This document shows positions 1 to 64,000 of a stretch of DNA of 64,000 nt, one piece after another. This stretch comes from Candidatus Omnitrophota bacterium. GTDB taxonomy: Bacteria > Omnitrophota > Omnitrophia > Omnitrophales > Aquincolibacteriaceae. Every line of letters begins with the position of its first letter. The stretch's first letter is position 1. The notes below the pieces were generated by a model, which worked only from the letters and a program-made list of their open reading frames with translations, was not told the DNA's origin and did no database searches. The position numbers were made by a program, and so were the translations under genes. The stretch lies in assembly GCA_022709525.1 (NCBI GenBank), contig JAKLIQ010000002.1, positions 128,984 through 192,983 on the forward strand. Reading direction: 5' to 3'.

Positions 1-359
1 AGACTGAACTCATCCTGGCCGCGAAGCACCGTAATGATGCCGAGATAGGAAAAGATGATCGCCGTCGCGACGCCGAAATTCCTGTTCACATCTTCCGGAA
101 AATTCGCGTAGGCCAGCACCATCATAAAAAGGCGCTGCGTGAGAAGACCGAGAGCGAAACCGGCAATCACGGAAAGAATGTTCCGAACGGTGTACTGCTT
201 GAAGAAAATGTCGATTAAAACAATGATGCTACCGCCCAACACCCCCGCCGCCGCCGAGATCCAGGCGCCGTAAGGAAGATTGAGACCGGAAAGCCATTGC
301 GCGTAATGACCGAAAATGCCACAGCAAAGAACAAAAAGAATCCTTATAAAAAGTATCAT
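1..359 (-). CDS. Polytopic membrane protein, N-terminal part only (possibly PIN/TRAM-domain family); ORF continues beyond window start
   Basis: Minus-strand ATG at 359..357 reads MILFIRILFVLCCGIFGHYAQWLSGLNLPYGAWISAAAGVLGG... with several hydrophobic segments. No stop codon before the window edge. Confidence 0.35.
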   Translation of the reverse strand, partial: MILFIRILFVLCCGIFGHYAQWLSGLNLPYGAWISAAAGVLGGSIIVLIDIFFKQYTVRNILSVIAGFALGLLTQRLFMMVLAYANFPEDVNRNFGVATAIIFSYLGIITVLRGQDEFS

Positions 360-449
360 GATCACAACTCCTTTGATCGTCCGCGTCAAGCGGGTATGAA
401 TGATAGTTTATATTCATTGGTTCCTATTCGATGAACATCATGGTTTCGT

Positions 450-1181
450 TTAAACTAGCCAGAGAAAATACCATTTTCTCTTGCTCTTTGAGTCCTTGCG
501 GACGAGTTTCCAGGGATGCGCCCGCACATCTTTTGCGAACGCGTCCATTTCCTGATAAAGATCGTCTTCCATCACGAGCCTTCCGAGCGTCCCTTCCCCT
601 TTTTCGACCTTAGCCGCCACAGTGGCAAGCGAAGCGCTCAAAGACTCGATATTTTTAAAGCTTTGATTGATATCCCCGTCGGGTTTTTTGAGCGAATCGT
701 TAAGTGACCCGCTCAGCGAGGAAATATTATCCAAAGCCTCGTGGGCCTTATCCATCATTTCCTCGACCGCCACCAAAGGCACTCCCTCAACCACCGAACC
801 CTTGCGAAGAAGCGGAAAAGCGCCGGGCCTCGGGGTGATCTCGACATGCGGTTCGCTTAAAATATGCGTACCCCGTATCGTGAACTCGTAATTTTCTCTG
901 ATTTCCGCCCCCTTTTCAATGAAAAGTTTGACCTTCACGCGGTTCTGCTGTTTCGCCCCGTCATAGAAAAGGTCCACCTTGCTCACTTCACCGACGCGAA
1001 CGCCCGCCATGCGCACCGGCGCCCCTTTATTGAGGATGCTGACATAATCGTAAATCACGTCCACCGTATAGCCGGAACGGAACAGATAAACACCGCTGAC
1101 AAAAAAGAGGACTAACGTCAAAAAGATGAATCCCAGGATGACAAAGACCCCCACCGAAACCTCGTCGTTTTTCTTCTTCAT
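450..1181 (-). CDS. mlaD: MCE-domain phospholipid ABC transporter substrate-binding protein MlaD
   Basis: The 243-aa product has an N-terminal TM helix followed by an MCE domain. It overlaps the stop codon of the upstream ABC ATPase. Confidence 0.8.
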   Translation of the reverse strand: MKKKNDEVSVGVFVILGFIFLTLVLFFVSGVYLFRSGYTVDVIYDYVSILNKGAPVRMAGVRVGEVSKVDLFYDGAKQQNRVKVKLFIEKGAEIRENYEFTIRGTHILSEPHVEITPRPGAFPLLRKGSVVEGVPLVAVEEMMDKAHEALDNISSLSGSLNDSLKKPDGDINQSFKNIESLSASLATVAAKVEKGEGTLGRLVMEDDLYQEMDAFAKDVRAHPWKLVRKDSKSKRKWYFLWLV

Positions 1182-1957
1182 AATTGCTCCATTTCTTTTT
1201 TAGAATGATTCGTAATAGGCCCGTGCGCCGAACCGGTAATAAATTGCTGAACAACAGGATCGGGAGAACGCCGGATCTCATCCGGCGTCCCGACAGCAAT
1301 GATCCGTCCTTCGTAAAGCATGGCGATCCGGTCGGCCACCTTGTAGGCGCTTGTCATATCGTGGGTCACCACGATCGAGATCACCTTCAGCTGCTTCTGC
1401 ATCCTTAAAATAAGATCGTTAATGACGTCGGCGTTGATCGGGTCCAGGCCGGTCGTCGGTTCGTCATAAAGAATGATCTTCGGCTCATTGCAGATCGCGC
1501 GCGCGAGCCCCACTCTTTTCTTCATCCCGCCCGAGAGACTTGCGGGCATAAGCTCCTCAACGCCTTCGAGGCCGACCAACCCGAGCTTTTCCCGGACTTT
1601 CTCGTCGACCGTGTTTTCCGAAAGCTTGGTATGTTCGATCAGCGAAAAACCCACATTGTCCCGCACGGTCAAAGAATCAAAAAGCGCGGCCCCCTGGAAA
1701 AGCATGCCGAGCTGAAGCCGGAACTGGTCCTGTTCGTCCGGCGCCATCGAGAACATCGAGCGGCCATCGATCTTAATGTCCCCCTGGTCCGGCTCTAGGA
1801 TCGCCATGATGTGCTTCAAGAGCACGCTTTTCCCGCAGCCCGAGCGGCCGATGATCACCACCGTCTCCCCCTCTTGAATGGTCAGATCGACCCCTCGAAG
1901 AACATGCTGCGTACCGAACCACTTATGAAGCCCTTGGATCTGGATCACAAAACCCAT
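1178..1957 (-). CDS. mlaF: Phospholipid ABC transporter ATP-binding protein MlaF
   Basis: Walker A motif GRSGCGKS, ABC signature LSGGMKKRVGLARA and Walker B motif ILYDEPT are all present. The gene sits between mlaE and mlaD. Confidence 0.85.
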   Translation of the reverse strand: MGFVIQIQGLHKWFGTQHVLRGVDLTIQEGETVVIIGRSGCGKSVLLKHIMAILEPDQGDIKIDGRSMFSMAPDEQDQFRLQLGMLFQGAALFDSLTVRDNVGFSLIEHTKLSENTVDEKVREKLGLVGLEGVEELMPASLSGGMKKRVGLARAICNEPKIILYDEPTTGLDPINADVINDLILRMQKQLKVISIVVTHDMTSAYKVADRIAMLYEGRIIAVGTPDEIRRSPDPVVQQFITGSAHGPITNHSKKEMEQL

Positions 1958-1963
1958 CCTTCG

Positions 1964-2776
1964 TTAAAAGAAATAAAAGAGCGCCGAAAAAAGCGCGTCG
2001 GAAGCGATCACCATAATAAGCGAAACCACGACCGCAAGCGTTGTGGCGCGACCCACGCCTTCGGCCCCGCCGCGCGCGTTAAAACCGAAATAACATCCTA
2101 CGACCGTGATGATCCCGCCGAAAAAGAACGCCTTGATCAGCCCCGTTACCACGTCCTTGACCATCAAAGCATCGATCCCGCGCTTGATGTACATATGAGA
2201 ACTCATCCCGAGCTTAAAGACCGAGATAAGATAACCCCCGAACATCCCGATCACGTCCGCATAAATGGTCAAAATAAAAAGCATGAAGAGGCCCGCGATA
2301 AAGCGCGGAACCACCAGGTATTGGACGGGATTTGTCGCGAGGGATTCCAACGCGTCGATCTGCTCGGTGACCTTCATGGTCCCAAGCTCTGCCGCGATCG
2401 AGGCGCCCACGCGGCCCGCGACCACCATGGCGGTCAACACGGGGCCAAGTTCGCGGCACAAAGAAACCGAGATCAGATCGGATGTGAACTTTTCCGCCGA
2501 AAAAAGACGCAGTTGATAGGCGGACTGGAGGGCAAGGACCATCCCTGTGAATAACATCGTAAGAAAAACCAAAGGAAGCGACATAACACCGATCTTGTTC
2601 ATCTGGTCCAGCGTCGCTTTCCAGCGGATCTTTTTTGAGGTCATCAGAACGCAGGTATTCGCGAAAAGATAAGAGATGCCGCCGGCCCCTTTAAAAATAT
2701 CGATACATCCCGCGCCAAAATCCCTCAGCCACGATCGGACGGACACGGTCTTTCTCAGCTGACGCCACTCCATCAC
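1964..2776 (-). CDS. mlaE: Phospholipid ABC transporter permease MlaE
   Basis: A 270-aa polytopic permease with MlaE/YrbE-like topology, lying upstream of mlaF. Confidence 0.85.
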   Translation of the reverse strand: MMEWRQLRKTVSVRSWLRDFGAGCIDIFKGAGGISYLFANTCVLMTSKKIRWKATLDQMNKIGVMSLPLVFLTMLFTGMVLALQSAYQLRLFSAEKFTSDLISVSLCRELGPVLTAMVVAGRVGASIAAELGTMKVTEQIDALESLATNPVQYLVVPRFIAGLFMLFILTIYADVIGMFGGYLISVFKLGMSSHMYIKRGIDALMVKDVVTGLIKAFFFGGIITVVGCYFGFNARGGAEGVGRATTLAVVVSLIMVIASDALFSALFYFF

Positions 2777-2790
2777 AACACCCCTCCGCT

Positions 2791-4728
2791 CTAAAACCTT
2801 AATTTGGGCCCTAGCTTTAACGCTGATTCTTCTTCGTCGTCCCGGGCCGCAGGATCCCCCTCATCATGAGACGCCTTCGGAGAGCCGGCCTCGAGTACCG
2901 AAAATTCACCCCAATCGCCCAACTTCGCGCGGTTCATCTCCAAACCGCCCTTTTCTTTATGGAGCGAAGCTTCGATCCCTTTCCATATCACGAACTTGTC
3001 CGGAGTCTGTATTTTTACTCCGGCAAATATATTGTCAAGCTTCAAATCCAATGCGCCGGTCAGAAAAAAAACTGTCCTGCCTTTCCAGATCTTCGAATCC
3101 TTCAGGGGCAGGTACGGGAGAAATCCCCGGAGTTGAATGATACCACGGTCGTAATCGAGTTGCCCCCATTTTCCGTCGCGGATATTAAAGACGGCTGAGA
3201 TTTCCGGATTCTGAAAATCCCCCTCCACGTTCAATTTTCCTTCCATATGGCCGCCAAGGGCCTTCGGAAGCGGTTTGGCCATGAATTCCTGAATACGCCC
3301 GAGGTCCAGGTCCGGAACGTGGACCGTGAATTTTGCCTTGGGCTTTTTATCCCGGAGCGTGACCTGACCCGTCATCCGGAGCCGCTCCCCCCAGGAGCTC
3401 CGGAACCCGGTGATCCCGGCCGGGCTTAGGTCAAAACTTCCTTTAAAATCTTCGAAAGGCTGCTGGTCCAAAATAAAATAATCCGTTTCGAAATCCCCTT
3501 TGAAGAGAATGTCCCGCCCTTTCCATCGAAGGGACGCCGCATGAAGAAAAAGCTTTCCCTTTGTCACAAGGTCCAGTCCCCAGAATTTCACGTGATCAAA
3601 GTTGAAGTTGAGCACAAAATCAAGCCCGCGCAGATTTGAATGGATCGCCATACGCCTGGCGTTTTTCTCAAGAAGCCATTCGTAGTTGCCGGTCGCAAAA
3701 TCCAGTTCGCCGCGGCCTTGATACCCCGAATCAACCGTGAGCGTCTCCACAATAAAGCGCTTCTTTTCCTGGCGTGCTTTGCCGTTGAATTGATAGGCGG
3801 CCCCTTCGAAAACCTTGACCGAACCGGAAAGGTCCTGGCGCGAAAGATCCAAAAAGACATCAAGCTTGAAGGCGATTGCGGTCTTTCCGACCTCAAGATG
3901 ACATTCGATCTTGGGCTGGCGATCTTGATTTAAAAAAGCGCCCGAAAGTTCCGCGCTCCACCCGTAAAGGGTCCCCGTCAGTTCCTCAAAAAATAAGTCG
4001 CGATCCGCCCACCGGACCTTTCCCGTAAGGGCCTTGAGTGGAAGCGGGATGTCTTGGGCAAAATCCATACCCTCCAGCTCAAGCCAAAGATCATGAGTTT
4101 TTCCCGAAGGGTCCACGGTTCCGCGGATACGGACCCGGCCTTCCATGAGGCCGCTTGCGCGGGCCCGGATATCCACTTCGACTTTTTTATCCGCAACCGG
4201 CTGGATCTTCCCGTCCACGTTGTGAAGCAGGATCTCTTTCCCCAGCGAAGGAAGAAGATAACGGATCTCGCCCCCCGTAAAATCCAGGGAGGGCACAAAA
4301 AAACCCGGAAGCCCTCCGGAAGAATTCTCAAAATAACGGTAAGGAAACTCGTCCGGCTCGATCAGGATCGCCGGGTTTTTCAAGACAACGCCGGCAGGCA
4401 CATCCCATTTGCGCTCCCAAAGCTGGCGGATGTGGTATTGGAATAAAAGACGCTCCACGCGGACCAACTGGGAGCCGCCTTTCGAGGAAGGGGTCTCGAT
4501 CAGGATCTTTTCAAGGGCCAGCTTGGTGAAATGGTAGGGCCGGATCTCGCCGATATGAACCTTGGCTTTAAGGTATTCGCCGACCTTTTGTTCGGCGAAA
4601 CGCTTGAAATCTTCCGATTGGGCGATCCCGTAAAGAAAAAAATTCAAAGAGATGAATAAAAGAAGGGCGACGAGCGCTGAAAGGGAGAAAAGAAGCTTCA
4701 GGAAAGAAAGAGCCCGGCGCATGATCAC
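2791..4728 (-). CDS. AsmA-like / outer-membrane-biogenesis family protein (hypothetical), N-terminal TM anchor
   Basis: A 645-aa protein with an N-terminal hydrophobic helix followed by a long beta-rich periplasmic region. It lies immediately upstream of mlaEFD. Confidence 0.4.
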   Translation of the reverse strand: MIMRRALSFLKLLFSLSALVALLLFISLNFFLYGIAQSEDFKRFAEQKVGEYLKAKVHIGEIRPYHFTKLALEKILIETPSSKGGSQLVRVERLLFQYHIRQLWERKWDVPAGVVLKNPAILIEPDEFPYRYFENSSGGLPGFFVPSLDFTGGEIRYLLPSLGKEILLHNVDGKIQPVADKKVEVDIRARASGLMEGRVRIRGTVDPSGKTHDLWLELEGMDFAQDIPLPLKALTGKVRWADRDLFFEELTGTLYGWSAELSGAFLNQDRQPKIECHLEVGKTAIAFKLDVFLDLSRQDLSGSVKVFEGAAYQFNGKARQEKKRFIVETLTVDSGYQGRGELDFATGNYEWLLEKNARRMAIHSNLRGLDFVLNFNFDHVKFWGLDLVTKGKLFLHAASLRWKGRDILFKGDFETDYFILDQQPFEDFKGSFDLSPAGITGFRSSWGERLRMTGQVTLRDKKPKAKFTVHVPDLDLGRIQEFMAKPLPKALGGHMEGKLNVEGDFQNPEISAVFNIRDGKWGQLDYDRGIIQLRGFLPYLPLKDSKIWKGRTVFFLTGALDLKLDNIFAGVKIQTPDKFVIWKGIEASLHKEKGGLEMNRAKLGDWGEFSVLEAGSPKASHDEGDPAARDDEEESALKLGPKLRF

Positions 4729-4734
4729 TCTGCG

Positions 4735-7197
4735 CTATGTTGCTTTTTCAAAAGAGATCCTCTCGCCTCGGATCTCCGCGCGGATCTTATCCCCCTCCTG
4801 GAATTTTCCGCCCAGGATCTCTTCGGCCAGAACGTTCTCGATATAACGCTGGATCGTCCGCTTGAGCGGCCGGGCTCCGAAGACGGGGTCGTAGCCGTGA
4901 TCGATGAGAAACTTCAGGACCTCATCGGAGAGGATCAGTTCCATTTTCTTGTCCTTGAGACGGTCCTGCACCTCTTTAAGCTCGATGTGGATGATCTGCT
5001 CGAGGTCCTGGCGCGTCAGCGGATGAAAGACGATCGTATCATCCACGCGATTCAAGAATTCCGGCCGGAAGACCTTTTTGGTCTCATCCAAAAGTTTCTG
5101 CTTCAGAACGTCGTAGTTCATTTCGTCTTTTTTCGGCGCAAAACCCAGGTCTCCTTGTTTGCGAATGAGATCGGCTCCGACGTTGGAGGTCATGATCACG
5201 ATCGTGTTGCGAAAATCCACCTTCCGCCCGAACGAATCCGTCAGGCGCCCTTCTTCCATGAGCTGAAGGAGGATATTGAAGACATCGGGATGCGCTTTCT
5301 CGATCTCATCCAACAGTACCACTGAATACGGCCGGCGGCGCACTTTCTCGGTAAGCTGCCCTCCTTCCTCATAGCCCACGTAACCGGGAGGCGCCCCAAC
5401 CAGGCGCGATACGTTGAATTTTTCGCCATATTCGGAGCAATCCACCACGACGACCGCGTCTTCATCGCCGAACATAAAATCAGCGAGCGCGCGGGCCAGA
5501 AGCGTTTTCCCGACCCCTGTGGGACCTAAGAAAATGAAAGAACCGATCGGCCGCCGCGGATTGCGGAGCCCCGAGCGTGAACGGCGGACTGCGTGCGCTA
5601 TGGCACGGATCGCTTCATCCTGACCGATGATCTTTTTGTGCAACTCCTCTTCCATTTTAAGAAGGCGCGCCGTCTCTTTTTCCTCAAGGCGCGCGAGCGG
5701 TACTCCTGTCCATTTAGAAACCACAAACGCGATGTCTTCCTCGGTCACCTGCACTTCAACCTCGGATTTGGACTCTTTCCAGCTTTTTTTCATCCGCTGA
5801 AGCTCTTCCTTGGCTTTGCGTTCGTCATCGCGCATCTTGGCCGCTTTTTCAAAATCCTGGGCCTTGATCGATGCCTCTTTTTCGCGGCGCAGGGCCTCGA
5901 TCTCGGATTCCGCTTTTTTGAGGTCTTTCGGCATTGTGGTCACGGAAAGCCGCGCGCGGGAAGCGGCCTCATCGATAATATCGATCGCTTTATCCGGCAG
6001 AAAACGGCCGGAGATATAGCGGTCCGAAAGCTTCGCCGCCGCTTCAAGCGCCTCATCGAGGATCTTCACCCGGTGATGGGCCTCGTACTTATCGCGCAAC
6101 CCTTTCAGGATCTGGATCGTGTCATCTACAGAAGGCGGGTCGACGACCACAGTCTGGAAACGGCGGGCAAGGGCCGCGTCCTTTTCGATGTATTTCCGGT
6201 ATTCATCAAGCGTGGTGGCGCCGATGCACTGGATCTCGCCGCGGGAAAGAGAGGGTTTAAGGATATTGGAAGCGTCGATCGCGCCCTCCGCGCCGCCCGC
6301 CCCGACCAGGGTATGCAATTCATCGATAAAGATCATGACATTTTCCGTGCGGCGGATCTCATCCATCACGGCCTTGATGCGTTCTTCGAACTGTCCGCGG
6401 TATTTCGTTCCGGCCACCATCAACGCAAGGTCGAGCACGACGATACGCTTATCGGCCAAGATCTCGGGGACATCGCCCGCAATGATCTTTTGCGCAAGAC
6501 CTTCCACGATCGCGGTTTTTCCAACGCCTGCTTCGCCTAAAAGCACGGGGTTATTCTTCGTGCGACGCGCGAGAATCTGGATCACACGCTCGATCTCATC
6601 CTGACGACCCACGACGGGATCGAGCTTTCCATCGCGCGCTAATTGCGAAAGATCCCGCCCAAAAGCATCCAGCGCCGGCGTCTTTGTTTTGGCTTTGCTT
6701 CCGGCACCGGGCCCGGCCGGACCGGCCTGCGAACCACCACCCGGTTCGCCGCCCGGGGTCGTGGAACCCAGAAGTTTGATCACTTCGGCGCGCACTTTAT
6801 TGAGGTCAAGCCCGACGTTCATCAGCACATGACTTGCGACGCCTTCACCTTCCTTGATAAGACCTAGGAGCAAGTGTTCCGTTCCGATATAGTTATGGCC
6901 CAAGCGACGCGCCTCGTCCATAGCAAGCTCGATCACCTTCTTAGCCTTGGGCGTGAAAGGAATATCCCCGGAAACGACCGTGCTTGGCCCGAACTGGACA
7001 AGTTTTTCCACTTCCAGGCGGATCGTATCAAGCGAAAGCCCGAGATTTTGAAGCACTGCGGCGGCGACGCTTTCCCCCTCCTTGATCAGCCCGAGCAGGA
7101 TATGCTCTGTTCCGATGTAGTCGTGATTGAACCTTTTGGCTTCTTCCTTGGCGAGAATGATGACTTTCCTGGCTCTTTCAGTAAAACGATCGAACAT
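4735..7197 (-). CDS. clpC: ATP-dependent Clp protease ATP-binding subunit ClpC (two Clp_N repeats, two AAA+ modules, UVR linker)
   Basis: The N-terminus carries repeated motifs GTEHILLGL and GTEHLLLGL. Two Walker A motifs are present (GEAGVGKT and GPTGVGKT). A UVR-like linker reads [12 protein letters not shown]. Confidence 0.9.
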
Positions 7198-7262
7198 GGT
7201 AACCCTCCGAATTAAAACGCTAATTCAAACCTTTCATTAGTAACGGAATAATCAGGTTTTCC

Positions 7263-8327
7263 TTAAAGAATCACTTTCGCAAAATATTCGCGGATCCGGG
7301 CAGCGCGGCGGGCATCGCGCTCCGTCGCGCTGAGCTCCCGGCCGTTCAATTTCTGCAAATGGGCCGGCTGGATCAAGAGAAAAAGCTGGTTCAGGTCCGT
7401 ATGGGTCACCTGCCCTTCCAGGACGCCAACATCGATCCCGACCTGCACGAGCGATAAAAGCTGGATCGCCTCCGACGAAGACATCATCCGGGCCGCCTTG
7501 AGCGTCGCCAGCGCGCGCCAGATCTGATCTTCCATTTTGGATTTCCGCTTTTTTTTCAAATATTCCCTGGCCTCACGCTCATGTGTGATGACCTGCCGGA
7601 TCACGCCTTCCAAGTTCGAAATGATCTCCTCTTCGGGCTGTCCGAGCGTGATCTGGTTTGAGAATTGAAAGAAGTTCCCGCTGGCCTGCGTCCCCTCGCC
7701 GTAGAGGCCGCGCACGGCAAGATTCAACTTTGAAAGCGCTTGCAGGACCTTGTGGACCTGTTTGGTAAGCACAAGACTCGGCAGATGAAGCATGCAGGAG
7801 GCGCGGATCCCCGTTCCGACATTGGTCGGGCAGGCCGTCAGGTACCCCAGCGTCGCGTCAAAAGCATAATCCAGTTCTTTTTCAAGTTCATTGTCGATCT
7901 CATCGGCAATGCGCCAGGTCTCGACAAGATTGAGGCCCGACTGGAACACTTGAAGCCGCAGATGATCCTCCTCGATCACCATCATGCTTACCGTTTCATC
8001 CGGCGTGATCACGACCGCGTTTTTACCTTCCTCCGCAACCAACTCCCGGCTGACCAAGTGACGCTCCAGAAGAAATTGCCGGTCAAGATCGGAAAGGTCC
8101 GGCGAGGAAATAAAATAGCTCTTTTTAAGGAAATTCGAACTTTTTACCGCGCTCTGCACTTCATTGATGATCGCGTCACGCTGGCTCTCGGCAAGGCGGC
8201 TTAGGAACGGGTAATGCCCCAAATTGCGCGCCAAGCGAAGGCGCGAACTGATCACGACATCGCTCTCGGGCCCCGTGGCACGCAGCCAGTTGACCGGCTT
8301 ATCGATAAAACGGTCGACCTCACTCAC
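7263..8327 (-). CDS. mcsB: Protein arginine kinase McsB (ATP:guanido phosphotransferase)
   Basis: Carries the phosphagen-kinase signature CPTNVGTGIRAS. The likely GTG start at 8327 overlaps the mcsA stop within GTGAGTGA. The longer ORF-track start at 8504 would read through the mcsA coding sequence. Confidence 0.8.
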   Translation of the reverse strand: MSEVDRFIDKPVNWLRATGPESDVVISSRLRLARNLGHYPFLSRLAESQRDAIINEVQSAVKSSNFLKKSYFISSPDLSDLDRQFLLERHLVSRELVAEEGKNAVVITPDETVSMMVIEEDHLRLQVFQSGLNLVETWRIADEIDNELEKELDYAFDATLGYLTACPTNVGTGIRASCMLHLPSLVLTKQVHKVLQALSKLNLAVRGLYGEGTQASGNFFQFSNQITLGQPEEEIISNLEGVIRQVITHEREAREYLKKKRKSKMEDQIWRALATLKAARMMSSSEAIQLLSLVQVGIDVGVLEGQVTHTDLNQLFLLIQPAHLQKLNGRELSATERDARRAARIREYFAKVIL

Positions 8328-8841
8328 CTTTGGCCTTCTTTCCCTTTTTAAGTTTTTCTTCGGCCTGTTTGATCTCGTCGCGCAAACGCGCCGCTTCCTC
8401 AAAAGCTTCCGTTTGGATGCTCTTGCGGAGCTGCTCCTGAAGTTGGCGCAAATCGTGGATGTTCCGGGTGCCTTTCGGGATCCGGGACGGCTTTTTGCCC
8501 ACATGATAATTCGACCGCTGGACTTGTTTGATCAAAGCGGCAAGCGGTTTCTGGAACGCAGCGTAACAGCCCGCGCAACCGAGACGGCCGTTCTTGGCAA
8601 AATCTTCGTAGTTCATGCCGCAATCCTTGCAAACAAGCGTGATTTTTTTGCCGGTACCGCCGGAAACCCCCTCGGCATCCGCCGCGCCGGCCAGGAGATC
8701 GCCAAAATTAAAATAGGTCTTGAACTCCGTGCCTTTTTCCTCGGCGCAGGATTCACAGATATGGACTTCGGCCATTTTACCGTTGACGATCTCGGTCAAA
8801 TGGATGGTCGCTTCCTTGGTGCCGCAAATATTGCAGATCAT
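8320..8841 (-). CDS. mcsA: McsA, protein arginine kinase activator (zinc-finger CxxC pairs plus UVR motif)
   Basis: Four CxxC pairs are present (CNICG, CESC, CKDCG, CAGC). The C-terminal region resembles a UvrB/C motif. Confidence 0.75.
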   Translation of the reverse strand: MICNICGTKEATIHLTEIVNGKMAEVHICESCAEEKGTEFKTYFNFGDLLAGAADAEGVSGGTGKKITLVCKDCGMNYEDFAKNGRLGCAGCYAAFQKPLAALIKQVQRSNYHVGKKPSRIPKGTRNIHDLRQLQEQLRKSIQTEAFEEAARLRDEIKQAEEKLKKGKKAKGE

Positions 8842-8869
8842 GAGAGGTTGGCTCCGAAATCAGGGCGGA

Positions 8870-9775
8870 TCAAAGCGTATAACGCACGCCGTCCTTATGG
8901 GTCAGGGCCCGGAAATCCTTCAAAAGCATATTCGTGATCTTGCCCGGCTTCCCTGCCCCAATCCCGCGGCCGTCGATCTTAACGACCGGAATGACTTCGG
9001 CCGCCGTTCCGGTCAGGAACACTTCGTCGGCGTTAAAAAGGTCATGGCGCGTAAGAACGCGTTCCTCGAAAGGCAGCTTGATCCTTCCGGCGATCTCGAT
9101 AATGGCCTGGCGCGTGATCCCCTTGAGCGCGCCGAGATAGGTCGGAGGCGTCAGCAAAATATAATCCTTCACCGTTTGGCCTTTTCCGATCTTTTTGATC
9201 ATGAAGACGTTATCGCCCGTACATTCCGCCACATAGCCCTGATGATTCAGAAGCAGCGCCTCAATGCACCCGCCGTTCTTCGCCTCGATCTTCGCCAAGA
9301 TATTGTTGAGATAATTCAGGCTTTTGATCGAAGGATTGACCGCCTCAGGCAGATTCCGCACGGTCGGAACGGTGATGATATCGAGACCTTTCTGGTAAAG
9401 CGTTTTGGGATAAAGCGTGATCTTATCGGTGATAATAAAAACCGTCGCCTTTTTGCAAAGCCAAGGCGAAAGCCCGAGATCCCCCACGCCGCGCGTCACA
9501 ACCACACGGATGTAGGCATCTTTAAGTTTATTTTTCTTGAGCGTTTCGATGATCGCCGTTTTCATGGCTTTCACATCCATCGGGATCGTGAGCATGATCG
9601 TATGCGCCGATTCCCAAAGCCGGGTCAAATGCTCGTCGAGCTTGAAGATCAGGCCGCCGTAAGCGCGGATCCCTTCAAAAACACCGTCGCCGTAAAGAAG
9701 CCCGTGGTCAAAGATCGAGATCTTTGCTTCGTTTTTGGGATACCATTTACCGTCGATATAAACCTGAAGCTCCAT
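8870..9775 (-). CDS. ilvE: Branched-chain amino acid aminotransferase (class IV PLP enzyme)
   Basis: The 301-aa product matches a class IV aminotransferase fold, with motifs EGIRAY and LTGTAAEV. Confidence 0.8.
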   Translation of the reverse strand: MELQVYIDGKWYPKNEAKISIFDHGLLYGDGVFEGIRAYGGLIFKLDEHLTRLWESAHTIMLTIPMDVKAMKTAIIETLKKNKLKDAYIRVVVTRGVGDLGLSPWLCKKATVFIITDKITLYPKTLYQKGLDIITVPTVRNLPEAVNPSIKSLNYLNNILAKIEAKNGGCIEALLLNHQGYVAECTGDNVFMIKKIGKGQTVKDYILLTPPTYLGALKGITRQAIIEIAGRIKLPFEERVLTRHDLFNADEVFLTGTAAEVIPVVKIDGRGIGAGKPGKITNMLLKDFRALTHKDGVRYTL

Positions 9776-9792
9776 ATTTTTCTCCTGTCCTT

Positions 9793-10527
9793 TTATAAGA
9801 CCGGCTTATTGTTAATGATCGTTTCGGGGCCCGGCACCATCGGATGGGCCGGAATCAGGACGCCGTCCTGAAGGCGATAGGAACGATCGTGGCGAAACGC
9901 TGTTTCTTCGTCATGCGTTACGATTAAAAACGCCTGGCCTTCCTGCTGGTTCAATTCGTTGATAAGCGTCATGACCGACGACGCGGTCTCAGGATCCAGG
10001 TTCCCCGTCGGCTCGTCGCAAAGCACGACTGAGGGGCGGTTCACAAGAGCCCGCGCGATCGCCACGCGTTGCTGTTCTCCGCCCGAAAGCTCGGAAGGAA
10101 AATGGGTCCTCCGGTTCCAGAGACGAACGCGTTTCAGCACCTCCTTGACCCAGGGCTTGTTCGGCTTGTTCGCGATCAAGGTCGGTAAAAGGACATTTTC
10201 ATAAACGGTCAATTCCGGCAAAAGATGATAAAACTGGAAGACAAACCCCACCTGCCGGCTGCGCAATCTCGCCAGCTCCCTTTCCGACATCTCCGTCATA
10301 TCTTTCCCTTCAAAAAAGATCTTGCCGTCCGTCGGGCGGTCCAAGCCGCCTAAGACATGCAGCAAAGTCGATTTCCCGCATCCTGATTTTCCCGTGATAA
10401 AAACCATTTCACCTTTCCGGATGATCAGCTGCACCGAACGGAGGATCTCAAGGGTACCGGCCGGAGTTTCGTAATTGCGACGGATATCGAACGCGCTGAG
10501 CAAAGGGACATCGACCACGTTACTCAT
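9793..10527 (-). CDS. lolD: Lipoprotein-releasing ABC transporter ATP-binding protein LolD
   Basis: Walker A motif [12 protein letters not shown] signature [15 protein letters not shown] and Walker B motif VLCDEPT are present. It overlaps the FtsX-like permease upstream by 8 nt. Confidence 0.8.
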
Positions 10528-11827
10528 AACGGAGCGCCTCCACAGGGTTCAGGTTCGCCGCGCGATGCGCCGGATAAAAGCCGGCGATGACGGCGACAAT
10601 CATCGCAAAGCCGACGATTAGGGCCGCATCCGGCAAATGCACTTCGGCGGGGATCTTATCGAAAAGATAAATATCGCTCGGGAACACCTCAAGCCCCGTT
10701 GTTTTCTTAAGAAAATCCGCTACCGGGTTCAAATTGTAGGCGAGGGAAAGCCCCAACACCGCGCCAAGGATCACGCCGACCGAGCCGATGCTGAACCCTT
10801 CGATGATGAAGATCTTTCCGACATTGGCGCGTGTTGCGCCAAGCGCCCGCAGAATACCGATATCTTTGGTCTTTTCCATTACGACCATGGTCAAAGTGGA
10901 AATGATATTGAAAGCCGCGACGAGGATGATCAATGCCAGCAGGATCGTCATGACGCTCTTTTCAACCTTAAGCGCCTGAAAGAAATTCTGGTTCATGTCA
11001 TACCAGGAACGGAAATAGTAGACGCTGGAAAAGTCGCCCGCGATCACCCATTTCCACTTTTCGGCTTCGTCCACATTCCTGAAGCGCATGCTGATCCCCG
11101 AAACTTTTGAGCCCATTTGATAGACCCGCTGCGCCTGCTCGACCGTAATGAGGGCAAGCGAGGTGTCGAAATCATTCATCCCAACATTGTAAATACCGCG
11201 CACAAGAAATGGCCAGCTTCTGACATGCATTGGAAGAGGCACAAGAGGATTTTCCGGCTCGGGGATCGGCGTGATCATGTAGATCACATCCCCTACTTGA
11301 GCGCCGAGCGCGGCTGCTAAATTCTCGCCGATAAAAATACTACCCTGGCGCGTTTCGACCTTGTGCTTGAAGAACCAAAGGAACCTTTTGCGCTCCGTCT
11401 GGACGGAATCCTTGAAATTCAAGGACCCGGACACCATATTGTTCTCAAAAGCACTCAGGTCCTCGCTTTCGGGATCGATGCCTTTGACAATGACCCCGGT
11501 GGCGTTCTTGGTGCTTCGGAGGATCGCCTGGCCTTCCACGAATTTTGCCACCGAAACAAGCCCGGGGATATTATGCCTGCGGATCGCCACGATATCGCGG
11601 TCCGCATCTTCGATCCCGTCGACTTTTTCGATCCTCAAGTGCGGTTGAACGCCCACGATCTTTGATTTGAGTTCGCGGTCGAATCCACTCATCACGGCAA
11701 GCACCACGATCAAGGCCATCACGCCGATCGCAACACCCAGGACCGAAATGAACGAGATCAATGAAATAAACCCCGTCTTCCGTCGACGCATCAAATGCCT
11801 TCCAGCGATAAAAGTTTCAAATCCCAT
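10520..11827 (-). CDS. lolC: Lipoprotein-releasing system permease LolC/LolE (FtsX/MacB-type)
   Basis: A 435-aa protein with four TM helices and a large periplasmic loop after TM1. Confidence 0.75.
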   Translation of the reverse strand: MGFETFIAGRHLMRRRKTGFISLISFISVLGVAIGVMALIVVLAVMSGFDRELKSKIVGVQPHLRIEKVDGIEDADRDIVAIRRHNIPGLVSVAKFVEGQAILRSTKNATGVIVKGIDPESEDLSAFENNMVSGSLNFKDSVQTERKRFLWFFKHKVETRQGSIFIGENLAAALGAQVGDVIYMITPIPEPENPLVPLPMHVRSWPFLVRGIYNVGMNDFDTSLALITVEQAQRVYQMGSKVSGISMRFRNVDEAEKWKWVIAGDFSSVYYFRSWYDMNQNFFQALKVEKSVMTILLALIILVAAFNIISTLTMVVMEKTKDIGILRALGATRANVGKIFIIEGFSIGSVGVILGAVLGLSLAYNLNPVADFLKKTTGLEVFPSDIYLFDKIPAEVHLPDAALIVGFAMIVAVIAGFYPAHRAANLNPVEALRYE

Positions 11828-11843
11828 AGATTCCTCTCACCTT

Positions 11844-11885
11844 CTGTACACACCGGGTGTGGCACGCCACACCCGGTGTGTACAG
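11844..11885. terminator. 42-nt near-perfect palindrome (20-bp arms) between the lysS stop and the lolC start; likely bidirectional terminator or protein-binding site
   Basis: The sequence CTGTACACACCGGGTGTGGCacGCCACACCCGGTGTGTACAG was read directly from the window. Confidence 0.5.
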
Positions 11886-11888
11886 GGT

Positions 11889-13280
11889 TTATTCGATGTT
11901 TTCGTCTGCTTTCTTTTCGGGTTTAAGCTGCGGGAATAAGATCACGTCCCGGATCGACGCCTGGTTCGTCAAAAGCATCACGAGCCGGTCGATCCCGATC
12001 CCGAGGCCGCCCGCGGGCGGCATACCGTACTCCAAGGCCATTAAAAAATCTTCGTCGATCTCTTTATGTTCCCCGATCAGTTCTTTTTGTGCCGTAAGGC
12101 GTTCGCGCTGGATCGCCGGATCATTGAGCTCCGAAAAAGCGTTCGCGATCTCCATCTTGGCGACAAAAAGCTCGAAGCGATAGACCAACTCCGGATCCTC
12201 GGCCTTGGCTTTGGCCAGAGGCGTCATCACGGTCGGATAATCGATCACAAAAGTCGGATCCCAAAGGTCTTTCTCGACCTTTTCGCCAAAGATCTCGTTT
12301 AAGATATCAATGTCTTCCATATCCTTCGTGACCTCGATATGGAATTTCTTCGCGGCTTCCCGCGCGGATATTTTTCTGAAATCGATCCCGGTGGCTTCCT
12401 GGAGCGCACCGTAAAAAGAGATCCGCCTCCACGGGGTTCTGAAATGGAGCGTTTTATCGCCCCACGCGACCTCGTCTTTGCCGTAAAGCATCACCACAAG
12501 ATGATGCACCATTTCCTCCGTGATCGCCATCATATCTTCATAATCCGCATAGGCCTGATAAAGCTCGAGCATCGTGAATTCCGGATTGTGCCTTACCGAA
12601 ATACCTTCGTTACGGAAATTACGGTTGATCTCGTAGACCTTTTCGAAACCGCCGACAAGTAGACGCTTCAGATAAAGTTCCGGCGCCACGCGAAGAAAAA
12701 GATCCGTATGGAGTGTGTGGTGATGCGTCACGAAAGGCTTCGCGCGGGCGCCGCCCGCCAGCGGCTGCATCATGGGCGTTTCGACTTCCATAAACCCTTT
12801 TTTGTCCAGAAACGCTCTTATTTCCCGGATGATCCGGCTGCGGGCCTTGAAAGTCGCCCGGACCTCATCATTTGAAATAAGATCCACATAACGATGCCGG
12901 TAGCGCGTCTCAACATCCTTCAAGCCGTGCCATTTTTCGGGAAGCGTGCGGACGATCTTGGAAAGCCGCTCGAATTTCTCGATCTTGATCGTCGGCTCGC
13001 CGGTCTTGGATTTGAAGAGTTCCCCTTCGATTCCAATGATATCGCCCAGTGAGAGGCCTTTAAAAAACTCGTAGCCCTCTTCGCCTAGAAGGTCCTTCTT
13101 GGCATAGACTTGCATGCGCCCTTCCTCATCTTTAAGATCAGCGAACGCGCTCTTCCCCATATCACGGCGCGTCATAAGACGCCCCGCGACGCGCACCTTC
13201 CGACCTTCTTGGAAACTCGCAAGAAGCTCCCCTAAAGAATCTTTGGGAAGGAACCTATGCCCGTAATCTGAAACACCCAT
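11889..13280 (-). CDS. lysS: Lysine--tRNA ligase (class II)
   Basis: An OB-fold N-terminus is followed by class II aaRS motifs FMEVETPMM and [10 protein letters not shown]. Confidence 0.9.
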
Positions 13281-13373
13281 TTAGAATGATCCTTATTCCT
13301 TGATGCTCCCCGCCGGAGGACGGATCCGTCCGAAGCCTTTTGGCGGAAATGATTTAAGACGATTGAAGCGATT

Positions 13374-13402
13374 ATTATATGTTAGTTTCAAGGCAGGGTC
13401 AA
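13374..13402 (-). promoter_or_regulatory. Sigma70-type promoter for lysS: TTGACC, 17-nt spacer, TATAAT
   Basis: The minus strand reads TTGACCctgccttgaaactaacaTATAAT. This lies about 90 nt upstream of the lysS ATG. Confidence 0.55.
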
Positions 13403-13422
13403 TCAACCTCGGGAAGGCGATT

Positions 13423-14049
13423 CTAACGGGAGGGTAATGCTTTAAGAAACGATTGAATTTTCCGCCGGATCAGACGGAATTTCCGATGTTCGATCCATTC
13501 CCTTCGAAAGATGCTTGAACCGACCGCGATGGCGCCGGCGCCGTTTTGAAAATAAGTTTTTGTATTCTGAGGTGTCACTCCCCCGCAGGCGAGCAGTTCG
13601 ATCTCCGGAAAAGGGCCTTTTAGTTCTTTAAAATATTCCGGCCCAAAGCAGCTTGCCGGAAAGACTTTGACCATCGTAGCGCCGGCCTGCCACGCTTCGT
13701 AGATATCCGACGGAATGAGCGCCCCCGGAAAAACGGGGATCTTTTGTTTGACACAATATTGGACAACAGGCCTGATCAGAACAGGGCTGACAATGAAGGT
13801 TGCGCCGGCCTGAAGAGCTTCCTGAAGATCTTTCATGCTCAGGACCGTTCCGGCGCCGATCATGAGTTTTTTACCGTACCGGCTGGCGGCGTTCCTGATA
13901 AGCTTGGCCGCGCCTGCGGTATTCATCGTGATCTCAACGGCTTCAAGCCCGCCGGATATGATCGTATCGAAAAGGGGGTCCAGCGATTTTTGGGAAATGC
14001 CCCGCAAAATACCGAGGACCGGTTTTTTCCGGAACCGCTTAAGATCCAT
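13423..14049 (-). CDS. eda: KDPG / 4-hydroxy-2-oxoglutarate aldolase (Eda family)
   Basis: A 208-aa class I aldolase TIM barrel with motifs GAGTVL and VKVFPA. Confidence 0.75.
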   Translation of the reverse strand: MDLKRFRKKPVLGILRGISQKSLDPLFDTIISGGLEAVEITMNTAGAAKLIRNAASRYGKKLMIGAGTVLSMKDLQEALQAGATFIVSPVLIRPVVQYCVKQKIPVFPGALIPSDIYEAWQAGATMVKVFPASCFGPEYFKELKGPFPEIELLACGGVTPQNTKTYFQNGAGAIAVGSSIFRREWIEHRKFRLIRRKIQSFLKALPSR

Positions 14050-14051
14050 GC

Positions 14052-15005
14052 TTATTCCACTTCGGAACTTCCCGCGAAACTGTCGTAGAATTCGCGGTAT
14101 TTATCCTTGCGGTCGCTGTTGCGGAGTTCAAGCGCGGATTTAGGATGTTCGTCGAGAATGCCCGTGATGGCATAAGGGATCACATAGCCCCACTCGACTT
14201 CTTTCTGCAGAGGGATCATTTCTTTAGAAATAATGTCGAGAATAGGCCGGATATCGAATTTCGGGTTCTTTAAAAAACCAAGGAGCAGTTCGGTCGGGCA
14301 GTTCCCCGCCGCGCGCCCCATTCCGAAGATCGTGCTATCCAGATAATTCGCTCCATGGATGATCGCCTCGATCGTGTTCCCGAAACCTAATTGCTGGTTG
14401 TTGTGGGCATGGATGCCGATCTCTTTGGTCTTGATGATGCTTTTGGCTTTTTTGATCAGATATTCCACGGTCTCCTGATAAAGAGCGCCATTGCTGTCGA
14501 CGATATAGACGACATTGCAGCGGCATTCTTTTTCAAGTTGGGCGAAACATTCGTTGAGTTCCACCTCGAGGACCTTGGAGATGGCCATGAGGTTGACGGC
14601 TGTTTCATAGCCTTTGTCCGCGAAATGGTTCGCAAGACGGATCGCCTTATCCACGTCCTTCACATAGCAGGCCGTCCGGATCATATCGACCGGGCTGTCT
14701 TTTTTGGGCTTGATATCGTCAAGGTCGACCCGGTCCACGTCCACCATGACTGAGATCTTGGTCTTCGATTCGATCCCCTCGGTCACGCGGCGAATAGTGT
14801 CGTCTTCGCAGAATTTCCAGGCCCCGTATTTCTTGGCATCAAAGAGCTTTTGAGAATTCTTATACCCGATTTCCATATAGTCGATGCCGGCCTGCGAGAT
14901 GGCCCTGAAAATTTCCCGGACGAACCGGTCATCGAAACCATGATTATTCATGAGGCCGCCGTCGCGGATCGTGCAATCCAAAACCTTGATCTGTTCCCGG
15001 TACAT
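14052..15005 (-). CDS. HMGL-like (DRE-TIM metallolyase) aldolase, 4-hydroxy-2-oxovalerate aldolase-like
   Basis: The N-terminus reads VLDCTIRDGG. The core segment IVDSNGALYQ...IGIHAHNNQQLGFGNTIEA...GMGRAAGNCPTE resembles HMGL-family enzymes. Confidence 0.55.
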   Translation of the reverse strand: MYREQIKVLDCTIRDGGLMNNHGFDDRFVREIFRAISQAGIDYMEIGYKNSQKLFDAKKYGAWKFCEDDTIRRVTEGIESKTKISVMVDVDRVDLDDIKPKKDSPVDMIRTACYVKDVDKAIRLANHFADKGYETAVNLMAISKVLEVELNECFAQLEKECRCNVVYIVDSNGALYQETVEYLIKKAKSIIKTKEIGIHAHNNQQLGFGNTIEAIIHGANYLDSTIFGMGRAAGNCPTELLLGFLKNPKFDIRPILDIISKEMIPLQKEVEWGYVIPYAITGILDEHPKSALELRNSDRKDKYREFYDSFAGSSEVE

Positions 15006-15128
15006 AGTCTGCTCCTTTGACTTTCAGTAGATTAGAAAGTGCATTCTAGTCGGATTTTCCGTTTCTCAAAGTAGATTATTCGGCGGCTCCATCGAGCGCT
15101 CCAACGCCCTCCGGAGGGGCAATTTGGC

Positions 15129-15156
15129 TTGACCGCCCTCCTCCATTTGTTATGAT
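15129..15156 (+). promoter_or_regulatory. Sigma70-like promoter: TTGACC, 16-nt spacer, TATGAT, ending 9 nt before the GT2 ATG (leaderless-type)
   Basis: Read directly as ttgaccgccctcctccatttgttatgat, followed by gccggtcgtATG. Confidence 0.4.
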
Positions 15157-15165
15157 GCCGGTCGT

Positions 15166-16311
15166 ATGCAGATCTTGGCAACAGCGATCACGGGTTTACT
15201 TTTTTTCCTTCTGGCGGGATGGATCTACCGCAGCGGACGGGCGCTCTCCGAACTCAAACAGGCCCCCGCGTTAAAATTGAAATTGCCGGTATCCCGCACC
15301 GGAAGAGTTTCTGTCCTGATCCCGGCGAAAAATGAAGAAAAAAATATCGCGGATTGCGTCCGGCCTTTTCTCTCCCAGCTGCACGAGGGCGATGAGATCC
15401 TCGTGATCAATAACTACTCGGAAGACAGGACGGAAACGATCCTCCGGGAACTTGGCGCCGATGAGATCCTGCCCGACGGTTCCGGACGGAATTTAAAATT
15501 CCGCTACCTTAACACCCCCCAAACCCCTGAAGGATGGACCGGCAAGAATTTTGCGCTCCATCTCGGAACCCAGTGCGCCTCGGGCGACTGGTTTTTTTTC
15601 ACCGACGCCGACACCCGCCATGAACCCGGAAGCGTTGATACCGCTCTCGCGTTCGCGGAAGCCCGTCAGCTCGATCTTTTGACGCTCTTGCCGCGCTGCA
15701 TCACGGGAAGTTTCTGGGAAGATGTGATCCAACCTTGCGCGATGGGCTATATGGGGCTCTGGTTCCCGATCCGCAAGGTCAATGACCCCGCATCCAAAGC
15801 GTATTTCGGGAACGGACAATACCTGCTCATCCGCGCGGACCATTACCGAAAGATCGGCGGGCATGCCGCGGTCAAGGACGCTTTTCTTGAAGATTTTGCG
15901 CTCATGAAAAAAACGAAGGAGACCGGGGCGTGGGGCATGTGCGCATTCGGCATGGAGATCTACGGCACACGCATGTACGATTCTTTTGATGCCCTTTGGC
16001 GCGGCTGGCGCCGCATCTTTCTGCATGCGTTCGAGCAAAAACCGTGGCCCATCCTGCGACGCGCGCTAAGCGTTTTTTTGTTTTCGCTTTTTCCCGCGTT
16101 AGCCCTGCTCACCCTGCCGCACGGCCTTTCGCTTTCGCTTTGCCTTTTGATCCTTGCGATCGTTTTCGCAACAGCCGCCAAAACGCACGCGATCGTCAAA
16201 GCCAAGAAACGCTACGCGCTCCTTCACCCACTGGCGGCGCTCGTCTTCACGGGGATCCTTCTCGACGCTTTCCGCATGGCCATTCTCAAGCACCCGACCC
16301 GCTGGCGTTAA
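15166..16311 (+). CDS. Family 2 glycosyltransferase (membrane-anchored, GT-A fold)
   Basis: An N-terminal TM helix is followed by motifs VLIPAKNEE and DADT and a C-terminal polytopic region. The gene converges on the lipid operon. Confidence 0.7.
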   Translation: MQILATAITGLLFFLLAGWIYRSGRALSELKQAPALKLKLPVSRTGRVSVLIPAKNEEKNIADCVRPFLSQLHEGDEILVINNYSEDRTETILRELGADEILPDGSGRNLKFRYLNTPQTPEGWTGKNFALHLGTQCASGDWFFFTDADTRHEPGSVDTALAFAEARQLDLLTLLPRCITGSFWEDVIQPCAMGYMGLWFPIRKVNDPASKAYFGNGQYLLIRADHYRKIGGHAAVKDAFLEDFALMKKTKETGAWGMCAFGMEIYGTRMYDSFDALWRGWRRIFLHAFEQKPWPILRRALSVFLFSLFPALALLTLPHGLSLSLCLLILAIVFATAAKTHAIVKAKKRYALLHPLAALVFTGILLDAFRMAILKHPTRWR

Positions 16312-16370
16312 AAAAAGCGTTACCCCGGATCCGGCCCAAGGTAACGCTTTTCCTGAAGAAAAATTTCTTG

Positions 16371-16697
16371 TTAGTTTTTTTTCTGCTTTTTGGAAGTCTG
16401 AGAAGAGGGCTTGGTGCTTTTTTTATCCGAAGATTTCTTTTTGGATGTCTTCGTGGTCTTTTTGGACTTTTCTTTTTTCTTCTTCCCTTTTTCTTTCTGA
16501 TCGGCTGTGACCGCTTCCGCGGTGCTGGCGACATTACTGGCCTGCCCCGTGTTCCCCGGAGCGCTTTCATTCGACGCGGCAGACTCCGGCTCCACCGGCA
16601 GCATTGGATCAAGCTCCTGAGCGATATTGGCGCGAACGCCGGGAACGCCTAAAACCAAGAAGGTCAAGAGGGTAAAAAAAACTGTCATTTTTTTCAC
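16371..16697 (-). CDS. Secreted low-complexity Lys/Ser/Thr-rich protein (hypothetical)
   Basis: A signal peptide reads MKKMTVFFTLLTFLVLGVPGVRA. The rest of the protein is a K/S/T-rich tail. Confidence 0.4.
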   Translation of the reverse strand: MKKMTVFFTLLTFLVLGVPGVRANIAQELDPMLPVEPESAASNESAPGNTGQASNVASTAEAVTADQKEKGKKKKEKSKKTTKTSKKKSSDKKSTKPSSQTSKKQKKN

Positions 16698-16725
16698 GAA
16701 AATATCTCCTTAAAATAAAATTTGA

Positions 16726-17823
16726 TCAGATCGCCAGGTAACCGACTTTTACGGCATAACGGACAAGGGTCTTGAGGAACGCATCATCCGTTTTCGGCAT
16801 GGAGATCCCGGTCCCGCGCAGGATCTCGCGGGTGTTCGTCGTGTCAAAAGTCAGCTGTCCGTTCAAATAACCCAGATAGGGCTCCATCATCGAAAAAACC
16901 ATCTGCTCCTGCGGGTTCATTTTACTCTTGGAAAAATGTTTGGGATCGATGACCTCGATCGGAGGAACGGCCGAATAATCTTCTTTTCCCATTTTCAGGA
17001 GCATCCCGATCGAAGGCGGTTTTGGCGCCACAACGTGGAAGGCTTTGTTGACGCTCCGAGGGTCTTTTACGATCGCACAAGTGGCCTTGATCACGAAATC
17101 GATGGGAACGATGTTGAAGGTGTTCTCGGGATGGGTCGGGATCTTCGAGAGAACCCCGTGCGCGAAGAGTTTGATAAAAGGGTAGATGACATTGAATTCC
17201 GAGACCTCGCCGGTCTCGGAATGGCCGACCACGATGCTGGGCCGGATGATCGTGACCGGAAGACCTTTCGCCATCGCTTCGCGCACTTTGGTCTCGGCCT
17301 TATACTTACTTGACTCGTAATAATTCGCGAAAACAGGTTTGGCAGGCAGCTCATCTTCCTTGGAGCAATGATCCCAGACGCTACCGGCTACGAAGGCCGT
17401 GCTGAAATAAATAAAACGCTCGAGCTTTCCCTTCTTTTTGAGGTCCCAGGCGAGTTCCAGCGCGTGCTCGGTACCGCCCACATTGATCTGCTGGCACTCT
17501 TTTTCCGTCCCGTTCAAGGCAGTCAACGCGGCGATGTGATAAAAAGTCTTGCATTCGTGCTCGAGGTATTCTAGATCAGCTTTCTTGATACCGAATTTAT
17601 GATGCGTGACATCGCCTTCGATCACATGAATGCGGGATCCAAGATGAGAATCAAGACCGATCGAGGTGAGGATCTTTTCGACGCGCTCCTTGTGGGTCAT
17701 CCGGTTCTTGGCGCGCGCCAGAACAGCGATCTCGACGTCAGTGGTCTTGAGGAGTTCCTTGACGAGCTCCTGCCCTAAGACGCCGGTCGCGCCGGTCATA
17801 AAGATCAAATTACGTGCCATCAT
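16726..17823 (-). CDS. Thioester reductase / fatty acyl reductase-type SDR (NAD_binding_4, male-sterility family)
   Basis: The nucleotide-binding motif FMTGATGVLG and catalytic motif YYESSKYKAE (YxxxK) are present. The gene overlaps the KS gene by 14 nt. Confidence 0.75.
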   Translation of the reverse strand: MMARNLIFMTGATGVLGQELVKELLKTTDVEIAVLARAKNRMTHKERVEKILTSIGLDSHLGSRIHVIEGDVTHHKFGIKKADLEYLEHECKTFYHIAALTALNGTEKECQQINVGGTEHALELAWDLKKKGKLERFIYFSTAFVAGSVWDHCSKEDELPAKPVFANYYESSKYKAETKVREAMAKGLPVTIIRPSIVVGHSETGEVSEFNVIYPFIKLFAHGVLSKIPTHPENTFNIVPIDFVIKATCAIVKDPRSVNKAFHVVAPKPPSIGMLLKMGKEDYSAVPPIEVIDPKHFSKSKMNPQEQMVFSMMEPYLGYLNGQLTFDTTNTREILRGTGISMPKTDDAFLKTLVRYAVKVGYLAI

Positions 17824-19111
17824 ATCTCCTTAAAGCCAAACAAATATTCTGCCCGCCGAAGCCGAAGGAATTTGACAATGCTATCTGAACATTGGACCGT
17901 CTTGCCGTGTTCGGCACATAGTCCAGATCGCATTCGGGATCCGGTTCCTCATAATTGATCGTCGGCGGGATGATCGAATCGCGCATCGACAGAAAACAAA
18001 TGATCGCTTCCACAACGCCGGCGGCGGCGATCATGTGCCCGAGCATGGATTTCGTCGAACTGACGGGCACCTTGCGGGCATATTCCCCCATGACTTTTTT
18101 GATCGCGAGGGTCTCCAGGGAATCGTTCACCGCCGTGGAAGTTCCGTGAGCATTGATATAATCAATATTTTGCGGGCCGATGCAAGCTTTTTCCATCGCG
18201 ATCTCGATCGCGCGGGCCGCTCCCCGGACCTCTGGGTCCATATCCGTAAGCCGGTAGGCATCGGCGGTCGAGCCGTAACCGACGATCTCGCCGTGGATCG
18301 CGGCATGGCGTTTTCGCGCATGCTCCAGTTCTTCCAGGATCAAAGCTCCGGCGCCTTCGGAGATCACGAAACCGTCCCTTTTTTTATCGAATGGCCGCGA
18401 AGCCTTCTCGGGTTCATGGTTCCTCGTCGAGATCGCGGTCAAAAGACTGAATCCCGCAACCCCCATCGGATAGATCATGGAATGAGAACCACCGGTCATG
18501 ACAATATCCGCGTCCCCGCGGCGGATCCACTCGAAGGCCTCCCCGATCGCTTGAGAAGACGCGGCACAGGCGGTAAGGCAATTGGAAACGGGGCCCCGGA
18601 TATCAAAAAGCCGCGTCAGATGGGTCACGGTCATGAAGGGCTGGCTTTCCAATTCCCGGAGCGCGCTCATGTTCCGGAGCGCGCCCTCCACATACCGGGC
18701 CTTATCCACGATCTCGGTGGCGCCTTCGGTAAAAGAGGGTACCAGGGTCTTGATGAACGGATCAAAATCGATCCCGCTGTCACCCGCCCCAAAATAGATC
18801 CCGAAGCGGTTCGGATTGAGCGAGAGGGGCTCGAGCATGGCGTTCTTATACGCTTCGGCCGCGGCCTGCAGCGCGAAAAAAGTACTGCGGCCGGCGCAGC
18901 CAAGCGGCGGATTCCGCTCAAGCCATTTTTCGAATGAGAATCCTTTGACTTCGCCCGCAATGCGCGTCGGAAAACGGCTCGCGTCAAAAAGCGTGATGGG
19001 GCCGATCCCCGACTTGCCTTGCGTCAAGCGGAGCCAGGTATCCCGCACGGAATTCCCGAGAGGCGTCACAGCGCCCATACCGGTCACAACCACTCTGCGT
19101 TCTTTTAACAT
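17810..19111 (-). CDS. Beta-ketoacyl-ACP synthase (KS-alpha, FabF/type II PKS-like, catalytically intact)
   Basis: The catalytic cysteine motif TACAASSQAIGE and the histidine motifs NAHGTSTAVND and SMLGHMIAAAG are all present. Confidence 0.9.
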   Translation of the reverse strand: MLKERRVVVTGMGAVTPLGNSVRDTWLRLTQGKSGIGPITLFDASRFPTRIAGEVKGFSFEKWLERNPPLGCAGRSTFFALQAAAEAYKNAMLEPLSLNPNRFGIYFGAGDSGIDFDPFIKTLVPSFTEGATEIVDKARYVEGALRNMSALRELESQPFMTVTHLTRLFDIRGPVSNCLTACAASSQAIGEAFEWIRRGDADIVMTGGSHSMIYPMGVAGFSLLTAISTRNHEPEKASRPFDKKRDGFVISEGAGALILEELEHARKRHAAIHGEIVGYGSTADAYRLTDMDPEVRGAARAIEIAMEKACIGPQNIDYINAHGTSTAVNDSLETLAIKKVMGEYARKVPVSSTKSMLGHMIAAAGVVEAIICFLSMRDSIIPPTINYEEPDPECDLDYVPNTARRSNVQIALSNSFGFGGQNICLALRRYDGT

Positions 19112-20388
19112 TTTTTGAACACCAAGGATGCGTTTTGGCCGCCGAAGCCGAACGTGTTGAGCAGCGCTATTTTGACATCGCAGGACTTTGCCTTATCTTT
19201 GACAAAAGGCAGCGGGCACTCGGGATCCGGGTCTTTAAGATTGGTCACGGGCGGGATCTGCCCTTTTTTCGTCGCGAGAACCGTGATCACGGCTTCCGCG
19301 CTACCCGTACCGTAAACCAAATTCCCCGTCACCGGCTTTACTGCCGTCACATGAAGCTTTTTAAAACTCGAAGAATAAAACGAGTGGACCGCAAGCGATT
19401 CCTGGACGTCTTCCTGCGGAATGCCGCTCCCGTTCGCCATCAAAAGATCCACGTCGGACGGCTCAAGCGCGGCGTCCTCAAGGGCCCTGCGGATCGCGAC
19501 GCGCTTACCCGCAAAGTCATCGGGGTCGCGCGGATCATAATTAAAATCCGAAGAAGACCCGTAACCCGCGACCTCCGCATAGACCGAAGCCCCCCGTTTT
19601 TTTGCGCTCTCCAGTGATTCCAGGACAAGGATGCCGGCGCCTTCGCCCAAAACGATCCCGTCGTGTTTTCGATCGAACGGCGTATAGGCTTTTTCAGGCG
19701 ACGTTTCTTTGGCGGAAAGAAACCCGAGGAGTTGAAAGCGGGAAACGCCCATGGCGTTCAATTTAGAATCCGTACCGCCGGCCAGCATGATATCGGCGTC
19801 ACCGCGTTCGATCACGCGGTACGCTTCCCCGATCGCCTGAGTCGCCGCGGCCGAAGAGGTCGTGATCGTATTATTGGGGCCGCGCAGCTGATTGGCCACG
19901 GAAATATGACAAGCTGGCATGTTCGGAAGATACTTCAGGAACCATAGCGGAAAAAGCGACCGGATCCCGTCTTGGCCGAACTTGGTCATGGAAAAATGCC
20001 CGTTCTCGTCCAGTCCGTTCCGAAATCCCACTCCCACTTCATCGAGATCGTTATTGATGATACCGGTGCCGAGGATCACGCCGATGCGGGTTGGATCGTA
20101 ATTTTCTTTGGAAAGTTTCGCGTCCCTAAGCGCCAGACAGCTCGCCGACACCGCCATTTGGATCTCGCGCGACATCAATTTGATGGACTTGCGGTTCTCG
20201 ATGAATTGCTTAGGATCGAATTGCGGGAGCATCCCCGCGTATTTGAAGGAAGGTCCCATCCGAAGCGGCTCGGCGCTGCGAACAGCGGAACGGCCGTGAA
20301 CGGCGGCATCCCAATAAGGTTCCCAACCGATCCCGCAGGCGGTAATGACGCCGAATCCCGTGACGACAACGCGACGCTTGGAGGTCAT
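19105..20388 (-). CDS. KS-beta / chain-length-factor-like ketosynthase paralog (catalytic Cys and both His replaced)
   Basis: The protein has a KS fold, but the active-site motifs are altered. TTSSAAATQAIGE carries Cys to Ser, LMANGSGIPQ carries His to Asn, and VTGNLVYGTGSAE carries His to Asn. It overlaps the KS-alpha gene by 7 nt. Confidence 0.8.
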   Translation of the reverse strand: MTSKRRVVVTGFGVITACGIGWEPYWDAAVHGRSAVRSAEPLRMGPSFKYAGMLPQFDPKQFIENRKSIKLMSREIQMAVSASCLALRDAKLSKENYDPTRIGVILGTGIINNDLDEVGVGFRNGLDENGHFSMTKFGQDGIRSLFPLWFLKYLPNMPACHISVANQLRGPNNTITTSSAAATQAIGEAYRVIERGDADIMLAGGTDSKLNAMGVSRFQLLGFLSAKETSPEKAYTPFDRKHDGIVLGEGAGILVLESLESAKKRGASVYAEVAGYGSSSDFNYDPRDPDDFAGKRVAIRRALEDAALEPSDVDLLMANGSGIPQEDVQESLAVHSFYSSSFKKLHVTAVKPVTGNLVYGTGSAEAVITVLATKKGQIPPVTNLKDPDPECPLPFVKDKAKSCDVKIALLNTFGFGGQNASLVFKKC

Positions 20389-20822
20389 GAGGATTGAACG
20401 ACCTTTTCGCGGACTTTGAAATGATCCATGAAAGCGTCATGAAAGGTAACGGATTTTTTTTGCGAAGAAGAGAGCCCGTCGACGGCCATTAAAAGAAGTT
20501 TTGCGCGCGCCACCGGGCCTTCCGAACAAGTAATCGTGGCTTCAAGCCATCCGCCTTCAGACCCGAGACTTTCCGACCACGCCTCAACCTGAAGAGGTGT
20601 TCCGGGCTTTGGAACGCTCGTCACGGTAGCGCTTTCGATCTTGGCGAAGATGAGATCTTTTTGATAGTCGCTTTCCGCGCCGACCAAAAGCCCGCCCGTT
20701 TGGGCCATCATTTCGATGAAAAGGACCTCCGAGCTGTAGGGGGCCTGCGGGACTTTAGAGGATGCGGTCGCCTTTTTGCCGCGCTGGATCGAATGGACTT
20801 TTTCAAGAAGAAGCCAGCGCAT
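20385..20822 (-). CDS. Hotdog-fold FabZ/FabA-like protein lacking the catalytic His (probable non-catalytic dehydratase partner)
   Basis: A helix motif EMMAQTGGLLVG is present. There is no HxxGxP His motif. Confidence 0.5.
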   Translation of the reverse strand: MRWLLLEKVHSIQRGKKATASSKVPQAPYSSEVLFIEMMAQTGGLLVGAESDYQKDLIFAKIESATVTSVPKPGTPLQVEAWSESLGSEGGWLEATITCSEGPVARAKLLLMAVDGLSSSQKKSVTFHDAFMDHFKVREKVVQSS

Positions 20823-20823
20823 A

Positions 20824-21207
20824 TCATCTCCAGATCATGGCCTGCGCGCCGACAAGATCGCCGCTCCGGAAAAAGTGCCCTTCGCCGCGATAAAACTTCC
20901 GCGTCCGGCCTGCGCGCCATTCCATTTCAAAATGATCCCCCGCGCGCTTCTTGATCCTCATCCCCTGGAAACCTTCGAGGCCCATCCAGGATTCCCCGCA
21001 AGCCTTAAAGAACGCCTCCTTAGCCGTAAAAAGTTCCGCGAATTCCTGGAGTGAAAGTCGCTTGAACGAACGGCGCTCGGAGGGATTGAGGAAGCGTTCG
21101 CGAACATAGTCTTTATGCCGGGAAAGAAACTCTTTAACGCGGCCGCGGGATATGAGATCGACGCCGACGCCGCGAAGCGCGGTGGTTTTTTGTTTTACGA
21201 GCAGCAT
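20824..21207 (-). CDS. AcpS-type 4'-phosphopantetheinyl transferase (cluster-associated second copy)
   Basis: A 127-aa protein with motifs GVGVDLI and FTAKEAFFKA. The canonical acpS is at 59996..60376. Confidence 0.7.
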   Translation of the reverse strand: MLLVKQKTTALRGVGVDLISRGRVKEFLSRHKDYVRERFLNPSERRSFKRLSLQEFAELFTAKEAFFKACGESWMGLEGFQGMRIKKRAGDHFEMEWRAGRTRKFYRGEGHFFRSGDLVGAQAMIWR

Positions 21208-21608
21208 TTATCGGAGCAGGAATTCTTGCCCAAGCGGTCGGTCAGATAACGGAGAAGCATCTTGACCGTGAAACAATCGGCCAGCTTTGTGATCTGAGGG
21301 TCTTTTTTGAATTCATCAAGCTCAAGATAAGGAAGTTTTGTCCGAAGCTCCGTGAGGCCCTCAGCTGTAACCACGCCCTCTTTGACGAAACGTTCGTCAT
21401 TGAGGAGATGGCTCGGGAAGAGATCGCCGGCCGGGATCTTGAGATCGAAGGCCTTTTCGAGACGAAAGACGATGTCGATAAAATCAATGGATTCGGCCCC
21501 CAGATCCCGCTTCAGGGAAGCTTCCGGGGTGACCTCGGATTCATCGACGCCGAGCGCTCCGGCGAGTGTTTGCTGCACTTTCGCAAAAAGTTCTTTCTCC
21601 ATGATCAT
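21195..21608 (-). CDS. Acyl carrier protein with ~55-aa C-terminal extension ending in Cys-rich CSDKCCS
   Basis: The phosphopantetheine attachment motif DLGAESIDFID is present. A good SD (AGGAAGGA) lies upstream. Confidence 0.75.
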   Translation of the reverse strand: MIMEKELFAKVQQTLAGALGVDESEVTPEASLKRDLGAESIDFIDIVFRLEKAFDLKIPAGDLFPSHLLNDERFVKEGVVTAEGLTELRTKLPYLELDEFKKDPQITKLADCFTVKMLLRYLTDRLGKNSCSDKCCS

Positions 21609-21630
21609 TCTTTCGTCCTTCCTAAGTTGT

Positions 21631-22038
21631 CTATGACAATGGTGATGGCTGAGGATTTTTAACTTTGGCCAGCGTCAGTTTGGCCGACACGGCAACTTCG
21701 CCGTGATAATACAACTTTGCGTCCCAGGTCGTCTCTGCGTCCGTTCCCTGCACAAGCGTCAGGCGGCTTTCCCAATCATCGCCCGGCCTGAGGTATTTCG
21801 TGAACCGGGTGGCCCGTATTTGTTTTAAGAAATAATGCTGCCCTGCACCGCCCTTTAAGGAATCCAAATAACGTTCGGCGGTCTGTTTCAGCATTTCAAG
21901 CGCCAGAACTCCCGGCAGCACCGGAAATCCCGGAAAATGATCTTGGAAGAACTCCGAGTCTTCGGGGATGCGGCCGCAAGCCGTGATCCCCTCACCTTCC
22001 TTGGCCCAAAGTACCTTCTCGATCGCGAGTTTTGTCAT
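21631..22038 (-). CDS. FabZ-like beta-hydroxyacyl-ACP dehydratase (hotdog, catalytic His present)
   Basis: The active-site motif reads FFQDHFPGFPVLPGVLALEML. Confidence 0.8.
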   Translation of the reverse strand: MTKLAIEKVLWAKEGEGITACGRIPEDSEFFQDHFPGFPVLPGVLALEMLKQTAERYLDSLKGGAGQHYFLKQIRATRFTKYLRPGDDWESRLTLVQGTDAETTWDAKLYYHGEVAVSAKLTLAKVKNPQPSPLS

Positions 22039-22042
22039 GATC

Positions 22043-22723
22043 TCATTTTTTCTCTAGCACATAGACCCCGTTCAAAATGCGAAATCCGGCAAGCCAGGTA
22101 TAAAAATTTTTAAAGGAAGCCACTTTAAAACCTGCCGTCCCAAAAAACCCCCTCCACGCTTCATCCGTGCGAAATTGATGCGGATGAGACATGAACTCCA
22201 CGTTCAAGAGCCGGTCCCGGACGATCGTCCAGAACCGCCCGAGCGCATGATGATAAAGGTCCTCAACGACAATGACTTTGCTGCGCGTTACCCGGCGCAC
22301 TTCTTTAAAAAGCGCTTCCGGGTCCGGGACATGATGAAGCATCGTCACAAGGATCGTCACATCAAAACTTTGATCCGGGAACGGGATCCGGGATCCGTCA
22401 TAGAGCATGACCGGGACTTTTTGATACCCGGGTTTTACCACATCCAGCACCAAGGACTCATGTCCGCGCTTGCGTAACGGCTCGGCATAAAACCCCCAGC
22501 CCCCGCCCAAATCCAAAATGCGGGAACCCGGAGAAAACTCTTTCTCAAAAAACCGTACGATATTTTCGGCGCGCGCCTCAAGGGCGCGATGGACAAAACG
22601 GCTTACAATCCCATCCAGCGCCAGGCGCTGGAAACCTTGCAGGCTTTTTTTGATTGAGTTCACGATGCTGGTCGTTCTGTTTTTGAGCGGAGAATTATAG
22701 CATAGGGCGTCTTTTTGCCCCAA
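22043..22723 (-). CDS. Class I SAM-dependent methyltransferase
   Basis: Motif I reads ILDLGGGWG. An acidic residue follows the beta2 strand (VLDVV). Confidence 0.7.
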   Translation of the reverse strand: MGQKDALCYNSPLKNRTTSIVNSIKKSLQGFQRLALDGIVSRFVHRALEARAENIVRFFEKEFSPGSRILDLGGGWGFYAEPLRKRGHESLVLDVVKPGYQKVPVMLYDGSRIPFPDQSFDVTILVTMLHHVPDPEALFKEVRRVTRSKVIVVEDLYHHALGRFWTIVRDRLLNVEFMSHPHQFRTDEAWRGFFGTAGFKVASFKNFYTWLAGFRILNGVYVLEKK

Positions 22724-22842
22724 GAATCTTTTTTGATGCCAACCTCCGTCCCCGGTTTATCCTTTTTCCTTCCGATTTCATTTGATATCTGCTATCTTAC
22801 CCACCATCCTGGCTTTTGTTTTCATATCATTAATGGCTGCCA

Positions 22843-22889
22843 GGATGACCCCAATTTCAACTTCATTAAAATTGAAAGGTATTGGGACC
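22843..22889 (+). promoter_or_regulatory. Copy C of a conserved ~48-nt element ending exactly at the fabL-like ATG
   Basis: Read as GGATGACCCCAATTTCAACTTCATTAAAATTGAAAGGTATTGGGACC, followed directly by ATG. See findings for the three-copy comparison. Confidence 0.6.
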
Positions 22890-23648
22890 ATGACGAATCC
22901 GCTGAAAGGCAAAGTCGCTCTCATTACAGGGGCTTCCCGGGGCATCGGACGAGCCATCGCCCACCGCTTGGCCGAAGACGGTGTTCATATTGCGGTCAAT
23001 TATCTTCAGAATGAAGCGGCCGCGAAAAAGACCGTTGAAGAGCTCCAGGCCAAGGGCGTCAAAGCCGAGGCCTTCCAGGCGAATGTCGGTGATCTCGATA
23101 CTCACAATCCCCTGCTTGAAAATGTCCTCAAAACCTTCGGAACGCTGGATATCCTGATCCACAACGCGGCGCTCGGCGCTTTCAAGCCTGTTCATCGCCT
23201 TAAGATGAACCAGTGGGATCTTTCCATGGATATCAACGCTAAAGCGTTCCTGGCGCTTACTCAAAAAGCGCTTCCGATCATGGAAGCGAAAAAGGAAGGC
23301 ATCATCATCGCTCTCTCAAGTCTGGGCGCGCACCATTTTATCCCCAACTACGGTGCTATCGGGATCTCCAAAGCCGCGATCGAAACCACGGTCCGCTATC
23401 TCGGCGTGGAATTAATGCCGAAGGGCATCAGGGTGAACGCGGTTTCAGGCGGGCTCGTCGATACGGATGCGTTGAAATCATTCCCGTTTTTTGACGCTTT
23501 TAAGGAAGAGGTTTTAAAGCGGACTCCCGCCGGAAGGATCGGAAAACCCGAGGATATGGCCCGCGTGGTCGCGTTCCTTTGCTCCCCGGAATCGTCCTGG
23601 ATCGTCGGCCAAACCCTCATCGCCGACGGCGGACTTTCCCTCATCTAA
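22890..23648 (+). CDS. fabL: FabL/FabI-type enoyl-ACP reductase (SDR with Y-x6-K)
   Basis: The nucleotide-binding motif GASRGIGRA is present. IPNYGAIGISKAAIETTVRYLG resembles FabI [22 protein letters not shown]. The start was chosen at the ATG that has the conserved upstream element. Confidence 0.75.
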   Translation: MTNPLKGKVALITGASRGIGRAIAHRLAEDGVHIAVNYLQNEAAAKKTVEELQAKGVKAEAFQANVGDLDTHNPLLENVLKTFGTLDILIHNAALGAFKPVHRLKMNQWDLSMDINAKAFLALTQKALPIMEAKKEGIIIALSSLGAHHFIPNYGAIGISKAAIETTVRYLGVELMPKGIRVNAVSGGLVDTDALKSFPFFDAFKEEVLKRTPAGRIGKPEDMARVVAFLCSPESSWIVGQTLIADGGLSLI

Positions 23649-23658
23649 AAAGACCGGC

Positions 23659-23850
23659 TTAATTCCCCGGCTTCGGCTTGCACTCTTTGCTTTGGCAGCA
23701 GCATTGGCCGATCAACTCTTTAATGATGATCACAGCGCCGAGAACCGTCAAAGCGATCGCGCCCCATGCGACTTTCCACCAGGCGAAAACGATCACAAGC
23801 GCGCCGATAAGGATGCCGCAGCAACAGCATGGTTTTTTAGCTTCTTCCAT
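23659..23850 (-). CDS. Small membrane protein with CCCC and CCC cysteine clusters (hypothetical)
   Basis: The 63-aa product reads MEEAKKPCCCCGILIGALVIVFAWW...QCCCQSKECKPKPGN. A strong SD (AAAAGGAGGG) lies upstream. Confidence 0.5.
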   Translation of the reverse strand: MEEAKKPCCCCGILIGALVIVFAWWKVAWGAIALTVLGAVIIIKELIGQCCCQSKECKPKPGN

Positions 23851-23861
23851 AATCCCTCCTT

Positions 23862-24071
23862 TTAGCTGGTTGTGATGCTCCCCGGGGCGGGACTGCCGGG
23901 AATATAATCCGCCGTATCAAAACCTACTTGTCTGCCTTTTGCTTCTCCTTTTGAATCTGTATGCCAATAACCGGCGCCGCCCGAAAAACGGACGCATCCC
24001 GGAAAAAAAATAATGAAAAATAACGCGCACAAAAAAGCTATCCCGCGAAATAAATGACCCATGTTATCCAT
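23862..24071 (-). CDS. Small secreted/membrane-anchored protein (hypothetical)
   Basis: A signal-like N-terminus is present (FLCALFFIIFFPGC). Confidence 0.3.
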   Translation of the reverse strand: MDNMGHLFRGIAFLCALFFIIFFPGCVRFSGGAGYWHTDSKGEAKGRQVGFDTADYIPGSPAPGSITTS

Positions 24072-25638
24072 GTTTTCTACTCCCTTGGGCGACCCCGAGG
24101 CTCATGATCAAGAAAACCCCCATCACCGCGAACGGGAACATCCATCCTCCTTTCCTGAAAAAAGTATAGGAAGTCAGAAGCGGAAGGTCCAGCGTCTTTT
24201 GCCCAAAAACAAAAATGGCCTCGCCTTTCTGATCCGTCACGGTCCCCAGGATCTCCCCGCGATGGGAAATAAAGGCGGAGACGCCCGTATTGGCCGAACG
24301 CACTACCGCGACCCCGTTCTCCACGGCGCGGAAGATCGAGGCCTGAAGATGCTGGAACGGAGCGCCGGTATGCCCAAACCAGGCGTCATTGGTGATCACA
24401 ACGATAAATTTCGCGCCGCGATCCGCCAAGAATCTCGCAAGATCTGAAAAAATATCCTCAAAACAGATCAGGACCCCGAACGGCCATTCCTCCCGTCCCC
24501 ACCGGAAGATCACCGAATCGACTCCCGCGCTGAAATCACCCACCCCAAGCGCGTCCGCGATAGGCGTCAACCAGCCCAAAATGAATTTGAGCGGAACATA
24601 TTCTCCAAACGGCACAAGCCGTAATTTGTCGTAATATTTTTGAAAAGCACCGTCTTTTTCCAAAAGGTATGCGCTGTTGTAAACCTCCTGCTCGCTGACC
24701 CAACGAAGCCCGCCGATCAAGAGAGGGGTTTGGACTTCCTGCGCGAGACGGGAGATCTGTTCCGCCTGAAGGTCTCTGTTGAAGTAACCCGGAAAAGCCG
24801 CTTCCGGCCAAATGATGAGATCTGATTGTTCCATCGCGGCAAGCTGGGTCAAGCGGTCATAGATCTCGAGTATTTTTTCTTTGGCCATGACAGCCCATTT
24901 GACGGATTGCGGGATATTCCCCTGGAGGATCGAAACCCGAAGGTATTCTTGGGGCCGGGCCGGCTGCCCGAGCGTTATTTTCCCGTAGCCCAAAAGACCC
25001 GCAAGGGTCAGAACCGCGGCCAAAATAAAACCCAAAACTATGCGGCGGTTCTTATGCTCCGCGAAGGCATAAAAAAAAGAAACGTTAACAAATGCGATCA
25101 CAAATCCAAGCCCGTAGGCCCCGAAAAGATTCGCGAACTGGATAAGAGGAACATAAGCGGATTGGGAATACGCGAGGAGATTCCACCCGAACCCGAAGAC
25201 CGGCATTTCGGAACGGAAGATCTCGGAAAACGTCCATGCCAGGCTGATCCAAAGGGCTTTAAAAATAACCGACCGTTTCGATCTCATTCCGCGGTGAACG
25301 AACCAGGCGAATATCATAAAATAAAAAGACTCCATCACTGTGACCATGATCCATCCCGGAGCCGAAACGTGAGTGAGCCAATGCATGGAAAAACCAAAAA
25401 AAGCGATACCGGCGATCAACCCATAACCCAAGGACTGCGAAAGATCATGCGCGCGATGAATGGCTGCCAGAAGCGGTATGAAAGCGACCCATGCGAGGAA
25501 TCCCCAACCGGGGGACGGATAACAGACCGCGAGCAAAATACCGGAACATGCGGCTAACAACTTCGGAGAAAGGCGCAGGGCGCGCGCGAACTTCTTCTTG
25601 GATTTTGCGGATAATTCGTGTTGGGAATTAAGACTCAT
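24064..25638 (-). CDS. lnt: Apolipoprotein N-acyltransferase
   Basis: A polytopic N-terminus is followed by a CN-hydrolase domain ([18 protein letters not shown]). The start was trimmed to MSLNSQ so the gene does not run through the secA 3' end. Confidence 0.8.
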
Positions 25639-28312
25639 TGACACCACAACATTTTTTATATTTTTTCCCGCTGCCGCAGGGACAGGGATCATTGCGGCCG
25701 ACTTTCTCGTGGGCGCGTTTGATAGGCGTCGGAGCCTGATCATCGGGAGCTTCGTTGCGCGGCGAAAAAGGCGACGGAGCGTTCATACCGCGCGGAAGTT
25801 TCGCGGAAGGCGCCGGCTTCGATTCCGGAAGAACCGCTTCGGGATGAAGATATTGTGTTTTGGATTCTTCGACCGGATTGGCCAGCTTTGTTTCACGAAC
25901 CGCCTGAACGCGGAAGAGAAGTTCCACAGCCTCTTCCTTGACGCTATCGGTCATCTGATCGAACATATCGAATGCTTCACGTTTGTATTCCACAAGCGGG
26001 TCACGCTGGCCGTAAGCGCGTAAGCCGATCCCCTCCCGCAGATTGTCGAGGGCGTAAAGATGTTCTTTCCACTTCGTATCGATCACCTGAAGCAGGATGA
26101 AACGCACCAGATACTGCGTGCGCTCCGGGCCGAATTCCCGTTCGCGCAACTCAAGCTGCTGGGCGGCTCTTTCTTCCAGCGCCTCCAGCAAAGCGTCCAT
26201 ATTATCGAGATTCTTTTCAACGGCCTCGCGGAACCCTCCGCCGAATTTTTCGCTTAATGCCGTAATGAGCCCTTCGGGGTCTTTATCCTCTTCGCGAATA
26301 TCGGGATTAATGTAAGTCAGGACCAAGTTCTCGATCACATTCTCGATCATTTGAAGCACGTGTTTTTTTAGTTCTTCGGGCGCTCCTTTTAAGACCAGAT
26401 CGCGCTCACCGTAGATCAGTTCGCGCTGGCGGTTCATGACATCGTCATATTCAAGCAGGTGTTTGCGGATCTCAAAGTTGTGGGCTTCCACGCGCTTCTG
26501 CGCGGTTTCCATCGCGCGGCTCACGAGCGGGTGCTGGATCTCATCACCCTCCTGCATCCCGAGACGTTGCATCATGGTCGAAATGCGGTCTGAGCCGAAA
26601 AGCCGCATGAGCTCGTCTTCAAGCGCAATAAAAAATTTCGAAGAACCGGGATCGCCTTGGCGCCCGCAACGGCCTCGCAACTGGTTATCGATGCGACGCG
26701 CCTCATGGCGCTCGGTGCCGATCACGGCAAGCCCGCCTTTTTCAGCCACGCCGGGGCCAAGCACAATATCCGTCCCGCGGCCGGCCATATTGGTCGCGAT
26801 CGTCACGATGCCGGGCTGCCCTGCCTGCGCCACGATCTCGGCTTCTTTTTCATGATACTTTGCGTTCAGTACCACGTGCGGCAAATTGATCTTCTGGAGC
26901 ATGCGGCTTAAACGTTCGGATTTTTCGATCGAGATCGTACCGACCAGTACCGGCCTTCCTTTTTTGTGCTCTTCGACGACCTCTCGCACCACCGCGTCGA
27001 ATTTTTCTTTTTCAGTCCGGTAAACACAATCCGCGGAATCAATACGGACACATGGGCGATTCGGCGGCATCACCACCACATCCAGCTTGTAGATCTTATC
27101 GAATTCTACCGCTTCGGTCGCGGCCGTACCGGTCATGCCGGCGAGTTTTTTATACATACGGAAATAATTCTGGAAGGTCACGGTCGCAAGCGTCTGGTTC
27201 TCGCGGCGGATCTCAACCCCCTCTTTGGCTTCAAGCGCCTGATGAAGCCCATCGGAGAAACGCCGGCCCGGCATGAGACGGCCGGTAAATTCGTCCACGA
27301 TCAGGATCTCCCCGTCTTTGACAACATAATCGACGTCGCGTTCAAAAAATTCCTTCGCGCGTAAAGCCGTCATCACATGATGCCGCTCGGCGACAGTGTC
27401 GGAATCGTGCATGTTCTCGACGCCCATGAATTTGGCAGCTTTCGATTCTCCCTGCTCGGTCATGCGGATCGTTTTGGCTTTTTCATCCGCGATGTAATCG
27501 CATTCTTTCTTGATCTCCTCGAGCTTGGCTTTCCACTCGGGATCGACCTCTTCTTTGACGATGCGGTGACCTTTAAGCGAAAGCGCGGCGCGCTCGGCCT
27601 TGTAATATTTGTCGGTGGAATCTTCGGCGGGACCTGAAATAATGAGCGGCGTGCGGGCTTCATCGATCAGAATGGAGTCGACTTCGTCAACGATCGCGTA
27701 ATGAAGCGGCCGCTGGACGCGCATATCAAGGCTTGTCACCATGTTGTCGCGCAGATAATCAAAGCCGAATTCGTTATTCGTCCCATAAGTGATATCGGAG
27801 GCGTAGGCTTTTTGGCGTTCTTCGTGCGGGATATCGTGCTGGATCACGCCTACTGTGAGCCCCAAAAATTCGTAAATGGGCCCCATCCAATTCCGGTCGC
27901 GGCGAGCGAGGTAGTCGTTGACGGTCACAAGGTGCACGCCTTTGCCTTCAAGGGCGTTGAGATAGATCGGCAGCGTGGCCACAAGCGTTTTTCCTTCACC
28001 GGTGGACATTTCGGCGATCTTCCCTTTATGGAGCACGATGCCGCCCAGGATCTGGACGTCGAAATGACGCATTTTTGTTGTGCGTTTCGAAGCTTCGCGC
28101 ACTACGGCAAAAGTTTCCGGAAGGATATCATCGAGCGTCGCGCCTTCCACGAGGCGTTTTTTGAATTCGCCTGTTTTGGCCCGGAGCTCTTCATCAGAAA
28201 GTTTTTGAATGGCGGGTTCAAACGCGTTCACCTGCGCCACGATCGGCCAAAGGAGCTTGAGTGTCCGGGTATTCTGCGTTCCGAATATTTTTTGAAGGAT
28301 ATAACCGAGCAT
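25628..28312 (-). CDS. secA: Preprotein translocase ATPase SecA
   Basis: DEAD-like motor motifs are present. The C-terminal zinc finger reads [14 protein letters not shown]. Confidence 0.95.
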
Positions 28313-28326
28313 GGATGATCCGTTCG

Positions 28327-29437
28327 CTAATTCTTTGTCACATTCTGTTTAAGATATGCCTCGATAAAAGGGTCGAGATCCCCGTCCATCACCGCATCCC
28401 CGTTCGAAGTTTCGACATCCGTGCGGTGGTCTTTGACCATCGTATAAGGATGAAACACATAAGAGCGGATCTGGGAACCCCATTCGATCTTCTTTTTGGG
28501 CCCGTATTGCGACGCAAGCGCCGCTTCTTTTTCCTGGCGCAATCTTTCATAAAGTCGCGCCTTTAAGACCTTCATCGCTACCTGCTTATTCTGCGCCTGA
28601 GAACGTTCATTTTGGCATTGCGTCACGATGCCTGTCGCGAGGTGCGTGATACGGATCGCGCTGGAGGTTTTATTCACATGTTGCCCGCCCGCCCCGCCGG
28701 CCCGATAGGCGTCGATCCGGATATCAGCTTCCTTGATCTCGATCTCGGGAATGTCGTCCACTTCCGCGATCACGTCCGCGGACGCGAACGATGTGTGGCG
28801 GCGTTTATTGGCGTCAAAAGGCGAGATGCGCACGAGACGGTGAACGCCCGATTCGGCTTTCAGATAACCATAAGCGTAACCCCCCTGCACGATAAAAGTC
28901 GCGCTTTTAACCCCGGCTTCTTCCCCCTGCATCAGATCGACCATTTGAATGTTATAGCTATGCTGTTCGGCCCACCGCGTATACATACGCAAGAGCATCT
29001 GCGCCCAGTCGCAGGCCTCGGTGCCGCCAGCGCCGGCATTAATACTGACGATCGCATTGTTGGAATCAAAAGGTCCGGATAGAAGGCGCTGGAATTCCAG
29101 GAGCTCGACTTCGCGGCCTAATTTGGCGACATCCTGCTCAAGCTCTTTGAGGGATTCTTCCTGATTCTCATCCACCATTGCGAGGAGCTCAAGAAGGTCA
29201 TTGAGGGATTGATGGGCTTTCTGCCAGGGATCGACGATCTTTTTGAGGGTTTTCAGCCGTTCAACGGTGGCCTGGGCGTCCTGCTGACGGTCCCAGAAAT
29301 CAGCGCGAGCCATCTTTTCGTTGATGCCGGCGATCTCGCGCTCTTGACCTTCAAGGTCAAAGATACCCCCTTATCTCTTGGAGCTTTTCCTTGAGATCCT
29401 TAAGACGGTCCTGGAGTGCGGCGATTTGTTCTTTCAT
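28327..29437 (-). CDS. prfB: Peptide chain release factor 2, with programmed +1 ribosomal frameshift
   Basis: The upstream mini-[29 protein letters not shown] ends at CTT TGA C (29362..29356). It is preceded by the SD-like motif AGGGGG. The +1 frame continues DLEGQER...MARADFWD... and contains the GGQ motif ([11 protein letters not shown]) and SPF. Confidence 0.9.
29356..29362 (-). other. prfB +1 frameshift site CUU UGA C
   Basis: The sequence GGGGGTATCTTTGAC was read on the minus strand. Confidence 0.85.
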
Positions 29438-29447
29438 AAGTTGGAGT

Positions 29448-29476
29448 AGTTTACTGAATGAGGAGGGGTTTTACAA
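29448..29476 (-). promoter_or_regulatory. Candidate prfB promoter: TTGTAA, 17-nt spacer, TAAACT, ending 10 nt before the ATG
   Basis: The minus strand reads TTGTAAaacccctcctcattcagTAAACTactccaacttATG. Confidence 0.35.
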
Positions 29477-29568
29477 GGGAGAACGAGCGCGATATATAAC
29501 GGACAACGCGCAATGAACGTTTTTCGCGTTGAACTTTGCGCCTGCCTGCCGGCAAGGCAGGCGTTGCG

Positions 29569-29757
29569 CTAAATCATCGGATTGCGGCGGTGTTTGACCG
29601 TAGAAAGCTTTGCAGCCGCGGCAAAAAATACGGCTACAACGATCAAGCTTTTCGGATCGAAAGAACGGAACCCGAAAACGATCAAATAGAGAATCAAACA
29701 CGCAATGACCGCGAGCGCGCCGGTTGCAATCAATTTATGTCTCTGGGGCTCTGTCAT
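29569..29757 (-). CDS. Small membrane protein (hypothetical, ~62 aa)
   Basis: A strong SD (TAGGAGGTG) lies 5 nt before MTEPQRHKLIATGALAVIACLILYLIVFGF... Confidence 0.4.
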   Translation of the reverse strand: MTEPQRHKLIATGALAVIACLILYLIVFGFRSFDPKSLIVVAVFFAAAAKLSTVKHRRNPMI

Positions 29758-29921
29758 GGAACACCTCCTACGATACTGCTTGCCGTCCACATTCAGGTGT
29801 AAACCAAACGAAAACGCCCAACTTCCGACATCTCTAACGACGGCATTATCCTATCCTGACTTTTGTTTTTTTTCAACAGAAGGTAGTCAAGACGGTCATC
29901 AGCCGTTCCATGCTTGACCTT

Positions 29922-30134
29922 TTATCCCTTCTTTGCCTCTTTGCCCTTTAAGGCATCGATAAACATCAAAACAAGCTTTCCCACCAGCCAGATCAGCAAG
30001 AGACCAAGCGCAATGACCACAAGGACTCTCAAGGCAAGACCCAATAGAAGCAGGAACGGAAAGAGCAGTATGCCCAACCCGGCAAGCGCAAGCGCCGCAA
30101 CAATGACAAGCAATCCCACAAAAAATTCCTTCAT
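29922..30134 (-). CDS. Small hydrophobic membrane protein (hypothetical, 70 aa)
   Basis: An SD (AAAGGAG) lies upstream. The product contains two TM helices. Confidence 0.45.
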   Translation of the reverse strand: MKEFFVGLLVIVAALALAGLGILLFPFLLLLGLALRVLVVIALGLLLIWLVGKLVLMFIDALKGKEAKKG

Positions 30135-30254
30135 CGGAGATCTCCTTTCTTTATGAAACCTGCCGCAACGGCGTCATTACATAGTTTTATACCTTCCCTT
30201 ACACGGTTTTTTGGTTATAATCCCTCTCCTGATAGCGCTTTCGTATTTATCCAT

Positions 30255-30330
30255 GGTGGGCGTAGCTCAATTTGGTTAGAGCACAAGATTGTGGATCTTG
30301 GGGTTGCGGGTTCAATTCCCGTCGCCCACC
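30255..30330 (+). tRNA. tRNA-His (anticodon GTG) with encoded G-1
   Basis: Cloverleaf read by eye as GGTGGGCGTAGCTCAATTTGGTTAGAGCACAAGATTGTGGATCTTGGGGTTGCGGGTTCAATTCCCGTCGCCCACC. Confidence 0.85.
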
Positions 30331-30346
30331 CTTTTAAAATATCCTC

Positions 30347-30889
30347 ATGCACCGACTCATTGCGATAAAAAAAGTTAGCGACATTCCTTCATTCTACCGC
30401 CGCAGCCCCATCGGCCGGCTGCTGGAGTACCATAATCTGGGGCGTCCTTTCGAAGACTACTCCCATGCGCAACTCTTGGTCGGCATGTGCATGGACCATC
30501 GAAAATACCTCCATATCCCGGACAATTTCGCCTTTATCATGCGGACCGGCGGCGCCAACCTCCGGTATAGCGAATTCAAGGTTTCTTACGCGATCGCTGT
30601 AGGCGGCGTTTCCGCGATCGCCCTGATCGGGCACGACCAGTGCGGCATGGTCAACCTCGCCTCCCGGAAAGATCTTTTCATTAAAGGATTGGTAAAGTAC
30701 GGCGGCTGGAAGAAAAAGGACGCCGAAGAACATTTTCTGAGTTCGTTTATGAAATTCGAGATCGGTCATGAGGCCGATTTTGTCTTAAGCGAAGTGAAGC
30801 GCCTCCGCCTGCGATACCCCAAAGTCAAAGTCGCCCCCATGATCTACAAAATGAAGGACAACCGGCTCTACCTTTTAAAGGAAAAATGA
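30347..30889 (+). CDS. Beta-class carbonic anhydrase-like protein
   Basis: The zinc-ligand motifs CMDHR and HDQCGM are present. Confidence 0.55.
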   Translation: MHRLIAIKKVSDIPSFYRRSPIGRLLEYHNLGRPFEDYSHAQLLVGMCMDHRKYLHIPDNFAFIMRTGGANLRYSEFKVSYAIAVGGVSAIALIGHDQCGMVNLASRKDLFIKGLVKYGGWKKKDAEEHFLSSFMKFEIGHEADFVLSEVKRLRLRYPKVKVAPMIYKMKDNRLYLLKEK

Positions 30890-30905
30890 TCTTTTTGGAT
30901 CGGAT

Positions 30906-32732
30906 ATGACTTTAAAAAAAATAAGATCCATTTTATTCCTGGCCCTGTTCACGGCGCTCGCCGGACGGCTTTTCGCCGGGACTCCGCCTTCCCCCGAGAC
31001 GACCAAAGGCCCGCTTCCCGATTCCCAGGTTCTTTTGATCTTTGTTGACAGTCTCCGGCCTGACATTGTGGACCTCATGGTTGAAAAAGGCCGGCTTCCT
31101 AATATTAAAAAATTCTTCTATGATAAAGGCCTCCGCTTTCAGAATTTTTTCAGCACATTCCCCTCTTTGACGGTCAATGCCTATACCTGCCTCATAACGG
31201 GAAAACGCCCCGATCAATCCGGGCTTAAAGCGCAGTCTCTTTTCGAGCGATTCCCTACGCGCAAGAAAAACATCATGAAGCGGATGTTCTTCATCCCCGA
31301 GAAATTCCCCCGCTATTTCAATATGCTCACCAACGTGGAAAAGGCGCCGGCGGTCCTGAAGCAGAATAAGGCCAAGGCCCTTTACGATTACCTCGGGGAG
31401 AAATACCACACAGCCCTTGTCCCCGTCAGCCCGTCGGCGATCCCCTGGGCTTGGCCCCATGTCGCCTCCAACGAAGTCGACCACGCTTATTTTGTCACAA
31501 CAGAGGCGCCGGCGATGCTGGACGATCTGAACGGAAAATATGCGGTCCGTTACATGGTTCCGGATACCCGGGCAAAACTCCTTATTGTTTGGTTCACCTT
31601 GCTGGATGAAGAACAGCACCGGCGCGAAAGGGGGCAATTTGACGAGGCCGTTCAAAAGGAAATGGACAATGTCGACGAATGGCTCGGAAAGATCTACGAC
31701 GGGCTTGTCAGAGAATCGAACGGCCGCCAACCTTATGTGATCCTATTTTCCGACCACGGCGCGTACGGCGGGCAAAATGGCGTCTATAATCAGCCCTATT
31801 ACATCGGACGTGATCTTTTCTATCGGATATTCAAGATGAACGTCCGTGGCCCTGATTATACGATCAGCCACGCCGGAACCGATCTTGCGTCCTACGCCTA
31901 TATTGACAATATGGGGCGCGGCCAAGCGCGTATTTTCTTACCGGCCGGCGACAGCACCTCCGGGAATTGGGAACGACCGAACACTTTCTATGAACTGACT
32001 CATTACGGCCTGGGGCCTAACCGGAAACCCGTGGATCTTGTCAGCGAACTTTTAAATATTAATTTAGAGTCCCGGAACAAATTCCCCGGAACGATCGATC
32101 CCCATCCTATCGACCTCCTTTTTGTAAAACTCGCCGAAGATCTGGTCTACGTGGCGCGCCGCGGCGGCATCGAAGCGCTGATCGAGATCGGTCGTGAGGG
32201 CGAGCATCTGCGGTACCGCTACAGGCCGATCCGGAATTTCTCGCAGGACCAGACCGGACAATGCACTTTTGAGGAAACCTCTTCAGCGGATCCTTTTGGT
32301 TATTTGACGGACCCGAAATTCCGCGCTGAGGATCGGGCTGCGTTTCTCCAGGAATTTCATGACGACCGGGAATGGCTGGAAGCGACTTATGAAACCGCTT
32401 ATCCCGATGCCGTCACGGCTGTGGCCCGGGCCCTGTCCTGGAAACCCGAACTTTCTCATTTGGCCCGGTCGCAGGATCCCGACCTCTGGATCTCCGCCGC
32501 GTCTGGGTGGAACTTCAGGATCGAAGACATTAACGGCGCGGACCACGGCGCGATCTTAAAAGACGCGCTTCGATCCACCTTAATGCTCTCCGGACCTCAC
32601 ATCCGGACCGGGACCGAATCAGCGCCCCACCGCCTTATCGATCTGACGCCGACCCTGATGCAGCTGGTCGGTTATAAGAAAAAAACAGACTTTGACGCGG
32701 CTGCGATCGAAAATATCTATGAGAACGCCTAA
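30906..32732 (+). CDS. Secreted alkaline-phosphatase-superfamily phosphodiesterase / nucleotide pyrophosphatase-like protein
   Basis: A signal peptide is followed by motifs DSLRPD and FPSLTVNAYTCLITG, which resemble the NPP/type I phosphodiesterase family. Confidence 0.65.
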   Translation: MTLKKIRSILFLALFTALAGRLFAGTPPSPETTKGPLPDSQVLLIFVDSLRPDIVDLMVEKGRLPNIKKFFYDKGLRFQNFFSTFPSLTVNAYTCLITGKRPDQSGLKAQSLFERFPTRKKNIMKRMFFIPEKFPRYFNMLTNVEKAPAVLKQNKAKALYDYLGEKYHTALVPVSPSAIPWAWPHVASNEVDHAYFVTTEAPAMLDDLNGKYAVRYMVPDTRAKLLIVWFTLLDEEQHRRERGQFDEAVQKEMDNVDEWLGKIYDGLVRESNGRQPYVILFSDHGAYGGQNGVYNQPYYIGRDLFYRIFKMNVRGPDYTISHAGTDLASYAYIDNMGRGQARIFLPAGDSTSGNWERPNTFYELTHYGLGPNRKPVDLVSELLNINLESRNKFPGTIDPHPIDLLFVKLAEDLVYVARRGGIEALIEIGREGEHLRYRYRPIRNFSQDQTGQCTFEETSSADPFGYLTDPKFRAEDRAAFLQEFHDDREWLEATYETAYPDAVTAVARALSWKPELSHLARSQDPDLWISAASGWNFRIEDINGADHGAILKDALRSTLMLSGPHIRTGTESAPHRLIDLTPTLMQLVGYKKKTDFDAAAIENIYENA

Positions 32733-33813
32733 ATTAGCGGCTCTTATTTTTTGGGTCTTTTTTTCTTTTATTCCTGCGGCTTTCGCGCTGACGGCAGTCG
32801 AGGATTCCGCCGAAGACCTCTATTGGTCGGACCCGATGACGGTCCATGATTACAAGAAAAGATCCGACCTCCACAGCATTTCAGTCTCGGCCCTGGCAAC
32901 CACCGAGCTTGAATTCGTCAGACTTGGGGACGGGCTGATCCAATTGATCGCCCGGAACAAACGTAGCCCCATTTCCCGGTCGCTTGACACGCTGGAATAC
33001 GCTTATTCCAAACTTCCCCGGATCGAACCGGTCCGGCGCTTTGGGCAATTATGGGATGCTTTGCAGCTTCGCCAGCTCTCTTTATCCGACGCCCGTATCG
33101 CCGGCTCCGTGCTGTTCGGCGGCAGCTTCGGCAGCATCACGCCGATGATGCAGGTGCGCGTCCATAACCTTTTTGTCTGCATTGAGGATATCCTTTATGA
33201 TATCGACGGCGCGGTCATGTATCCTTTCAATTGGGGTATTTCTACGCTGCGCGAAAAACCCACGCAGGTCAAAAGTTTGGGTTACGCCGTTGACGGCCTC
33301 AGCTTCCTGCGCCAGCATATTTCGTCGGTTCTGAAATACGTCAATAAAAAGGTCGTCCGCGCCAGTTCCGAGATCGTCATGAGCATTGAAAAGACCCACG
33401 ACGCCATGATCCGGAGAAAGCTGAAAAAACAACGCGGACATTTATTGATCTATTCGAAAATGCCGGTTTCCGTTTTTGAAAAAAACCGCTCCTATTTTAC
33501 CACCGACAAGGGCCGGGTTTCGGCGGGAACGCTCGACGAATGGTATAAAAAGATCTTTACCAATCCTGAGCTTTTGCCTGAAGACGTGCGCGACGCCGAT
33601 CTTCTTGCTGTCAAAATCACGGCGGAAGAGGATCCATCGCAGGAGATCATCGTTGCGGCGGAATACCGGGTCTGGGATGAGACCCCCCGCGAACTTAAAA
33701 AATATGTCATTACCTCCGATGAATTCCGGGAACTGATCAAATCCTATGACGCGCCTTCCCCGGCGGCGCCCTCGGCCCCAGAAATCACTTGCAAAATCGA
33801 TCATCCTCTGTAA
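32719..33813 (+). CDS. Hypothetical secreted protein
   Basis: The signal peptide reads MRTPKLAALIFWVFFSFIPAAFALTA. No family was recognised. Confidence 0.45.
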   Translation: MRTPKLAALIFWVFFSFIPAAFALTAVEDSAEDLYWSDPMTVHDYKKRSDLHSISVSALATTELEFVRLGDGLIQLIARNKRSPISRSLDTLEYAYSKLPRIEPVRRFGQLWDALQLRQLSLSDARIAGSVLFGGSFGSITPMMQVRVHNLFVCIEDILYDIDGAVMYPFNWGISTLREKPTQVKSLGYAVDGLSFLRQHISSVLKYVNKKVVRASSEIVMSIEKTHDAMIRRKLKKQRGHLLIYSKMPVSVFEKNRSYFTTDKGRVSAGTLDEWYKKIFTNPELLPEDVRDADLLAVKITAEEDPSQEIIVAAEYRVWDETPRELKKYVITSDEFRELIKSYDAPSPAAPSAPEITCKIDHPL

Positions 33814-33833
33814 ACTCCCTTCATTAATCATTT

Positions 33834-35081
33834 TTGCTCCGAAAAACGGGGAACATGAATAATCCTGTCCGCTCTCCTAAAAACACGCTGCTTGCCAGGA
33901 TCGAAGCGCTGAACTGTCGGATCCAAGAGGCCAAAAAACGCGACCTCTATCCTTACATGCATTCCTCCGACGCTGTCGACGGCGTTCACATCACGATCCG
34001 TGGCAAGCCGATGCTCCAATTCTCCTCCTATTCCTACCTCGATCTCCTGGGACACCCCAAGATCAATGCGGCGGCCAAAAAGGCCCTTGAAGAATTCGGA
34101 ACAGGCACTCACGGCGTCCGGTTCCTGACCGGGACCACACGCATCCACCAGGAGCTTGAAAAAAAGATCGCGTCATTTAAAAAAACCGAGGAGGCGATCG
34201 CGCTTTCCACGGGTTACGGCGCCAATTGCGGGACTATTTCGGCGTTGCTGGGTCGAAACGACACCGTGATCTCCGATAAGGTCAATCACGCGAGCATAGT
34301 GGACGGGTGCATCTTATCGCGCGCGCAATTCGTCCGCTTCGAACATAATGACATGGCCTCGCTTGAAGAATCGCTCGAAAAAGCGCCGAAAAAAGGGGTG
34401 AAACTTGTGGTCGCTGATGCTGTCTTCAGTATGGACGGCGACATTATTAATCTTCCGCAAGTAATCCGTCTCTGCCGCAAATTCAAGGCCCTTCTTATGA
34501 TCGACGAGGCGCATTCGCTTGGGGTCCTCGGAAAAAAAGGTACCGGGATCGAGGAACATTTCGGGATCGACCCGGCCGAAGGCTTGATCGATATCAAGAT
34601 GGGAACTTTGAGCAAAACGATCCCTTCGATCGGCGGTTATATCGCCGGCAATTCGAAGCTTGTTAATTTCCTAAAACACTCGATCCGTCCTTTTATCTTT
34701 TCCGCTTCCCTGCCGCCGGCCTCCGCCGCGGCCGCCAAAGCATCATTTGAGGTCATCGAGGAAGAAACATGGCGTATTAAAAAACTCCACGAAAATATGC
34801 ATTATTTCCTTAAGACGCTCCGAATGAACGGTTTTACCACGCTCCAAAGTCAAAGCCCCATTGTCCCGATCATTATCGGCGACGACGCAAAGGCCTTGGA
34901 GATGACCCGCCTCGCGAGACAAGAAGGGATCTTTATTGTGCCGATCCTTCCCCCTGCCGTGCCGCCTCATACAACCCGCATCCGGACAACGGTAACCGCG
35001 GGCCATTCCCTTCAAGAGATCGAGCGCGCCATCAATGCCTTTGCAAGGATCGCAAGGTCGCTCGGCATCATTAAACCGTAA
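33834..35081 (+). CDS. Alpha-oxoamine synthase (PLP), serine palmitoyltransferase-like
   Basis: The sequence has a fold-type I AOS fold. NHASIVDG is present. The PLP lysine motif GTLSKTIPSIGGYIAG is of the S-K type seen in bacterial SPT rather than the G-K type of BioF/Kbl. Confidence 0.7.
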   Translation: MLRKTGNMNNPVRSPKNTLLARIEALNCRIQEAKKRDLYPYMHSSDAVDGVHITIRGKPMLQFSSYSYLDLLGHPKINAAAKKALEEFGTGTHGVRFLTGTTRIHQELEKKIASFKKTEEAIALSTGYGANCGTISALLGRNDTVISDKVNHASIVDGCILSRAQFVRFEHNDMASLEESLEKAPKKGVKLVVADAVFSMDGDIINLPQVIRLCRKFKALLMIDEAHSLGVLGKKGTGIEEHFGIDPAEGLIDIKMGTLSKTIPSIGGYIAGNSKLVNFLKHSIRPFIFSASLPPASAAAAKASFEVIEEETWRIKKLHENMHYFLKTLRMNGFTTLQSQSPIVPIIIGDDAKALEMTRLARQEGIFIVPILPPAVPPHTTRIRTTVTAGHSLQEIERAINAFARIARSLGIIKP

Positions 35082-35113
35082 CCTCCGACAGCCATCCTTC
35101 AAAGGAAGGATCC

Positions 35114-35890
35114 ATGATAAAAAGCTACGTTTTAATTACCGGCGCTTCCGAAGGGCTCGGCCGCGAATTAGCCAGGATCTTTTTCCGGAATGGGCACTCT
35201 CTGGTCTTGGTCGCCCGCAACCAGGCCCGACTCGAAGAACTTGCCAAGGCACTGAACCCCAGCGATCTTTCCATGATCAAAATCCTTACCGCTGACCTAT
35301 CGACCCCTGACGCTGCCGATCAATTGAAAACAACTCTCGATAAGCTTGGTCTGGAAATAGGGGTCTTGGTCAATAACGCGGGATCCGGCCTTCATGGTTT
35401 TTTTTATGAAACGGATTGGAAAGCCACGGAAGCCATGCTGAATCTTAACATGGTCTCTCTCACGCGGCTGACGCGGCTCCTTCTTCCAGGCATGATCCGC
35501 CGGGGCCGGGGAAAGATCCTGAATATCGCGTCCACTGCCGCCTTCCAGCCCGGACCTTTTATGGCCGCTTATTTCGCCTCCAAAGCTTGTGTTTTATCCC
35601 TGACAGAGGCTCTTGCGGAGGAGCTTGCAGGGACCGGCGTTACCGTCACTGCCTTTTGCCCGGGACCCATACGAACTCAATTCCAGACAAGATCCCATAC
35701 CGAAAATATCCGGGAAAACGCTTTTGCCATGGACGCCCAAGACGCCGCGCGGGCCGCTTACCGGGGGCTGCTTCGATCCAAACGCCTTGTGGTCCCGGGC
35801 TGGGTGAATAAGCTTTTGGTTTTCCTGGTCCGGCTTTTTCCCCGCCGGATCGTGGTCCGGGCGGCCCGTTTTTTCGAGGAAAAGTGTTGA
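35114..35890 (+). CDS. Classical SDR oxidoreductase (3-ketodihydrosphingosine reductase-like)
   Basis: The nucleotide-binding motif TGASEGLGRE and catalytic motif YFASK (YxxxK) are present. It lies directly downstream of the AOS. Confidence 0.7.
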   Translation: MIKSYVLITGASEGLGRELARIFFRNGHSLVLVARNQARLEELAKALNPSDLSMIKILTADLSTPDAADQLKTTLDKLGLEIGVLVNNAGSGLHGFFYETDWKATEAMLNLNMVSLTRLTRLLLPGMIRRGRGKILNIASTAAFQPGPFMAAYFASKACVLSLTEALAEELAGTGVTVTAFCPGPIRTQFQTRSHTENIRENAFAMDAQDAARAAYRGLLRSKRLVVPGWVNKLLVFLVRLFPRRIVVRAARFFEEKC

Positions 35891-36000
35891 TCGACCATAA
35901 CCGCCGGTGCCAAACATAAAAACCCCTTGCAAATTCATCCGGCATCGATAGACTTCACTGCGTATTTCAAAAATCCCCTATACATAAGGAGTTTCAAAAA

Positions 36001-37791
36001 ATGGCAACGCCTCTTGAAAAATGGGTTGAAGAACAAGCTCGGCTGACTAAACCGGCCAGGATCCACTGGTGTGACGGCTCGGAAGCCGAAGCTAAACAGT
36101 TGATCGAGATCGGCATGAAGGAAGAGACGATCAATGGAAAGCCCGTTTTTCAGAAATTAAATGATAAGGATTGGCCGAACGCCTATCTCCACCGCTCTCA
36201 TCCTAACGACGTTGCCAGGACCGAACAACTTACCTTTGTTTGCCATCCGAACAAGGAGACCGCCGGCCCCAATAATAACTGGATGGACCCTGCGGAAGCT
36301 AAAGCGAAAATGACAAAACTTTTCGACGGCTGCATGCGGGGCCGCACGATGTACGTCATGCCTTATATGATGGGACATCCCAAATCCCCTTACGCCAAGG
36401 CCTGCGTCCAGATCACGGATAACAGTTATGTGGCCGTCAGCATGCGGATCATGACGCGGATGGGGAAAGAAGCGCTTGATCGGATCGGAAATTCCGAAAA
36501 TTTTGTCCGCGGACTTCATTCCGTGGGCGATCTGAACCCCGAACGGCGTTTCATCATGCATTTCCCGCAGGAAAACCTTGTCTGGAGCTTTGGATCCGGC
36601 TACGGCGGCAATGCCCTGCTCGGCAAAAAATGTTTCGCGCTCCGCATCGCCTCCTGTATCGGCTTGAGGGAAGGATGGCTTGCCGAACACATGCTGATCA
36701 TGGGGATCCAGGACCCCAAGGGAAAAACCACCTATATCGCCGCGGCTCTTCCTTCGGCTTGCGGAAAAACGAACCTCGCGCTCATGCAATCGGCGCTTCC
36801 CGGATACAAGGTCTGGACCCTGGGCGATGACATCGCGTGGCTCAATGTCGGCCCCGACGGGAGACTTTATGCGATCAATCCCGAAGCGGGATTCTTCGGT
36901 GTCGCCCCCGGCACATCGCTTAAAACGAATCCCAGAATGGTCGAGACGCTCAAGAACGACAAATTTTTTCCGACTCTTTTTACAAATACTGCACTCGATA
37001 ACGATACGAACGAACCCTGGTGGGAGGGCTTGGACGGTGCCATGCCTAAGAATGTCGCGGATTGGCAGGGAAACCCGTGGGATCCTTCCAAAGGAACGAA
37101 GGCCGCCCACCCGAATTCCAGATTCACGGTTTCCATGTATAACTGCCCCACGCTCGCCAAAGAAGTGGACGACCCCAAAGGCGTTCCGATCTCGGCGATC
37201 CTGTTCGGCGGAAAACGCGCCAAGCTTATCCCTCTTGTCGCCGAGGCCTCCAGCTGGCAGAACGGCGTTTTCTTCGGAACCCGTATGGGTTCCGAGATCA
37301 CGGCTGCGGCTTCGTCCCTTACGGTCGGAGCGATCCGCCGTGATCCCATGGCCATGCTCCCCTTCTGCGGCTACAACATGGGAGATTATTTCAGCCACTG
37401 GTTGAACATCGGCAAAAAACTCAAACATCCTCCCAAGATCTACTCGATCAACTGGTTCCGCACGGATGAGAACGGAAAATTCATCTGGCCGGGCTTCGGG
37501 GATAACATTCGCGTTATCAAGTGGGTCCTGGACCGCATCGATGGAAAAGTGGGCGCTAAAGAAACCCCTCTCGGGTCCGTTCCTGATATGAAGGATTTCG
37601 ACCTTTCGGGGCTGAATATTCCGCAAGATAAGATCGAGCGGCTTTTTTCGGTCCATCCGACGGAATGGGCGGGCGAACTTCAGGAGATCGAAAAATATCT
37701 TTCGGAATTCGGCGCGCACACTCCCGAGGCGATCTGGCAGGAATACCGCTCTCTCGCTGAAAAGCTCGGGCACGCAACCACCGTAAAATAA
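36001..37791 (+). CDS. pckG: Phosphoenolpyruvate carboxykinase (GTP)
   Basis: The kinase-1a motif reads LPSACGKTNLALM. Length and overall profile fit GTP-dependent PEPCK. Confidence 0.9.
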   Translation: MATPLEKWVEEQARLTKPARIHWCDGSEAEAKQLIEIGMKEETINGKPVFQKLNDKDWPNAYLHRSHPNDVARTEQLTFVCHPNKETAGPNNNWMDPAEAKAKMTKLFDGCMRGRTMYVMPYMMGHPKSPYAKACVQITDNSYVAVSMRIMTRMGKEALDRIGNSENFVRGLHSVGDLNPERRFIMHFPQENLVWSFGSGYGGNALLGKKCFALRIASCIGLREGWLAEHMLIMGIQDPKGKTTYIAAALPSACGKTNLALMQSALPGYKVWTLGDDIAWLNVGPDGRLYAINPEAGFFGVAPGTSLKTNPRMVETLKNDKFFPTLFTNTALDNDTNEPWWEGLDGAMPKNVADWQGNPWDPSKGTKAAHPNSRFTVSMYNCPTLAKEVDDPKGVPISAILFGGKRAKLIPLVAEASSWQNGVFFGTRMGSEITAAASSLTVGAIRRDPMAMLPFCGYNMGDYFSHWLNIGKKLKHPPKIYSINWFRTDENGKFIWPGFGDNIRVIKWVLDRIDGKVGAKETPLGSVPDMKDFDLSGLNIPQDKIERLFSVHPTEWAGELQEIEKYLSEFGAHTPEAIWQEYRSLAEKLGHATTVK

Positions 37792-37807
37792 TTTTCCAGG
37801 GTCTTTT

Positions 37808-37841
37808 TAAAAACCGGCCATGCCACATGGCCGGTTTTTTT
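37808..37841. terminator. Bidirectional rho-independent terminator (A-run, 9-bp GC-rich stem CCGGCCATG/CATGGCCGG, T-run) between convergent pckG and metH
   Basis: Read directly as AAAAACCGGCCATGCCACATGGCCGGTTTTTTT. Confidence 0.8.
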
Positions 37842-37980
37842 ATCCCGTCTTCGCAGAAGACCTCGGGCGTAAGCCCGAGGCTGAATACGAGGGATAATCC
37901 CGCCGCATTTTGGCGTGGATGCTTCGGCGGGATGTCGCCGAAGCTGTGAGGTACCACGGCCGTGAGGCCGTGGGGCTCCA

Positions 37981-40900
37981 TTAGAGGCCGAAGTATTTCG
38001 CCTGAGGGTGATGCGCGATGATCGCCGAGGTGGACTGCTCGGGGACCATTTGAAAGGTTTCGCTCAACGTGATCCCGATCTTCTGCGCGGGCAGGACTTC
38101 GAAGAGCTTTTTCTGGTCTTCGAGATGAGGGCAGGCCGGATAGCCAAAACTGTAACGCGACCCCTGGTATTTTTGCCGAAAGATCTCTTCTTTGGTCTTC
38201 TTGTCTTGATGACTGATCCCCATATCCCGGCGGATCATAAGATGCGTATATTCGGCCAAGGCCTCGGTCGCTTCCACGGAAAATCCGTGAAGATAAAGAT
38301 ATTCCGTATACTTGTTGGCCCGGAAAAGTTTTTGCTCCGTCTCGGAAGCGCGACGCCCCATGGTCACGGCCTGGAACGCCACCACATCCGGTTCGCCGCC
38401 CTTCGGCCTGAAAAAATCCGCGATGCATTGATAGGGTTCCCTTGTCTGACGCGGGAACTTGAAACGGGTCAACTCGTTCGTCCCTGAACCGTCCAGGATC
38501 ACCAATTCGTCATTCTCGGAATAACAATGGAAAAACCCATAGATGACGCGGGGTTCAAGAAGCTTTTCGCGGATCGTCTTTGCCTTGAACTGTTCAAAAA
38601 TGGGTTCCACATTCTCCTGGAGAAAAAGCTCGAATTCCCGGGGCGTCCTTTCCCCTTGTTTGAACTGCCACTGGGCCCGGAAAAGCGCCGTCTTATTGAT
38701 CCAGCCAAACAGATCCTGAAGCCGGATATTTTTGATGATCCGGTAGCCGTAGAACGGGACCTTCGGGATCGGATTATCGCGGTGAACGTGAAACAGGGGG
38801 CCGGATGAACGCTTCGCGGTCCCGCTTGACGGTTTTTCGGAAGAGGATCTTCGCGGATTCCGGGGTGTTGGGATCTCCTCCAAAACAGGAGAAGCTGTTT
38901 TCGGGCCTATTTCTTTTTTGATCCCCTCCATGATCTTTAACCCGGAAAAAGCGTCCCGGCCGTAATGCACGGGACCCTGATAGGCCTTGGCGAGATCTCC
39001 TTCCACATAACGTTCGGTCAGGGCGGCGCCACCGCAGATCACCGGAAGCTTGACCCCGCGCCGGGCCATTTCCTCAAGATCCTCCTTCATGATCAAGGTG
39101 GATTTGACAAGAAGGCCGGAAAGGCCGATGGCGTCGGCCCGGTTTTCAAGCGCGGCCTTAACGATCGCGTCGACCGGCTGCTTGATGCCGATGTTGAACA
39201 CCTTGTAACCGTTATTCGTGAGGATGATATCCACGAGGTTCTTTCCGATATCATGAACATCGCCTTTCACGGTCGCGAGCACGATACGCCCGCGCTCCTG
39301 GCCTTCTTTCTTTTCCATGAACCGCTCAAGATAAGCCACGGCTTTTTTCATGACTTCGGCTGATTGCAACACAAAAGGAAGCTGCATTTTACCGGCGCCG
39401 AAGAATTCTCCAACTTGTTTCATGCCGTCGAGAAGAAACCGGTTGATGATCTCGAGCGGTTTGTATTTTTGAAGCGCCTCATCAAGATGGGCTTCCAGGC
39501 CTTCCGCGCTGCCTTCGATGATGTGACGCTTTAAAACCTCTTCGATCGCCCCTTGAACGGTGCCGCCTCCCTGCCCCTGCGGGATCCCTTGTTTTTTCTC
39601 AAAATGTGCGATGAATTCCTGAAGAGGATCTTTGCCGTCGACCCATTTGTTGTGAAGCAGGCGCCTTGCCGCCTCAAGGTCTTCCGGCTCGATCTTGAAA
39701 AGCGGCACGATCTTTTTGGCGTGAACGATCGCCGCGTCAAGGCCGGCCTTGACACATTCATCGAGAAAAACACTGTTGAGGATCTGCCGCGCGCGCGGCG
39801 CGAGTCCAAAGGAAATATTGCTCACGCCGAGGATCGTGTGAACGCCCGGCAAATCCCGCTTGAGCCGCCGGATCGCTTCGATCGTTTCCGGCGCCGCATT
39901 CCGGAACTCTTCGCTCCCGCTTCCGACCGTAAAGGTCAGGAGATCGAAGAAAAGGTCTTCCGAGCGGATACCGTACTGCTGGGTCACGATCTGATGGATG
40001 CGTTTGGCGATGCGAAGCTTTTCATCCCGTGTTTTCGCCATGCCTTTTTCGTCGATCGTAAGAACGACCAGCCCCGCGCCATAGCGTTTCGCCATCGGGC
40101 AGATCTTGCGCAAACGTTCGCCCCCGTCTTCCAGATTGATCGAGTTGATGATGGGCTTGCCCGCGATCCGCTTAAGCGCCTCTTCGATCACCGCCGGTTC
40201 GGTGGAATCGATCATGACGGGAACGGTCACGTGCTGGTTAAAACGGCTGACCGCCTCGATCATGTCCTTTTTCTCGTCCCGGCCAACATAAGCCACGCAA
40301 AGGTCCACAAGATGAGCGCCTTCCTTGACCGCTTCGCGCGCCACGCCGGTCATGGCGTCATAATCTTCGCGCTCCAAAATCTGTTTGAACTTTTTACTTC
40401 CGTTGGCGTTGGTCTGCTCCCCGACAAGAAGCGGCGGAGGTTTTTGACTGTAAGCGGCAATGCCGTAGAGACTCGCGCAAGCGGGCTCATGTTTAGGCGT
40501 CCGCTGTTTGGGCGCACAGGACCCGATCTTTTCGACAACCGCTTTTAGATGTTCGGGAGTAGTCCCGCAACACCCGCCGACGATCGAAACGCCGAATTCT
40601 CTGACAAAACGTTCGATGTGGGAGGCGAATTCTTCCGGAGGAAGTTTGTAGTGAGCGACGCCGCCGATATTTTCCGGAAGGCCGGCATTCGGAAGCACGG
40701 AAATATTCTTTGAAGAGTTTTCGCAGAAAAAACGCACGAGTTCGCTCATCTCCGAGGGGCCGGTCGCGCAATTGATCCCGATCACGTTCACCGGGAACAT
40801 CTCGAGCGTGGCGATCACGGAAGTAACATCCGTTCCAAGGAGCATGGTGCCGCTGGATTCAAAAGTCACTTGAGCGATCAAAGGCAATTTCTTTCCGGTT

Positions 40901-41436
40901 TCCCTGAAAAGCTCTTCCGCGGCGATGATCGCGATCTTGGCCTGAAGGAGGTCTTGGCAGGTTTCGATGATGATGCCGTCCACGCCGCCGGCCATGAGGC
41001 CCCTGCATTGTTCTTTGTAGGCGTTTTTCAGCTCATCGAAACCGATGTGGCCAAGTGAGGGAAGTTTTGTTCCGGGACCGACGGAGCCCAGCACGAAACG
41101 GGGGTGATCGGGCGTGGCATATTTTTGCGCAGCTTCCCGGGCGAGCTTGGCAGCCGCTTCATTGATCTCAAGCACGCGATCTTCCAACCCGTATTCGGCA
41201 AGAACGATCCGGTTCGCCCCGAAAGTATCGGTTTCGACAGCGTCGCATCCGACCGCGAGAAAACTTTCGTGGACGCTCCTGACGGCATCGGGCTTGGTAA
41301 TGACCAGATATTCATTGCAGCCGTCCTTACCTCCGAAATCCTGGGGCGTAAGGTTAAGCTTTTGGAGATTGGTGCCGAGCGCCCCGTCAAGAACAAGGAC
41401 CTTCTCATGGAGTCGTTTTAAAAATGGGTGTGCCAT
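37981..41436 (-). CDS. metH: Cobalamin-dependent methionine synthase MetH (Hcy-binding, pterin-binding, B12-binding and activation domains)
   Basis: The B12-binding motif DVHDIGKN is present. Start set at the ATG at 41436 (MAHPFLKRL...); the ORF track's TTG at 41454 lies inside the conserved upstream element. Confidence 0.9.
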   Translation of the reverse strand: MAHPFLKRLHEKVLVLDGALGTNLQKLNLTPQDFGGKDGCNEYLVITKPDAVRSVHESFLAVGCDAVETDTFGANRIVLAEYGLEDRVLEINEAAAKLAREAAQKYATPDHPRFVLGSVGPGTKLPSLGHIGFDELKNAYKEQCRGLMAGGVDGIIIETCQDLLQAKIAIIAAEELFRETGKKLPLIAQVTFESSGTMLLGTDVTSVIATLEMFPVNVIGINCATGPSEMSELVRFFCENSSKNISVLPNAGLPENIGGVAHYKLPPEEFASHIERFVREFGVSIVGGCCGTTPEHLKAVVEKIGSCAPKQRTPKHEPACASLYGIAAYSQKPPPLLVGEQTNANGSKKFKQILEREDYDAMTGVAREAVKEGAHLVDLCVAYVGRDEKKDMIEAVSRFNQHVTVPVMIDSTEPAVIEEALKRIAGKPIINSINLEDGGERLRKICPMAKRYGAGLVVLTIDEKGMAKTRDEKLRIAKRIHQIVTQQYGIRSEDLFFDLLTFTVGSGSEEFRNAAPETIEAIRRLKRDLPGVHTILGVSNISFGLAPRARQILNSVFLDECVKAGLDAAIVHAKKIVPLFKIEPEDLEAARRLLHNKWVDGKDPLQEFIAHFEKKQGIPQGQGGGTVQGAIEEVLKRHIIEGSAEGLEAHLDEALQKYKPLEIINRFLLDGMKQVGEFFGAGKMQLPFVLQSAEVMKKAVAYLERFMEKKEGQERGRIVLATVKGDVHDIGKNLVDIILTNNGYKVFNIGIKQPVDAIVKAALENRADAIGLSGLLVKSTLIMKEDLEEMARRGVKLPVICGGAALTERYVEGDLAKAYQGPVHYGRDAFSGLKIMEGIKKEIGPKTASPVLEEIPTPRNPRRSSSEKPSSGTAKRSSGPLFHVHRDNPIPKVPFYGYRIIKNIRLQDLFGWINKTALFRAQWQFKQGERTPREFELFLQENVEPIFEQFKAKTIREKLLEPRVIYGFFHCYSENDELVILDGSGTNELTRFKFPRQTREPYQCIADFFRPKGGEPDVVAFQAVTMGRRASETEQKLFRANKYTEYLYLHGFSVEATEALAEYTHLMIRRDMGISHQDKKTKEEIFRQKYQGSRYSFGYPACPHLEDQKKLFEVLPAQKIGITLSETFQMVPEQSTSAIIAHHPQAKYFGL

Positions 41437-41484
41437 AGTCCCAATACCTTTCAATTTTTACGAAGTAGAAATTGGGGCGATCCC
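41437..41484 (-). promoter_or_regulatory. Copy B of the conserved ~48-nt element ending exactly at the metH ATG
   Basis: The minus strand reads GGGATCGCCCCAATTTCTACTTCGTAAAAATTGAAAGGTATTGGGACT, followed directly by ATG. Confidence 0.6.
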
Positions 41485-41673
41485 AACCACCCTCTATGTA
41501 AAGAAATTCAGGTTGGGATAGAAAAAATATTCTATCACGGGAAATGAAAAACAGGAAAGAAGGAAGAATTCCCGTTTTCGGAACGGGAAAATCAAGCGCC
41601 CTGATGAATCTGTTATTTGCTAAATGGATCATCAGGACTGCATTGATTTCCCGATTCTTTTCTCTATGGAAAA

Positions 41674-43116
41674 TCAAGCGGGGTGAAAGAAGGCGTAAAT
41701 GCGGGCGGCCGTCCCTCGTTCGATCCCCGGAACGGCGCAAAGCTCGTCGATGCCGGCCTTTCGGATCTCATCGATCGAATTAAAATGACGCAGCAGGATC
41801 TTTTTCCGCCTCTCCCCGATCCCGGGGATATCGTCAAGCATCGAACGCTCCAACGACCTTGATTTGAGCTTTCGGTGGTAAGTGATCGCGAAGCGGTGCG
41901 CTTCATCACGGATCTTTTTCAGGAGATAGAGCGCCGGGGAATCCGAGGGGATCACGAGCGGATCCTTCCATTTCAAAGCATGGACCCATTCGAATTGCTT
42001 GGCGATGGCGATCAGCTCCATGGACTCCATCCCTTCCCGCACAAGGGCCTTGGCGGCGGTATTCAAATGCCCCCTGCCTCCGTCGATCATGATCAGATCG
42101 GGCGCAAAATCCTCCCGGCCCTCTTTGATGGCACGCAGCATGCGCGTCAGCGCCTCGGCGATCATGGCATAATCATTGATCCCCGAGACGCCTTTGATCT
42201 TGTAGCGACGGTACCCGAATTTATCGGGAAGTTCGCGATAAAAACTCACTTTGGACGCCACGGCTTCCTCGCCCTGGACATTGGAAACGTCAAAACATAC
42301 GATCCTCTCGGGTATTCTTGAGAGCTTAAGGCGCTGTTTGAGCTCCAAAGTCGCCGAAAGCGATATGCCCTGCCCGGGATTCTTGGGAAGAAACCTTTTT
42401 CTCTTGAGTTTGGATAGAGCTTCCAACTGTTCTTTGAAGAATTGCGCGTCCTCAAAACGTAATTCCCGGCTGGCCTTTTCCATGCGTTCTTCAAGGTATT
42501 CCGCAAAACTTTTTTTGCGGGCGCCGAGAAAGCGTTTGATCTCGCGGATCAGCCGGTCGTATTCGGGTTTGACCTCCGGTTGGATGCAGGGAGCTATGCA
42601 TTGCTTCAAGTGATAATAAAGACAGGCCGTTTTGGGAAGCGTCTGGCATTTTCTTATCGGAAAAAGCCCGTGGAGGAGATCCGCGGCCTGGCGCAACAGC
42701 TTTGCGTCCGTGTAAGGCCCGTAATAATCGGCTTTGCGGTCTGTTTTCTGCCTTGTCACGCAAAGGCGGGGAAATTTTTCACGGGTGATCTTAAGGAGCG
42801 GAAAACTTTTATCATCTTTGAGCTCTTGATTGTACTTCGGCTGGCATTTGCGCACGAGGTGGGCTTCCAAAAGCAGGGCGTCCATCTCGGTCGGGGTGTC
42901 GATGTGGTCGATTGCGCGCACCTGACGCATGAGAACGGCGACCTTGGGGATCGGCGCTGGGATTTTGAAATAGCTACGGACTCTTTTGCGAAGCGATTTG
43001 GCTTTGCCGATATAGAGGATCTTCCCGCCGGCATCACGCATAAGATAAACGCCGGGCGTCGAAGGAAGGGCTCCGGCGCTCTGTCGAAGGTTTTTAAAAG
43101 GATCGACGGTTTTCAT
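41674..43116 (-). CDS. uvrC: Excinuclease ABC subunit C (GIY-YIG N-terminus, C-terminal HhH)
   Basis: The GIY-YIG region reads PGVYLMRDAGGKILYIGKAKSLRKRVRSYF. The C-terminal HhH reads IPGIGERRKKIL. Confidence 0.8.
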   Translation of the reverse strand: MKTVDPFKNLRQSAGALPSTPGVYLMRDAGGKILYIGKAKSLRKRVRSYFKIPAPIPKVAVLMRQVRAIDHIDTPTEMDALLLEAHLVRKCQPKYNQELKDDKSFPLLKITREKFPRLCVTRQKTDRKADYYGPYTDAKLLRQAADLLHGLFPIRKCQTLPKTACLYYHLKQCIAPCIQPEVKPEYDRLIREIKRFLGARKKSFAEYLEERMEKASRELRFEDAQFFKEQLEALSKLKRKRFLPKNPGQGISLSATLELKQRLKLSRIPERIVCFDVSNVQGEEAVASKVSFYRELPDKFGYRRYKIKGVSGINDYAMIAEALTRMLRAIKEGREDFAPDLIMIDGGRGHLNTAAKALVREGMESMELIAIAKQFEWVHALKWKDPLVIPSDSPALYLLKKIRDEAHRFAITYHRKLKSRSLERSMLDDIPGIGERRKKILLRHFNSIDEIRKAGIDELCAVPGIERGTAARIYAFFHPA

Positions 43117-43143
43117 GGGTCATCCCACCTTTGAACACCGGTG

Positions 43144-44706
43144 TTATGCCGCCCCATCCACAAGATTCTCGGCTTCTTCGGGATGGGATTCGGGTTTCCG
43201 TTTCTTTTTGAACCACGCAAACGCTTCTTGAATCTCAGGAACGCGGCAGACAAAACAAAGCCCGAGGTAACCCAACGTGGCGGCCGCGATGCTCCCGAAT
43301 ACCTGTAAAAGCTGCCGCGTGGTGCTTGCCCCAGGGATCCAGATCTTTAAAAGTTCCCAGCTGAAGTAGCAGAGAACCCCCATCGCGATCGAAGCCGCTA
43401 GAATACGCAGGAAAGAGGCTCCGATCTCCCGGAACGGGAATTCTCCGACCCTTTTAGGGTAAAAATAGATCAGCTGTCCAAGCTGGAGAATGCCCGAAAG
43501 CGATGTCCCGAGCGCAAGGCCCGCCTCTTTCAACGGGATCATGAGGATCAGATTGAAGGCAATGTTTGAAATAAGGGCAATGACGGAAGTCCGCATGGGC
43601 GTTCTGGAATCATGAGCCGCATAATAACCGCTATTCAAGATCTTTTGGCCGGCGAACGCGAACAGTCCTATCGTATAACCCAACAAAACGGCGGCGCTTC
43701 GCGCGGTTGAAACGGCATCAAACTCGCCTCGCTCAAAAAGCAGCCGGACAATGGGCTCCCGCATAACAACGAGCCCGACCGATGAAGGGATGATAATGAA
43801 AAAAACGCTCCGCAAAGCAAAGGAAAGCGTTTTGCGCGATGCTTCTTTTTCCCCGCGGGCGATCTGCTGCGCGAGCATCGGAAGGAGCGCCGTTCCCATC
43901 GCTAAAGCAAAAACACCGAGCGGGAATTGCATAAGACGGTTCCCGTACCAAAGACTGGAGTTCGCCCCCGGCCCGATCATCATGCCGAGCGTCATGTCGA
44001 CCGTGATATTGATCTGGACCACCGCAAAACTCAGGACGACCGGCAATAAAAGCCGCCATGTTTTCTTAAGCCCCTCATAACCCATATCCCAGATCCAGCG
44101 AAATTTAAAACCGATCCGGCAAAGCGGGGGCCATTCCACGGCGACATGCAGGAATCCCGCGAAAAGAACGGCATAAGAAAGCCAGCGTATCCTTCCGAGA
44201 TAATCCTGCCCAACCCAGGACGGCACCCAGATCACTGCGGCGATCCAGACCAGGTCAAGAATAGCGGGCCCGGCCGCGGGCGCGAGAAAATGGCGGTGGC
44301 TGTTCAGGATCCCCATCCCGAGCGCGTAAAGGGAAAGGAACCAAAGGTAAGGGAAAAGGATGCGCGAGAGCTCAAGGGTCAGCATCACGGTTTGGGACTG
44401 AAAACCGGCTTTGAGCAGGAAATGGAGGAGTGTTTCCACCAACACGATAAAAGCGAGAAGCGCGACGCTTAAAAAGCTGATCGTGATGTTGGCGAACCGG
44501 AACGCTTCGGCCGGGCTTTTTTGCGCGTGGATTTCGTTATAGACCGGGATAAAGGCGCTCGTCAGCCCTCCCTCCCCGACAACGCGGCGGAAAAGGTTCG
44601 GCAGCATGAACGCGTAAAGAAAGGCGTCCCATTGCCAGCTGGTCCCGAATTGCTTGGCACTTACAATGTCCCGGAAAAGACCGCAAATGCGGCCGATCAA
44701 GGTCAT
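43144..44706 (-). CDS. murJ: Lipid II flippase MurJ
   Basis: A MATE-like protein with 14 TM helices. The N-terminal region LIGRICGLFRDIVSAKQFG parallels E. coli MurJ. The start is uncertain because the long ORF would overlap the rpsT RBS and start codon. Confidence 0.7.
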   Translation of the reverse strand: MTLIGRICGLFRDIVSAKQFGTSWQWDAFLYAFMLPNLFRRVVGEGGLTSAFIPVYNEIHAQKSPAEAFRFANITISFLSVALLAFIVLVETLLHFLLKAGFQSQTVMLTLELSRILFPYLWFLSLYALGMGILNSHRHFLAPAAGPAILDLVWIAAVIWVPSWVGQDYLGRIRWLSYAVLFAGFLHVAVEWPPLCRIGFKFRWIWDMGYEGLKKTWRLLLPVVLSFAVVQINITVDMTLGMMIGPGANSSLWYGNRLMQFPLGVFALAMGTALLPMLAQQIARGEKEASRKTLSFALRSVFFIIIPSSVGLVVMREPIVRLLFERGEFDAVSTARSAAVLLGYTIGLFAFAGQKILNSGYYAAHDSRTPMRTSVIALISNIAFNLILMIPLKEAGLALGTSLSGILQLGQLIYFYPKRVGEFPFREIGASFLRILAASIAMGVLCYFSWELLKIWIPGASTTRQLLQVFGSIAAATLGYLGLCFVCRVPEIQEAFAWFKKKRKPESHPEEAENLVDGAA

Positions 44707-44845
44707 GATCGCGACGACGGCGGCGGCCCTGACAAGATGCCGTTTTCCGGACCCGCGGCCGGCCTCCCCCCGGGGAACCTGATTGACAGGACCTATCTCG
44801 CGTGCTACATTACCGCCACTTTTTTCACCAAAAGGAGTCATCGAA

Positions 44846-45109
44846 ATGCCCAATATTCGTTCTGCCGCAAAGCGTGTTCGCAGCGACGCTAAAAAACGTG
44901 CGAGGAATATGGCCGTTCTTTCCGAGCTGAAATCCCTCAGCAAAAGACTGGCTCAACTGGCTTCGGAGCCCGAAAAGGCCCAGGCCCTCGCATCGAACCT
45001 CGTCGCACGCTACGACAAGGCGGTCACAAAAAACGCGATCCCGCGTGGCCGAGCAAACCGGAGAAAATCCCGGATCGCTCTGTTTCTCGCCAAGATCAAG
45101 AAAAAGTAA
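44846..45109 (+). CDS. rpsT: 30S ribosomal protein S20
   Basis: The product begins MPNIRSAAKRVRSDAKKRARN. The RBS AAAGGAG lies 9 nt upstream. Confidence 0.85.
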   Translation: MPNIRSAAKRVRSDAKKRARNMAVLSELKSLSKRLAQLASEPEKAQALASNLVARYDKAVTKNAIPRGRANRRKSRIALFLAKIKKK

Positions 45110-45126
45110 TCCCTCAAATTTCTTTT

Positions 45127-45165
45127 AAAAACCCGCTTTACCGGTTACCGGGAAGCGGGTTTTTA
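45127..45165. terminator. Bidirectional rho-independent terminator between convergent rpsT and holA
   Basis: Read directly as AAAAACCCGCTTTACCGGTTACCGGGAAGCGGGTTTTT. Confidence 0.75.
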
Positions 45166-45173
45166 AATGCCTT

Positions 45174-46115
45174 TTACGACGCATATTCCAAGAGCCAGGC
45201 CTCCACTCCCGGAACGCCTTCGATCTGGCCGGTCTTGCTTTTTTTGTCGATCTGATAAAGCGCTTCGACAGCCGCTTCCAAGCGTTCCGTCGGAAAACGC
45301 TTTAAGGCCGCGAGACGGGCCGGAGGCATGCGAAGTTTCGAACAAATTTCACGCTCGGAGACTCCCGATCTTAAGAGCGTCGCAGCTTCCCACAGTTGCC
45401 GCAACTGCCAGTGCAAGATACCGACCAGGGACACAAGATCGGCTTCATAGAGCCCCATAAGATCGCGGAATACTTGAAGGGCTCGGGCCGGATCCCGGTC
45501 CACAAGAGCCGCTGTGAGCTTGAAGACGTCCATCTCCGACCAATTCTCTTCGAATTTCAAGACCATAGCTTCATCGATCTCTCTCCGATCCCCGGAGAAT
45601 TGAACGATCCGCTCGATCATCGTATCTAAAAACACCACCGCTTCACCGCACATGGCAAGAAGCTTCGCCTTAGCGCCCGGAGTCATGACCTTCCCGTGCT
45701 GTGCAAGCTTCTGCTGGATAAAGGACGCCCCGGCGCCACGCGCTTCTTCTTTGGCAAGCGGGATCACCTGGCCCCTGGCTTTGACGATCTTCTGGAGCTC
45801 GGAAACACCTTTAATCTCCTCCGCCTCAAAGATCAGGGTCGTCCCCTGCGAAGGATGTTCCAGGTAGGCCTCCAGAACGGCGAGATCCGCGCTCTTGAGC
45901 GATCCCGCGCTCTGGATGCAAAAGATCTGACCGGAAGAAAAAAACGGTAGGGTCCTTGCGGCGGAGAGGATCTCTTCTAAGGAAGATTCGCCCAGGTCAT
46001 AGGTCTGACGGGCCAGAGGCGCTTTTGTTCCTTTTTCAATCTCGGCCGTAAGGGCTTTGATTTTTTGAGCCCTAAGGAATGAATCTCCGGCGATGAGAAA
46101 AAGGTCTGTTCTCAC
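45174..46115 (-). CDS. holA: DNA polymerase III delta subunit
   Basis: A 313-aa protein. Its position downstream of lptE follows the canonical leuS-lptE-holA order. Confidence 0.65.
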   Translation of the reverse strand: MRTDLFLIAGDSFLRAQKIKALTAEIEKGTKAPLARQTYDLGESSLEEILSAARTLPFFSSGQIFCIQSAGSLKSADLAVLEAYLEHPSQGTTLIFEAEEIKGVSELQKIVKARGQVIPLAKEEARGAGASFIQQKLAQHGKVMTPGAKAKLLAMCGEAVVFLDTMIERIVQFSGDRREIDEAMVLKFEENWSEMDVFKLTAALVDRDPARALQVFRDLMGLYEADLVSLVGILHWQLRQLWEAATLLRSGVSEREICSKLRMPPARLAALKRFPTERLEAAVEALYQIDKKSKTGQIEGVPGVEAWLLEYAS

Positions 46116-46134
46116 GGGATGATAAGGGAGAGGG

Positions 46135-46707
46135 CTACCAATCTTCGACGATGCGGTCTACGATATTTTTCGCCAAATCAGCAACGGCGGCTTGGGACGC
46201 TTTTTGCTCACCGATCGAGGTCACGGTAGCCGTGGACTCATCTGGAACGCTCTGCGTGCCCCGCAAGGTCGGGCCGGTCACATAATACTCCGTGTCTCCG
46301 GTAAAGTTCGGCTCTTCCCAGAGAAGATCGCCCGTTTTAGCGTCTACAAGCTGGATCTTGACGACGATAAAAATGCGGTATTCTTTGACCTCTTCAAGCT
46401 GGCTGAAACGCAGGCCTTCCTGTTCGTACTGGAGAAGATCGGTCTTAAGGATCGCGTCCGCTTTCTTTTCTTCGGCGATCCGTAAAGTGCCGTCCATCTG
46501 GATACCGCGGATCACGGCATTGGTGATATCCATCTCAAGCCCCTGCTGATAAGCATAGACTTGCTCCATATCAAGCTTGTTTTTTACGGTCTCGATATAG
46601 ATCGTTTTGATATCACGCGGAAGCACCGTTTTGCGCGTATACCCGCATCCGCTCAAAACCACGCTCATCGCCAGAAAAAAGATCCCGATCGATCGAATAG
46701 TTCTCAT
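46135..46707 (-). CDS. lptE: LPS-assembly lipoprotein LptE
   Basis: The signal plus lipobox reads FFLAMSVVLSGCGY. The gene lies upstream of holA. Confidence 0.6.
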   Translation of the reverse strand: MRTIRSIGIFFLAMSVVLSGCGYTRKTVLPRDIKTIYIETVKNKLDMEQVYAYQQGLEMDITNAVIRGIQMDGTLRIAEEKKADAILKTDLLQYEQEGLRFSQLEEVKEYRIFIVVKIQLVDAKTGDLLWEEPNFTGDTEYYVTGPTLRGTQSVPDESTATVTSIGEQKASQAAVADLAKNIVDRIVEDW

Positions 46708-46720
46708 GATAAATCCCCGT

Positions 46721-49711
46721 TCATCCGTTAACGGCAAACCGCTCTTTTTCGTTGGTAAGAAAATCGTGCCGGGTCGCCAAGTCCGCAAGACGCTGCGCGA
46801 TGCGGTCTTTTTCCGTCATAAGGTCCTGCTGCATGGCCTTGGAAGTAATGGTCGGAAGCACTTTATCCGCTTCGGCGAGCCGTTTTTCAAGGATCGCCCT
46901 CTCCTTTTGCTCGATAGCGAGCTCTTCGTCGATCAAACCGGCAAGTTCCTCGCCGATCTTTTTGTACTCCTTATAGTGCTTGGCGCCTTCGGCGTCCGTC
47001 GGGATCTCTTTCAAAGCGGCATCCCCCAACAGAATCCCCTGTTCTTGGGCGTAAATACTATAGGCGATCTCAAGCTGCTCTCTTAAACTCATGGCGTCTT
47101 CCCGAAGCTCTTTTTCATCCGGAGCCGACTCTGCTTTGTCCGTTTTCCCGGATTCGGATCCCGCCGGTTCTGTTTCTGCCGGCGAAGGCGTCGGCGTCTT
47201 TTCTTTAATAACGGTTTCAGTTGCTTCCAGCTTGGCCTTAAGGCGATCGAGTTCTTTCGTCTGATTGTCCAAACGGTTCAAAAGCGCATCCTGCCGGTTT
47301 TTCTTTGGAACGACCCGCTTCGCGCTTTGGATCGCTTCCTCAATGAAAACATAAGGCACTTTGACAAGCGAGGAGCGGAATTTCATCCCGCCGGCCAAGG
47401 ACGCCTTGGCATTCAGGATCTCGAGTTCTTTTTCAAGTTTCCGGATCTCCTGATCCTGCGCCTGGATCATCAGACTCTCGAGTTCGATCTCTTCCTGAAG
47501 TTTTTTGGCCTCGGCGTTCGCTTCCGGCTTGGCCGCTTCACGCGTCAAGGTCTCATCTTTGTTGGGAAGGCCAAAAATGAACGCTTTGACCAAATAGGCG
47601 GGGCCCGTAACGGGTTTTGCTAATGTCTTCAGGACTTTTTTGTCGCCTTCTTTGGGGTTCAGGGCCTCCTCTAATTCCTTGAGAAGCTCATTTTTACGCT
47701 TGTTGCGGTCCTGAATATCCTGATACCGCTTGCGTAATTCCTTTTCAACACTTTTGATCTCTTTGCGAAGCTTGCGGGCATCGACTTCTTTTTCTTCTTC
47801 GAGAGACTTCATCATAGCGGCCTGCTCTTGCTTTGCCAGTTCCTTGTCAAAAGCGGTGGAAAGCGTATCCACGATATCCTGTTGGGTCCTGACCTGCTCG
47901 CTTAAGTGCATCTTAAGCTCCAGAAGTTCCTGGATATCCATCTTCTGAAGATCGCCGGTTTCGGCCGCAAGCGGGTTGTAGGCGGTTTTTCCGGTAGCCC
48001 GGCTTTCGATCATCGCCTCAAGCTCCTGCTCTGCCAATTTTCCGAAATGTTTTTCGTAAAGCGCCATTTTCTCGTCCAGCTTGGCTTCAAGCGCTTCGAT
48101 CTGCTGCTCGCGAGCAAGAAGTTTTGGATCCGAAGGCTTCGCGGGATCGCCCTTCGTGATGCCACGCAAACGTTTTCTCTTAAGGCCGCTTTCGGAACGT
48201 TCCGGGGTAAGAAGCGCCTGAAGCTCACTATAGCGCTTATAAAGTTTTTCTTTTTTCTCAAGGAGTTCTTTTTTCTCCTTGGAGAGCTTGTAAAGCTCTT
48301 TTTCATCCATCTTGCGTATTTTTTCGACGGGAGTTTCCGGCTGTCCCATGAACGGGATCAGATGCTCGTAGAAGCGCTCATCCGAAACGCCAAGCTCGGA
48401 ACGCCAGGATTCAAGGCGGTCTCTTTCCTCGGCAAGCGCGTCGCGTTCGGCTTCAAGCGAGGCCTGCCAACGGTCGATCGCCTTCTGGAAATCGGGCGAG
48501 GTGTTGCCTTTAAAACGTTTTTTCTTCCGTTCGAGCTCTTTGAATTTTTCTTTAAGTTCATGCTCGCGACGTTTGAGGTCTTTTTTGCGGCGCTCCAAAC
48601 TCTCGGCCTTGTTCTTATCGAGCGAGTTGATGCGTTTTTTTACCTGATCGATCTCTTTTTTAAGCTGCTCTTTTTCCGCCTTTTGGTCGTGCCCGAGCGA
48701 ATGGTACCGTGCTTCAAGGATCCCGAGCTCTTTTTGAAGTTCCTCCTCTTTCGCGTTGAGGTATTGGACCGGCTCCTCCAGCGAATGGAGTTTTTCGGAA
48801 GCCTTCTGCCCCCAACCGGTGTTCGGGTATCTCTTGGCCGTATCCCGGTAATAGATCAGGGCGCTTTCAAGATAATTTTCTTTTTCATAATAAAGCCCGA
48901 CGCGGTAATTTTTTTCGGCGTTCAATTCATCGACTTCCTGGCTGATCTTTGCCGCTTTTTCCGCTTCCTCCGAACCGGGATAACGCTTCAGATAGCTTTC
49001 GGCCTGCCGGGCCGCTTCATCCAAAGCGCTTTGGTCGCGCGTCTGGCTAGAAGATTTCGCATAGGCCGCCTCCGCCATCTGCAAACGCGCTTGTTGGATC
49101 AAACCGCTCTGCGGGTATTGATCGATCAGGGCTTGAAAAGCTTCGACGGCATTGTCATATTGGCCCGACCGCTGATAGGCAACTCCGAGATTGAACTGGG
49201 CCTTGTCCCCGAATTCCCCGTAGGGCGCCGCTTCGACTATTTTCTGAAAAACTTCGATCGCTAAGGGCAGTGAAGGCCGTATTTCAAGCCCCATCAGTTT
49301 TCCCTTTTTGCCCGAAAGAAACATAATGCCGATCTGATATTCGCGCTCGATCACTTCCTCAAAGCGTTCGCTTTGCGGGTAGGATTTGATCAGGGCTTGA
49401 TAGGCCCGGTGAGCTTCGACAAAATCGCCCGTTTCTTCATAAATGGTGCCGAGACGGTATTGCGACTCAGGAGCTACGCGGGACTGAGGGTATTTTTTCA
49501 GGAGGGCTTTAAACTGTTCGGCGGCTTTATCCAGTTTCTTTTCTTTGTAGAGATCAAGGGCGTTCTCAAAGATGTCGTCGGCTTCGCTTTGGGTGTCGGA
49601 CTCCGTATTGATGAATTTCCCCTGTTCGGGGGACCAGACCCAATCCGCGGAAACAAAAGACTGCGGCAGGAGCAATACGGCGATGAAGGTTAAAACCTTC
49701 GAAATTCTCAT
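46721..49711 (-). CDS. Secreted TPR-repeat protein with ~600-aa Lys/Glu-rich coiled-coil region (hypothetical)
   Basis: A signal peptide is followed by N-terminal TPR repeats of YbgF/BamD type, repeated as KKYPQS...SYPQS...QYPQS. Long heptad-like KE-rich segments follow. Confidence 0.55.
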   Translation of the reverse strand: MRISKVLTFIAVLLLPQSFVSADWVWSPEQGKFINTESDTQSEADDIFENALDLYKEKKLDKAAEQFKALLKKYPQSRVAPESQYRLGTIYEETGDFVEAHRAYQALIKSYPQSERFEEVIEREYQIGIMFLSGKKGKLMGLEIRPSLPLAIEVFQKIVEAAPYGEFGDKAQFNLGVAYQRSGQYDNAVEAFQALIDQYPQSGLIQQARLQMAEAAYAKSSSQTRDQSALDEAARQAESYLKRYPGSEEAEKAAKISQEVDELNAEKNYRVGLYYEKENYLESALIYYRDTAKRYPNTGWGQKASEKLHSLEEPVQYLNAKEEELQKELGILEARYHSLGHDQKAEKEQLKKEIDQVKKRINSLDKNKAESLERRKKDLKRREHELKEKFKELERKKKRFKGNTSPDFQKAIDRWQASLEAERDALAEERDRLESWRSELGVSDERFYEHLIPFMGQPETPVEKIRKMDEKELYKLSKEKKELLEKKEKLYKRYSELQALLTPERSESGLKRKRLRGITKGDPAKPSDPKLLAREQQIEALEAKLDEKMALYEKHFGKLAEQELEAMIESRATGKTAYNPLAAETGDLQKMDIQELLELKMHLSEQVRTQQDIVDTLSTAFDKELAKQEQAAMMKSLEEEKEVDARKLRKEIKSVEKELRKRYQDIQDRNKRKNELLKELEEALNPKEGDKKVLKTLAKPVTGPAYLVKAFIFGLPNKDETLTREAAKPEANAEAKKLQEEIELESLMIQAQDQEIRKLEKELEILNAKASLAGGMKFRSSLVKVPYVFIEEAIQSAKRVVPKKNRQDALLNRLDNQTKELDRLKAKLEATETVIKEKTPTPSPAETEPAGSESGKTDKAESAPDEKELREDAMSLREQLEIAYSIYAQEQGILLGDAALKEIPTDAEGAKHYKEYKKIGEELAGLIDEELAIEQKERAILEKRLAEADKVLPTITSKAMQQDLMTEKDRIAQRLADLATRHDFLTNEKERFAVNG

Positions 49712-49753
49712 AAGTGGTTTATAATCTTCGGGTTAGGAAAATTTTGAGGCGTT

Positions 49754-49783
49754 ACTATAGCATGAGCTCTGAAAAGCTGTCAA
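49754..49783 (-). promoter_or_regulatory. Candidate promoter for the TPR/coiled-coil gene: TTGACA, 18-nt spacer, TATAGT
   Basis: The minus strand reads TTGACAgcttttcagagctcatgcTATAGT. Confidence 0.35.
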
Positions 49784-49839
49784 TAAAATACCCGCGATCT
49801 TCCGAAGACTGGGAGCTTTTGGAACTCCGGAGGTCGGAC

Positions 49840-52152
49840 CTACGGATATAAATAAGTTCCGAGGGCGCCTTTTAGAAAAGATATGACCTCAAGCCGGGAG
49901 CCGGCGCTCCGGAAACTCAGGGCTCCCGTATTTCCCAAGTCAAAAAAAGGAATGCCACGGGATATCAAACGATCCGCCAGAAGCGGCTGCCAGAGAGGCG
50001 AAACGACAAGAAGGGGTCTTGCGAGACCGAGCCACTCGAAGAACTCATCCGGGATCGCTTCGGATGACTTCGGGGAAGGCAGGAAAACCGCGTGGATCTC
50101 TCCCCCGTCTTTATGTTGGGATAATTCTTCCCAAAGTGCTCTCTCCCAGCGTGACGCGACCAGGATCCGCCAAGGGCCTGCAATGACCGTGAAGGCGATG
50201 CCTTTGGGAGACTGCGCTGCCACGCGTATCTTTTCCCCTCCCATCCGCACTTCATCGTCTTTTCCGATCACGTCAGATTTTTTATGGATCCGGCGCAGCA
50301 TGGCGAGAAAATGATCCGGAACATACCCGCATCCTTTCGGGTGAAGAAGGATTGGAAAAGAAAAGCTTCGAGCGATCGAAACAAGGCCTCCCGTATTCGT
50401 TTTGGAAAGATCGCTCAGGACGATCCCTTCCAGACTGCGAGCCCCGAAGCTTCTCAGGTAGGGAACGGCGAGCCACTCGCCTTGATCGGAAGGAAAGCTC
50501 CGGCCGGCATTCAAAAACCATTCGGCGCCATTCGAAAATCGCATATGCGCCAGCTGGTTCCGGCCGGCTGCGAGAGCCGTAAATTCAAATCCGCGTTCCC
50601 TGAAGTTCATAAAAAAAGAAACAGAAACGCAAAGCCATGCGCACCCGAGGAGACCGATCCAAACATGCTTTCCGCGCAACGGTTTTTTCCATAAAAAAAG
50701 AATACCGGCTAAAATCGCGTAATAGCTCCAGAGCTTCGTTTGCGGCGGCCGTTCCAGAAACCAGTATCCCCACTGCCATTGAGCAAGAGAAGCAATCCAC
50801 ATCAGCGACATTTGGATCATCCACGAGGAAACGGTCGCAAGAAAAAGCCCCGCGAAGGGAATGCCGGAAAAAAGGATCGCCAACAGCGCCGTAAACAGCG
50901 CCGCATCACACAAGGGAATGGCCACAATGTTCGCAAGAATGCTGACGGGAGAGAAAATATTGAAATAATAAAGCGCGAGCGGGAATGTTCCCGCAAGGAC
51001 CGCCAGACTCGAACCCAGGGAAAGCGTCCATGCGTTCATGCGTGAAAAAATGGGGAGGATGAGGATCAGGGAAAGAACGCAAAGGAAAGAAAGCTGGAAT
51101 CCGACACCCCAAAGAGCGCTCGGGTTCCAAAGCAATATGATAAAAAAGGCGAAACAAAGCGAATTGAGAAGATGCGCCGGCCTCCCGGCTAGTACCGCAA
51201 GAAGCGCCAACGCGGCGCCGCATCCCGCGCGTTGGATCGGCACGCCCGCGCCGGAAAAACCGATATAAAAAAGCACTACCAAAATAGCCAGCATGGACGC
51301 CTGACGGTATCCCAATCCGGAAAAAAGAAAGAGGATGTAGAGCGTCCCGGCGATCATGGTGATATTCATGCCGCTGATCGCCAAAAGATGGATCGTCCCC
51401 GTTCTCATAAATTGATCCCGGACCTCCGAAGCCACATCGCCGCGAAGCCCCAGGACAAGCGCTTTAACGATCGCGGCTTCCTGCGGCTTGTTATAAAGCC
51501 GGTCGATCAGGGCCGCGGAATGACGACGGGTTTCAGCAATAATCCTCGCCGGAACCCACCAATTCCCCGCCTTGATCAATCGAACGCTTCGTTTGCCGAT
51601 CGCGCGAAAAACCGCCCGGACATCTTTTTGCGCCAAAAAATCCGCGTAATCAAATTCGCCGGGATTCAAGGCGCGCTTCGGCACGCTCAGTTCTCCAAAA
51701 ATACGGATCTGATCGCCGACCTTCGGAATCAAGGATGGCTGCAGCAAGAATACTTGGACATACCCGGAAACTTCGTGGAGCTTCCGGGTACCATTCTTTT
51801 TCAGGAGAATTGATCGCGCCTTGAGAATAAATCCGACGTTTACCCGTTTCCCCCGGGTCCGGACCTCCGGCAAGGAATGGACGATCCCTTCGAGACTCGC
51901 GCGGGACGGATCGGTGAATTGCTCGACCGCGCGCTCAGGGATCCGTGCGTCAAGCTTCGCACACAAACTTCCGGCGCAGACAAGGCAGCTGATAAAAAGC
52001 GGCATAAAAAACTTCGAGCTGCGCAAACACCAAAGAAGGGCCGATCCGAAGACTAAAACGCTCAACGACGCAGCGGCCGGAACCGGCCCATACCGCTCGG
52101 CGATGATCCCTAGCGCAAATCCGGACCCGATCCAAAAGAAAGGAAGTTTCAT
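49840..52152 (-). CDS. comEC: ComEC/Rec2 family DNA-uptake channel protein
   Basis: A DUF4131-like N-terminus and competence domain are present (HLLAISGMNITMIAG). Confidence 0.8.
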   Translation of the reverse strand: MKLPFFWIGSGFALGIIAERYGPVPAAASLSVLVFGSALLWCLRSSKFFMPLFISCLVCAGSLCAKLDARIPERAVEQFTDPSRASLEGIVHSLPEVRTRGKRVNVGFILKARSILLKKNGTRKLHEVSGYVQVFLLQPSLIPKVGDQIRIFGELSVPKRALNPGEFDYADFLAQKDVRAVFRAIGKRSVRLIKAGNWWVPARIIAETRRHSAALIDRLYNKPQEAAIVKALVLGLRGDVASEVRDQFMRTGTIHLLAISGMNITMIAGTLYILFLFSGLGYRQASMLAILVVLFYIGFSGAGVPIQRAGCGAALALLAVLAGRPAHLLNSLCFAFFIILLWNPSALWGVGFQLSFLCVLSLILILPIFSRMNAWTLSLGSSLAVLAGTFPLALYYFNIFSPVSILANIVAIPLCDAALFTALLAILFSGIPFAGLFLATVSSWMIQMSLMWIASLAQWQWGYWFLERPPQTKLWSYYAILAGILFLWKKPLRGKHVWIGLLGCAWLCVSVSFFMNFRERGFEFTALAAGRNQLAHMRFSNGAEWFLNAGRSFPSDQGEWLAVPYLRSFGARSLEGIVLSDLSKTNTGGLVSIARSFSFPILLHPKGCGYVPDHFLAMLRRIHKKSDVIGKDDEVRMGGEKIRVAAQSPKGIAFTVIAGPWRILVASRWERALWEELSQHKDGGEIHAVFLPSPKSSEAIPDEFFEWLGLARPLLVVSPLWQPLLADRLISRGIPFFDLGNTGALSFRSAGSRLEVISFLKGALGTYLYP

Positions 52153-52159
52153 ATTTGTG

Positions 52160-52190
52160 ATTATATATTAAAATATTAATTTTAATTCAA
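52160..52190 (-). promoter_or_regulatory. AT-rich promoter region for comEC: TTGAAT ... TATAAT ending 7 nt before the ATG (leaderless-type)
   Basis: The minus strand reads TTGAATtaaaattaatattttaaTATATAATcacaaatATG. Local GC content drops sharply across 52153..52260. Confidence 0.4.
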
Positions 52191-52337
52191 ATTTTTAGAT
52201 AAAGATAATTCGGGCGAAAGAACTCACGCTAGAAAAGTTTTTGATACTGAAAGGCGAGAAAAATTGCGAGGGCTAAAAGAAGGATTGTAAGGATCGTGTG
52301 CTGGTGCCGCCGGAGCCGGGACATTTCAAACGCCTCA

Positions 52338-52823
52338 TCAAAGCTTCAGATGGATCTCTTTGCCTTCGATATCCAGCCGTACCTCGCCGGTCCCGATCTC
52401 TTTAACAACGGCCTTCCCGGAAAGTACATCCCCTACGCCCACGATGTTTTCGTTGATCACCGCCATGGCTTTGCCGCCCAGATTCGTGATCCCGGTAAGA
52501 CGGTAGATATTCCCGGAAAAGATCCTGACAGGCACTTGAGGCATGATCGTGGTCGTGACAAAAGACGCTTGGGTCTTCGGATGGTCCTGGCGGGTTAAAA
52601 AATAGTAAAGTCCGGCAACGACTCCCAAAAACAGGATAGCGACGACAGCCCCGCGGAAAAACCGTTTTTGCTTGGAATATTTTTTCTGGACTTGGATCAG
52701 TTCATGTTCAAGGTTTGTTCCGGTCGGATCGCGTTCCCACGGCTTCGGCGCGGCAACGGGAGTGCTCGTCCTCGTTTCCTGAGCGCGGCTTGTTTTTTCA
52801 AGAGCTTGCTGGATCAGGCTCAT
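52338..52823 (-). CDS. GspB/ExeB-like single-pass membrane protein (partner of ExeA)
   Basis: The ATG overlaps the exeA stop as ATGA. A single TM helix is followed by a periplasmic domain. Confidence 0.4.
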   Translation of the reverse strand: MSLIQQALEKTSRAQETRTSTPVAAPKPWERDPTGTNLEHELIQVQKKYSKQKRFFRGAVVAILFLGVVAGLYYFLTRQDHPKTQASFVTTTIMPQVPVRIFSGNIYRLTGITNLGGKAMAVINENIVGVGDVLSGKAVVKEIGTGEVRLDIEGKEIHLKL

Positions 52824-53629
52824 ACGGCCACCCCCTGCAGATCGGCCTCGGCGCATTCCACCAGCATCGGGTCGACCGTTAAAGTGTTCTTGGTAAATGC
52901 GGCGAGCAACGCCCGGTCCGCCAGAACATTGATGATCCGGGGGATTCCCGCCGAAAGTTCGTAAATGCGCCGGATGGCCTCGGGCGTAAAAAAATTCTCG
53001 CGAGCGCCGGCCACGGTCAAACGATGACCGATATAATGGCCGGCTTCTTCAAGACTTAGCTCGGGCAGATGGCACCGCACGGTGATCCGTTGACGCAGCT
53101 GTTTGAGGTCCCGGCGTTTCAAAAGATCGTCCAGTTCGGGCTGCCCCATCAAGATGATCTGGAGAAGTTTTTGCGTCGTGGTTTCGAGATTCGAAAGGAG
53201 CCGGATCTGTTCAAGAGCGCGGGGCGGCAAAAGCTGGGCCTCATCAATAAGCACGACGGCATTAAATCCTTTGGCGCTTTCTTCGAGAAGAAAACGGTTC
53301 AAACAATCAAAATACTCCTTGCGCTTCTTGGCCCTCGGTTTTAACCCGAAATCCTCGACGATCCCCTGGAGGAGTTCAAGCTCCGAAAGCTTGGGATTAA
53401 AAACAAGCGAACTATGGACGTTCTCGCCAAGTTGCTGAAGGAACATACGCGAAAGGGTGGTCTTCCCCGCCCCGATCTCTCCGGTCACCTGGATAAAACC
53501 GGACCGCCGGTCCACCCCGTAGCGCATCGCTGAAAGAGCGGCCTGATGGTGTTTGCTTAAATAGACAAAACGGGGGTCCGGCGTAACATTGAACGGAGAT
53601 TCGCTTAATCCGAAAAACCCTTCGTACAT
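52820..53629 (-). CDS. exeA: ExeA/GspA/MshM-family AAA+ ATPase
   Basis: The Walker A motif reads GEIGAGKTTL. Walker B reads VVLIDEAQ. Confidence 0.75.
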   Translation of the reverse strand: MYEGFFGLSESPFNVTPDPRFVYLSKHHQAALSAMRYGVDRRSGFIQVTGEIGAGKTTLSRMFLQQLGENVHSSLVFNPKLSELELLQGIVEDFGLKPRAKKRKEYFDCLNRFLLEESAKGFNAVVLIDEAQLLPPRALEQIRLLSNLETTTQKLLQIILMGQPELDDLLKRRDLKQLRQRITVRCHLPELSLEEAGHYIGHRLTVAGARENFFTPEAIRRIYELSAGIPRIINVLADRALLAAFTKNTLTVDPMLVECAEADLQGVAV

Positions 53630-53710
53630 GGCGACCTCGAGAAGAATCGTTGATCTTTCTGCTTAAAAGAACGGCACAATCTTAAAGGGACTTAAGGAAG
53701 ACGGGAAAAA

Positions 53711-55756
53711 TCAACTCCGGGAAAAAGAAAATTCAAAAATACGCCCGTCTTTGCGGGCAATGTGAACATTGAACGGGTAGCGGCCGTCTTTGGAATGAAC
53801 TGTCTTTTGCCCTGTCATGAGGTCACGAGCCGTCATCTTGCCGCCGATCCCCAGGAGCGCAGGGATAAAGATCGTCGCGCTTTTGTCCTCGTTGCCATTG
53901 TTAACCACGACCATGTAATAGCGGTTCCCCCGGCTAAAGAGCGCTGTGGTCACGTCCCGGGTCAGCGAATAACTGAAAAGGGGCGTCTTCAGGTAACTCA
54001 GAATGCCCAGCACCAGTTCCGGGACCGGCTCCACGCCAAGATGGACGATCTTCCCTTTGCCGACCTTTTTAATATAACCGATCGTCTGTTTCCCGTAAGT
54101 GCCGAGATCGGCGCGGATCTTTTCGCATCCGGAAGCTTTAAAAACATAGACCGAACTGTTAAGGGCGACGGGGGTTCCGCCTTTACCAAGCGTGATCGAA
54201 AACTGCCTTTTGAACTCGAAAAGGGTCCGCTCCGGATCCTCGAACCCGATAATCTGATATGGCTTGAAATCGTCATCCTTGCGCGGGAATGACCGGAACG
54301 CCACAAGCGTCCCTCCTGCTTCCACATACCGGCGAAGGTTCTGGTGCGCGGACCTTTCGAGCCATTGGTTGCCGGAGTAGAAAAGGACTTTCTTTTTAGG
54401 AAGCCCGGAGCGCGGATCGCACATTTCGTAATCCACATCGCCTTGATAAAGCGCCACCAGGATGGGGCTATTGTGATTCAGGGTCCGGGCGGCATACTGA
54501 AGCGGGTTGAAGGTGACGCCGACTTCGGTAAGTTTTTTGAGCGAAGTGGGCTTCAGCTGTTTGAAAGCTGAAACGATCTGCTTAAAAACATCGTAAAGTT
54601 CCCCGCGCACGCGTCCCCATTCATTGATGGGCGACATGTACCAATTGTCGCGGTTCACCAGCATATACCAATTCCAACCCTTGACCCCGGCCAGGAACGC
54701 CGAAAGACAGATCATGCGGTAATGGTTCGGCGTCAGCACGCTGGTTTCATAATGACGGCCATGCCAGATCCCCGACTGGAATTCCGCGATAAATGGAAGT
54801 TTGGAAACGCTCGAAAGATAACGGATCTTGTCGCAAAGCTTGCGGTGCTCGAACTCGTCTTCTTTCAGCTCATTGGACGGGTAAAGGTCCAGGCCGATCA
54901 TGTCGGCGGCTTCCTGGAACAGGGCCCAATCATGGGCATAAAAGAACGGGTAAGTATTCAGATAGACCGGAATATCGACGCCCAGGTCGCGGTACATCCG
55001 GATATTCTCGGTCGCGCATTGCTGCGTATACCAGTACTTGAACTTAAAATAATCGAGATGCCGCTTAAGCTCTTTATCGCCCTTAAGCGGAAGCCCTTTT
55101 TCGCCGGGCAGCATGGTGGCGATAAAAGGCGACGCTTCCCGGAACGAACGGTATTCTGTTCCCCACGCCTCGTTGAGGGACGAAAGATCATCCTGATAAA
55201 GATCTTTGATAAAATCCTGGAAAAGCCCGGGCTTTTGCGAAAGCCCGTATTGGTGGCCAAAAACATCCGGCCAAGGATCGATCTCGTTATCCGCTTGCAG
55301 TAGAAGGATGTGGCCATTCTTGCGCGAAGCGAGATAGGGCAAGAATACTTTGCTGACCTGTTTGAGATAATCTTTGGCGTAAGAAATGAATTTCGGGTGC
55401 AACCGGTGGTATTTGTAGGCGTAATCGGGAACGCCGTCATGAGGCCATTCACTGTAAATGTAAGGGCCGGGCCGGAGGATCAGCCAAAAACCTTCTTTGC
55501 GGGTAAGATCAAGAAACGCCTTGAGGTTGCGCGCCTCGTCCGTCCTGCCGGTAAAATCAAAGCGGCCGCGTTTATATTCATGAAAATCCCACGGAACATA
55601 GGTGGAAATGATTTCGATCCCCATCTCGCGGACGCGGCGAAGCGCTTCGCGCCAGTAGTGCGGGTTCAGGCGCCAGTAATGGACCTCGCCGGAAATAAGG
55701 GGGATCTCTTTTTTTCCGATAAAAAGTTTTTGATTTTTGATTTCGACTTTAGGCAT
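53711..55756 (-). CDS. Glycoside hydrolase family 35-like beta-galactosidase
   Basis: Motifs ISGEVHYWR and [12 protein letters not shown] are present on a TIM-barrel N-terminus. The start overlaps the leuS stop. Confidence 0.6.
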
Positions 55757-58208
55757 CCGCCACCACGAGATTGACCGTTCGCCCCGGAACCACAATGATT
55801 TTTTTAAGGACTTTTCCGGCCAGCATTTCTTTCACACGGGGCTGCTCTAGCGCCAGCTGCTTGATCTCTTCTTCGTCCTGACTACGAGAAACGACCATTT
55901 TAGCCCGGACTTTACCGCCCACAAGGATCGCCAGTTCGGCCTGATCCTCCACAAGATACAGCTCATCATACTCGGGCCATTTTTCATAAGCAAGCGTCTT
56001 CGCATGTCCCAAACGCTGCCATAACTCCTCGGCCAGATGCGGGGCAAAAGGCGCCAAAAGAAGCACGAATTTTTCAAGCGCTTCCCTCGCGTGATCCTGC
56101 TCCTGCGCGGCTTCGTTGACAAAGATCATAAGAGCCGAGATCGCTGTGTTGAATCTCAGGCCCTCCAGGTCTTCGGTCACTTTTTTGATCGTCTTATGAA
56201 GCGTCTTCAACTCCGCCGTGTTGGCCGGACGCTGAACGATATTAGCGTGAAGCTTTTCATCTTTATCGATAAAAAGCCGCCATGCTTTCCCGAGAAACCG
56301 GTAAACGCCTTCGACGCCCGAGTTCGCCCAAGGTTTGGTCATTTCAAGCGGGCCCATGAACATTTCGTAGAGACGGAGACTGTCGGCGCCGTATTGCGCG
56401 ATCATCTCGTCGGGATTGACGACATTGCCGCGCGATTTGGACATTTTCTGATTGTCCTCGCCCAAGATCATGCCCTGGTTCGTGAGTTTTTGGAAAGGCT
56501 CTTTGGTGGAAACGAAACCGAGATCATAAAGCACTTTGTGCCAGAACCTGGCATAGAGAAGATGCAGCACGGCATGTTCGGCGCCGCCCACATAAAGATC
56601 GACATTCATCCAATATTTCTCTTTTTGAGGATCGACCAGGGCTTTTGCGTTCTTCGGGTCTAAATAACGAAGATAATACCAACAGGAACCCGCCCATTGC
56701 GGCATGGTGTTCGTTTCCCGCACGGCCTTGCCGCCGCATTTCGGACATTTGCAGGCAAGCCACTCCTCAGCTTTAGCAAGCGGCGGTTCAGCATTACCCG
56801 CCGGCGTGTAATCTTTCATTTCGGGAAGTTGGAGCGGCAACTCTTTTTCCGGTATGAGCACCGGCCCGCATTTTGAACAATGGACGACCGGGATCGGTTC
56901 TCCCCAATAACGTTGGCGGCTGAAAAGCCAGTCCCGAAGCTTATATTGCACTGCCTCTTTTCCGATCTTTCTTTCCTCAAGCCATTGCGTGATCTTTTTC
57001 TTCGCTTCCGGCGTTGGAAGCCCGGTAATGAGCCCGGAGTTCACGCTGACACCATCCCCGACGAAACCGATCGAATCCTTCCCGTCCGGCGCTTGAACGA
57101 CCACCTCGACGGGCAAACGATACGCCCGGGCAAATTCAAGATCGCGCGTATCGTGCCCAGGCACGGCCATGATCGCGCCGGTCCCGTACCCCATAAGGAC
57201 ATAATCTGCGATCCATACAGGGATCTTTTTATCGTTCACCGGATTGATGGCGTAGGCACCCGTAAAAACGCCTGTCTTTTTTTTGGCGAGATCGGTGCGG
57301 TCAAGGTCGGACTTGTGCGTCGCGGTAGCTACATATTCGTCTACGGCTTTTTTTTGAGCAGGCGCGGTGATCCTGGCCACAAGCGGATGCTCCGGCGCAA
57401 GAACCATATAAGTAGCGCCAAAAAGCGTATCCGGCCGTGTGGTAAAAACGGAGATCTCAGCTTTCAAATTTGAGATTTGAAATTTTACTTCCGCGCCGGT
57501 GGATTTCCCGATCCAGTTGCGCTGCATCTCTTTAATGGGTTCGGACCAATCCAGAAGCTCCAGATCTTTCAGAAGGCGTTCGGCATACGCTGTGATCTTC
57601 AGGATCCATTGCCGAAGCGGGCGTCGGTAAACATTTTTATGGCCCTTGCGCTCGCAAGTGCCGTCCGCATCCACCTCTTCATTGGCAAGCACAGCTTTGC
57701 AACCATCGCACCACCAAACGGGGATCTCGGCCTCATAGGCCAGGCCTTTTTCAAAAAGCTTCATAAAGATCCACTGGGTCCACCGGTAATAATGGGGATC
57801 GGTGGTATCAATTTCGCGATCCCAATCATAGCTGAAACCAACCTGTTGGATCTGACGTTTGAAGGTCTGGATGTTGTTTTGTGTGGTGTCGCGTGGGTGT
57901 GTGCCGGTTTCTATGGCGTATTGTTCGGCGGGAAGTCCGAAAGCGTCCCAGCCCATGGGGTGGAGAACGTTAAAACCGCGCATTCTTTTGTACCGGCTGA
58001 CGATGTCGGTCGCGGTATAGCCTTCCAGATGGCCGACATGGAGCCCTGATCCGGAGGGATAAGGGAACATGTCGAGAACATAATATTTTGGCTTTTCGCA
58101 ACCCGGCTCGCCGGGGTCGGGAGAGCGAAAGGTCTTACGGTCAGACCAATAGGTCTGCCATTTTTTCTCGATGACATCGAAAGGATAAGCTTTAAAGCCG
58201 CTGGCCAT
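55749..58208 (-). CDS. leuS: Leucine--tRNA ligase
   Basis: The HIGH motif reads HVGH. The KMSKS motif is present as KMSKS. Confidence 0.95.
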
Positions 58209-58245
58209 AGGAGGGGTTATTGTAGCAAAAGAGCGAGGATAATTC

Positions 58246-58273
58246 TTGAAAAAAAAGCTAATTCCACTAAGAT
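58246..58273 (+). promoter_or_regulatory. Candidate tRNA-operon promoter: TTGAAA, 16-nt spacer, TAAGAT
   Basis: Read directly as ttgaaaaaaaagctaattccactaagat. This lies about 50 nt upstream of tRNA-Ala. Confidence 0.4.
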
Positions 58274-58323
58274 GCTGACTGCTCTGCAGTCGGATCTTCC
58301 CGCGAAATCATTTCTTTGAACGT

Positions 58324-58399
58324 GGGCCGGTAGTTCAGTTGGTAGAACGCTACAATGGCATTGTAGAGGTCAGGGGTTCAACTCCCCTCCGGTCCACCA
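58324..58399 (+). tRNA. tRNA-Ala (anticodon GGC), G3:U70 pair, CCA encoded
   Basis: Read as GGGCCGGTAGTTCAGTTGGTAGAACGCTACAATGGCATTGTAGAGGTCAGGGGTTCAACTCCCCTCCGGTCCACCA. Confidence 0.85.
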
Positions 58400-58408
58400 T
58401 TTTTATTA

Positions 58409-58494
58409 GCGAGAGTGGCGGAACTGGCAGACGCACTGGACTCAAAATCCAGCGGTGCTCAAACACCATGAGGGTTCGACTCCCTCCTCTCGCA
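58409..58494 (+). tRNA. tRNA-Leu (anticodon CAA), type II with long variable arm
   Basis: Read as GCGAGAGTGGCGGAACTGGCAGACGCACTGGACTCAAAATCCAGCGGTGCTCAAACACCATGAGGGTTCGACTCCCTCCTCTCGCA. Confidence 0.85.
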
Positions 58495-58518
58495 CTGGTT
58501 TTCCCCCGATTTCTCCGA

Positions 58519-58926
58519 TCAAAAAAGCGTCTGGGGTTTTAGAGGCAGGTCGTCCTGATCGCCCGGCACGAACGCAAAAACCACATCCCATAACCCGCAA
58601 CCCAGGCGTGTCAGCGACCGGAAGGTCCCGTCAACAACACCCGCCATATCCCGGATCGCGCGGGAATTGCCGTTCGTCTTTCCGTCATATTCCTTGACGG
58701 TTAAAGGGATCTCCCACGGAAAACTCACGATATTTTTGACGCCGCGGGTGAATGTTCTTCCAAGCTGGGTGAAATAACCGGGCTCGGGCTCCGCGTAAGC
58801 GGGGCTAAGAAGGGCAAACCATAACGAAATGAACAAGAGACCCGTGATCTTAACTTTCATGGACCGCTCCTGACCTTTGGGTAATGCTTCTTTGGGCGAA
58901 ACAAACTTAAAGTTTTTAACTGCCAC
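58519..58926 (-). CDS. Hypothetical secreted protein
   Basis: An internal Met is followed by the signal peptide MKVKITGLLFISLWFALLSPAYA. The exact start is uncertain. Confidence 0.4.
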   Translation of the reverse strand: MAVKNFKFVSPKEALPKGQERSMKVKITGLLFISLWFALLSPAYAEPEPGYFTQLGRTFTRGVKNIVSFPWEIPLTVKEYDGKTNGNSRAIRDMAGVVDGTFRSLTRLGCGLWDVVFAFVPGDQDDLPLKPQTLF

Positions 58927-58984
58927 AGCCGATGAACTTTATGCGTAGCAGTGATCATTTCAAAAACATGAACAAGAGGAAACG

Positions 58985-59176
58985 ATGAAATCAGCTTACA
59001 GTTGCCCCGCGTGCCAATGGTCCGGCAGTGAAGCGAGCTTCGTCACAAAGATCCTCTCCATCATGTACCGCCCCAAACACGACAATATCCAGGCCTTCAA
59101 GCAGATCAAATGCCCCAAATGCCATAATTTGGTAACGATCATTTTTGAAACGCTTGACGGCACGATCGTCAAGTAG
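58985..59176 (+). CDS. Small zinc-ribbon protein (CxxC...CxxC), hypothetical
   Basis: The 63-aa product contains CPAC...CPKC. Confidence 0.35.
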   Translation: MKSAYSCPACQWSGSEASFVTKILSIMYRPKHDNIQAFKQIKCPKCHNLVTIIFETLDGTIVK

Positions 59177-59198
59177 CTCCCTCTTTTCCCCAGATCTT

Positions 59199-59972
59199 TT
59201 AACGCAAACACCCAAAGTGCGTCAATCTGATCCCGAGATGGTCGATGTACTTGCGGAGCTCTTTTAAGCTGAAAAGCTGATATTCCCTCTCGCGAGGGAT
59301 CGTGAGCGAACTGATCTCGCAAAGCTCATCATCCACCCACCCGGGATGGCACATGATCTCGCTGGTGCCTTCCGGCAACGTAAAGAGAAGATGCCGCAAC
59401 ACTTCTTCCGTCCAAAAAGTATGGGGATCGATGTTCCTGTAGAAATGGTCGGTCGTTTTAAGATTCTTGTGAATATTTTTAACGTCCGGTTCGGTAAGAA
59501 GACGGGTCCAGCGGATGGGCAGCTTGTTCTTTTTAGCGATCAAGGCGAGCGCCTCGAGAAAAGGCCGGTAATCATGCATGTGGTGGTGAACGTCCACATG
59601 GGTTGGCAACCGTTTGAAAATCTTCACGAATTTTTGGAGTTGGGCTTTAAATTCCTCGGCGATCTCGGAAATGGGCGGTAATCTTTTAGCGGAGTACTGG
59701 TCTTTTTTCTTGAAACGCCCGTCTTTTTGAAGAAGGGACTTCACCAGCGACGGCTTCGCCACGGGTTTTCCAAGCGTCACGTTCAGATGAAGCCCGATGC
59801 CAAGCTTTTTCCGGGATAAAAGTTCGCCCACCACGTCGGATTCGACCGGAAGATTGACCAGGAAAGTCGTGCTGGTCACAATGCCATTCTCATGCGACTT
59901 GAGAATGGCCTCCGTGACCCGGGAAGTTAAATTGCAATCATCCGCGTTGACGATCAGCGTTCGTTGTTTCAT
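59199..59972 (-). CDS. YdjC/ChbG/HpnK-family carbohydrate deacetylase
   Basis: The product begins MKQRTLIVNADDCNL. Confidence 0.7.
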   Translation of the reverse strand: MKQRTLIVNADDCNLTSRVTEAILKSHENGIVTSTTFLVNLPVESDVVGELLSRKKLGIGLHLNVTLGKPVAKPSLVKSLLQKDGRFKKKDQYSAKRLPPISEIAEEFKAQLQKFVKIFKRLPTHVDVHHHMHDYRPFLEALALIAKKNKLPIRWTRLLTEPDVKNIHKNLKTTDHFYRNIDPHTFWTEEVLRHLLFTLPEGTSEIMCHPGWVDDELCEISSLTIPREREYQLFSLKELRKYIDHLGIRLTHFGCLR

Positions 59973-59995
59973 GGCCGGCCATAATCTCCGTGCTG

Positions 59996-60376
59996 TTATG
60001 GGATAACGATCACCACAGTCGCGATGGCGTATTCCCGTTCATGCGCGACTGATAACTCGACCTGGGACTTTGCCGGAAGACGCAATCGCTTCCGGCTTTC
60101 CGCATCCAGCGCGATATAGGGCTTCCCCGTCGCCTCGCGCCGGACCTCGATCCCCGAAAGTCTTTGCCCCTGTTTCGGGCGTATTTTAAGAGCTTTCAGG
60201 ACGGCTTCTTTGGCCGCGAAACGCGCCGCATAATGCTCGAATTTCATGCGCTTCGAACCGCAGTAATCCTGTTCCGCCGCGCTAAAGACACGCTGAAGGA
60301 ACTTGTTGCCAGACCTCGCGATCATCTCTTCCATCCGCCGGACCTTGACGAGGTCGATACCCTGAAGGATCTTCAC
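59996..60376 (-). CDS. acpS: Holo-ACP synthase (housekeeping AcpS)
   Basis: Motifs GIDLVKV and FAAKEAVLKAL are present in a 126-aa product. Confidence 0.8.
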   Translation of the reverse strand: MKILQGIDLVKVRRMEEMIARSGNKFLQRVFSAAEQDYCGSKRMKFEHYAARFAAKEAVLKALKIRPKQGQRLSGIEVRREATGKPYIALDAESRKRLRLPAKSQVELSVAHEREYAIATVVIVIP

Positions 60377-60388
60377 AAAACGGCCACT

Positions 60389-60697
60389 CTAAGAAGCAAC
60401 GGCGGTTCGAAGAAACCAATAAGCCAACGCGGCAATGATCAGAACGGAAATAATGTAGAAATTATTAAAACGCCAGAAATCCCACAGCCGCTGACCGAGT
60501 GAGATCGAAGGGCCCGCCTTTTTTTTCTTCAGCAGGACATCATACTTGAGGTTCAAAACCTCTTCTTTCCGAAACCGGATATACACGCCGCCGATCTTGT
60601 AGGCATGGAGGACACCGTCGCGGATGAACTTTTCGATCATTTGCTGTTCGATCTCGAGGTAATTCTTCACCTCATCGAGAGTCAGCATGTTATTCAT
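60389..60697 (-). CDS. Excisionase-family HTH DNA-binding protein with C-terminal TM helix
   Basis: An N-terminal HTH (LTLDEVKNYLEIEQQMIEKFIRDG) is followed by C-terminal hydrophobic helices. Confidence 0.45.
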   Translation of the reverse strand: MNNMLTLDEVKNYLEIEQQMIEKFIRDGVLHAYKIGGVYIRFRKEEVLNLKYDVLLKKKKAGPSISLGQRLWDFWRFNNFYIISVLIIAALAYWFLRTAVAS

Positions 60698-60763
60698 GGT
60701 ATACGGACCTTTTCGGAGAAACAGATTGCGTGATGAATGGGACCGGAACGCTTCAAAGAAGCC

Positions 60764-61297
60764 TTAAACGCGAGCACGCTCCTGCTGGATCCACTGGTCG
60801 ATCTCGGACTTGGTAAAGACCCAGTGGCCGCTTTCAAAACGGGCCGGGATCTTTTTTGCATTGGCCCATTCTTCGACGACGCGCGCTTCAACCTCCAGGT
60901 ACTGCGCCACATCCTTAAGCGTCAGGAACACGTCGGGCCCCTCGGAAGCGCTTACGCCTTGCATGGTCACAAGCCCTTGAAGCATGGCGCCATCCCCCAC
61001 GCTCAAACGCGGCGTCGTAAGATTCCCTTTAAGAGTCGCGGTCCCTAGGATCGACAGACTGCGCGATGCCACAACATCCCCGGAGACTTTGCCTGCGATC
61101 ACAATGCTATCGCCGTGGATATTCGCCGTAACCTTGGCGTTCTCCCCGATCGTAAGATTGCCGCGCGTGTCGAGCTTGCCTTCGAAGCTTCCGTTAATGC
61201 GCAAATTGACGGGATCCTTGAACGAAATGGTCCCTTGCATGCTTGCGTCAACGTCGAGAATCTTTTCCTGGATATCTTCCTTTTTCTTATTGGCCAT
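60764..61297 (-). CDS. Bactofilin-domain protein fused to a C-terminal excisionase/MerR-type HTH
   Basis: Beta-helical bactofilin repeats (IxGxVxGD-like) are followed by LTLKDVAQYLEVEARVVEEWANAKKIPA. The start was set at the ATG that has the SD AAAGGAGA 8 nt upstream. Confidence 0.6.
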   Translation of the reverse strand: MANKKKEDIQEKILDVDASMQGTISFKDPVNLRINGSFEGKLDTRGNLTIGENAKVTANIHGDSIVIAGKVSGDVVASRSLSILGTATLKGNLTTPRLSVGDGAMLQGLVTMQGVSASEGPDVFLTLKDVAQYLEVEARVVEEWANAKKIPARFESGHWVFTKSEIDQWIQQERARV

Positions 61298-61334
61298 GGT
61301 CGCTCTCCTTTGGAGGCATTGTGGGATAAAAAAC

Positions 61335-61384
61335 TTAGTCCCAATTCCTATCAATTTCAGAGAATCTGAAATTGGGGCAATCCT
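61335..61384 (-). promoter_or_regulatory. Copy A of the conserved ~48-nt element in the 5' leader of the bactofilin-HTH gene
   Basis: The minus strand reads AAGGATTGCCCCAATTTCAGATTCTCTGAAATTGATAGGAATTGGGACTAAG. Confidence 0.6.
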
Positions 61385-61426
61385 TGTCAACCATTCGAGA
61401 AAAAAATACCAGACAAGGATGATTCA

Positions 61427-61455
61427 TTATCTTCATTTTATCGGACCTTGTCAAT
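61427..61455 (-). promoter_or_regulatory. Sigma70-type promoter: TTGACA, 17-nt spacer, GATAAT, upstream of element copy A
   Basis: The minus strand reads TTGACAaggtccgataaaatgaaGATAAT. Confidence 0.45.
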
Positions 61456-61545
61456 GAATGGCGCGAGACTCGGGACTTGTTCCCCGGGGCCCGTTGGATG
61501 CCCGCTTTTCTCGAGTCCCCAGCCCCGAGTAATAAGTTCCATTTT

Positions 61546-62628
61546 TTATTGGATCTCTCCCGCCCCCCAGCAAACGCCGCAGCGATAAAATACGGCGAAT
61601 TGGCCCGGCGTTACGGCGCGCTGCGGTTTTTGGAAAACGATCCGGGCTCTGCTCCCTGAAAGCGGATAAAGTGTTCCCGGCGTCGCCGCCTGACGGTAAC
61701 GGATCTTTGTCTGGACACGAACAGGACGCTCAGGTTTCCCTCCGATAAAATTGCAAAGCGAAAGCGATACCTCCCGGCTTAAAAGTTCTTTTTCATGGCG
61801 GGTAACGTGAAGGATGTTTTTCTTTGCGTCCGACCCCTTGACAAAAAAAGGACCGCCGGAGAATCCGAGCCCCTTGCGTTGGCCGATCGTATAAAAGTGA
61901 AGGCCTTGATGTTTGCCGATCATCTTGCCGTCGTCATCACACACTTCCCCTTCCCTCCGGCCGATCTTTTTTGTTAAAAAAGAATCCATAGAACCGCCTG
62001 AAACAAAACAAAAGTCCTGGCTCTGTTTCCGTTTAAGAAAAACTTCAAACCCCCGCTTGACCGCCATTTGATAGACCTCTTGCTTCGTATAAGCCCCAAG
62101 CGGAAACACAATATGTTTTAATTGTTCCTGGGAAAGAAAGCTGAGCGAATAGGTTTGGTCTTTTTCTCTATCTCTTCCAACAAGCAATTCATAACGATGA
62201 GTTTTCGGATTTTTTCGAACCCGGGCATAATGGCCGGTCGCCACATGATCGATCCCGCGGCGATTCGCCCATCCTAAAAGCTGTTTGAATTTAAGAAACC
62301 GGTTGCACATCACGCAGGGGTTGGGGGTTTTGTGGCCTTTTAAACGTTCGAGGAAATAATCGATCACTTCTTTTTTAAAATCACGGGATACGTCAAAGAC
62401 ATGGTGAGAAACGCCGAGTTTTTTACAGACATTTGCGGCGATCCGGAATGATTCCGCGCTGCAGCAAATATTTTCCCTGAGCCCGTTTGCCTTATCTTTC
62501 CAAACAGGATATTTCAATGAAACGCCCACGGGATCCCAGCCCTGCTCTTTTAAAAGGACAAGGGCCATAGAAGAATCCACGCCGCCCGACATGCCGACCA
62601 CGATAGATTTCCGTTTCAAAACGGACAT
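61546..62628 (-). CDS. mnmA: tRNA-specific 2-thiouridylase MnmA
   Basis: The PP-loop reads VVGMSGGVDSS. Catalytic Cys residues are present. Confidence 0.9.
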   Translation of the reverse strand: MSVLKRKSIVVGMSGGVDSSMALVLLKEQGWDPVGVSLKYPVWKDKANGLRENICCSAESFRIAANVCKKLGVSHHVFDVSRDFKKEVIDYFLERLKGHKTPNPCVMCNRFLKFKQLLGWANRRGIDHVATGHYARVRKNPKTHRYELLVGRDREKDQTYSLSFLSQEQLKHIVFPLGAYTKQEVYQMAVKRGFEVFLKRKQSQDFCFVSGGSMDSFLTKKIGRREGEVCDDDGKMIGKHQGLHFYTIGQRKGLGFSGGPFFVKGSDAKKNILHVTRHEKELLSREVSLSLCNFIGGKPERPVRVQTKIRYRQAATPGTLYPLSGSRARIVFQKPQRAVTPGQFAVFYRCGVCWGAGEIQ

Positions 62629-62634
62629 AAAAGA

Positions 62635-63330
62635 TCAGGGCCTTCCGAAGGAATGATAGAAACCCGAAAGACGGAGGGCAAAAGCCGCGGCAGATTGAGA
62701 AGAAGAAGAGATCTTGATCCGTCTTAAAAGATAGGGATTCCCGATGAATTTCCGGTCATGGATATGGCTTGCGGCGCAGCCGTAGGCGTAACCGGCTCCT
62801 TGCGCCATTTCGACGATCTTTTCGTTAAAAGACCCGGAAGGATAAGAGATCGCACTGACTTCCCGACCGAGCTGTTCTTCCAGGATCTTTTTCGAAGCGA
62901 CAAGTGAAATCCATGCCTCTTTTTCCGGAATATCGGAAAGAGGTCTGTGCTCAAGCCCGTGGCTTCCAATCTCAATACCCGGAACCTCCGCCATTTCGCG
63001 GAGCATATCCCAGTTCATGAACCCCTCCTGACCGATGTCTTGCGGGGTCGCAAAGAAAGTGGCTGCGAATCCGAATTCTTTTAAGACCGGCAAAGCCCAG
63101 CGATAGTTATCCGCATAGCCATCATCGAATGTGATGGCTGCCTTGCGATCCAAAAAGCCTTCCGTCCACCCGCCTCTCGCGCAGGATTCAAGTGTCACGA
63201 TCTTAAAGCCCCATTTTTTAAGCAAAAGCATCTGCTGCCTGAAAATCTGAGGGCTGATCGCGAGTTTATTGTTTGGAAAACGCCCAGGATCCAAGCTGTG
63301 ATAAGCAAGAATGGGAATAAATCTGCTCAC
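62635..63330 (-). CDS. Polysaccharide deacetylase (NodB homology domain)
   Basis: Motifs ITFDDGY and HGLEHRPL are present. Confidence 0.75.
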   Translation of the reverse strand: MSRFIPILAYHSLDPGRFPNNKLAISPQIFRQQMLLLKKWGFKIVTLESCARGGWTEGFLDRKAAITFDDGYADNYRWALPVLKEFGFAATFFATPQDIGQEGFMNWDMLREMAEVPGIEIGSHGLEHRPLSDIPEKEAWISLVASKKILEEQLGREVSAISYPSGSFNEKIVEMAQGAGYAYGCAASHIHDRKFIGNPYLLRRIKISSSSQSAAAFALRLSGFYHSFGRP

Positions 63331-64000
63331 GGAAGATCCTCGATGGCGTCCTCATAAACCTTCTGGATCCCTTCATACATTTTCCGGGATGAATAATCCA
63401 AAGCCCCTTCATTCGCCGCATGGCTCATGCGCAAACGAAGCGCGGGATCCCGGGCATAATCAAAAAGGCAGCGGGCCAGGTCCGCCGCATCTTCTCTTTT
63501 GAAAAGAAGACCCCGACTTCCCTGCGCCAAGAGCTCTTCGATACCGCCTGAATTAGAACCCACGAGCGGAAGCCCGGCAACCATCGCCTCCAGGATCGAA
63601 AGTCCGAACGCTTCCGGCCAAAGATAAGGCGCAATAAAAATGTCCGCCGCTTTAAGCGGTTTTTCGATCGCCGTTTCGTTTCCGGCAAAAAAAACAACGT
63701 CTTCGAGACCTAATTCTGAGACCCTGTTCTTTAATTCTTGTGTATAACCGGGATCGCCGGCGCCGGCGATCAAAAGGCGCATTCCGAGAACCTGGCGATG
63801 AACGATCGCAAAGGCATCGATAAGAATATGGACGCCTTTGACGGGGATCAATCTTGAAAGCGATAAGACCACGATATCGTCGGGACGGTATCCGTAGCTT
63901 TTGCGGATCTCCTCGCGGTCGACTTTTTCCAATTTTGAACGCAATTTCCCGATATCGATCCCGTTAAGCACGACCGTGATCGGAGGAAGATTTTTCGCGC
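63327..64000 (-). CDS. GT4/GT1-family glycosyltransferase, C-terminal part (start lies beyond window end)
   Basis: The retaining-GT signature reads EAFGLSILEAMVAGLPLVGSNSGGIEE. Confidence 0.7.
   Translation of the reverse strand, partial: AKNLPPITVVLNGIDIGKLRSKLEKVDREEIRKSYGYRPDDIVVLSLSRLIPVKGVHILIDAFAIVHRQVLGMRLLIAGAGDPGYTQELKNRVSELGLEDVVFFAGNETAIEKPLKAADIFIAPYLWPEAFGLSILEAMVAGLPLVGSNSGGIEELLAQGSRGLLFKREDAADLARCLFDYARDPALRLRMSHAANEGALDYSSRKMYEGIQKVYEDAIEDLP

Follow-up and report, generated by a model that had tools for sequence, protein, structure and literature searches.

A conserved type II fatty-acid-synthase-like gene cluster of Omnitrophota that may encode an undescribed envelope glycolipid

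The window analyzed here, a stretch of 64,000 nt from an Omnitrophota contig, contains at positions 15166–23648 a cluster of genes resembling those of a type II fatty acid synthase (FAS). The cluster is real. Its most likely function is the synthesis of a fatty chain of its own, which would be freed in aldehyde or alcohol form and joined to a sugar, and the end product may be an envelope glycolipid not described before. That it forms a module apart from housekeeping FAS, given over to a specialized envelope lipid of the Omnitrophota, is in our judgement probable on balance. The observations that bear on this are of gene content, active-site states, synteny and co-occurrence. The first-pass annotation had called the cluster an orphan, a description that had to be abandoned, since the module is chromosomal and keeps its synteny throughout the phylum.

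Arrangement and conservation of the locus

All 11 open reading frames (ORFs) marked in the first-pass annotation between 15166 and 23648 were found in place, and Pfam and NCBIfam profile searches agreed with the domain identities given to them. Nine genes on the minus strand had been described as overlapping by 4–14 nt. Overlaps of 14, 7, 4 and 13 nt do occur, but at only four junctions, the others being gaps of 1–28 nt. The ninth of these genes exists, but it is a small ORF of 108 aa (16371–16697, minus strand) with a signal peptide and a Lys-rich body, also rich in Ser and Thr; only weak homologues (36–39%) were seen, in the closest relatives of the window. It matched no family in the Pfam and NCBIfam profile searches, and whether it belongs to the pathway is doubtful. 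At the other end, the methyltransferase (MT) gene, first in the operon, and the enoyl reductase (ER) gene diverge from a region (22724–22889) presumed from the gene arrangement to be a bidirectional promoter site. The ER frame runs from 22782 to 23648 on the plus strand, and its true start is probably the ATG near 22890, which would give a protein of 252 aa, matching the orthologues.

Throughout Candidatus Omnitrophota the cassette sits between secA-lnt and asnS-lolCD, with 56–90% identity across the phylum. The order is fixed: MT, dehydratase (DH1), acyl carrier protein (ACP), phosphopantetheinyl transferase (AcpS), a second hotdog protein (HD2), a dead ketosynthase resembling a chain-length factor (CLF), the active ketosynthase (KS) and a thioester reductase (TR), with ER and a membrane glycosyltransferase (GT2) at the flanks. 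The neighboring position of lnt had been noted earlier; what is conserved is the gene order, and a functional connection would be conjecture.

Among the close relatives of the window's cluster, termed tier-1 loci, TR immediately follows KS in 27/27, compared with 0/20 of the tier-2 loci. MT is present in 24/24 tier-1 loci and in 0/17 tier-2 loci, and was therefore gained together with TR. GT2 adjoins the cassette in 20 of 21 tier-1 loci, and ER is divergent from the operon in 19 of 21; in tier-2 loci the two adjoin each other as a pair. Of the accessory genes, GT2 has the tightest linkage to the cassette in either tier. The connection of TR with GT2 that had been suggested from the window is backed by this strict co-occurrence. 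Planctomycetota have a sister version with the same core, in which other tailoring genes take the place of TR and MT.

Relatives carry additional genes, among them an aldo-keto reductase, a fatty-acid desaturase and an MMPL protein with a sterol-sensing domain; an HpnN-like MMPL exporter gene is present in 11 of 18 tier-1 loci. The window itself has no aldo-keto reductase, desaturase or MMPL gene. The accessory aldo-keto reductase and MMPL genes of the relatives point the same way as the pairing of TR with GT2.

Release, glycosylation and methylation

TR (16726–17823, minus strand) is a stand-alone protein that matched NAD_binding_4 with 189 bits and TIGR01746 with 174 bits. Its sequence includes GxTGxLG, a motif for NAD(P) binding, and YxxSKxxxE. 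Among solved structures the nearest to it is MxaA (107 bits), a terminal reductase that forms alcohols. We propose TR as the reductive release step.

The GT2 gene (15166–16311, plus strand) is convergent to the operon. Its product scored 69 bits to PF00535, 32 bits to PF13506 (over the cut-off), 136 bits to HpnB and 121 bits to CruG; it is of the HpnB/CruG/GT21 type, with TDAD as its DxD motif, a single N-terminal transmembrane helix and several C-terminal ones. It belongs to a group in which the named enzymes, HpnB, CruG, HpnI and GT21 (ceramide glucosyltransferase), use lipid hydroxyls as acceptors. Polyprenyl phosphates are also acceptors for GT2 enzymes with C-terminal transmembrane helices. 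MT (22043–22723, minus strand) is a class I SAM methyltransferase with motif I LDLGGGWG; it matched Methyltransf_11 with 55 bits, its best NCBIfam match was far under the cut-off of that family, and matches in the PDB were weak.

The aldehyde or alcohol from TR could have another use. It might supply ether lipids of the alkyl-glycerol kind, as with myxobacterial ElbD, or wax-like lipids, while GT2 and MMPL served a different envelope glycoconjugate, the acceptor of GT2 not being fixed by its sequence. ElbD is a multidomain protein laid out as CoA-ligase, ACP, reductase and AGPAT. Only the reductase domain of ElbD has a counterpart here, a separate protein of 365 aa, and an ElbD-type ether-lipid synthase was rejected as a candidate. 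A Black Sea survey recorded "ElbD homologues" in 93 of 267 Omnitrophota MAGs (PMC11868695), matches of the kind that a TR domain is expected to yield. No CoA-ligase, AGPAT domain or glycerol-linked enzyme was found in about 30 loci, and the tight linkage of GT2 to the cassette in both tiers also speaks against a separate role for it. We regard an origin of ether or wax-like lipids from this cluster as rather unlikely.

The reading of the cluster as the source of a glycosylated fatty chain has a parallel in the heterocyte glycolipid (hgl) system of cyanobacteria, in which a long chain is made by KS and CLF, dehydratase, enoyl reductase, ACP and phosphopantetheinyl transferase, freed as a fatty alcohol by a thioester reductase, joined to a sugar by a glycosyltransferase, and placed in the envelope through an exporter of its own (PMC11804610). 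The hgl synthases are multidomain, type I/PUFA-like enzymes, whereas the proteins here are discrete and of type II; HglT and an ABC/TolC-type exporter stand in place of the membrane GT2 and, where present, MMPL. The window's cluster may be considered a type II counterpart of this system, the likeness being one of logic and not of compared Hgl sequences.

Chain-building proteins and their relatives

A private ACP and a private phosphopantetheinyl transferase had been proposed as parts of a dedicated type II FAS-like pathway, and this is upheld by the presence in the window of a second, canonical AcpS (59996–60376). The AcpS of the cluster (20824–21207, minus strand) is only 29% identical to it; it scored 50 bits to PF01648 and 34.7 bits to TIGR00516, under the cut-off of 59.8. 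The ACP (21195–21608, minus strand; 137 aa) has the serine motif DLGAESID, scores below the NCBIfam ACP cut-offs, and contains a conserved inserted subdomain of approximately 45 residues between helices III and IV. No solved ACP structure covers the insert; the AlphaFold model of the protein has a pLDDT of 86.5. What had been described as a long Cys-rich tail is mostly this insertion; the Cys-rich C-terminus is present, but it is short, follows the insertion, and is confined to the window's own clade. ER scored 304 bits to FabL NF005975 (cut-off 328) compared to approximately 178 bits to FabG, and Y-x6-K is evident in the sequence itself.

KS (17810–19111, minus strand) scored 480 bits to the FabF profile TIGR03150, 470 bits to the FabF subfamily NF005589 (cut-off 387) and 376 bits to Bacillus subtilis FabF, and Cys-His-His is kept in all orthologues. 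The dead KS (19105–20388, minus strand; 427 aa) scored 354 bits to TIGR03150 and has the triad changed from Cys to Ser and from both His to Asn; it is 56–90% identical across Omnitrophota. Its gene lies directly upstream of that for KS, with a 7-nt overlap, so that a FabF paralogue with a destroyed triad directly precedes an intact one. The earlier description of a KS/CLF pair is borne out by these active sites. In a tree the CLF clade is distinct from the KS clade, and degenerate triads are many and varied among the CLFs; both clades group with FabF, outside ApeR/ApeO. Scores and tree place the dead KS as a paralogue of KS, and both as derived from FabF.

DH1 (21631–22038, minus strand), a 3-hydroxyacyl-ACP dehydratase of FabZ/ApeI-like type, has the catalytic His, within HFPGFP, as well as the Glu, and scored 63 bits to FabZ and 44 bits to FabA. 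HD2 (20385–20822, minus strand) scored 30 bits to FabZ. In the alignment it has no HFPxxP histidine segment, and the glutamate of E-MAQT is kept. Profile alignment with the DH1 family (hhalign probability 98.7%, E 1.5e-16) identifies HD2 as a paralogue of DH1, and we propose that it is a non-catalytic partner. It is rare: 32 representatives at E ≤ 1e-10 were present among 1.84 billion proteins.

An alternative is that the Omnitrophota use the cluster, wholly or in part, for housekeeping FAS II elongation, with TR as a side branch. KS passes the NCBIfam cut-off for its FabF subfamily and is conserved as strongly as SecA, the neighborhood is a conserved housekeeping one, and no other FabF, ACP or ER was found in the 64-kb window or its ±10-kb extensions. 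On the other hand, the canonical AcpS lies elsewhere in the window and that of the cluster is divergent, the ACP is atypical, and a dead KS together with a dead dehydratase partner is a hallmark of specialized pathways. FabD, FabH and FabG are absent from the cluster. Homologues of FabH, FabD and AcpP were found in none of the loci examined, and tier-1 clusters have no FabG-type ketoreductase, E. coli FabG matching only the ER gene (34–37% identity). A housekeeping role is in our view unlikely.

Specialized long-chain FAS II modules are known from rhizobia (acpXL-fabZXL-fabF2XL-fabF1XL, for the very-long-chain fatty acid of lipid A) and mycobacteria (KasA/B-HadAB/BC-AcpM). With the window's cluster they have in common an ACP of their own (lengthened in AcpM), a pair of FabF paralogues, a dehydratase that is either dedicated or heterodimeric, and the making of a special chain alongside housekeeping FAS. 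They differ in that the cluster has no LpxXL-type acyltransferase or mycolate machinery, and its predicted release is reductive.

A resemblance to aryl polyene (APE) clusters had been pointed out in the first-pass annotation, and is limited to the dehydratases. Homologues of DH1 contain the Pfam ApeI-like domain, the DH1 family aligned with E. coli ApeI at an hhalign probability of 95.5%, and the pairing of a His-bearing, ApeI-like DH1 with a His-less HD2 that keeps E-MAQT is the motif pattern of ApeI:ApeP; HD2 aligned with ApeP itself at a probability of 24%. Together with the KS/CLF pair, private ACP, MT, GT2, which resembles CruG, and, in relatives, the MMPL exporter, this echoes the gene content of E. 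coli CFT073 ApeA-ApeR, and could suggest an aryl-polyene or other polyene pigment from a highly reducing type II PKS, released reductively as polyenal or polyenol and glycosylated like a carotenoid glycoside. The likeness does not extend to the ketosynthases, which are FabF-derived like the anammox amxFabF heterodimer: KS is 40.6% identical to E. coli FabF compared with 33–34% to ApeR/ApeO, and CLF 36.2%, the two reaching only 28–34% to ApeR/ApeO. The pair lies outside the APE clade, and membership of an APE cluster was rejected. CLF is full-length (427 aa), did not match ApeC, and ApeC has 240 aa. No homology at the BLASTP level links GT2 to ApeJ, MT to ApeB or MMPL to ApeM. The cluster has ER and TR and no ketoreductase, and its conserved FabL-type ER with Y-x6-K speaks against an APE pathway, in which enoyl groups go unreduced and the polyene is retained.

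In APE clusters ApeH is the adenylating enzyme for the aryl starter, ApeK a thioesterase, ApeD an acyltransferase and ApeL LolA-like. None of these four was detected by tblastn with the CFT073 proteins in the window or 80 related loci, and ApeB and ApeJ were absent from tier-1 and tier-2 loci except for a weak ApeJ match to a second, different GT2 of locus L013. In line with the earlier statement that no aryl starter module is present, APE loading and release genes are absent. A polyene product is very improbable.

A closer precedent for the ketosynthases comes from another member of the PVC superphylum. Cluster I of anammox bacteria is a type II FAS module in which the gene for a FabF-derived subunit with a mutated triad (amxFabFmut) lies directly upstream of that for an intact FabF (amxFabF2), accompanied by a dedicated ACP (amxACP) and FabZ-like dehydratase (amxFabZ); experiments showed that the two ketosynthases pair as KS and CLF and that their heterodimer decarboxylates malonyl-ACP (bioRxiv 10.64898/2026.05.19.726425). 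By analogy, KS and CLF of the window would associate as a heterodimer able to decarboxylate malonyl-ACP and to elongate chains. The mutated triads differ, with Val or Thr plus Asn/Glu/Cys in anammox and Ser/Asn/Asn or His here, and the window's cluster adds a His-less dehydratase partner, AcpS, ER, TR, MT and GT2. Chains B and C of PDB 9s5h are, from molecule names and date, presumably the anammox KS heterodimer. KS scored 290 bits to 9s5h_B compared to 376 to FabF, and CLF 206 bits to 9s5h_B and 167 to 9s5h_C compared to 279 to FabF; the higher scores to canonical FabF lend no support to a shared ancestry of the two CLFs.

A ladderane-like or otherwise radical-SAM-remodeled lipid, a label that antiSMASH-type tools would give, is likewise highly improbable: ladderane-type BGC calls are reported for Omnitrophota MAGs, one to three B12-radical-SAM genes lie beside the cassette in some relatives (L009, L027, L029, L013 and L087), and the FabF/dead-FabF pair, ACP and FabZ recur in the anammox cluster, but the radical SAM and phytoene-desaturase-like genes of that cluster are absent from the window and from most loci, the ketosynthase scores favor canonical FabF, and DH1 is no closer to the chains taken as amxFabZ than to ordinary FabZ.

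Proposed pathway and its meaning

From domain homology and gene co-occurrence we infer a pathway whose order of steps, chain length and product are predictions. The unusual ACP would be activated by the private AcpS, and malonyl units would come from housekeeping FabD. KS and its dead paralogue, acting as a heterodimer with the latter as chain-length factor, would prime synthesis by decarboxylation of malonyl-ACP. Keto reduction would be carried out by a borrowed housekeeping FabG, dehydration by DH1 with its His-less partner, and reduction of the enoyl intermediate to a saturated chain by ER. The cluster has no ketoreductase or acyltransferase, and thus depends on housekeeping enzymes, which were not located in this genome. 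In a portion of supplementary file 6 of Seymour et al., FabD and FabG appear among the families given for nodes of the Omnitrophota; FabL (K10780) was not found in that portion.

TR would then release the chain from ACP in the form of an aldehyde or a primary alcohol, assisted in many relatives by the aldo-keto reductase, and the lipid hydroxyl would be glycosylated by the HpnB/CruG/GT21-like GT2. MT may decorate the chain or head group, as may a fatty-acid desaturase or B12-radical-SAM enzymes in some relatives, and in most relatives the HpnN-like MMPL would export the product to the outer membrane. The product would accordingly be methylated and a glycolipid only to the extent that these assignments of MT and GT2 are correct.

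A broader suggestion is more tentative, and we put it forward as a possibility that is rather doubtful at present: that a FabF-derived KS/CLF and a structurally novel ACP serve the Omnitrophota and, as a variant, many uncultured Planctomycetota in making an MMPL-exported, non-glycerol fatty alcohol glycoside as a core component of the outer membrane, with lineage-specific B12-radical-SAM, desaturase and methyltransferase steps giving unusual chains. If true, a CLF would have evolved in fatty-acid synthesis a second time, independently and with a far wider distribution, and a ubiquitous uncultured phylum would gain a new class of lipid biomarker.

Gene content and active sites

Pfam and NCBIfam searches bore out each assignment of the first-pass annotation, and its ORF positions stood. 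On the minus strand, in the direction of transcription, lie a class I methyltransferase (MT, 22043-22723, Methyltransf_11), a FabZ/FabA-like dehydratase (DH1, 21631-22038, with FabA and FabZ matches), an ACP (21195-21608, PP-binding), an AcpS-type PPTase (20824-21207, PF01648), a weakly FabZ-like hotdog protein (HD2, 20385-20822, FabZ 30 bits), a second FabF-like protein resembling a chain-length factor (CLF, 19105-20388, FabF 354 bits), a ketosynthase scoring above the FabF subfamily cut-off (KS, 17810-19111, 470 vs 387 bits) and a thioester reductase (TR, 16726-17823, NAD_binding_4 189 bits, TIGR01746 174 bits). The plus strand carries a membrane GT2 (15166-16311, PF00535 and PF13506) on one side and a divergent SDR on the other. 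The latter (ER, 22782-23648) scored 304 bits with FabL vs about 178 with FabG and has the Y-x6-K enoyl-reductase motif; its true start is probably near 22890. The overlaps of 4-14 nt first described along the minus strand are present at four junctions, the rest being gaps of 1-28 nt, and the ninth of the nine genes counted there is a Lys-rich, small secreted ORF whose place in the pathway is doubtful. A promoter and terminator scan of the cluster gave no informative signal.

The catalytic triad is Cys-His-His in KS and Ser/Asn/Asn in its partner CLF. HD2 is missing the 11-residue HFPxxP segment, the site of the catalytic histidine, and retains the E-MAQT glutamate motif; DH1, aligned with it, has both the catalytic His and Glu. 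Profile comparison identified the two as paralogues (98.7% probability). The nearest solved relative of TR is the terminal reductase MxaA, which forms a primary alcohol. The named relatives of GT2, headed by HpnB and CruG and including HpnI and the GT21 ceramide glucosyltransferase family, have lipid hydroxyls as their substrates or are linked to these; a structure search gave no usable solved relative. Family and PDB searches with MT returned generic class I matches only.

The ACP scores under the NCBIfam ACP cut-offs; an identical protein is encoded on a 334-kb Omnitrophota contig. What had been described as a long Cys-rich tail is mostly a conserved internal insertion, although a Cys-rich C-terminus does exist, confined to the clade of the window. 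The predicted model, a confident one (pLDDT 86.5), has four canonical helices and an inserted subdomain that spans about residues 64-113 and consists of a hairpin and two helices. A fold search with this model did not find the insert in any solved ACP. The matches include mycobacterial MmpL5-AcpM complexes, in which an ACP is bound to an MMPL transporter, a curiosity as an MMPL gene adjoins the ACP-bearing cluster in most relatives.

Conservation in Omnitrophota and a sister version in Planctomycetota

The cluster is real and more than a chance assembly. It had been called orphan; gene contexts and 80 loci from GTDB species genomes show instead a phylum-wide, syntenic module, probably for an envelope lipid, more general than was first thought. 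CLF has hundreds of homologues at 56-90% identity, the named ones from Candidatus Omnitrophota. At least 600 stretches in GTDB species genomes matched the search patterns; of the 80 loci retrieved, about 50 have the CLF-KS pair. The fixed order in Omnitrophota is prfB, secA, lnt, (small lipoprotein), (aldo-keto reductase, AKR), ER on the opposite strand, MT, DH1, ACP, AcpS, HD2, CLF, KS, TR, (fatty-acid desaturase), GT2 on the opposite strand, MMPL, asnS, lolC and lolD. The AKR and desaturase genes are absent from the window's cluster, and two aldolase genes occupy the MMPL position.

Counting only loci with sufficient flanking DNA, the close relatives (tier 1) have TR directly after KS in 27 of 27 cases, MT in 24/24, GT2 in 20/21, ER in 19/21 and an MMPL protein with a sterol-sensing domain in 11/18. 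In the Planctomycetota-type sister version (tier 2), found in uncultured Planctomycetia, some Omnitrophota and Kolteria novifilia, the corresponding figures are 0/20 for TR, 0/17 for MT, 5/10 for GT2 and 6/10 for ER, and no MMPL gene was found. Tier 2 retains DH1-ACP-(AcpS)-HD2-CLF-KS, including the ACP insert, which is kept in both tiers; the GT2-ER pair is present in part of these loci, and a FabG-type ketoreductase lies within the cluster in about half. HD2 belongs to a rare family, with 32 representatives at E<=1e-10 in 1.84 billion proteins.

In an annotated tier-2 example from an uncultured Planctomycetia genome (L046), MT and TR are replaced by a hexapeptide acyltransferase, a HAD phosphatase, a class III aminotransferase, a PaaK-like AMP-ligase and an LPG-synthase-like membrane protein, which points to another product, perhaps an acylated amino-sugar or aminolipid. 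Its cluster (4748-16874) has the core DH1-ACP-AcpS-HD2-CLF-KS with an in-cluster FabG, GT2 and ER; L038, L043 and L055, the last from Kolteria novifilia, are similar. Since tier 2 keeps the core while other genes replace MT and TR, the core is an old PVC cassette around which release and tailoring genes have been exchanged. A functional link to lnt is not supported: lnt adjoins the cluster in Omnitrophota, yet a homologue was not found in any of the tier-2 loci, and the neighbours in L046 differ (e.g., tatC).

In one Omnitrophota lineage of anaerobic-digester type (ADurb.Bin292), three B12-binding radical SAM paralogues come after TR, as does a different GT2 (L087 15153-20408; L013 13855-19246). 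Single copies occur in L009, L027, L029 and the tier-2 locus L081, with a DUF4070 domain in both of the two scanned, and the copy in L016, at a contig end, is partial. These genes may account for antiSMASH 'ladderane' calls in Omnitrophota.

Several features of the neighbourhood were also recorded. Between ER and lnt in the window lie two small minus-strand ORFs. One (23659-23850), seen in the window only, encodes 63 aa with two TM segments and CCCC and CCC runs; the other (23862-24071, 69 aa), with a lipoprotein-like N-terminus in which a hydrophobic stretch ends in FFPGC, adjoins lnt in many Omnitrophota. The longest lnt ORF (24064-25743, minus, 559 aa) overlaps the end of secA (25628-28312, minus) by 116 nt; its true start is probably further downstream, since orthologues have 513-527 aa. 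The prfB ORF (28327-29313, minus) matches release factor 2 from model position 32 onward only, which would fit the programmed +1 frameshift that is usual near its 5' end. About 10 kb from the cluster, an alpha-oxoamine synthase gene (33834-35081, plus) best matches the serine palmitoyltransferase model (442 bits, cut-off 640; BioF 411, cut-off 426) and is directly followed by an SDR (35114-35890, plus) with 'mycolate reductase' as best match (181 bits). The two could be a sphingolipid-type long-chain-base pair; none of the other loci examined showed it next to the cluster. In L089 (1-7015), which is related to the right-hand neighbourhood of the window, there is a gene for a giant protein of >6000 aa that combines PAS, HATPase and PEP-utilising domains.

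A proposed pathway and its alternatives

None of the parts falls outside known enzyme families, and there are precedents for the logic. From domain homology and gene co-occurrence the full mechanism can be proposed with moderate confidence, its product being putative. The private AcpS would activate the special ACP, and the KS/CLF pair would prime and elongate with malonyl units from the housekeeping FabD, CLF setting chain length. Keto reduction by the housekeeping FabG would be followed by dehydration by DH1/HD2 and saturation by the FabL-type ER. TR would then release an aldehyde or alcohol, assisted in many relatives by AKR, GT2 would add a sugar, and MMPL would export the product. MT, gained together with TR, would act somewhere on the chain or the head group, and in some lineages the chain may be modified by a desaturase or by one to three B12-radical-SAM enzymes. 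Nearest in overall logic is the heterocyte glycolipid (hgl) pathway, with KS, CLF, DH, ER, ACP, PPTase, thioester reductase, glycosyltransferase and exporter (PMC11804610); its own enzymes are type I, unlike the discrete proteins of the cluster.

One rival to this glycosylated product is that the released chains are a supply for ether lipids. Another is that the cluster is the housekeeping FAS; annotation of the whole window and 10 kb beyond each end revealed no fabH, fabD, fabG or acpP, and a canonical fabF was likewise not located there. The cluster itself has no FabD, FabH or FabG, its ACP is atypical in its low family scores and its insert, and it is probably not the housekeeping system. 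A second, canonical AcpS of 126 aa (59996-60376, minus; TIGR00516 88 bits vs cut-off 60), flanked by a YdjC-like gene and an HTH/bactofilin pair, makes the cluster PPTase, with 35 bits on the acpS model and 29% identity to it, a private paralogue. Supplementary file 6 of Seymour et al., in which gene families are listed as present at a node and copy numbers are not given, has FabD and FabG among those of Omnitrophota nodes and FabH for one node. The supplement of another Omnitrophota paper contained nothing relevant.

A polyene pigment is another rival reading, in view of the likeness to aryl-polyene (APE) clusters. Direct comparison with the APE cluster and fab genes of E. coli CFT073 led to rejection of APE membership for all but the ApeI-like dehydratase DH1 (95.5% probability in profile comparison). 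Identity to E. coli FabF is 40.6% for KS and 36.2% for CLF, and only 28-34% to ApeR/ApeO; CLF is full length, whereas ApeC has 240 aa. Neighbour-joining places the KS orthologues, every one of them Cys-His-His, and the CLF orthologues in two clades that are closer to FabF than to the Ape ketosynthases. The pair therefore does not fall inside the APE clade, a placement that would have told against the first-pass view. BLASTP against E. coli CFT073 gave no APE counterpart of GT2, MT or MMPL, and queries with ApeH, ApeK, ApeD and ApeL found none in the window or related loci. The conserved ER also argues against a polyene.

A ladderane-like lipid is a further rival reading. In the anammox 'ladderane' cluster, two FabF homologues pair up as a KS/CLF-like heterodimer with malonyl-ACP decarboxylase activity, and the gene for the mutated copy lies upstream of that for the intact one; the authors describe its CLF as the first such factor in fatty-acid synthesis (May 2026 preprint, bioRxiv 10.64898/2026.05.19.726425). 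The arrangement here is the same, with a degenerate FabF copy upstream of an intact one. However, for KS and CLF alike ordinary FabF gives better scores than the heteromeric pair in PDB 9s5h, taken here to be the anammox heterodimer. The CLF clade has many different degenerate triads, and among its members are some with Cys-His-His and Ser-His-His, so that loss of catalytic residues looks stepwise and repeated. CLF orthologues have Cys-His-His in L030 (3899) and Cys-Cys-His in L081 (7401); Ser-His-His, Val-Cys-His, Ala-Ala-Phe and Glu-Val-Ser occur elsewhere in the clade. Because of the FabF scores and these varying triads, common descent with the anammox CLF is not supported. On the amxFabZ and amxFabF papers and the PDB scores, the cluster is related in principle to the ladderane cluster and not a member of it.

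Significance for Omnitrophota

The literature on Omnitrophota and Planctomycetes yielded no description of the cluster, only automated 'ladderane' or 'fatty acid' BGC calls; the 'ElbD homologue' hits in PMC11868695 are a probable further mention. The cassette takes the KS/CLF principle in fatty-acid synthesis beyond the anammox bacteria, and the parts of the triad retained differ among CLF members. The KS/CLF and DH pairs, the ACP, whose insert is new, and the alcohol-type reductase each exist as discrete proteins and could help in engineering fatty alcohols with a defined chain length.

Omnitrophota are a widespread group of mostly ultra-small, uncultured bacteria, and to our knowledge nothing is known of their lipids. 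The module is embedded between lnt, for lipoprotein maturation, and lolCD, for lipoprotein sorting. From it follows the prediction of a specific envelope-lipid class, one to look for in enrichments and environmental lipidomes.

Follow-up and report, generated by a model that had tools for sequence, protein, structure and literature searches.

What does a ketosynthase paralog do once its catalytic residues are gone, when its gene directly adjoins that of an intact ketosynthase? This question is raised by two overlapping genes, here called KSb and KSa, in a stretch of 64,000 nucleotides from an Omnitrophota genome (the window). KSb is a full-length FabF copy without the catalytic residues, and it is most likely the silent half of a two-protein ketosynthase encoded in an uncharacterised Omnitrophota lipid-building operon. 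The features that concern the pair itself are as follows.

19105..20388, minus strand: KSb, full-length FabF-fold protein with Ser179/Asn319/Asn356 replacing Cys/His/His; proposed non-catalytic subunit
19906..19950, minus strand: PLWFLKYLPNMPACH, codons of the invariant motif P147-H161, a helix-loop-helix that aligns to E. coli FabF P131-H145 and includes Lys152 and Cys160-His161
19852..19854, minus strand: Ser179 codon TCG, nucleophile position by alignment; second S of TTSSAAAT
19432..19434, minus strand: Asn319 codon, first catalytic His position by alignment; within MANGSG
19321..19323, minus strand: Asn356 codon, second catalytic His position by alignment; within TGNLVYG; His in most orthologues
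17810..19111, minus strand: KSa, intact FabF-type ketosynthase (C182/H322/H359/K354); proposed catalytic partner
19105..19111, minus strand: overlap of the KSb stop and the KSa start, 7 nt, ATGTTAA

Catalytic positions and fold of KSb

The KSb translation of 427 aa contains both ketosynthase Pfam domains (PF00109, 5.2e-39; PF02801, 1.9e-20) and is 34% identical to KSa (BLASTP, E=1e-86). Its catalytic columns were set by three independent alignments, two made with HMMER (to T. thermophilus FabF 1j3n and to E. coli FabF entries) and one made with BLASTP to KSa, and these confirm the original prediction that the nucleophilic Cys is replaced by Ser (Ser179) and both His by Asn (Asn319 and Asn356). 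A mis-registration concealing an intact Cys-His-His triad was looked for, and the register is secure because the flanking motifs QAIGE, GDAD, VKP and FGFGGQN align ungapped. The peptide quoted at first for the nucleophile region was one residue longer than its ketosynthase counterpart, but the Cys to Ser change read from it was correct. KSb still has the active-site Lys (K351) and the FGFGG loop.

The AF2 model of KSb (pLDDT 88.3) is confident except in the helix-loop-helix region. Its best Foldseek matches are B. subtilis FabF structures 4ls8/4ls5 with TM of 0.87-0.90, and the top 50 matches are all FAS-type KAS II proteins, comprising bacterial FabF and mitochondrial homologues. On the TIGR03150 model KSb scores 354 bits, below the cut-off of 493.75, and with its triad gone it falls outside the canonical FabF definition.

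Genomic context and distribution of the pair

KSb and KSa lie in a tightly packed operon that also encodes an ACP, a PPTase, two hotdog dehydratases, a methyltransferase and a thioester reductase, and two genes on the opposite strand are syntenic with it.

22043..22723, minus strand: class I SAM methyltransferase; the operon begins with this gene
21631..22038, minus strand: DH1, FabZ-like dehydratase that keeps both the His of HFPGxPxxPG and the catalytic Glu
21195..21608, minus strand: dedicated acyl carrier protein (ACP) of 137 aa, atypical in size, with a C-terminal extension
20824..21207, minus strand: dedicated AcpS-type phosphopantetheinyl transferase (PPTase), scoring under the acpS cut-off
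20385..20822, minus strand: DH2, divergent FabZ-like hotdog protein with Lys for the catalytic His and the Glu kept; its TGA overlaps the KSb ATG (ATGA)
16726..17823, minus strand: stand-alone thioester reductase (PF07993, TIGR01746-like), last gene of the operon; predicted reductive release
22782..23648, plus strand: FabG-like SDR ketoreductase (KR), divergent from the operon and syntenic in related loci
15166..16311, plus strand: GT2 glycosyltransferase, HpnB/CruG-like, convergent with the operon and syntenic in related loci
59999-60388: canonical AcpS, elsewhere in the window

The KSb gene lies upstream of the KSa gene, and the predicted 7-nt overlap between them is real. The KSb stop overlaps the start of KSa by 4, 7 or 8 nt in many related loci among the best 80 of at least 566 matches, and such overlaps show compact operon packing rather than the 1:1 stoichiometry that had been read into them. 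These confirmed relatives, at least 566 in number, are very widespread in Omnitrophota genomes, and 21 of the best 80 loci that we examined are without a ketosynthase pair. Within the same best 80, the gene order methyltransferase-DH1-ACP-PPTase-DH2-KSb-KSa-thioester reductase, with flanking KR and glycosyltransferase genes, is kept in the Omnitrophota loci L001-L037, while the core DH1-(KR)-ACP-(PPTase)-DH2-KSb-KSa recurs in about 25 more divergent loci, some of which are labelled Planctomycetia. In the 58 clustered loci of this set the gene after KSb is KSa, either adjoining or overlapping it, with the exception of L033, where the contig ends inside KSb. Every related locus with a full KSa gene (again among the best 80 of at least 566) encodes the C/H/H/K residues in it. 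KSa, KSb and canonical FabF are each separated by a split with 50/50 bootstrap, which indicates a single ancient duplication, the triad having decayed within the KSb clade.

The helix-loop-helix motif

The KSb clade is defined by the 15-residue motif PLWxLKYLPNMPACH, which is invariant in 79/79 KSb copies from the loci. In FabF dimers the corresponding segment is the helix-loop-helix that covers the acyl pocket of the partner. At column 152 of this segment, 79/79 KSb sequences have Lys, 53/53 KSa sequences have Glu, and the three aligned canonical FabFs have Ser or Met. Conservation across 49 loci is swapped between the two proteins: KSb is on average less conserved than KSa (1.44 vs 1.04 bits), and residues 136-165 form the best-conserved block of KSb (0.83, 0.24 bits) and the least conserved of KSa (2.35, 1.25 bits). 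The triad columns, at 1.6-1.8 bits, are among the most variable of KSb and stand at 0 in KSa. KSb is also more positive than KSa on the second helix of the motif region and on helix 205-224; over whole interface segments the asymmetry of net charge is modest, and the Lys/Glu column is the clear signal. A search of the motif segment against PDB found no chain at E<=10, and a 42-aa motif query against an index of 5.8 billion proteins returned two fragments only and was uninformative. A purely structural role does not account for the invariant Cys160-His161.

It is unlikely, in our view, that KSb acts independently of KSa, be it as a homodimeric scaffold or regulator that binds lipid or ACP, or as an enzyme with a new site around Cys160-His161. 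Both residues are invariant in 79/79 members of the KSb clade, including solo Planctomycetota paralogs that have no ketosynthase neighbour, and the S. brodae protein amxFabFmut, a FabF copy from anammox bacteria with a destroyed triad, crystallised as a homodimer (bioRxiv 10.64898/2026.05.19.726425). The isolated anammox mutant subunit is, however, inactive, and its helix-loop-helix is disordered (bioRxiv 10.64898/2026.05.19.726425). The direct succession of KSb and KSa in the 58 clustered loci speaks against independence, and the reciprocal Lys/Glu column together with the swapped conservation points to an interface with KSa. Only Cys160 is new in the motif, because the equivalent of His161 is found in 52/53 KSa sequences and in the FabFs of E. 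coli and T. thermophilus, B. subtilis FabF having Gln. The solo Planctomycetota members keep the signature motif with no ketosynthase gene within 8 kb; the KSb clade may therefore not always need an adjacent partner.

We consider it rather improbable that the KSb clade is a distinct family with a function of its own, in which Cys160-His161 would form a reactive or ligand-binding site at a new place, or would sense the acyl chain. If true, this would explain the perfect motif in the solo Planctomycetota members and in locus L038, where the triad is intact, as well as an old active site that is free to mutate to almost anything.

A dedicated acyl carrier protein system

The preferred reading, in which KSb is the silent partner of KSa, places the pair in a specialised pathway. 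The pair could instead be the housekeeping ketosynthase that elongates fatty acids, which we likewise hold to be rather improbable. The ACP, the AcpS-type PPTase and the FabZ-, FabG- and FabF-like proteins are FAS-II-type parts, relatives are very widespread in the phylum, and the 64-kb window encodes no ketosynthase besides KSa and KSb. Against this, a canonical AcpS is encoded at another place in the window, which implies that a standard ACP system exists as well, and the PPTase and ACP of the operon thus form a separate one. Enoyl reductase, FabD and FabH are absent from the genes of the cluster, the cluster ACP is atypical, the operon ends in a thioester reductase, and a GT2 glycosyltransferase and a methyltransferase are linked to it.

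Drift of the catalytic triad

Among the 120 closest homologues of KSb the triad states are SNH (71), SNN (29), ANH (14), SYH (2), and TNN, SND, AYH and CNH (1 each), with Ser at the Cys position in 103/120 and Ala in 15/120. The predicted triple loss thus holds for the query protein but is confined to its own subclade, most relatives being SNH. Across the best 80 loci of at least 566 matches, the KSb states extend from CHH through CHY, SHH, SNH, ANH, SNN and TNN to ASF, ACF, VCF and forms with E or D. The nucleophile position can be S, A, T, V, G, D, E or even C in the family, and the Ser/Asn/Asn pattern is not diagnostic of a KS-beta/CLF partner, as had been proposed. The underlying idea has stood better: that KSb is a non-condensing paralog partnering the adjacent intact ketosynthase is well supported by genomic context, by the conservation pattern, and by an experimentally characterised analogue. 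Gln never occurs at the nucleophile position in the 120 homologues, 79 locus copies and 87 single-domain library representatives. The KSb of locus L038 has an intact C/H/H triad, and some clade members may therefore be catalytic. The loss of the catalytic His in DH2 showed no correlation with the triad loss of KSb in related loci.

This variability bears on whether KSb is still an enzyme, either with Ser179 as the nucleophile of a DpsC-like acyltransferase or priming activity, or as a malonyl-ACP decarboxylase or 'chain initiation factor' like KSQ/CLF, which seems to us quite improbable. Such a role would agree with the prevalence of Ser at the Cys position, with the retained Lys351 and FGFGG loop, and with the second His kept in most orthologues (SNH), which makes a Ser-His dyad conceivable; moreover, Cys-to-Ser ketosynthase mutants keep some function (Rattray 2009, PMC2649909). 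Orthologues in the same operon nevertheless have Ala, Thr, Val, Gly, Asp or Glu at this position, and the occurrence of Ala, Val or Gly there rules out an essential Ser nucleophile. Decarboxylation in the FabF mechanism requires both His, and the query protein has neither. Furthermore, Gln, the KSQ hallmark, is absent throughout the sequences compared, and the triad columns are among the most variable of the protein. A functionless decaying duplicate is scarcely credible, since the loss of all three catalytic residues and the faster evolution of KSb relative to KSa are countered by an ORF intact at 427-430 aa in over 100 homologues, with identities as low as 56%, and in more distant loci as well, by 84 invariant columns in an alignment of 58 sequences in addition to the invariant motif, and by strictly kept synteny and gene overlap.

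Comparison with known silent ketosynthase partners

KSb fits a non-catalytic heterodimer subunit of the amxFabFmut/amxFabF2 kind (amxFabFhet, anammox 'Cluster I', KustE3606/3605). In anammox bacteria, the amxFabFmut gene lies immediately upstream of that for amxFabF2, and the two proteins co-purify and are active only together; the helix-loop-helix residues of amxFabFmut that line the tunnel alter chain preference, and amxFabFmut is the positively charged subunit, with B. subtilis FabF as its closest structure (bioRxiv 10.64898/2026.05.19.726425). KSb shares with amxFabFmut the full-length FabF fold with a destroyed triad, a gene position just ahead of an intact FabF paralog, a cluster that also encodes a FabZ-like dehydratase and a dedicated ACP, the same nearest structure, the more positive charge of the silent subunit on the helix-loop-helix and contact helix, and a host of the PVC superphylum. 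The two differ in their substitutions, which are Val/Thr and Asn/Glu/Cys in amxFabFmut and Ser/Asn/Asn in KSb. By bit score, the only measure by which KSb was compared with 9s5h_C, the actinorhodin CLF and the Iga proteins, it scores 279 to FabF 1j3n, 167 to 9s5h_C and 150 to the actinorhodin CLF 1tqy_B, and there is neither a specific sequence affinity to 9s5h_C nor a detectable motif in it. The anammox genes are accompanied by a B12-radical SAM protein and a phytoene-desaturase homologue, both absent from the window cluster and from three divergent loci examined, whereas the KSb cluster has a thioester reductase, GT2, methyltransferase, PPTase, KR and a second hotdog protein. Searched against PDB, the cluster ACP, DH1 and DH2 were not drawn in particular to the amxACP or amxFabZ structures of anammox bacteria. 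PDB 9s5h/9s5i are probably the structures of the anammox pair; a literature search for 9S5H returned unrelated papers only.

The actinorhodin CLF (KS-beta, ActB, 1tqy_B) is likewise a KS-fold paralog without the nucleophilic Cys, its gene adjoins that of the active ketosynthase, and it is an obligate heterodimer partner that shapes the tunnel, the same role that we propose for KSb. CLF is credited with malonyl decarboxylation for priming, and Bisang et al. are said to have reported in 1999 that CLFs of the actinorhodin type have Gln at the Cys position. KSb has Ser where the actinorhodin CLF has Gln and is without both His; its cluster has the gene order reversed, the silent copy coming first, and a reducing system with no cyclases or aromatases. 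We therefore rejected KSb as an actinorhodin-type CLF on the lack of Gln and on the bit scores. ApeO/ApeC, the other model considered, was set aside since ApeC is a truncated partner of about half the size of a ketosynthase that retains one thiolase half (PMC8358021), in contrast to the 427 aa of KSb with PF00109 and PF02801. The affinity to named CLF families suggested by the original prediction is thus contradicted by bit scores, best-matching structure and protein size alike.

The pathway logic closest to the KSb cluster is probably that of highly reducing type II PKS. Like Iga11/Iga12 (ishigamide, PDB 6kxd) and ApeO/ApeC, the cluster forms a reducing type II system free of enoyl reductase, with KR, a dehydratase pair, a dedicated ACP and a ketosynthase with a silent partner. 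The bit scores to Iga11 (KSb 184, KSa 218) are both lower than those to FabF, and the aryl-starter genes, the ApeR-like third ketosynthase and the Lol-like export genes of aryl polyene clusters are missing.

Degenerate FabF paralogs were catalogued in Rhodopirellula baltica, namely RB3714 with Asp163 and RB4527 with Glu163/His/Lys/Asn (Rattray et al. 2009, PMC2649909). Both appear to be without an adjacent ketosynthase partner, and the solo KSb-clade members from Planctomycetota, all with the invariant motif, show the same pattern (E/H/N/K, D/H/..); the residue pattern suggests that RB4527 belongs to this clade. The rhizobial VLCFA cluster acpXL-fabZXL-fabF2XL-fabF1XL resembles the KSb cluster in its dedicated ACP, FabZ and two adjoining FabF paralogs in the same order, and FabF2XL and FabF1XL are both required. 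KSa scores 358 bits on NF005076 (PRK06501), and on NF005084 (PRK06519) KSb scores 80 vs 34 bits for KSa; we take these two models to represent the rhizobial XL proteins. The rhizobial product is, by contrast, a saturated C28 hydroxy acid that LpxXL moves onto lipid A. FabF2XL/FabF1XL were discarded as a silent-partner precedent, as the reports consulted on the cluster give no active-site or oligomer data.

Proposed mechanism and significance

We think it probable that KSb is the silent subunit of a heterodimeric FabF-type ketosynthase with KSa, shaping the KSa tunnel within a dedicated ACP lipid pathway. KSa would perform malonyl-ACP decarboxylation and Claisen condensation, while KSb would keep the thiolase fold and give its helix-loop-helix to the dimer interface. 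This element could cap and shape the acyl tunnel of KSa and so confer a preference for substrate or chain length, control of chain length being suggested by analogy with the characterised systems. The Lys of KSb and the Glu of KSa at one alignment column may favour the heterodimer over homodimers. The pair would be served by its own ACP, its own PPTase, KR and DH1/DH2, the thioester reductase would release the product reductively, and the product, probably glycosylated and methylated, could be a specialised lipid or a polyene-like alcohol glycoside.

Silent ketosynthase partners, which decide the chain made by a type II synthase, are already known from polyketide and anammox ladderane systems, and until the anammox ladderane preprint of 2026 polyketide pathways were believed to be their only setting. 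The KSb clade adds a separate FabF-derived lineage of such putative partners that is common in Omnitrophota and Planctomycetota, with a recognisable motif and with reciprocal Lys and Glu residues that could specify the heterodimer. Its orthologues with the active site intact, partly lost or fully lost provide a series for testing the change from a catalytic homodimer to a heterodimer of catalytic and structural subunits. In the literature searched, polyketide, ladderane and fatty-acid genes of Omnitrophota appear only as automated 'ladderane' BGC calls at phylum level, without assigned function. The operon suggests that this phylum of uncultured ultra-small bacteria makes a reduced lipid that has not been described before and is probably glycosylated.

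Fusion proteins of two ketosynthases (24 in the representative library, 750-930 aa) were considered as Rosetta stone evidence and rejected, as they are not orthologues of the KSb/KSa pair. The KSa-like half comes first in 20/24 and is followed by a generic degenerate second half; in the remaining 4/24, a truncated KS-like N-terminal part precedes a KSa-like domain.

A probable silent ketosynthase partner in a conserved operon

The gene at 19105-20388 (-), here called KSb, begins with ATG and encodes a 427-aa protein with both ketosynthase Pfam domains. Its nearest characterised relatives in HMMER comparisons are FabF enzymes (279 bits to T. thermophilus 1j3n, about 262-266 bits to E. coli and B. 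subtilis FabF), with weaker scores to actinorhodin KS (187 bits), 9s5h_C (167 bits) and actinorhodin CLF (150 bits), and BLASTP aligns it to the adjacent intact ketosynthase KSa with 34% identity (E=1e-86). The KSa active site is C182/H322/H359/K354, and the placement of KSb against both FabF and KSa is gap-free at the catalytic positions, with Ser179, Asn319 and Asn356 replacing Cys and the two His; the loss of the triad claimed in the original prediction is thus correct and is not due to mis-registration. KSb retains K351, the active-site Lys, together with the FGFGG loop. It also overlaps the intact gene as claimed, its stop and the start of KSa having ATGTTAA in common, and at its own start it shares ATGA with the end of the gene before it. 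KSb lies in an operon of eight genes flanked by two oppositely oriented ones, listed here in operon order:

22782-23648, +, FabG-like SDR (KR), divergent from the operon
22043-22723, -, methyltransferase
21631-22038, -, FabZ-like dehydratase DH1
21195-21608, -, acyl carrier protein (ACP), 137 aa
20824-21207, -, AcpS-type phosphopantetheinyl transferase (PPTase)
20385-20822, -, divergent hotdog protein DH2
19105-20388, -, KSb
17810-19111, -, KSa
16726-17823, -, stand-alone thioester reductase
15166-16311, +, GT2 of HpnB/CruG type, at the opposite end from the FabG-like SDR

The surrounding genes are housekeeping ones (Lnt, SecA, PrfB, AsnRS, aldolases), and the 64-kb window holds no further ketosynthase genes. 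The 120 proteins closest to KSb, at 56-90% identity, belong almost entirely to Candidatus Omnitrophota MAGs. When species-representative genomes were scanned, at least 566 matches were confirmed, from which the best 80 loci (L001-L080) were fetched. The full arrangement, i.e., Lnt, divergent KR, methyltransferase-DH1-ACP-PPTase-DH2-KSb-KSa-thioester reductase and convergent GT, is found in the Omnitrophota loci L001-L037, and the core DH1-(KR)-ACP-(PPTase)-DH2-KSb-KSa is retained in about 25 further, more divergent loci among these best 80 of at least 566, some of them labelled Planctomycetia. In many related loci KSb runs into the start of KSa by 4, 7 or 8 nt. The thioester reductase is the predicted release gene of the Omnitrophota loci, and release and tailoring genes vary among the divergent ones, with an alpha/beta-hydrolase after KSa (L038:9203-10159; L056:7441-8403) or a hexapeptide (LpxA/D-like) transferase, HAD hydrolase and class III aminotransferase (L043:4706-5473, 10544-12647). 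The combination of one conserved DH-ACP-DH-KSb-KSa core with lineage-specific release and tailoring genes suggests that a single chain-building module serves differing end products.

Triad states and family history

KSa is C/H/H/K wherever the full gene is present among the related loci. In 120 close homologues of KSb, the nucleophile column holds Ser (103), Ala (15), Thr (1) or Cys (1), the first-His column Asn (117) or Tyr (3), and the second His (89), Asn (30) or Asp (1). Across the fetched loci the triad reads CHH (L038), CHY (L039), SHH (L032, L034-36), SNH, ANH, SNN/TNN in the subclade of KSb itself, ASF/ACF/AAF/VCF, and forms containing Glu or Asp. Classic CLFs carry Gln at the nucleophile position. 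A library of 1.84 billion proteins yielded 150 nearest representatives, and the 87 single-domain proteins among these have S, A, G, D, E, F, N, R or C in this column and Gln in none. It follows from these states that Ser179 is not an essential nucleophile and that KSb and its relatives fall outside the Gln-bearing KSQ/CLF type. The KS-beta/CLF reading of the original prediction holds in spirit, as a silent ketosynthase partner, but its family assignment was too specific for a FabF-like protein without Gln, and to call the substitution pattern diagnostic was an overstatement, since triad states vary so widely. Classic CLFs also form a separate sequence clade, and ApeC differs from KSb in being half its size. 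KSb represents a distinct, uncharacterised lineage of a known component, the silent ketosynthase partner.

A neighbour-joining tree was made with 53 KSa and 79 KSb sequences and, in addition, three canonical FabFs; it is unrooted, as three groups do not fix a root. The three groups split off from one another in 50/50 bootstrap replicates, which argues for a single duplication behind all KSb forms, whatever their triad, with the active site lost stepwise within the KSb clade. The clade members L038:6622-7914 (C/H/H) and L039:339-1631 (C/H/Y) carry the full KSb motif and are encoded upstream of an intact KSa; they may represent surviving intermediate stages with two catalytic subunits. Solo members occur in the Planctomycetota loci L059-L080 (e.g., L069:7980-9266), with Glu or Asp at the Cys position, or Gly in two loci, and no other ketosynthase gene within 8 kb; the L069 gene adjoins secA, as does the cluster in the window. 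Rattray et al. 2009 described degenerate FabF paralogs with Asp or Glu at Cys163 in Kuenenia and Rhodopirellula baltica, and the solo E/H/N/K proteins fit this description, with a pattern as in R. baltica RB4527/RB3714. Many library proteins of 750-930 aa (P0126, P0130, P0135, P0143 and others) contain two KS-like domains, mostly an intact-looking one followed by a degenerate one and in a few cases a KSa-like domain preceded by a truncated KS-like N-terminal part. These proteins are not orthologous to the KSa/KSb pair, and their number indicates that covalent fusions of an active and a putatively silent ketosynthase are common in metagenomes.

An inverted pattern of conservation at the predicted interface

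Across the 49 loci in which both genes occur, conservation is lower in KSb than in KSa overall (average entropy per column 1.44 vs 1.04 bits) and at the triad columns (1.6-1.8 vs 0 bits), yet the order is inverted at residues 136-150 (0.83 vs 2.35 bits) and 151-165 (0.24 vs 1.25 bits), a block that is the best conserved in KSb and among the worst in KSa. Here the motif P147-L-W-x-L-K-Y-L-P-N-M-P-A-C-H161 is invariant in 79/79 KSb sequences, including the intact-triad member and the solo Planctomycetota paralogs; the solo loci L059, L066, L069 and L072 have PLWxLK(Y/Q)LPNMPACH, strictly or nearly conserved. The motif corresponds to P131-H145 of E. coli FabF, numbered back from C163 in the alignment, and so to helix two of the helix-loop-helix. 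In FabF structures this element gives F133' and V134' to the acyl pocket of the partner. The anammox preprint describes the helix-loop-helix as mediating dimerisation and lying over the substrate site (10.64898/2026.05.19.726425). Column 152 is Lys in 79/79 KSb and Glu in 53/53 KSa, whereas the three aligned canonical FabFs have Ser or Met there, and KSb is the more positively charged protein both in the motif helix (+1.43 vs +0.26) and in helix 205-224 (+0.97 vs +0.02). Cys160 (codon 19909-19911), next to the conserved His161 (19906-19908), is likewise invariant in 79/79 KSb-clade sequences; its column holds Gly or Ala in canonical FabFs and Thr or other residues in KSa. A supposedly non-catalytic role does not account for so strictly conserved a Cys beside a conserved His.

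There are no solved structures in the KSb clade, and a PDB search with the motif segment returned only weak FabF and mitochondrial KAS matches. AlphaFold2 modelling from 58 sequences reached high confidence (pLDDT 88.3, pTM 0.87) except at residues ~111-160, the helix-loop-helix. Foldseek ranked B. subtilis FabF first (4ls8/4ls5, TM 0.87-0.90), and the best 50 matches were all FAS-type KAS II enzymes, i.e., bacterial FabF and mitochondrial homologues. Relative to canonical FabF, the loop of this element has an insertion of at least about 14 residues in both KSb and KSa; in KSb it lies at residues ~110-135 (window ~19984-20061), the lowest-confidence part of the model.

Precedent and proposed mechanism

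The closest precedent is the amxFabFhet heterodimer of anammox bacteria described in a May 2026 preprint, where the gene for an intact FabF paralog in 'Cluster I' is directly preceded by that for a paralog whose triad is destroyed (Val/Thr; Asn/Glu/Cys), and the two proteins co-purify and are active only together (10.64898/2026.05.19.726425). The silent subunit, amxFabFmut, is the positively charged one and has B. subtilis FabF as its nearest structure; its helix-loop-helix is disordered when the partner is absent, and residues of this element line the tunnel of the active subunit and alter its chain preference (10.64898/2026.05.19.726425). All features of amxFabFmut that can be checked by sequence are mirrored in KSb. 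This is a likeness of features and not established orthology, because KSb scores lower to 9s5h_C, the probable amxFabFmut chain, than to FabF, no PDB chain, 9s5h_C included, has a detectable counterpart of its motif, and the anammox companions, a radical SAM protein and a phytoene-desaturase homologue, are absent from the KSb operon. AntiSMASH 'ladderane' calls of unknown function have been reported in Omnitrophota.

We propose that KSa and KSb form a heterodimer in which KSa would carry out acyl transfer, decarboxylation and condensation, and KSb would serve as tunnel cap and interface, with the Lys/Glu pair as a possible salt bridge disfavouring homodimers. Of this scheme, the fold, synteny, substitutions and pattern of conservation are shown, and the complex, its shaping of the tunnel, the salt bridge and the product are inferred from them. 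By analogy with amxFabFhet, KSa may also self-prime from malonyl-ACP, which would account for the missing FabH. The KR and the DH1/DH2 pair would process the beta-carbon; the operon encodes no enoyl reductase, and double bonds may therefore remain in the chain if no housekeeping enoyl reductase acts in trans. The thioester reductase would release the product as an aldehyde or alcohol, to be decorated by the GT2 and the methyltransferase.

Dehydratase pair and carrier system

DH1 (21631-22038, -) and DH2 (20385-20822, -) are a second intact/degenerate paralog pair in the operon. DH1 retains the His of the FabZ HFPGxPxxPG motif and the catalytic Glu, both kept in 44/47 related loci, and in DH2 Lys takes the place of this His and the Glu is retained; the His column of DH2 varies over the related loci (H 16, K 15, R 11, N 4). 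An intact DH1 beside a variable DH2 suggests that the two form a dehydratase heterodimer having only one active site. Across the related loci, His loss in DH2 does not track with triad loss in KSb.

The window encodes two AcpS-type transferases, a canonical one at 59999-60388 (-), with 88 bits to TIGR00516 and above cut-off, and the divergent PPTase of the operon at 20824-21207 (-), with 34.7 bits and below it; the operon PPTase and ACP therefore constitute a second, dedicated carrier system. The ACP (21195-21608) has the ACP fold only at residues ~3-70, followed by an extension of ~65 residues without family match, and its orthologues are similarly long (128-133 aa in L043, L038 and L056). 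Near the canonical acpS lie an excisionase/MADS1-type HTH gene (60764-61390, -) and an HpnK/chitin-disaccharide-deacetylase-like gene (59199-59972, -); the latter (HpnK) and the GT2 at 15166-16311 (HpnB) give weak, below-cut-off matches to hopanoid models.

What the first reader, a model, noticed from the sequence alone, without database searches (positions are those of the whole stretch)
22843..22892. Conserved ~48-nt element at translation starts, copy C (fabL-like gene)
Three loci share a near-identical element in the same orientation relative to the downstream gene. Copy C reads GGATgaCCCCAATTTCaacttcattaAAATTGAAAGGTATTGGGACcATG. Copy B, at the metH start, reads GGATcgCCCCAATTTCtacttcgtaaAAATTGAAAGGTATTGGGACtATG. 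Copy A, 38 nt before the bactofilin-HTH start, reads GGATtgCCCCAATTTCagattctctgAAATTGAtAGGaATTGGGACtAaG. The conserved arms CAATTTC/GAAATTG flank a variable loop whose stem-top bases covary (CAGA/TCTG in A, CTAC/GTAa in B). The 5' CCCCAAU can alternatively pair with the 3' AUUGGG, which would sequester the purine-rich GAAAGG SD-like segment. Two of the three copies end exactly at the AUG. This looks like a previously unrecognised cis-regulatory RNA or repeat module controlling translation initiation of unrelated genes.
Basis: seen in the sequence. Interest (0 to 1): 0.85.

Follow-up and report, generated by a model that had tools for sequence, protein, structure and literature searches.

The report
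Mobile hairpin repeat supplying gene leaders
The 48-base motif is the right-hand part of an 84-base mobile hairpin repeat that litters Omnitrophota genomes, and at the fabL-like and metH genes it landed inside the start codon of a leaderless gene and now most likely serves as that gene's whole 5' leader and ribosome-binding site.

Summary
In detail: three copies are in the window and none is expected by chance. The motif is only part of a longer unit of about 84-90 nt. The unit is hairpin SL1 with a T-rich loop, a 3-nt 'guide', hairpin SL2, then A and a 3-nt end.

A pattern scan found it in at least 118 stretches from 21 genome assemblies. Every named one is Candidatus Omnitrophota. Density is about 50 copies per Mb. 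It has no Rfam match.

It is mobile. Orthologous sites are filled in some species and empty in others, with exact boundaries.

The 3 nt before the element equal its last 3 nt in 81 of 124 copies, and both covary with the internal guide. This resembles IS200/IS605 guide/cleavage-site logic, but no transposase was found.

Copy C, and copy B at metH, sit between the A and the TG of the start codon of a gene that is leaderless in relatives (a -10 box, 7-9 nt, then ATG). Such start-codon copies are enriched and carry GAAAGG.

Other copies build a TTGAAA-17-TAnAAT promoter at their 3' junction.

It is not a dedicated regulatory RNA. It is a MITE-like element, some copies of which have been co-opted as leaders or promoters.

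The parts
22807..22890 (+). Copy C, full element (the finding). It contains SL1, guide, SL2, A and the 3-nt end. Its last base is the A of the fabL-like ATG.
   Evidence: CM hit of 83 bits spanning 22799-22892. Boundaries come from the 129-copy alignment and from empty orthologous sites.
22793..22798 (+). -10-like hexamer TATCTT of the native fabL promoter. It lies 7 nt before the A at 22806, which is the inferred transcription start.
   Evidence: The same CTATCTTA + 6-7 nt + ATG is found in the empty orthologous sites L119 and L120. It was also found by the TAnnnT scan.
22804..22806 (+). Target trinucleotide C_L (CCA) just 5' of the element. It is identical to the element's last 3 nt.
   Evidence: C_L equals C_R in 81 of 124 copies, against a shuffle mean of 29.5.
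22807..22845 (+). SL1: stem TCCTGGC/GCCAGGA with a T-rich loop of about 25 nt.
   Evidence: 7 of 8 stem pairs show compensatory changes and 94% of cells are paired. It is also present in the DNA and RNA folds.
22846..22848 (+). Internal 'guide' trinucleotide. It is TGA here; the family form is xyG.
   Evidence: x pairs with the last base of the element (UA 71, CG 48) and with the last base of the 5' flank (AU 62, GC 51).
22849..22886 (+). SL2: CCC/GGG foot, inner hairpin CAATTTC...AAAATTG with a C.A mismatch, and the bulge GAAAGGTATT.
22874..22879 (+). GAAAGG, a Shine-Dalgarno-like segment 10 nt before the ATG.
   Evidence: Enriched in start-codon copies: 10 of 16 against 3 of 116. Its function is inferred.
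22888..22890 (+). Terminal trinucleotide C_R (CCA). Its A is the first base of the start codon at 22890-22892.
41436..41518 (-). Copy B, full element. Its last base is the A of the metH ATG (41436-41434).
   Evidence: CM hit of 88.6 bits. Empty metH sites in L125 and L127 show TGnTAnAAT + 9 nt + ATG.
41529..41537 (-). Extended -10 TGATAGAAT of the native metH promoter, 9 nt before the A at 41519.
61336..61419 (-). Copy A, full element with a perfect 10-bp SL2. It lies 38 nt before the bactofilin-HTH ATG, which keeps its own AAGGAG.
   Evidence: CM hit of 90 bits; sequence.
61426..61454 (-). Promoter-like TTGACA-17-GATAAT that ends 6 nt before copy A. Transcription would therefore start at about the element's first base.
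   Evidence: This is a consensus match only.
29846..29907 (+). Derivative with SL1, guide and end but no SL2 (CTA|TCCTGACT...AGTCAAGACGG-7nt-CCG).
   Evidence: CM hit of 26 bits, E=6e-4; sequence.
41591..41691 (+). Divergent family member with a different SL2 (CATTGATTTCC...GGAAAATCAAG). It is head-to-head with copy B in the uvrC-metH spacer.
   Evidence: CM hit of 21.7 bits, E=0.006; sequence. This assignment is weak.

Best explanation
**What it is**

The motif is part of a non-autonomous mobile DNA element of about 84-90 nt, similar in kind to a MITE or REP. The element is specific to Candidatus Omnitrophota and present at roughly 50 copies per Mb.

Its anatomy runs 5' to 3':
- SL1, an 8-9 bp stem of freely covarying sequence with a conserved T-rich loop;
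- a trinucleotide 'guide', xyG;
- SL2, made of a CCC/GGG foot, an inner hairpin of about 10 bp, and a conserved 9-10 nt bulge GAWAGGTATT;
- A;
- a terminal trinucleotide, Cpq.

**What is shown**
- The element is absent from exactly the same sites in related species.
- The three bases before it usually equal its own last three bases.
- Both of those trinucleotides covary with the guide. The outer positions are Watson-Crick; the middle position is tolerant.

**What is inferred about mobilisation**
- The element moves as folded single-stranded DNA.
- It inserts 3' of a C-N-q site that pairs with its guide, in the way IS200/IS605 ends use guide and cleavage sequences.
- An excised circle would fold into a continuous dumbbell.
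- The enzyme is unknown.

**What happened at copy C (fabL-like) and copy B (metH)**
- Shown: the element lies between the A and the TG of the start codon.
- Shown: in relatives that gene has a -10 box 7-9 nt before the ATG and no Shine-Dalgarno.
- Inferred: the gene is leaderless in relatives. Transcription still starts at that A, so the whole element has become an 84-nt 5' leader.
- Inferred: translation now depends on the element's GAAAGG, which lies 10 nt before the restored ATG.
- Shown: start-codon copies form a subfamily with GAAAGG and a weakened SL2.

**Other copies**

Some copies end in TA fused to nAAT in the flank. With the element's own TTGAAA lying 17 nt upstream, this forms a sigma-70-type promoter.
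For: **Anatomy and abundance**
- The conservation profile has a sharp 3' edge at +4 and a 5' edge at about -45.
- The structure rests on a 129-copy alignment.
- The covariance model finds 146 hits in 690 kb of loci, and 3 full copies plus 2 derivatives in the 64-kb window.
- All 118 stretches come from 21 assemblies, and every named one is Omnitrophota.

**Structure**
- SL1 has 7 of 8 pairs compensatory; the top of SL2 has 3 pairs compensatory.
- 92% of cells are paired, against 25-51% when the partner columns are slid.

**Mobility**
- Extra copies sit at precise sites inside a conserved non-coding repeat in some species but not others.
- The fabL site is filled in the window and in L005 but empty in L119-L124. 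That includes L120, which comes from a genome that carries the element elsewhere.
- The metH site is empty in L125 and L127.

**Target and guide**
- C_L equals C_R in 81 of 124 copies, against a shuffle mean of 29.5 and maximum of 43. Among copies that do not end in CTA the figure is 37 of 61.
- The x-q pair is UA 71 / CG 48, and the flank-x pair is AU 62 / GC 51.
- Guide CAG goes with C_L = CAG, but with C_R = CTG in 6 copies and CAG in 5. This argues that the 3' trinucleotide belongs to the element and is not a plain duplication.

**Leaderless-to-leadered conversion**
- 16 of 79 copies have ATG across the junction, against 6% expected (p=1.6e-5). At least 12 of the 16 open reading frames of 100 or more codons, or frames running off the contig end.
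- 9 of 14 start-codon copies have TAnnnT 6-11 nt before the element's 5' end, against 7 of 115 other copies (p=8.5e-7).
- GAAAGG is present in 10 of 16 start-codon copies against 3 of 116 others (p=6e-9).
- The SL2 C.A mismatch is present in 11 of 16 against 19 of 113 (p=4e-5).

**Promoter class**
- TAnAAT spans the junction in 11 of 68 copies, against a background of 1.85% (p=5e-8).
- TTGAAA-17-TACAAT was called by the promoter scan in L032.

**Comparison with IS608**
- The IS608 guide/cleavage-site mechanism used for comparison is taken from PMC3201880.
Against: - **No enzyme found.** No transposase or other enriched protein lies near the copies. No Y1/RAYT homologue was found in the 884 kb held, but the queries were recalled from memory and the sample is small.
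- **No strand bias.** Orientation shows no bias against local GC skew (59 against 53). An IS608-like lagging-strand preference would predict one, although 8-kb skew is noisy.
- **Geometry differs from IS608.** There is one shared guide lying between two hairpins. The left cleavage site abuts SL1 rather than lying 19 nt away from it.
- **The duplication alternative is open.** Identity of C_L and C_R could equally be a 3-bp target-site duplication made by a cut-and-paste enzyme.
- **Counts are not fully independent.** Several copies are orthologous, for example window C and L005, L031 and L067, and L101 and L103. Independent events are therefore fewer than the raw counts.
- **No expression data.** The transcription starts, the role of GAAAGG and the organism's anti-SD sequence are all inferred. 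No 16S rRNA gene is in the window.
- **A second possible start.** In copy C an internal ATGACC-16-TAAAAT match could instead start a short-leader transcript.
Confidence: 0.75

Rival explanations
1. It is a dedicated cis-regulatory RNA leader. In this view a structured 5'-UTR element evolved to control translation initiation by switching between the CAAUUUC/GAAAUUG hairpin and a CCCAAU/AUUGGG pairing that occludes the SD-like GAAAGG.
For: - Two of the three window copies end at an AUG.
- RNAfold picks the CCCAAU/AUUGGG pairing for copies B and C. Their z-scores are weak, at -2.2 and -0.85.
- GAAAGG and the weakened SL2 are specific to start-codon copies.
Against: - About 88% of copies are not at start codons.
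- About a third of copies in co-directional contexts are antisense.
- Copies occur in tandem, inside another repeat, and at the ends of convergent genes.
- There is no excess of G.U wobble.
- It matches no Rfam family.
- Orthologous sites are empty in relatives.
- The alternative pairing cannot be tested by covariation, because those bases were fixed by the search pattern.
Confidence: 0.07
2. It is a classical cut-and-paste MITE moved by a DDE transposase that makes a 3-bp target-site duplication. In this view the terminal trinucleotide is a duplicated target and not part of the element. The match to the internal trinucleotide reflects target preference or chance.
For: - The 3 nt on either side are identical in 81 of 124 copies.
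- The ends proper read TCC...GGA, a 3-4 nt inverted repeat.
- Orientation shows no replication-strand bias.
Against: - There are no terminal inverted repeats of useful length.
- A plain duplication does not predict the strong covariation of both flanking trinucleotides with an internal trinucleotide next to the hairpin feet.
- Left and right trinucleotides differ systematically for guide CAG, with CAG on the left and CTG on the right in 6 copies.
- The invariant A before the 3' trinucleotide contrasts with a variable base before the 5' one.
Confidence: 0.15
3. It is a host-domesticated structural or protein-binding repeat. In this view it works like REP sequences that bind IHF or gyrase or stabilise mRNA. 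It is no longer mobile and is kept because a conserved host protein recognises the GAWAGGTATT bulge and the CCCC/GGGAC foot.
For: - Unpaired segments that were not fixed by the search pattern are conserved across species whose orthologous proteins are only 65-90% identical. These are GGA..G, AC, the G in the bulge and the T-rich loop.
- Copies are retained at orthologous positions.
- No transposase was found.
Against: - Presence/absence differs between closely related species, and nested or tandem insertions occur. This shows at least recent mobility.
- The conserved segments could equally be the recognition site of a transposase.
- This view is not mutually exclusive with the best explanation.
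Confidence: 0.2

Closest known systems
IS200/IS605-family ends and their MITE derivatives (PATEs, Nezha); IS608 mechanism as described in PMC3201880
   Same: - Hairpins at both ends and no long terminal inverted repeats.
- Insertion 3' of a very short target.
- The target and the element's own 3' end are each complementary to a short internal 'guide' next to a hairpin foot, with one non-canonical position tolerated.
- Precise empty sites.
   Different: - There is one shared 3-nt guide lying between the two hairpins. IS608 has two 4-nt guides, each 5' of its own hairpin.
- The left cleavage site abuts SL1, against 19 nt away in IS608. The right site is 1 nt from SL2, against 10 nt.
- The left and right sites are the same trinucleotide.
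- No TnpA was found.
- No strand bias was seen against local GC skew.
REP/REPIN elements with RAYT (TnpA-REP) transposases
   Same: - High-copy intergenic hairpin repeats.
- A short tag conserved next to the hairpin.
- Likely mobilisation in trans by a single-copy enzyme.
- Conserved over long periods.
   Different: - The element is AT-rich and has two hairpins across an 84-nt unit.
- It has no GTAG or CGTC tag at the hairpin foot.
- Clustered copies are head-to-tail rather than inverted pairs.
- It is found at promoters and start codons rather than mainly at 3' ends.
Correia elements (CREE/NEMIS) of Neisseria and other promoter-carrying MITEs; 'putative mobile promoters' (PMC3488235)
   Same: - Short dispersed elements whose ends complete promoter hexamers.
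- They alter expression of unrelated neighbouring genes.
   Different: - Correia elements have 26-bp terminal inverted repeats and a TA duplication.
- No known case was found in the searchable literature of an element that splits the start codon of leaderless genes and supplies the ribosome-binding site.

Membership tests
IS200/IS605-type single-strand elements / PATE-type MITEs | Subterminal hairpins at both ends, with no long terminal inverted repeats | tested here: met
   SL1 and SL2 are supported by compensatory changes. Only TCC...GGA is shared between the two ends.
IS200/IS605-type single-strand elements / PATE-type MITEs | The target and the 3' end are recognised by pairing with an internal guide next to the hairpin foot | tested here: met
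   Three-way covariation of C_L, xyG and C_R. This is sequence evidence only. The geometry also differs from IS608: one shared guide, and cleavage sites that abut the hairpins.
IS200/IS605-type single-strand elements / PATE-type MITEs | Insertion without target-site duplication | tested here: inconclusive
   C_L equals C_R in 81 of 124 copies, which looks like a 3-bp duplication. The systematic CAG/CTG differences and the invariant A before C_R argue that the 3' copy belongs to the element.
IS200/IS605-type single-strand elements / PATE-type MITEs | A Y1 HUH transposase (TnpA) encoded in the genome, with matching ends | tested here: inconclusive
   tblastn with three Y1/RAYT sequences recalled from memory gave no hit below E=0.4 in 884 kb. 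No protein family is enriched near copies. Whole genomes could not be searched.
IS200/IS605-type single-strand elements / PATE-type MITEs | Orientation bias relative to the replication fork | tested here: inconclusive
   59 against 53 relative to local 8-kb GC skew. 41 against 22 relative to co-directional genes using crude gene calls. Replication origins are unknown for these MAG contigs.
REP/REPIN-RAYT | A 20-40 nt G+C-rich palindrome with a conserved GTAG or CGTC tag at its foot | tested here: not met
   The consensus shows an 84-nt, two-hairpin, AT-rich unit, with GGAxyG before the foot.
REP/REPIN-RAYT | Copies paired in inverted orientation (REPIN/BIME) | tested here: not met
   Clustered copies are head-to-tail, and only about 5% of copies are clustered.
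TIR-type MITE (for example Correia) | Terminal inverted repeats of about 10 bp or more, plus a fixed duplication | tested here: not met
   No terminal inverted repeat beyond 3-4 nt.
Cis-regulatory leader RNA or riboswitch | Consistently upstream of, and co-oriented with, the regulated genes; RNA-type covariation | tested here: not met
   About 12% of copies are at start codons. Antisense copies are common. G.T 29 against A.C 86. No Rfam match.
Integron attC site | R''/R' core sites RYYYAAC...GTTRRRY | tested here: not met
   These core sites are absent from the consensus.
Putative mobile promoters (a descriptive class, PMC3488235) | Near-identical upstream sequence in front of non-homologous genes | tested here: met

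The most novel reading that the evidence does not exclude
The element could be a new kind of programmable single-strand transposon. In this reading one 3-nt guide, placed between two hairpins, selects both the target and the element's own end. The excised form would be a fully paired dumbbell circle of about 84 nt. The mobilising enzyme would be unrelated to known Y1 transposases. Specialised subfamilies would have evolved to colonise the +1 A|TG of leaderless genes by carrying their own ribosome-binding site. That would make it a mobile 'leader cassette' that rewires how translation starts across a phylum.
Probability: 0.15. Interest if true: 0.8.

Novelty: new variant of a known kind. Interest (0 to 1): 0.58.

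Why it matters
- **A new high-copy repeat family.** It defines a family that is unannotated in Rfam and in the literature I could search. The family lives in an uncultivated phylum and will confuse gene callers. Several MetH orthologues are called 10-45 residues too long, plausibly through such inserts.
- **A compact natural example of guide-directed target choice.** If confirmed, this would interest people who engineer IS200/IS605-type systems.
- **A concrete case of gene-expression rewiring.** It shows, with filled and empty orthologous sites, how a mobile element can convert a leaderless gene into a leadered, SD-dependent one. This bears on the open question of how bacteria move between leaderless and SD-led initiation.
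- **A pointer on Omnitrophota biology.** It also indicates that leaderless genes may be common in Omnitrophota.

Tried and rejected
- **Rfam.** At gathering thresholds on the window and on 15 loci, and at permissive E-values on copy A and on the host repeat, only tRNAs and noise were found.
- **Viral contigs.** There were 0 matches.
- **Literature.** Text searches for the motif and for Omnitrophota repeats found nothing relevant.
- **Neighbouring proteins.** All-vs-all clustering of ORFs in 118 loci found only response regulators, kinases and syntenic housekeeping genes.
- **Y1/RAYT transposases.** tblastn found nothing.
- **Sigma-70 promoter inside SL1, or a terminator role.** The scans did not call either.
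- **General targeting of transcription starts.** This was rejected. Copies not at an ATG show no excess of -10 boxes upstream: 10 observed against 11.4 expected.
- **Replication-strand bias by GC skew.** None was seen.
- **CRISPR array, integron attC and TIR-MITE readings.** All were rejected from the consensus.
- **Long ORFs that appear to contain the element** (for example L032 655-2487). These proved to be read-through or shadow artefacts between divergent real genes.
- **Removing elements from the host repeat by regular expression.** My first attempt failed and I did not pursue it.
Full report
**1. Observation**

The sequence at 22843-22892 is as reported. A 40-nt pattern finds three copies in the window: 22849-22888 (+), 41438-41477 (-) and 61338-61377 (-). 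None was found in 100 shuffles. Pfam confirms the downstream genes:
- an SDR/enoyl-ACP-reductase-like protein at 22890-23648;
- MetH at 41436-37981 on the minus strand;
- a bactofilin-HTH protein at 61297-60764 on the minus strand.

The window's SDR is 100% identical to a protein from a Candidatus Omnitrophota MAG.

**2. The motif is part of a longer, abundant unit**

I scanned one genome per species with CCCCAATTTC-N8-12-AAATTGA-N5-ATTGGG. These come from 21 assemblies. Every named one is Omnitrophota or Omnitrophica, and the rest are unnamed 'uncultured bacterium' MAGs.

Profiles anchored on the 133 copies show conservation from about -45 to +4 around the core, with a sharp 3' edge. The 129-copy alignment gives this consensus:

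nCTA | TCCTTGTC-(T-rich loop ...TTTC.T.AATGG)-GACAAGGA-TTG-CCCC-AATTTCAAC-TTC-GTTGAAATT-GATAGGTATT-GGG-A-CTA |

A caveat applies. The bases that were in my search pattern are invariant by construction. Other subfamilies replace the inner SL2 stem with AATC../..GATT, ATCCCGCC/GGCGGGAT or CATGATT/AATCATG.

A covariance model built from the alignment gave these results:
- In the window it finds the three copies at 83-90 bits, an SL1-only derivative at 29846-29907, and a weak divergent variant at 41591-41691.
- In 690 kb of loci it finds 146 hits. That is about 33 beyond the seeded copies, or roughly 50 per Mb. This agrees with 3-5 copies in the 64-kb window.

There is no Rfam match and no match in viral contigs.

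**3. Structure**

- SL1: 7 of 8 pairs show compensatory changes and 94% of cells are paired.
- SL2: the top three pairs covary.
- Sliding the partner columns drops pairing to 25-51%.
- Wobble pairs are rare. There are 29 G.T against 86 A.C and 2819 Watson-Crick cells. The constraint therefore does not carry the signature of an RNA structure, although this is weak evidence.

**4. Mobility**

Ten loci carry the element inside a conserved non-coding repeat. Some species have additional copies at exact sites that are uninterrupted in others. For example, ccctccag|tcctcgc is the empty form and ccctccag[TCCTGAC...GGGACAG]tcctcgc is the filled form.

For the copy in the finding I fetched FabL orthologues. 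The sequences are:
- L119 (88% protein identity) reads ggCTATCTTAtcgcccATG, and L120 (82%) reads gATATCTTAtcgctcATG. Neither has the element.
- The window reads ctgCTATCTTAcccacca|element...GGGACCA|TG.
- L005 is filled at the same point.

L120 comes from a MAG that carries the element elsewhere, in L034 and L087. The difference is therefore one of site occupancy and not of lineage.

MetH gives the same picture:
- L125 reads TGATAAAATacctggcttATG.
- L127 reads TGCTACAATacccgtcttATG.
- The window reads TGATAGAATattttttcta|element...GGGACTA|TG.

**5. Target logic**

The trinucleotide before the element (C_L) equals the element's last trinucleotide (C_R) in 81 of 124 copies. The shuffle mean is 29.5 and the maximum is 43. 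Among copies that do not end in CTA, the figure is 37 of 61.

Both trinucleotides covary with the internal trinucleotide xyG, which lies between SL1 and SL2:
- G pairs with C.
- x pairs with q. At the 3' end the counts are UA 71 and CG 48. At the 5' flank they are AU 62 and GC 51.
- The middle position is Watson-Crick when it is G or C, but A.A or T.T otherwise.

The guide can therefore extend either SL1, by pairing with the flank, or SL2, by pairing with the element's own end. In an excised single-strand circle the guide would join the two hairpins into one continuous dumbbell. That last point is inference.

This logic is the same as the guide/cleavage-site recognition of IS608 (PMC3201880). 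The geometry differs.

For guide CAG the left site is CAG, while the right site is CTG in 6 copies and CAG in 5. An invariant A precedes the right site only. Both facts favour an element-borne 3' end over a simple 3-bp duplication, but they do not settle the question.

No enzyme was found:
- Neighbouring ORFs are ordinary genes.
- Y1/RAYT queries recalled from memory found nothing in 884 kb.

Orientation shows no bias against local GC skew (59 against 53). It shows a modest bias toward the strand of co-directional genes (41 against 22, crude gene calls).

**6. What the start-codon copies are**

- 16 of the 79 copies that end in A have ATG straddling the boundary, against 6% expected (p=1.6e-5). 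At least 12 of the 16 open reading frames of 100 or more codons, or frames running off the contig end. These include FabL, MetH, an ECF-sigma-like protein and L28.
- In 9 of 14 of these copies, a TAnnnT hexamer lies 6-11 nt before the element's 5' end. Among other copies the figure is 7 of 115 (p=8.5e-7).
- All fetched empty orthologous sites (L119-L124 for fabL, L125 and L127 for metH) show a -10-like hexamer 6-9 nt before the ATG and no Shine-Dalgarno. I infer that these genes are leaderless.

Putting these together, the element inserted immediately after the +1 A. Its own terminal A restores the ATG. The native promoter should then transcribe the entire element as a new 84-nt leader.

Start-codon copies are a recognisable subfamily:
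- GAAAGG replaces GATAGG or GATAAG in 10 of 16, against 3 of 116 others (p=6e-9).
- A G-to-A change breaks the seventh SL2 pair in 11 of 16, against 19 of 113 others (p=4e-5).
- Many share the SL1 stem TCCCAAC. This points to a lineage that survives at such sites because it brings a ribosome-binding site. The role of GAAAGG is inferred.

RNAfold predicts that copies B and C adopt CCCAAU/AUUGGG rather than the inner hairpin, which partly encloses GAAAGG. The z-scores are only -2.2 and -0.85. Whether this regulates anything is unknown.

In copy C the same G-to-A change creates TAAAAT, with a weak -35 match of 9 of 12. A short-leader transcript is therefore an unresolved alternative.

Copy A fits the same picture. 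A TTGACA-17-GATAAT match ends 6 nt before its first base, and the gene keeps its own AAGGAG downstream.

**7. A second co-opted class**

- Of 68 copies ending in TA, 11 are followed by nAAT, which forms TAnAAT. The background frequency is 1.85% (p=5e-8).
- Some of these are orthologous, so there are about 7 independent cases.
- In 6 of the 11, the element's own TTGAAA lies exactly 17 nt upstream.
- The promoter scan called TTGAAA-17-TACAAT in L032.
- For every one of these copies with a called downstream gene, that gene is co-oriented.
- Five copies end where a convergent ORF's TAG stop is the reverse complement of CTA.

There is no general preference for transcription starts among the remaining copies. 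I therefore read these classes as survivors of selection acting on a low-specificity C-N-q target. I do not read them as targeted insertion.

**8. Verdict**

The finding is real and non-random. It is a mobile repeat, of a known general kind with an unusual architecture. It is not a dedicated regulatory RNA.

For the specific copy in the finding, the best-supported reading is this:
- It interrupted the start codon of a leaderless fabL-like gene.
- It now provides that gene's 5' leader and its SD-like site.

The mobility, the boundaries, the covariation and the site contexts are shown. The single-strand mechanism, the enzyme, the transcription starts and the translational role are inferred.

Noticed in passing
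L033 2597-2969; also L117 7410-7781, L081 4365-4820, L021 6246-6674, L026, L060, L115, L053, L073 and L054 (not in the window): A conserved, multi-copy, highly structured non-coding region of about 300 nt always carries one copy of the element at the same internal point, and sometimes carries extra copies. Two MAGs each hold at least 3 copies of it, next to different genes. It matches no Rfam family. RNAalifold on the right half gives -66.7 kcal/mol and a long-range helix GGCGGGAAGUGUGUU/AACACACUUCCCGCC. Only 3 pairs are compensatory, and this rests on 6 similar sequences.
   Followed up: partly
L119-L124 (fabL), L125 and L127 (metH), position about 1480-1500 or 580-600 in each: Orthologues without the element have a -10-like hexamer, often with TGn in front, 6-9 nt before the ATG and no Shine-Dalgarno. 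Leaderless genes may therefore be common in Omnitrophota.
   Followed up: partly
L126 about 475-600: A different MITE sits just inside the 5' end of metH. It has perfect 13-bp terminal inverted repeats (CCCGTTAGATCTC...GAGATCTAACGGG) and a 6-bp duplication, TGAGCC. The gene now appears to start at a GTG that is preceded by a GGAG supplied by that MITE. This is an independent parallel to the finding.
   Followed up: no
L023, minus strand, about 95 nt before offset 1363 of the reverse complement: An SL2-like module (AAATTTCATTTAAATTATTGATAGTAATTTGGACTA) directly follows the 3' acceptor end of a tRNA (...ATTGCCCA). That tRNA end resembles the GGATTGCCCC junction of the element.
   Followed up: no
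L009, minus strand, offsets about 1810-1965 of the reverse complement: A complete element of the AATC subfamily is followed by only the 3' half of a start-codon-type SL2 (CTTCGTAAAAATTGAAAGGTATTGGGACTA) and then an ATG. This is a truncated or nested arrangement.
   Followed up: no
window 41569-41589 (-): A terminator-like hairpin, TTCCCGTTCCGAAAACGGGAA followed by a T-rich tail, lies after uvrC. It sits between the divergent variant and copy B, and part of it is repeated at the 3' end of the variant (GGAAAATCAAGCG).
   Followed up: no
MetH orthologues P0123, P0129, P0131, P0137, P0139 and others: Many called MetH proteins are 10-45 residues longer than the 1149-1151 residue form. In the two longer calls whose DNA I fetched (L126 and L127), the true start appears to lie further in, or to follow a different MITE, and the caller ran on upstream. 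Repeats or misplaced starts at the 5' end probably inflate N-termini in public annotations.
   Followed up: partly
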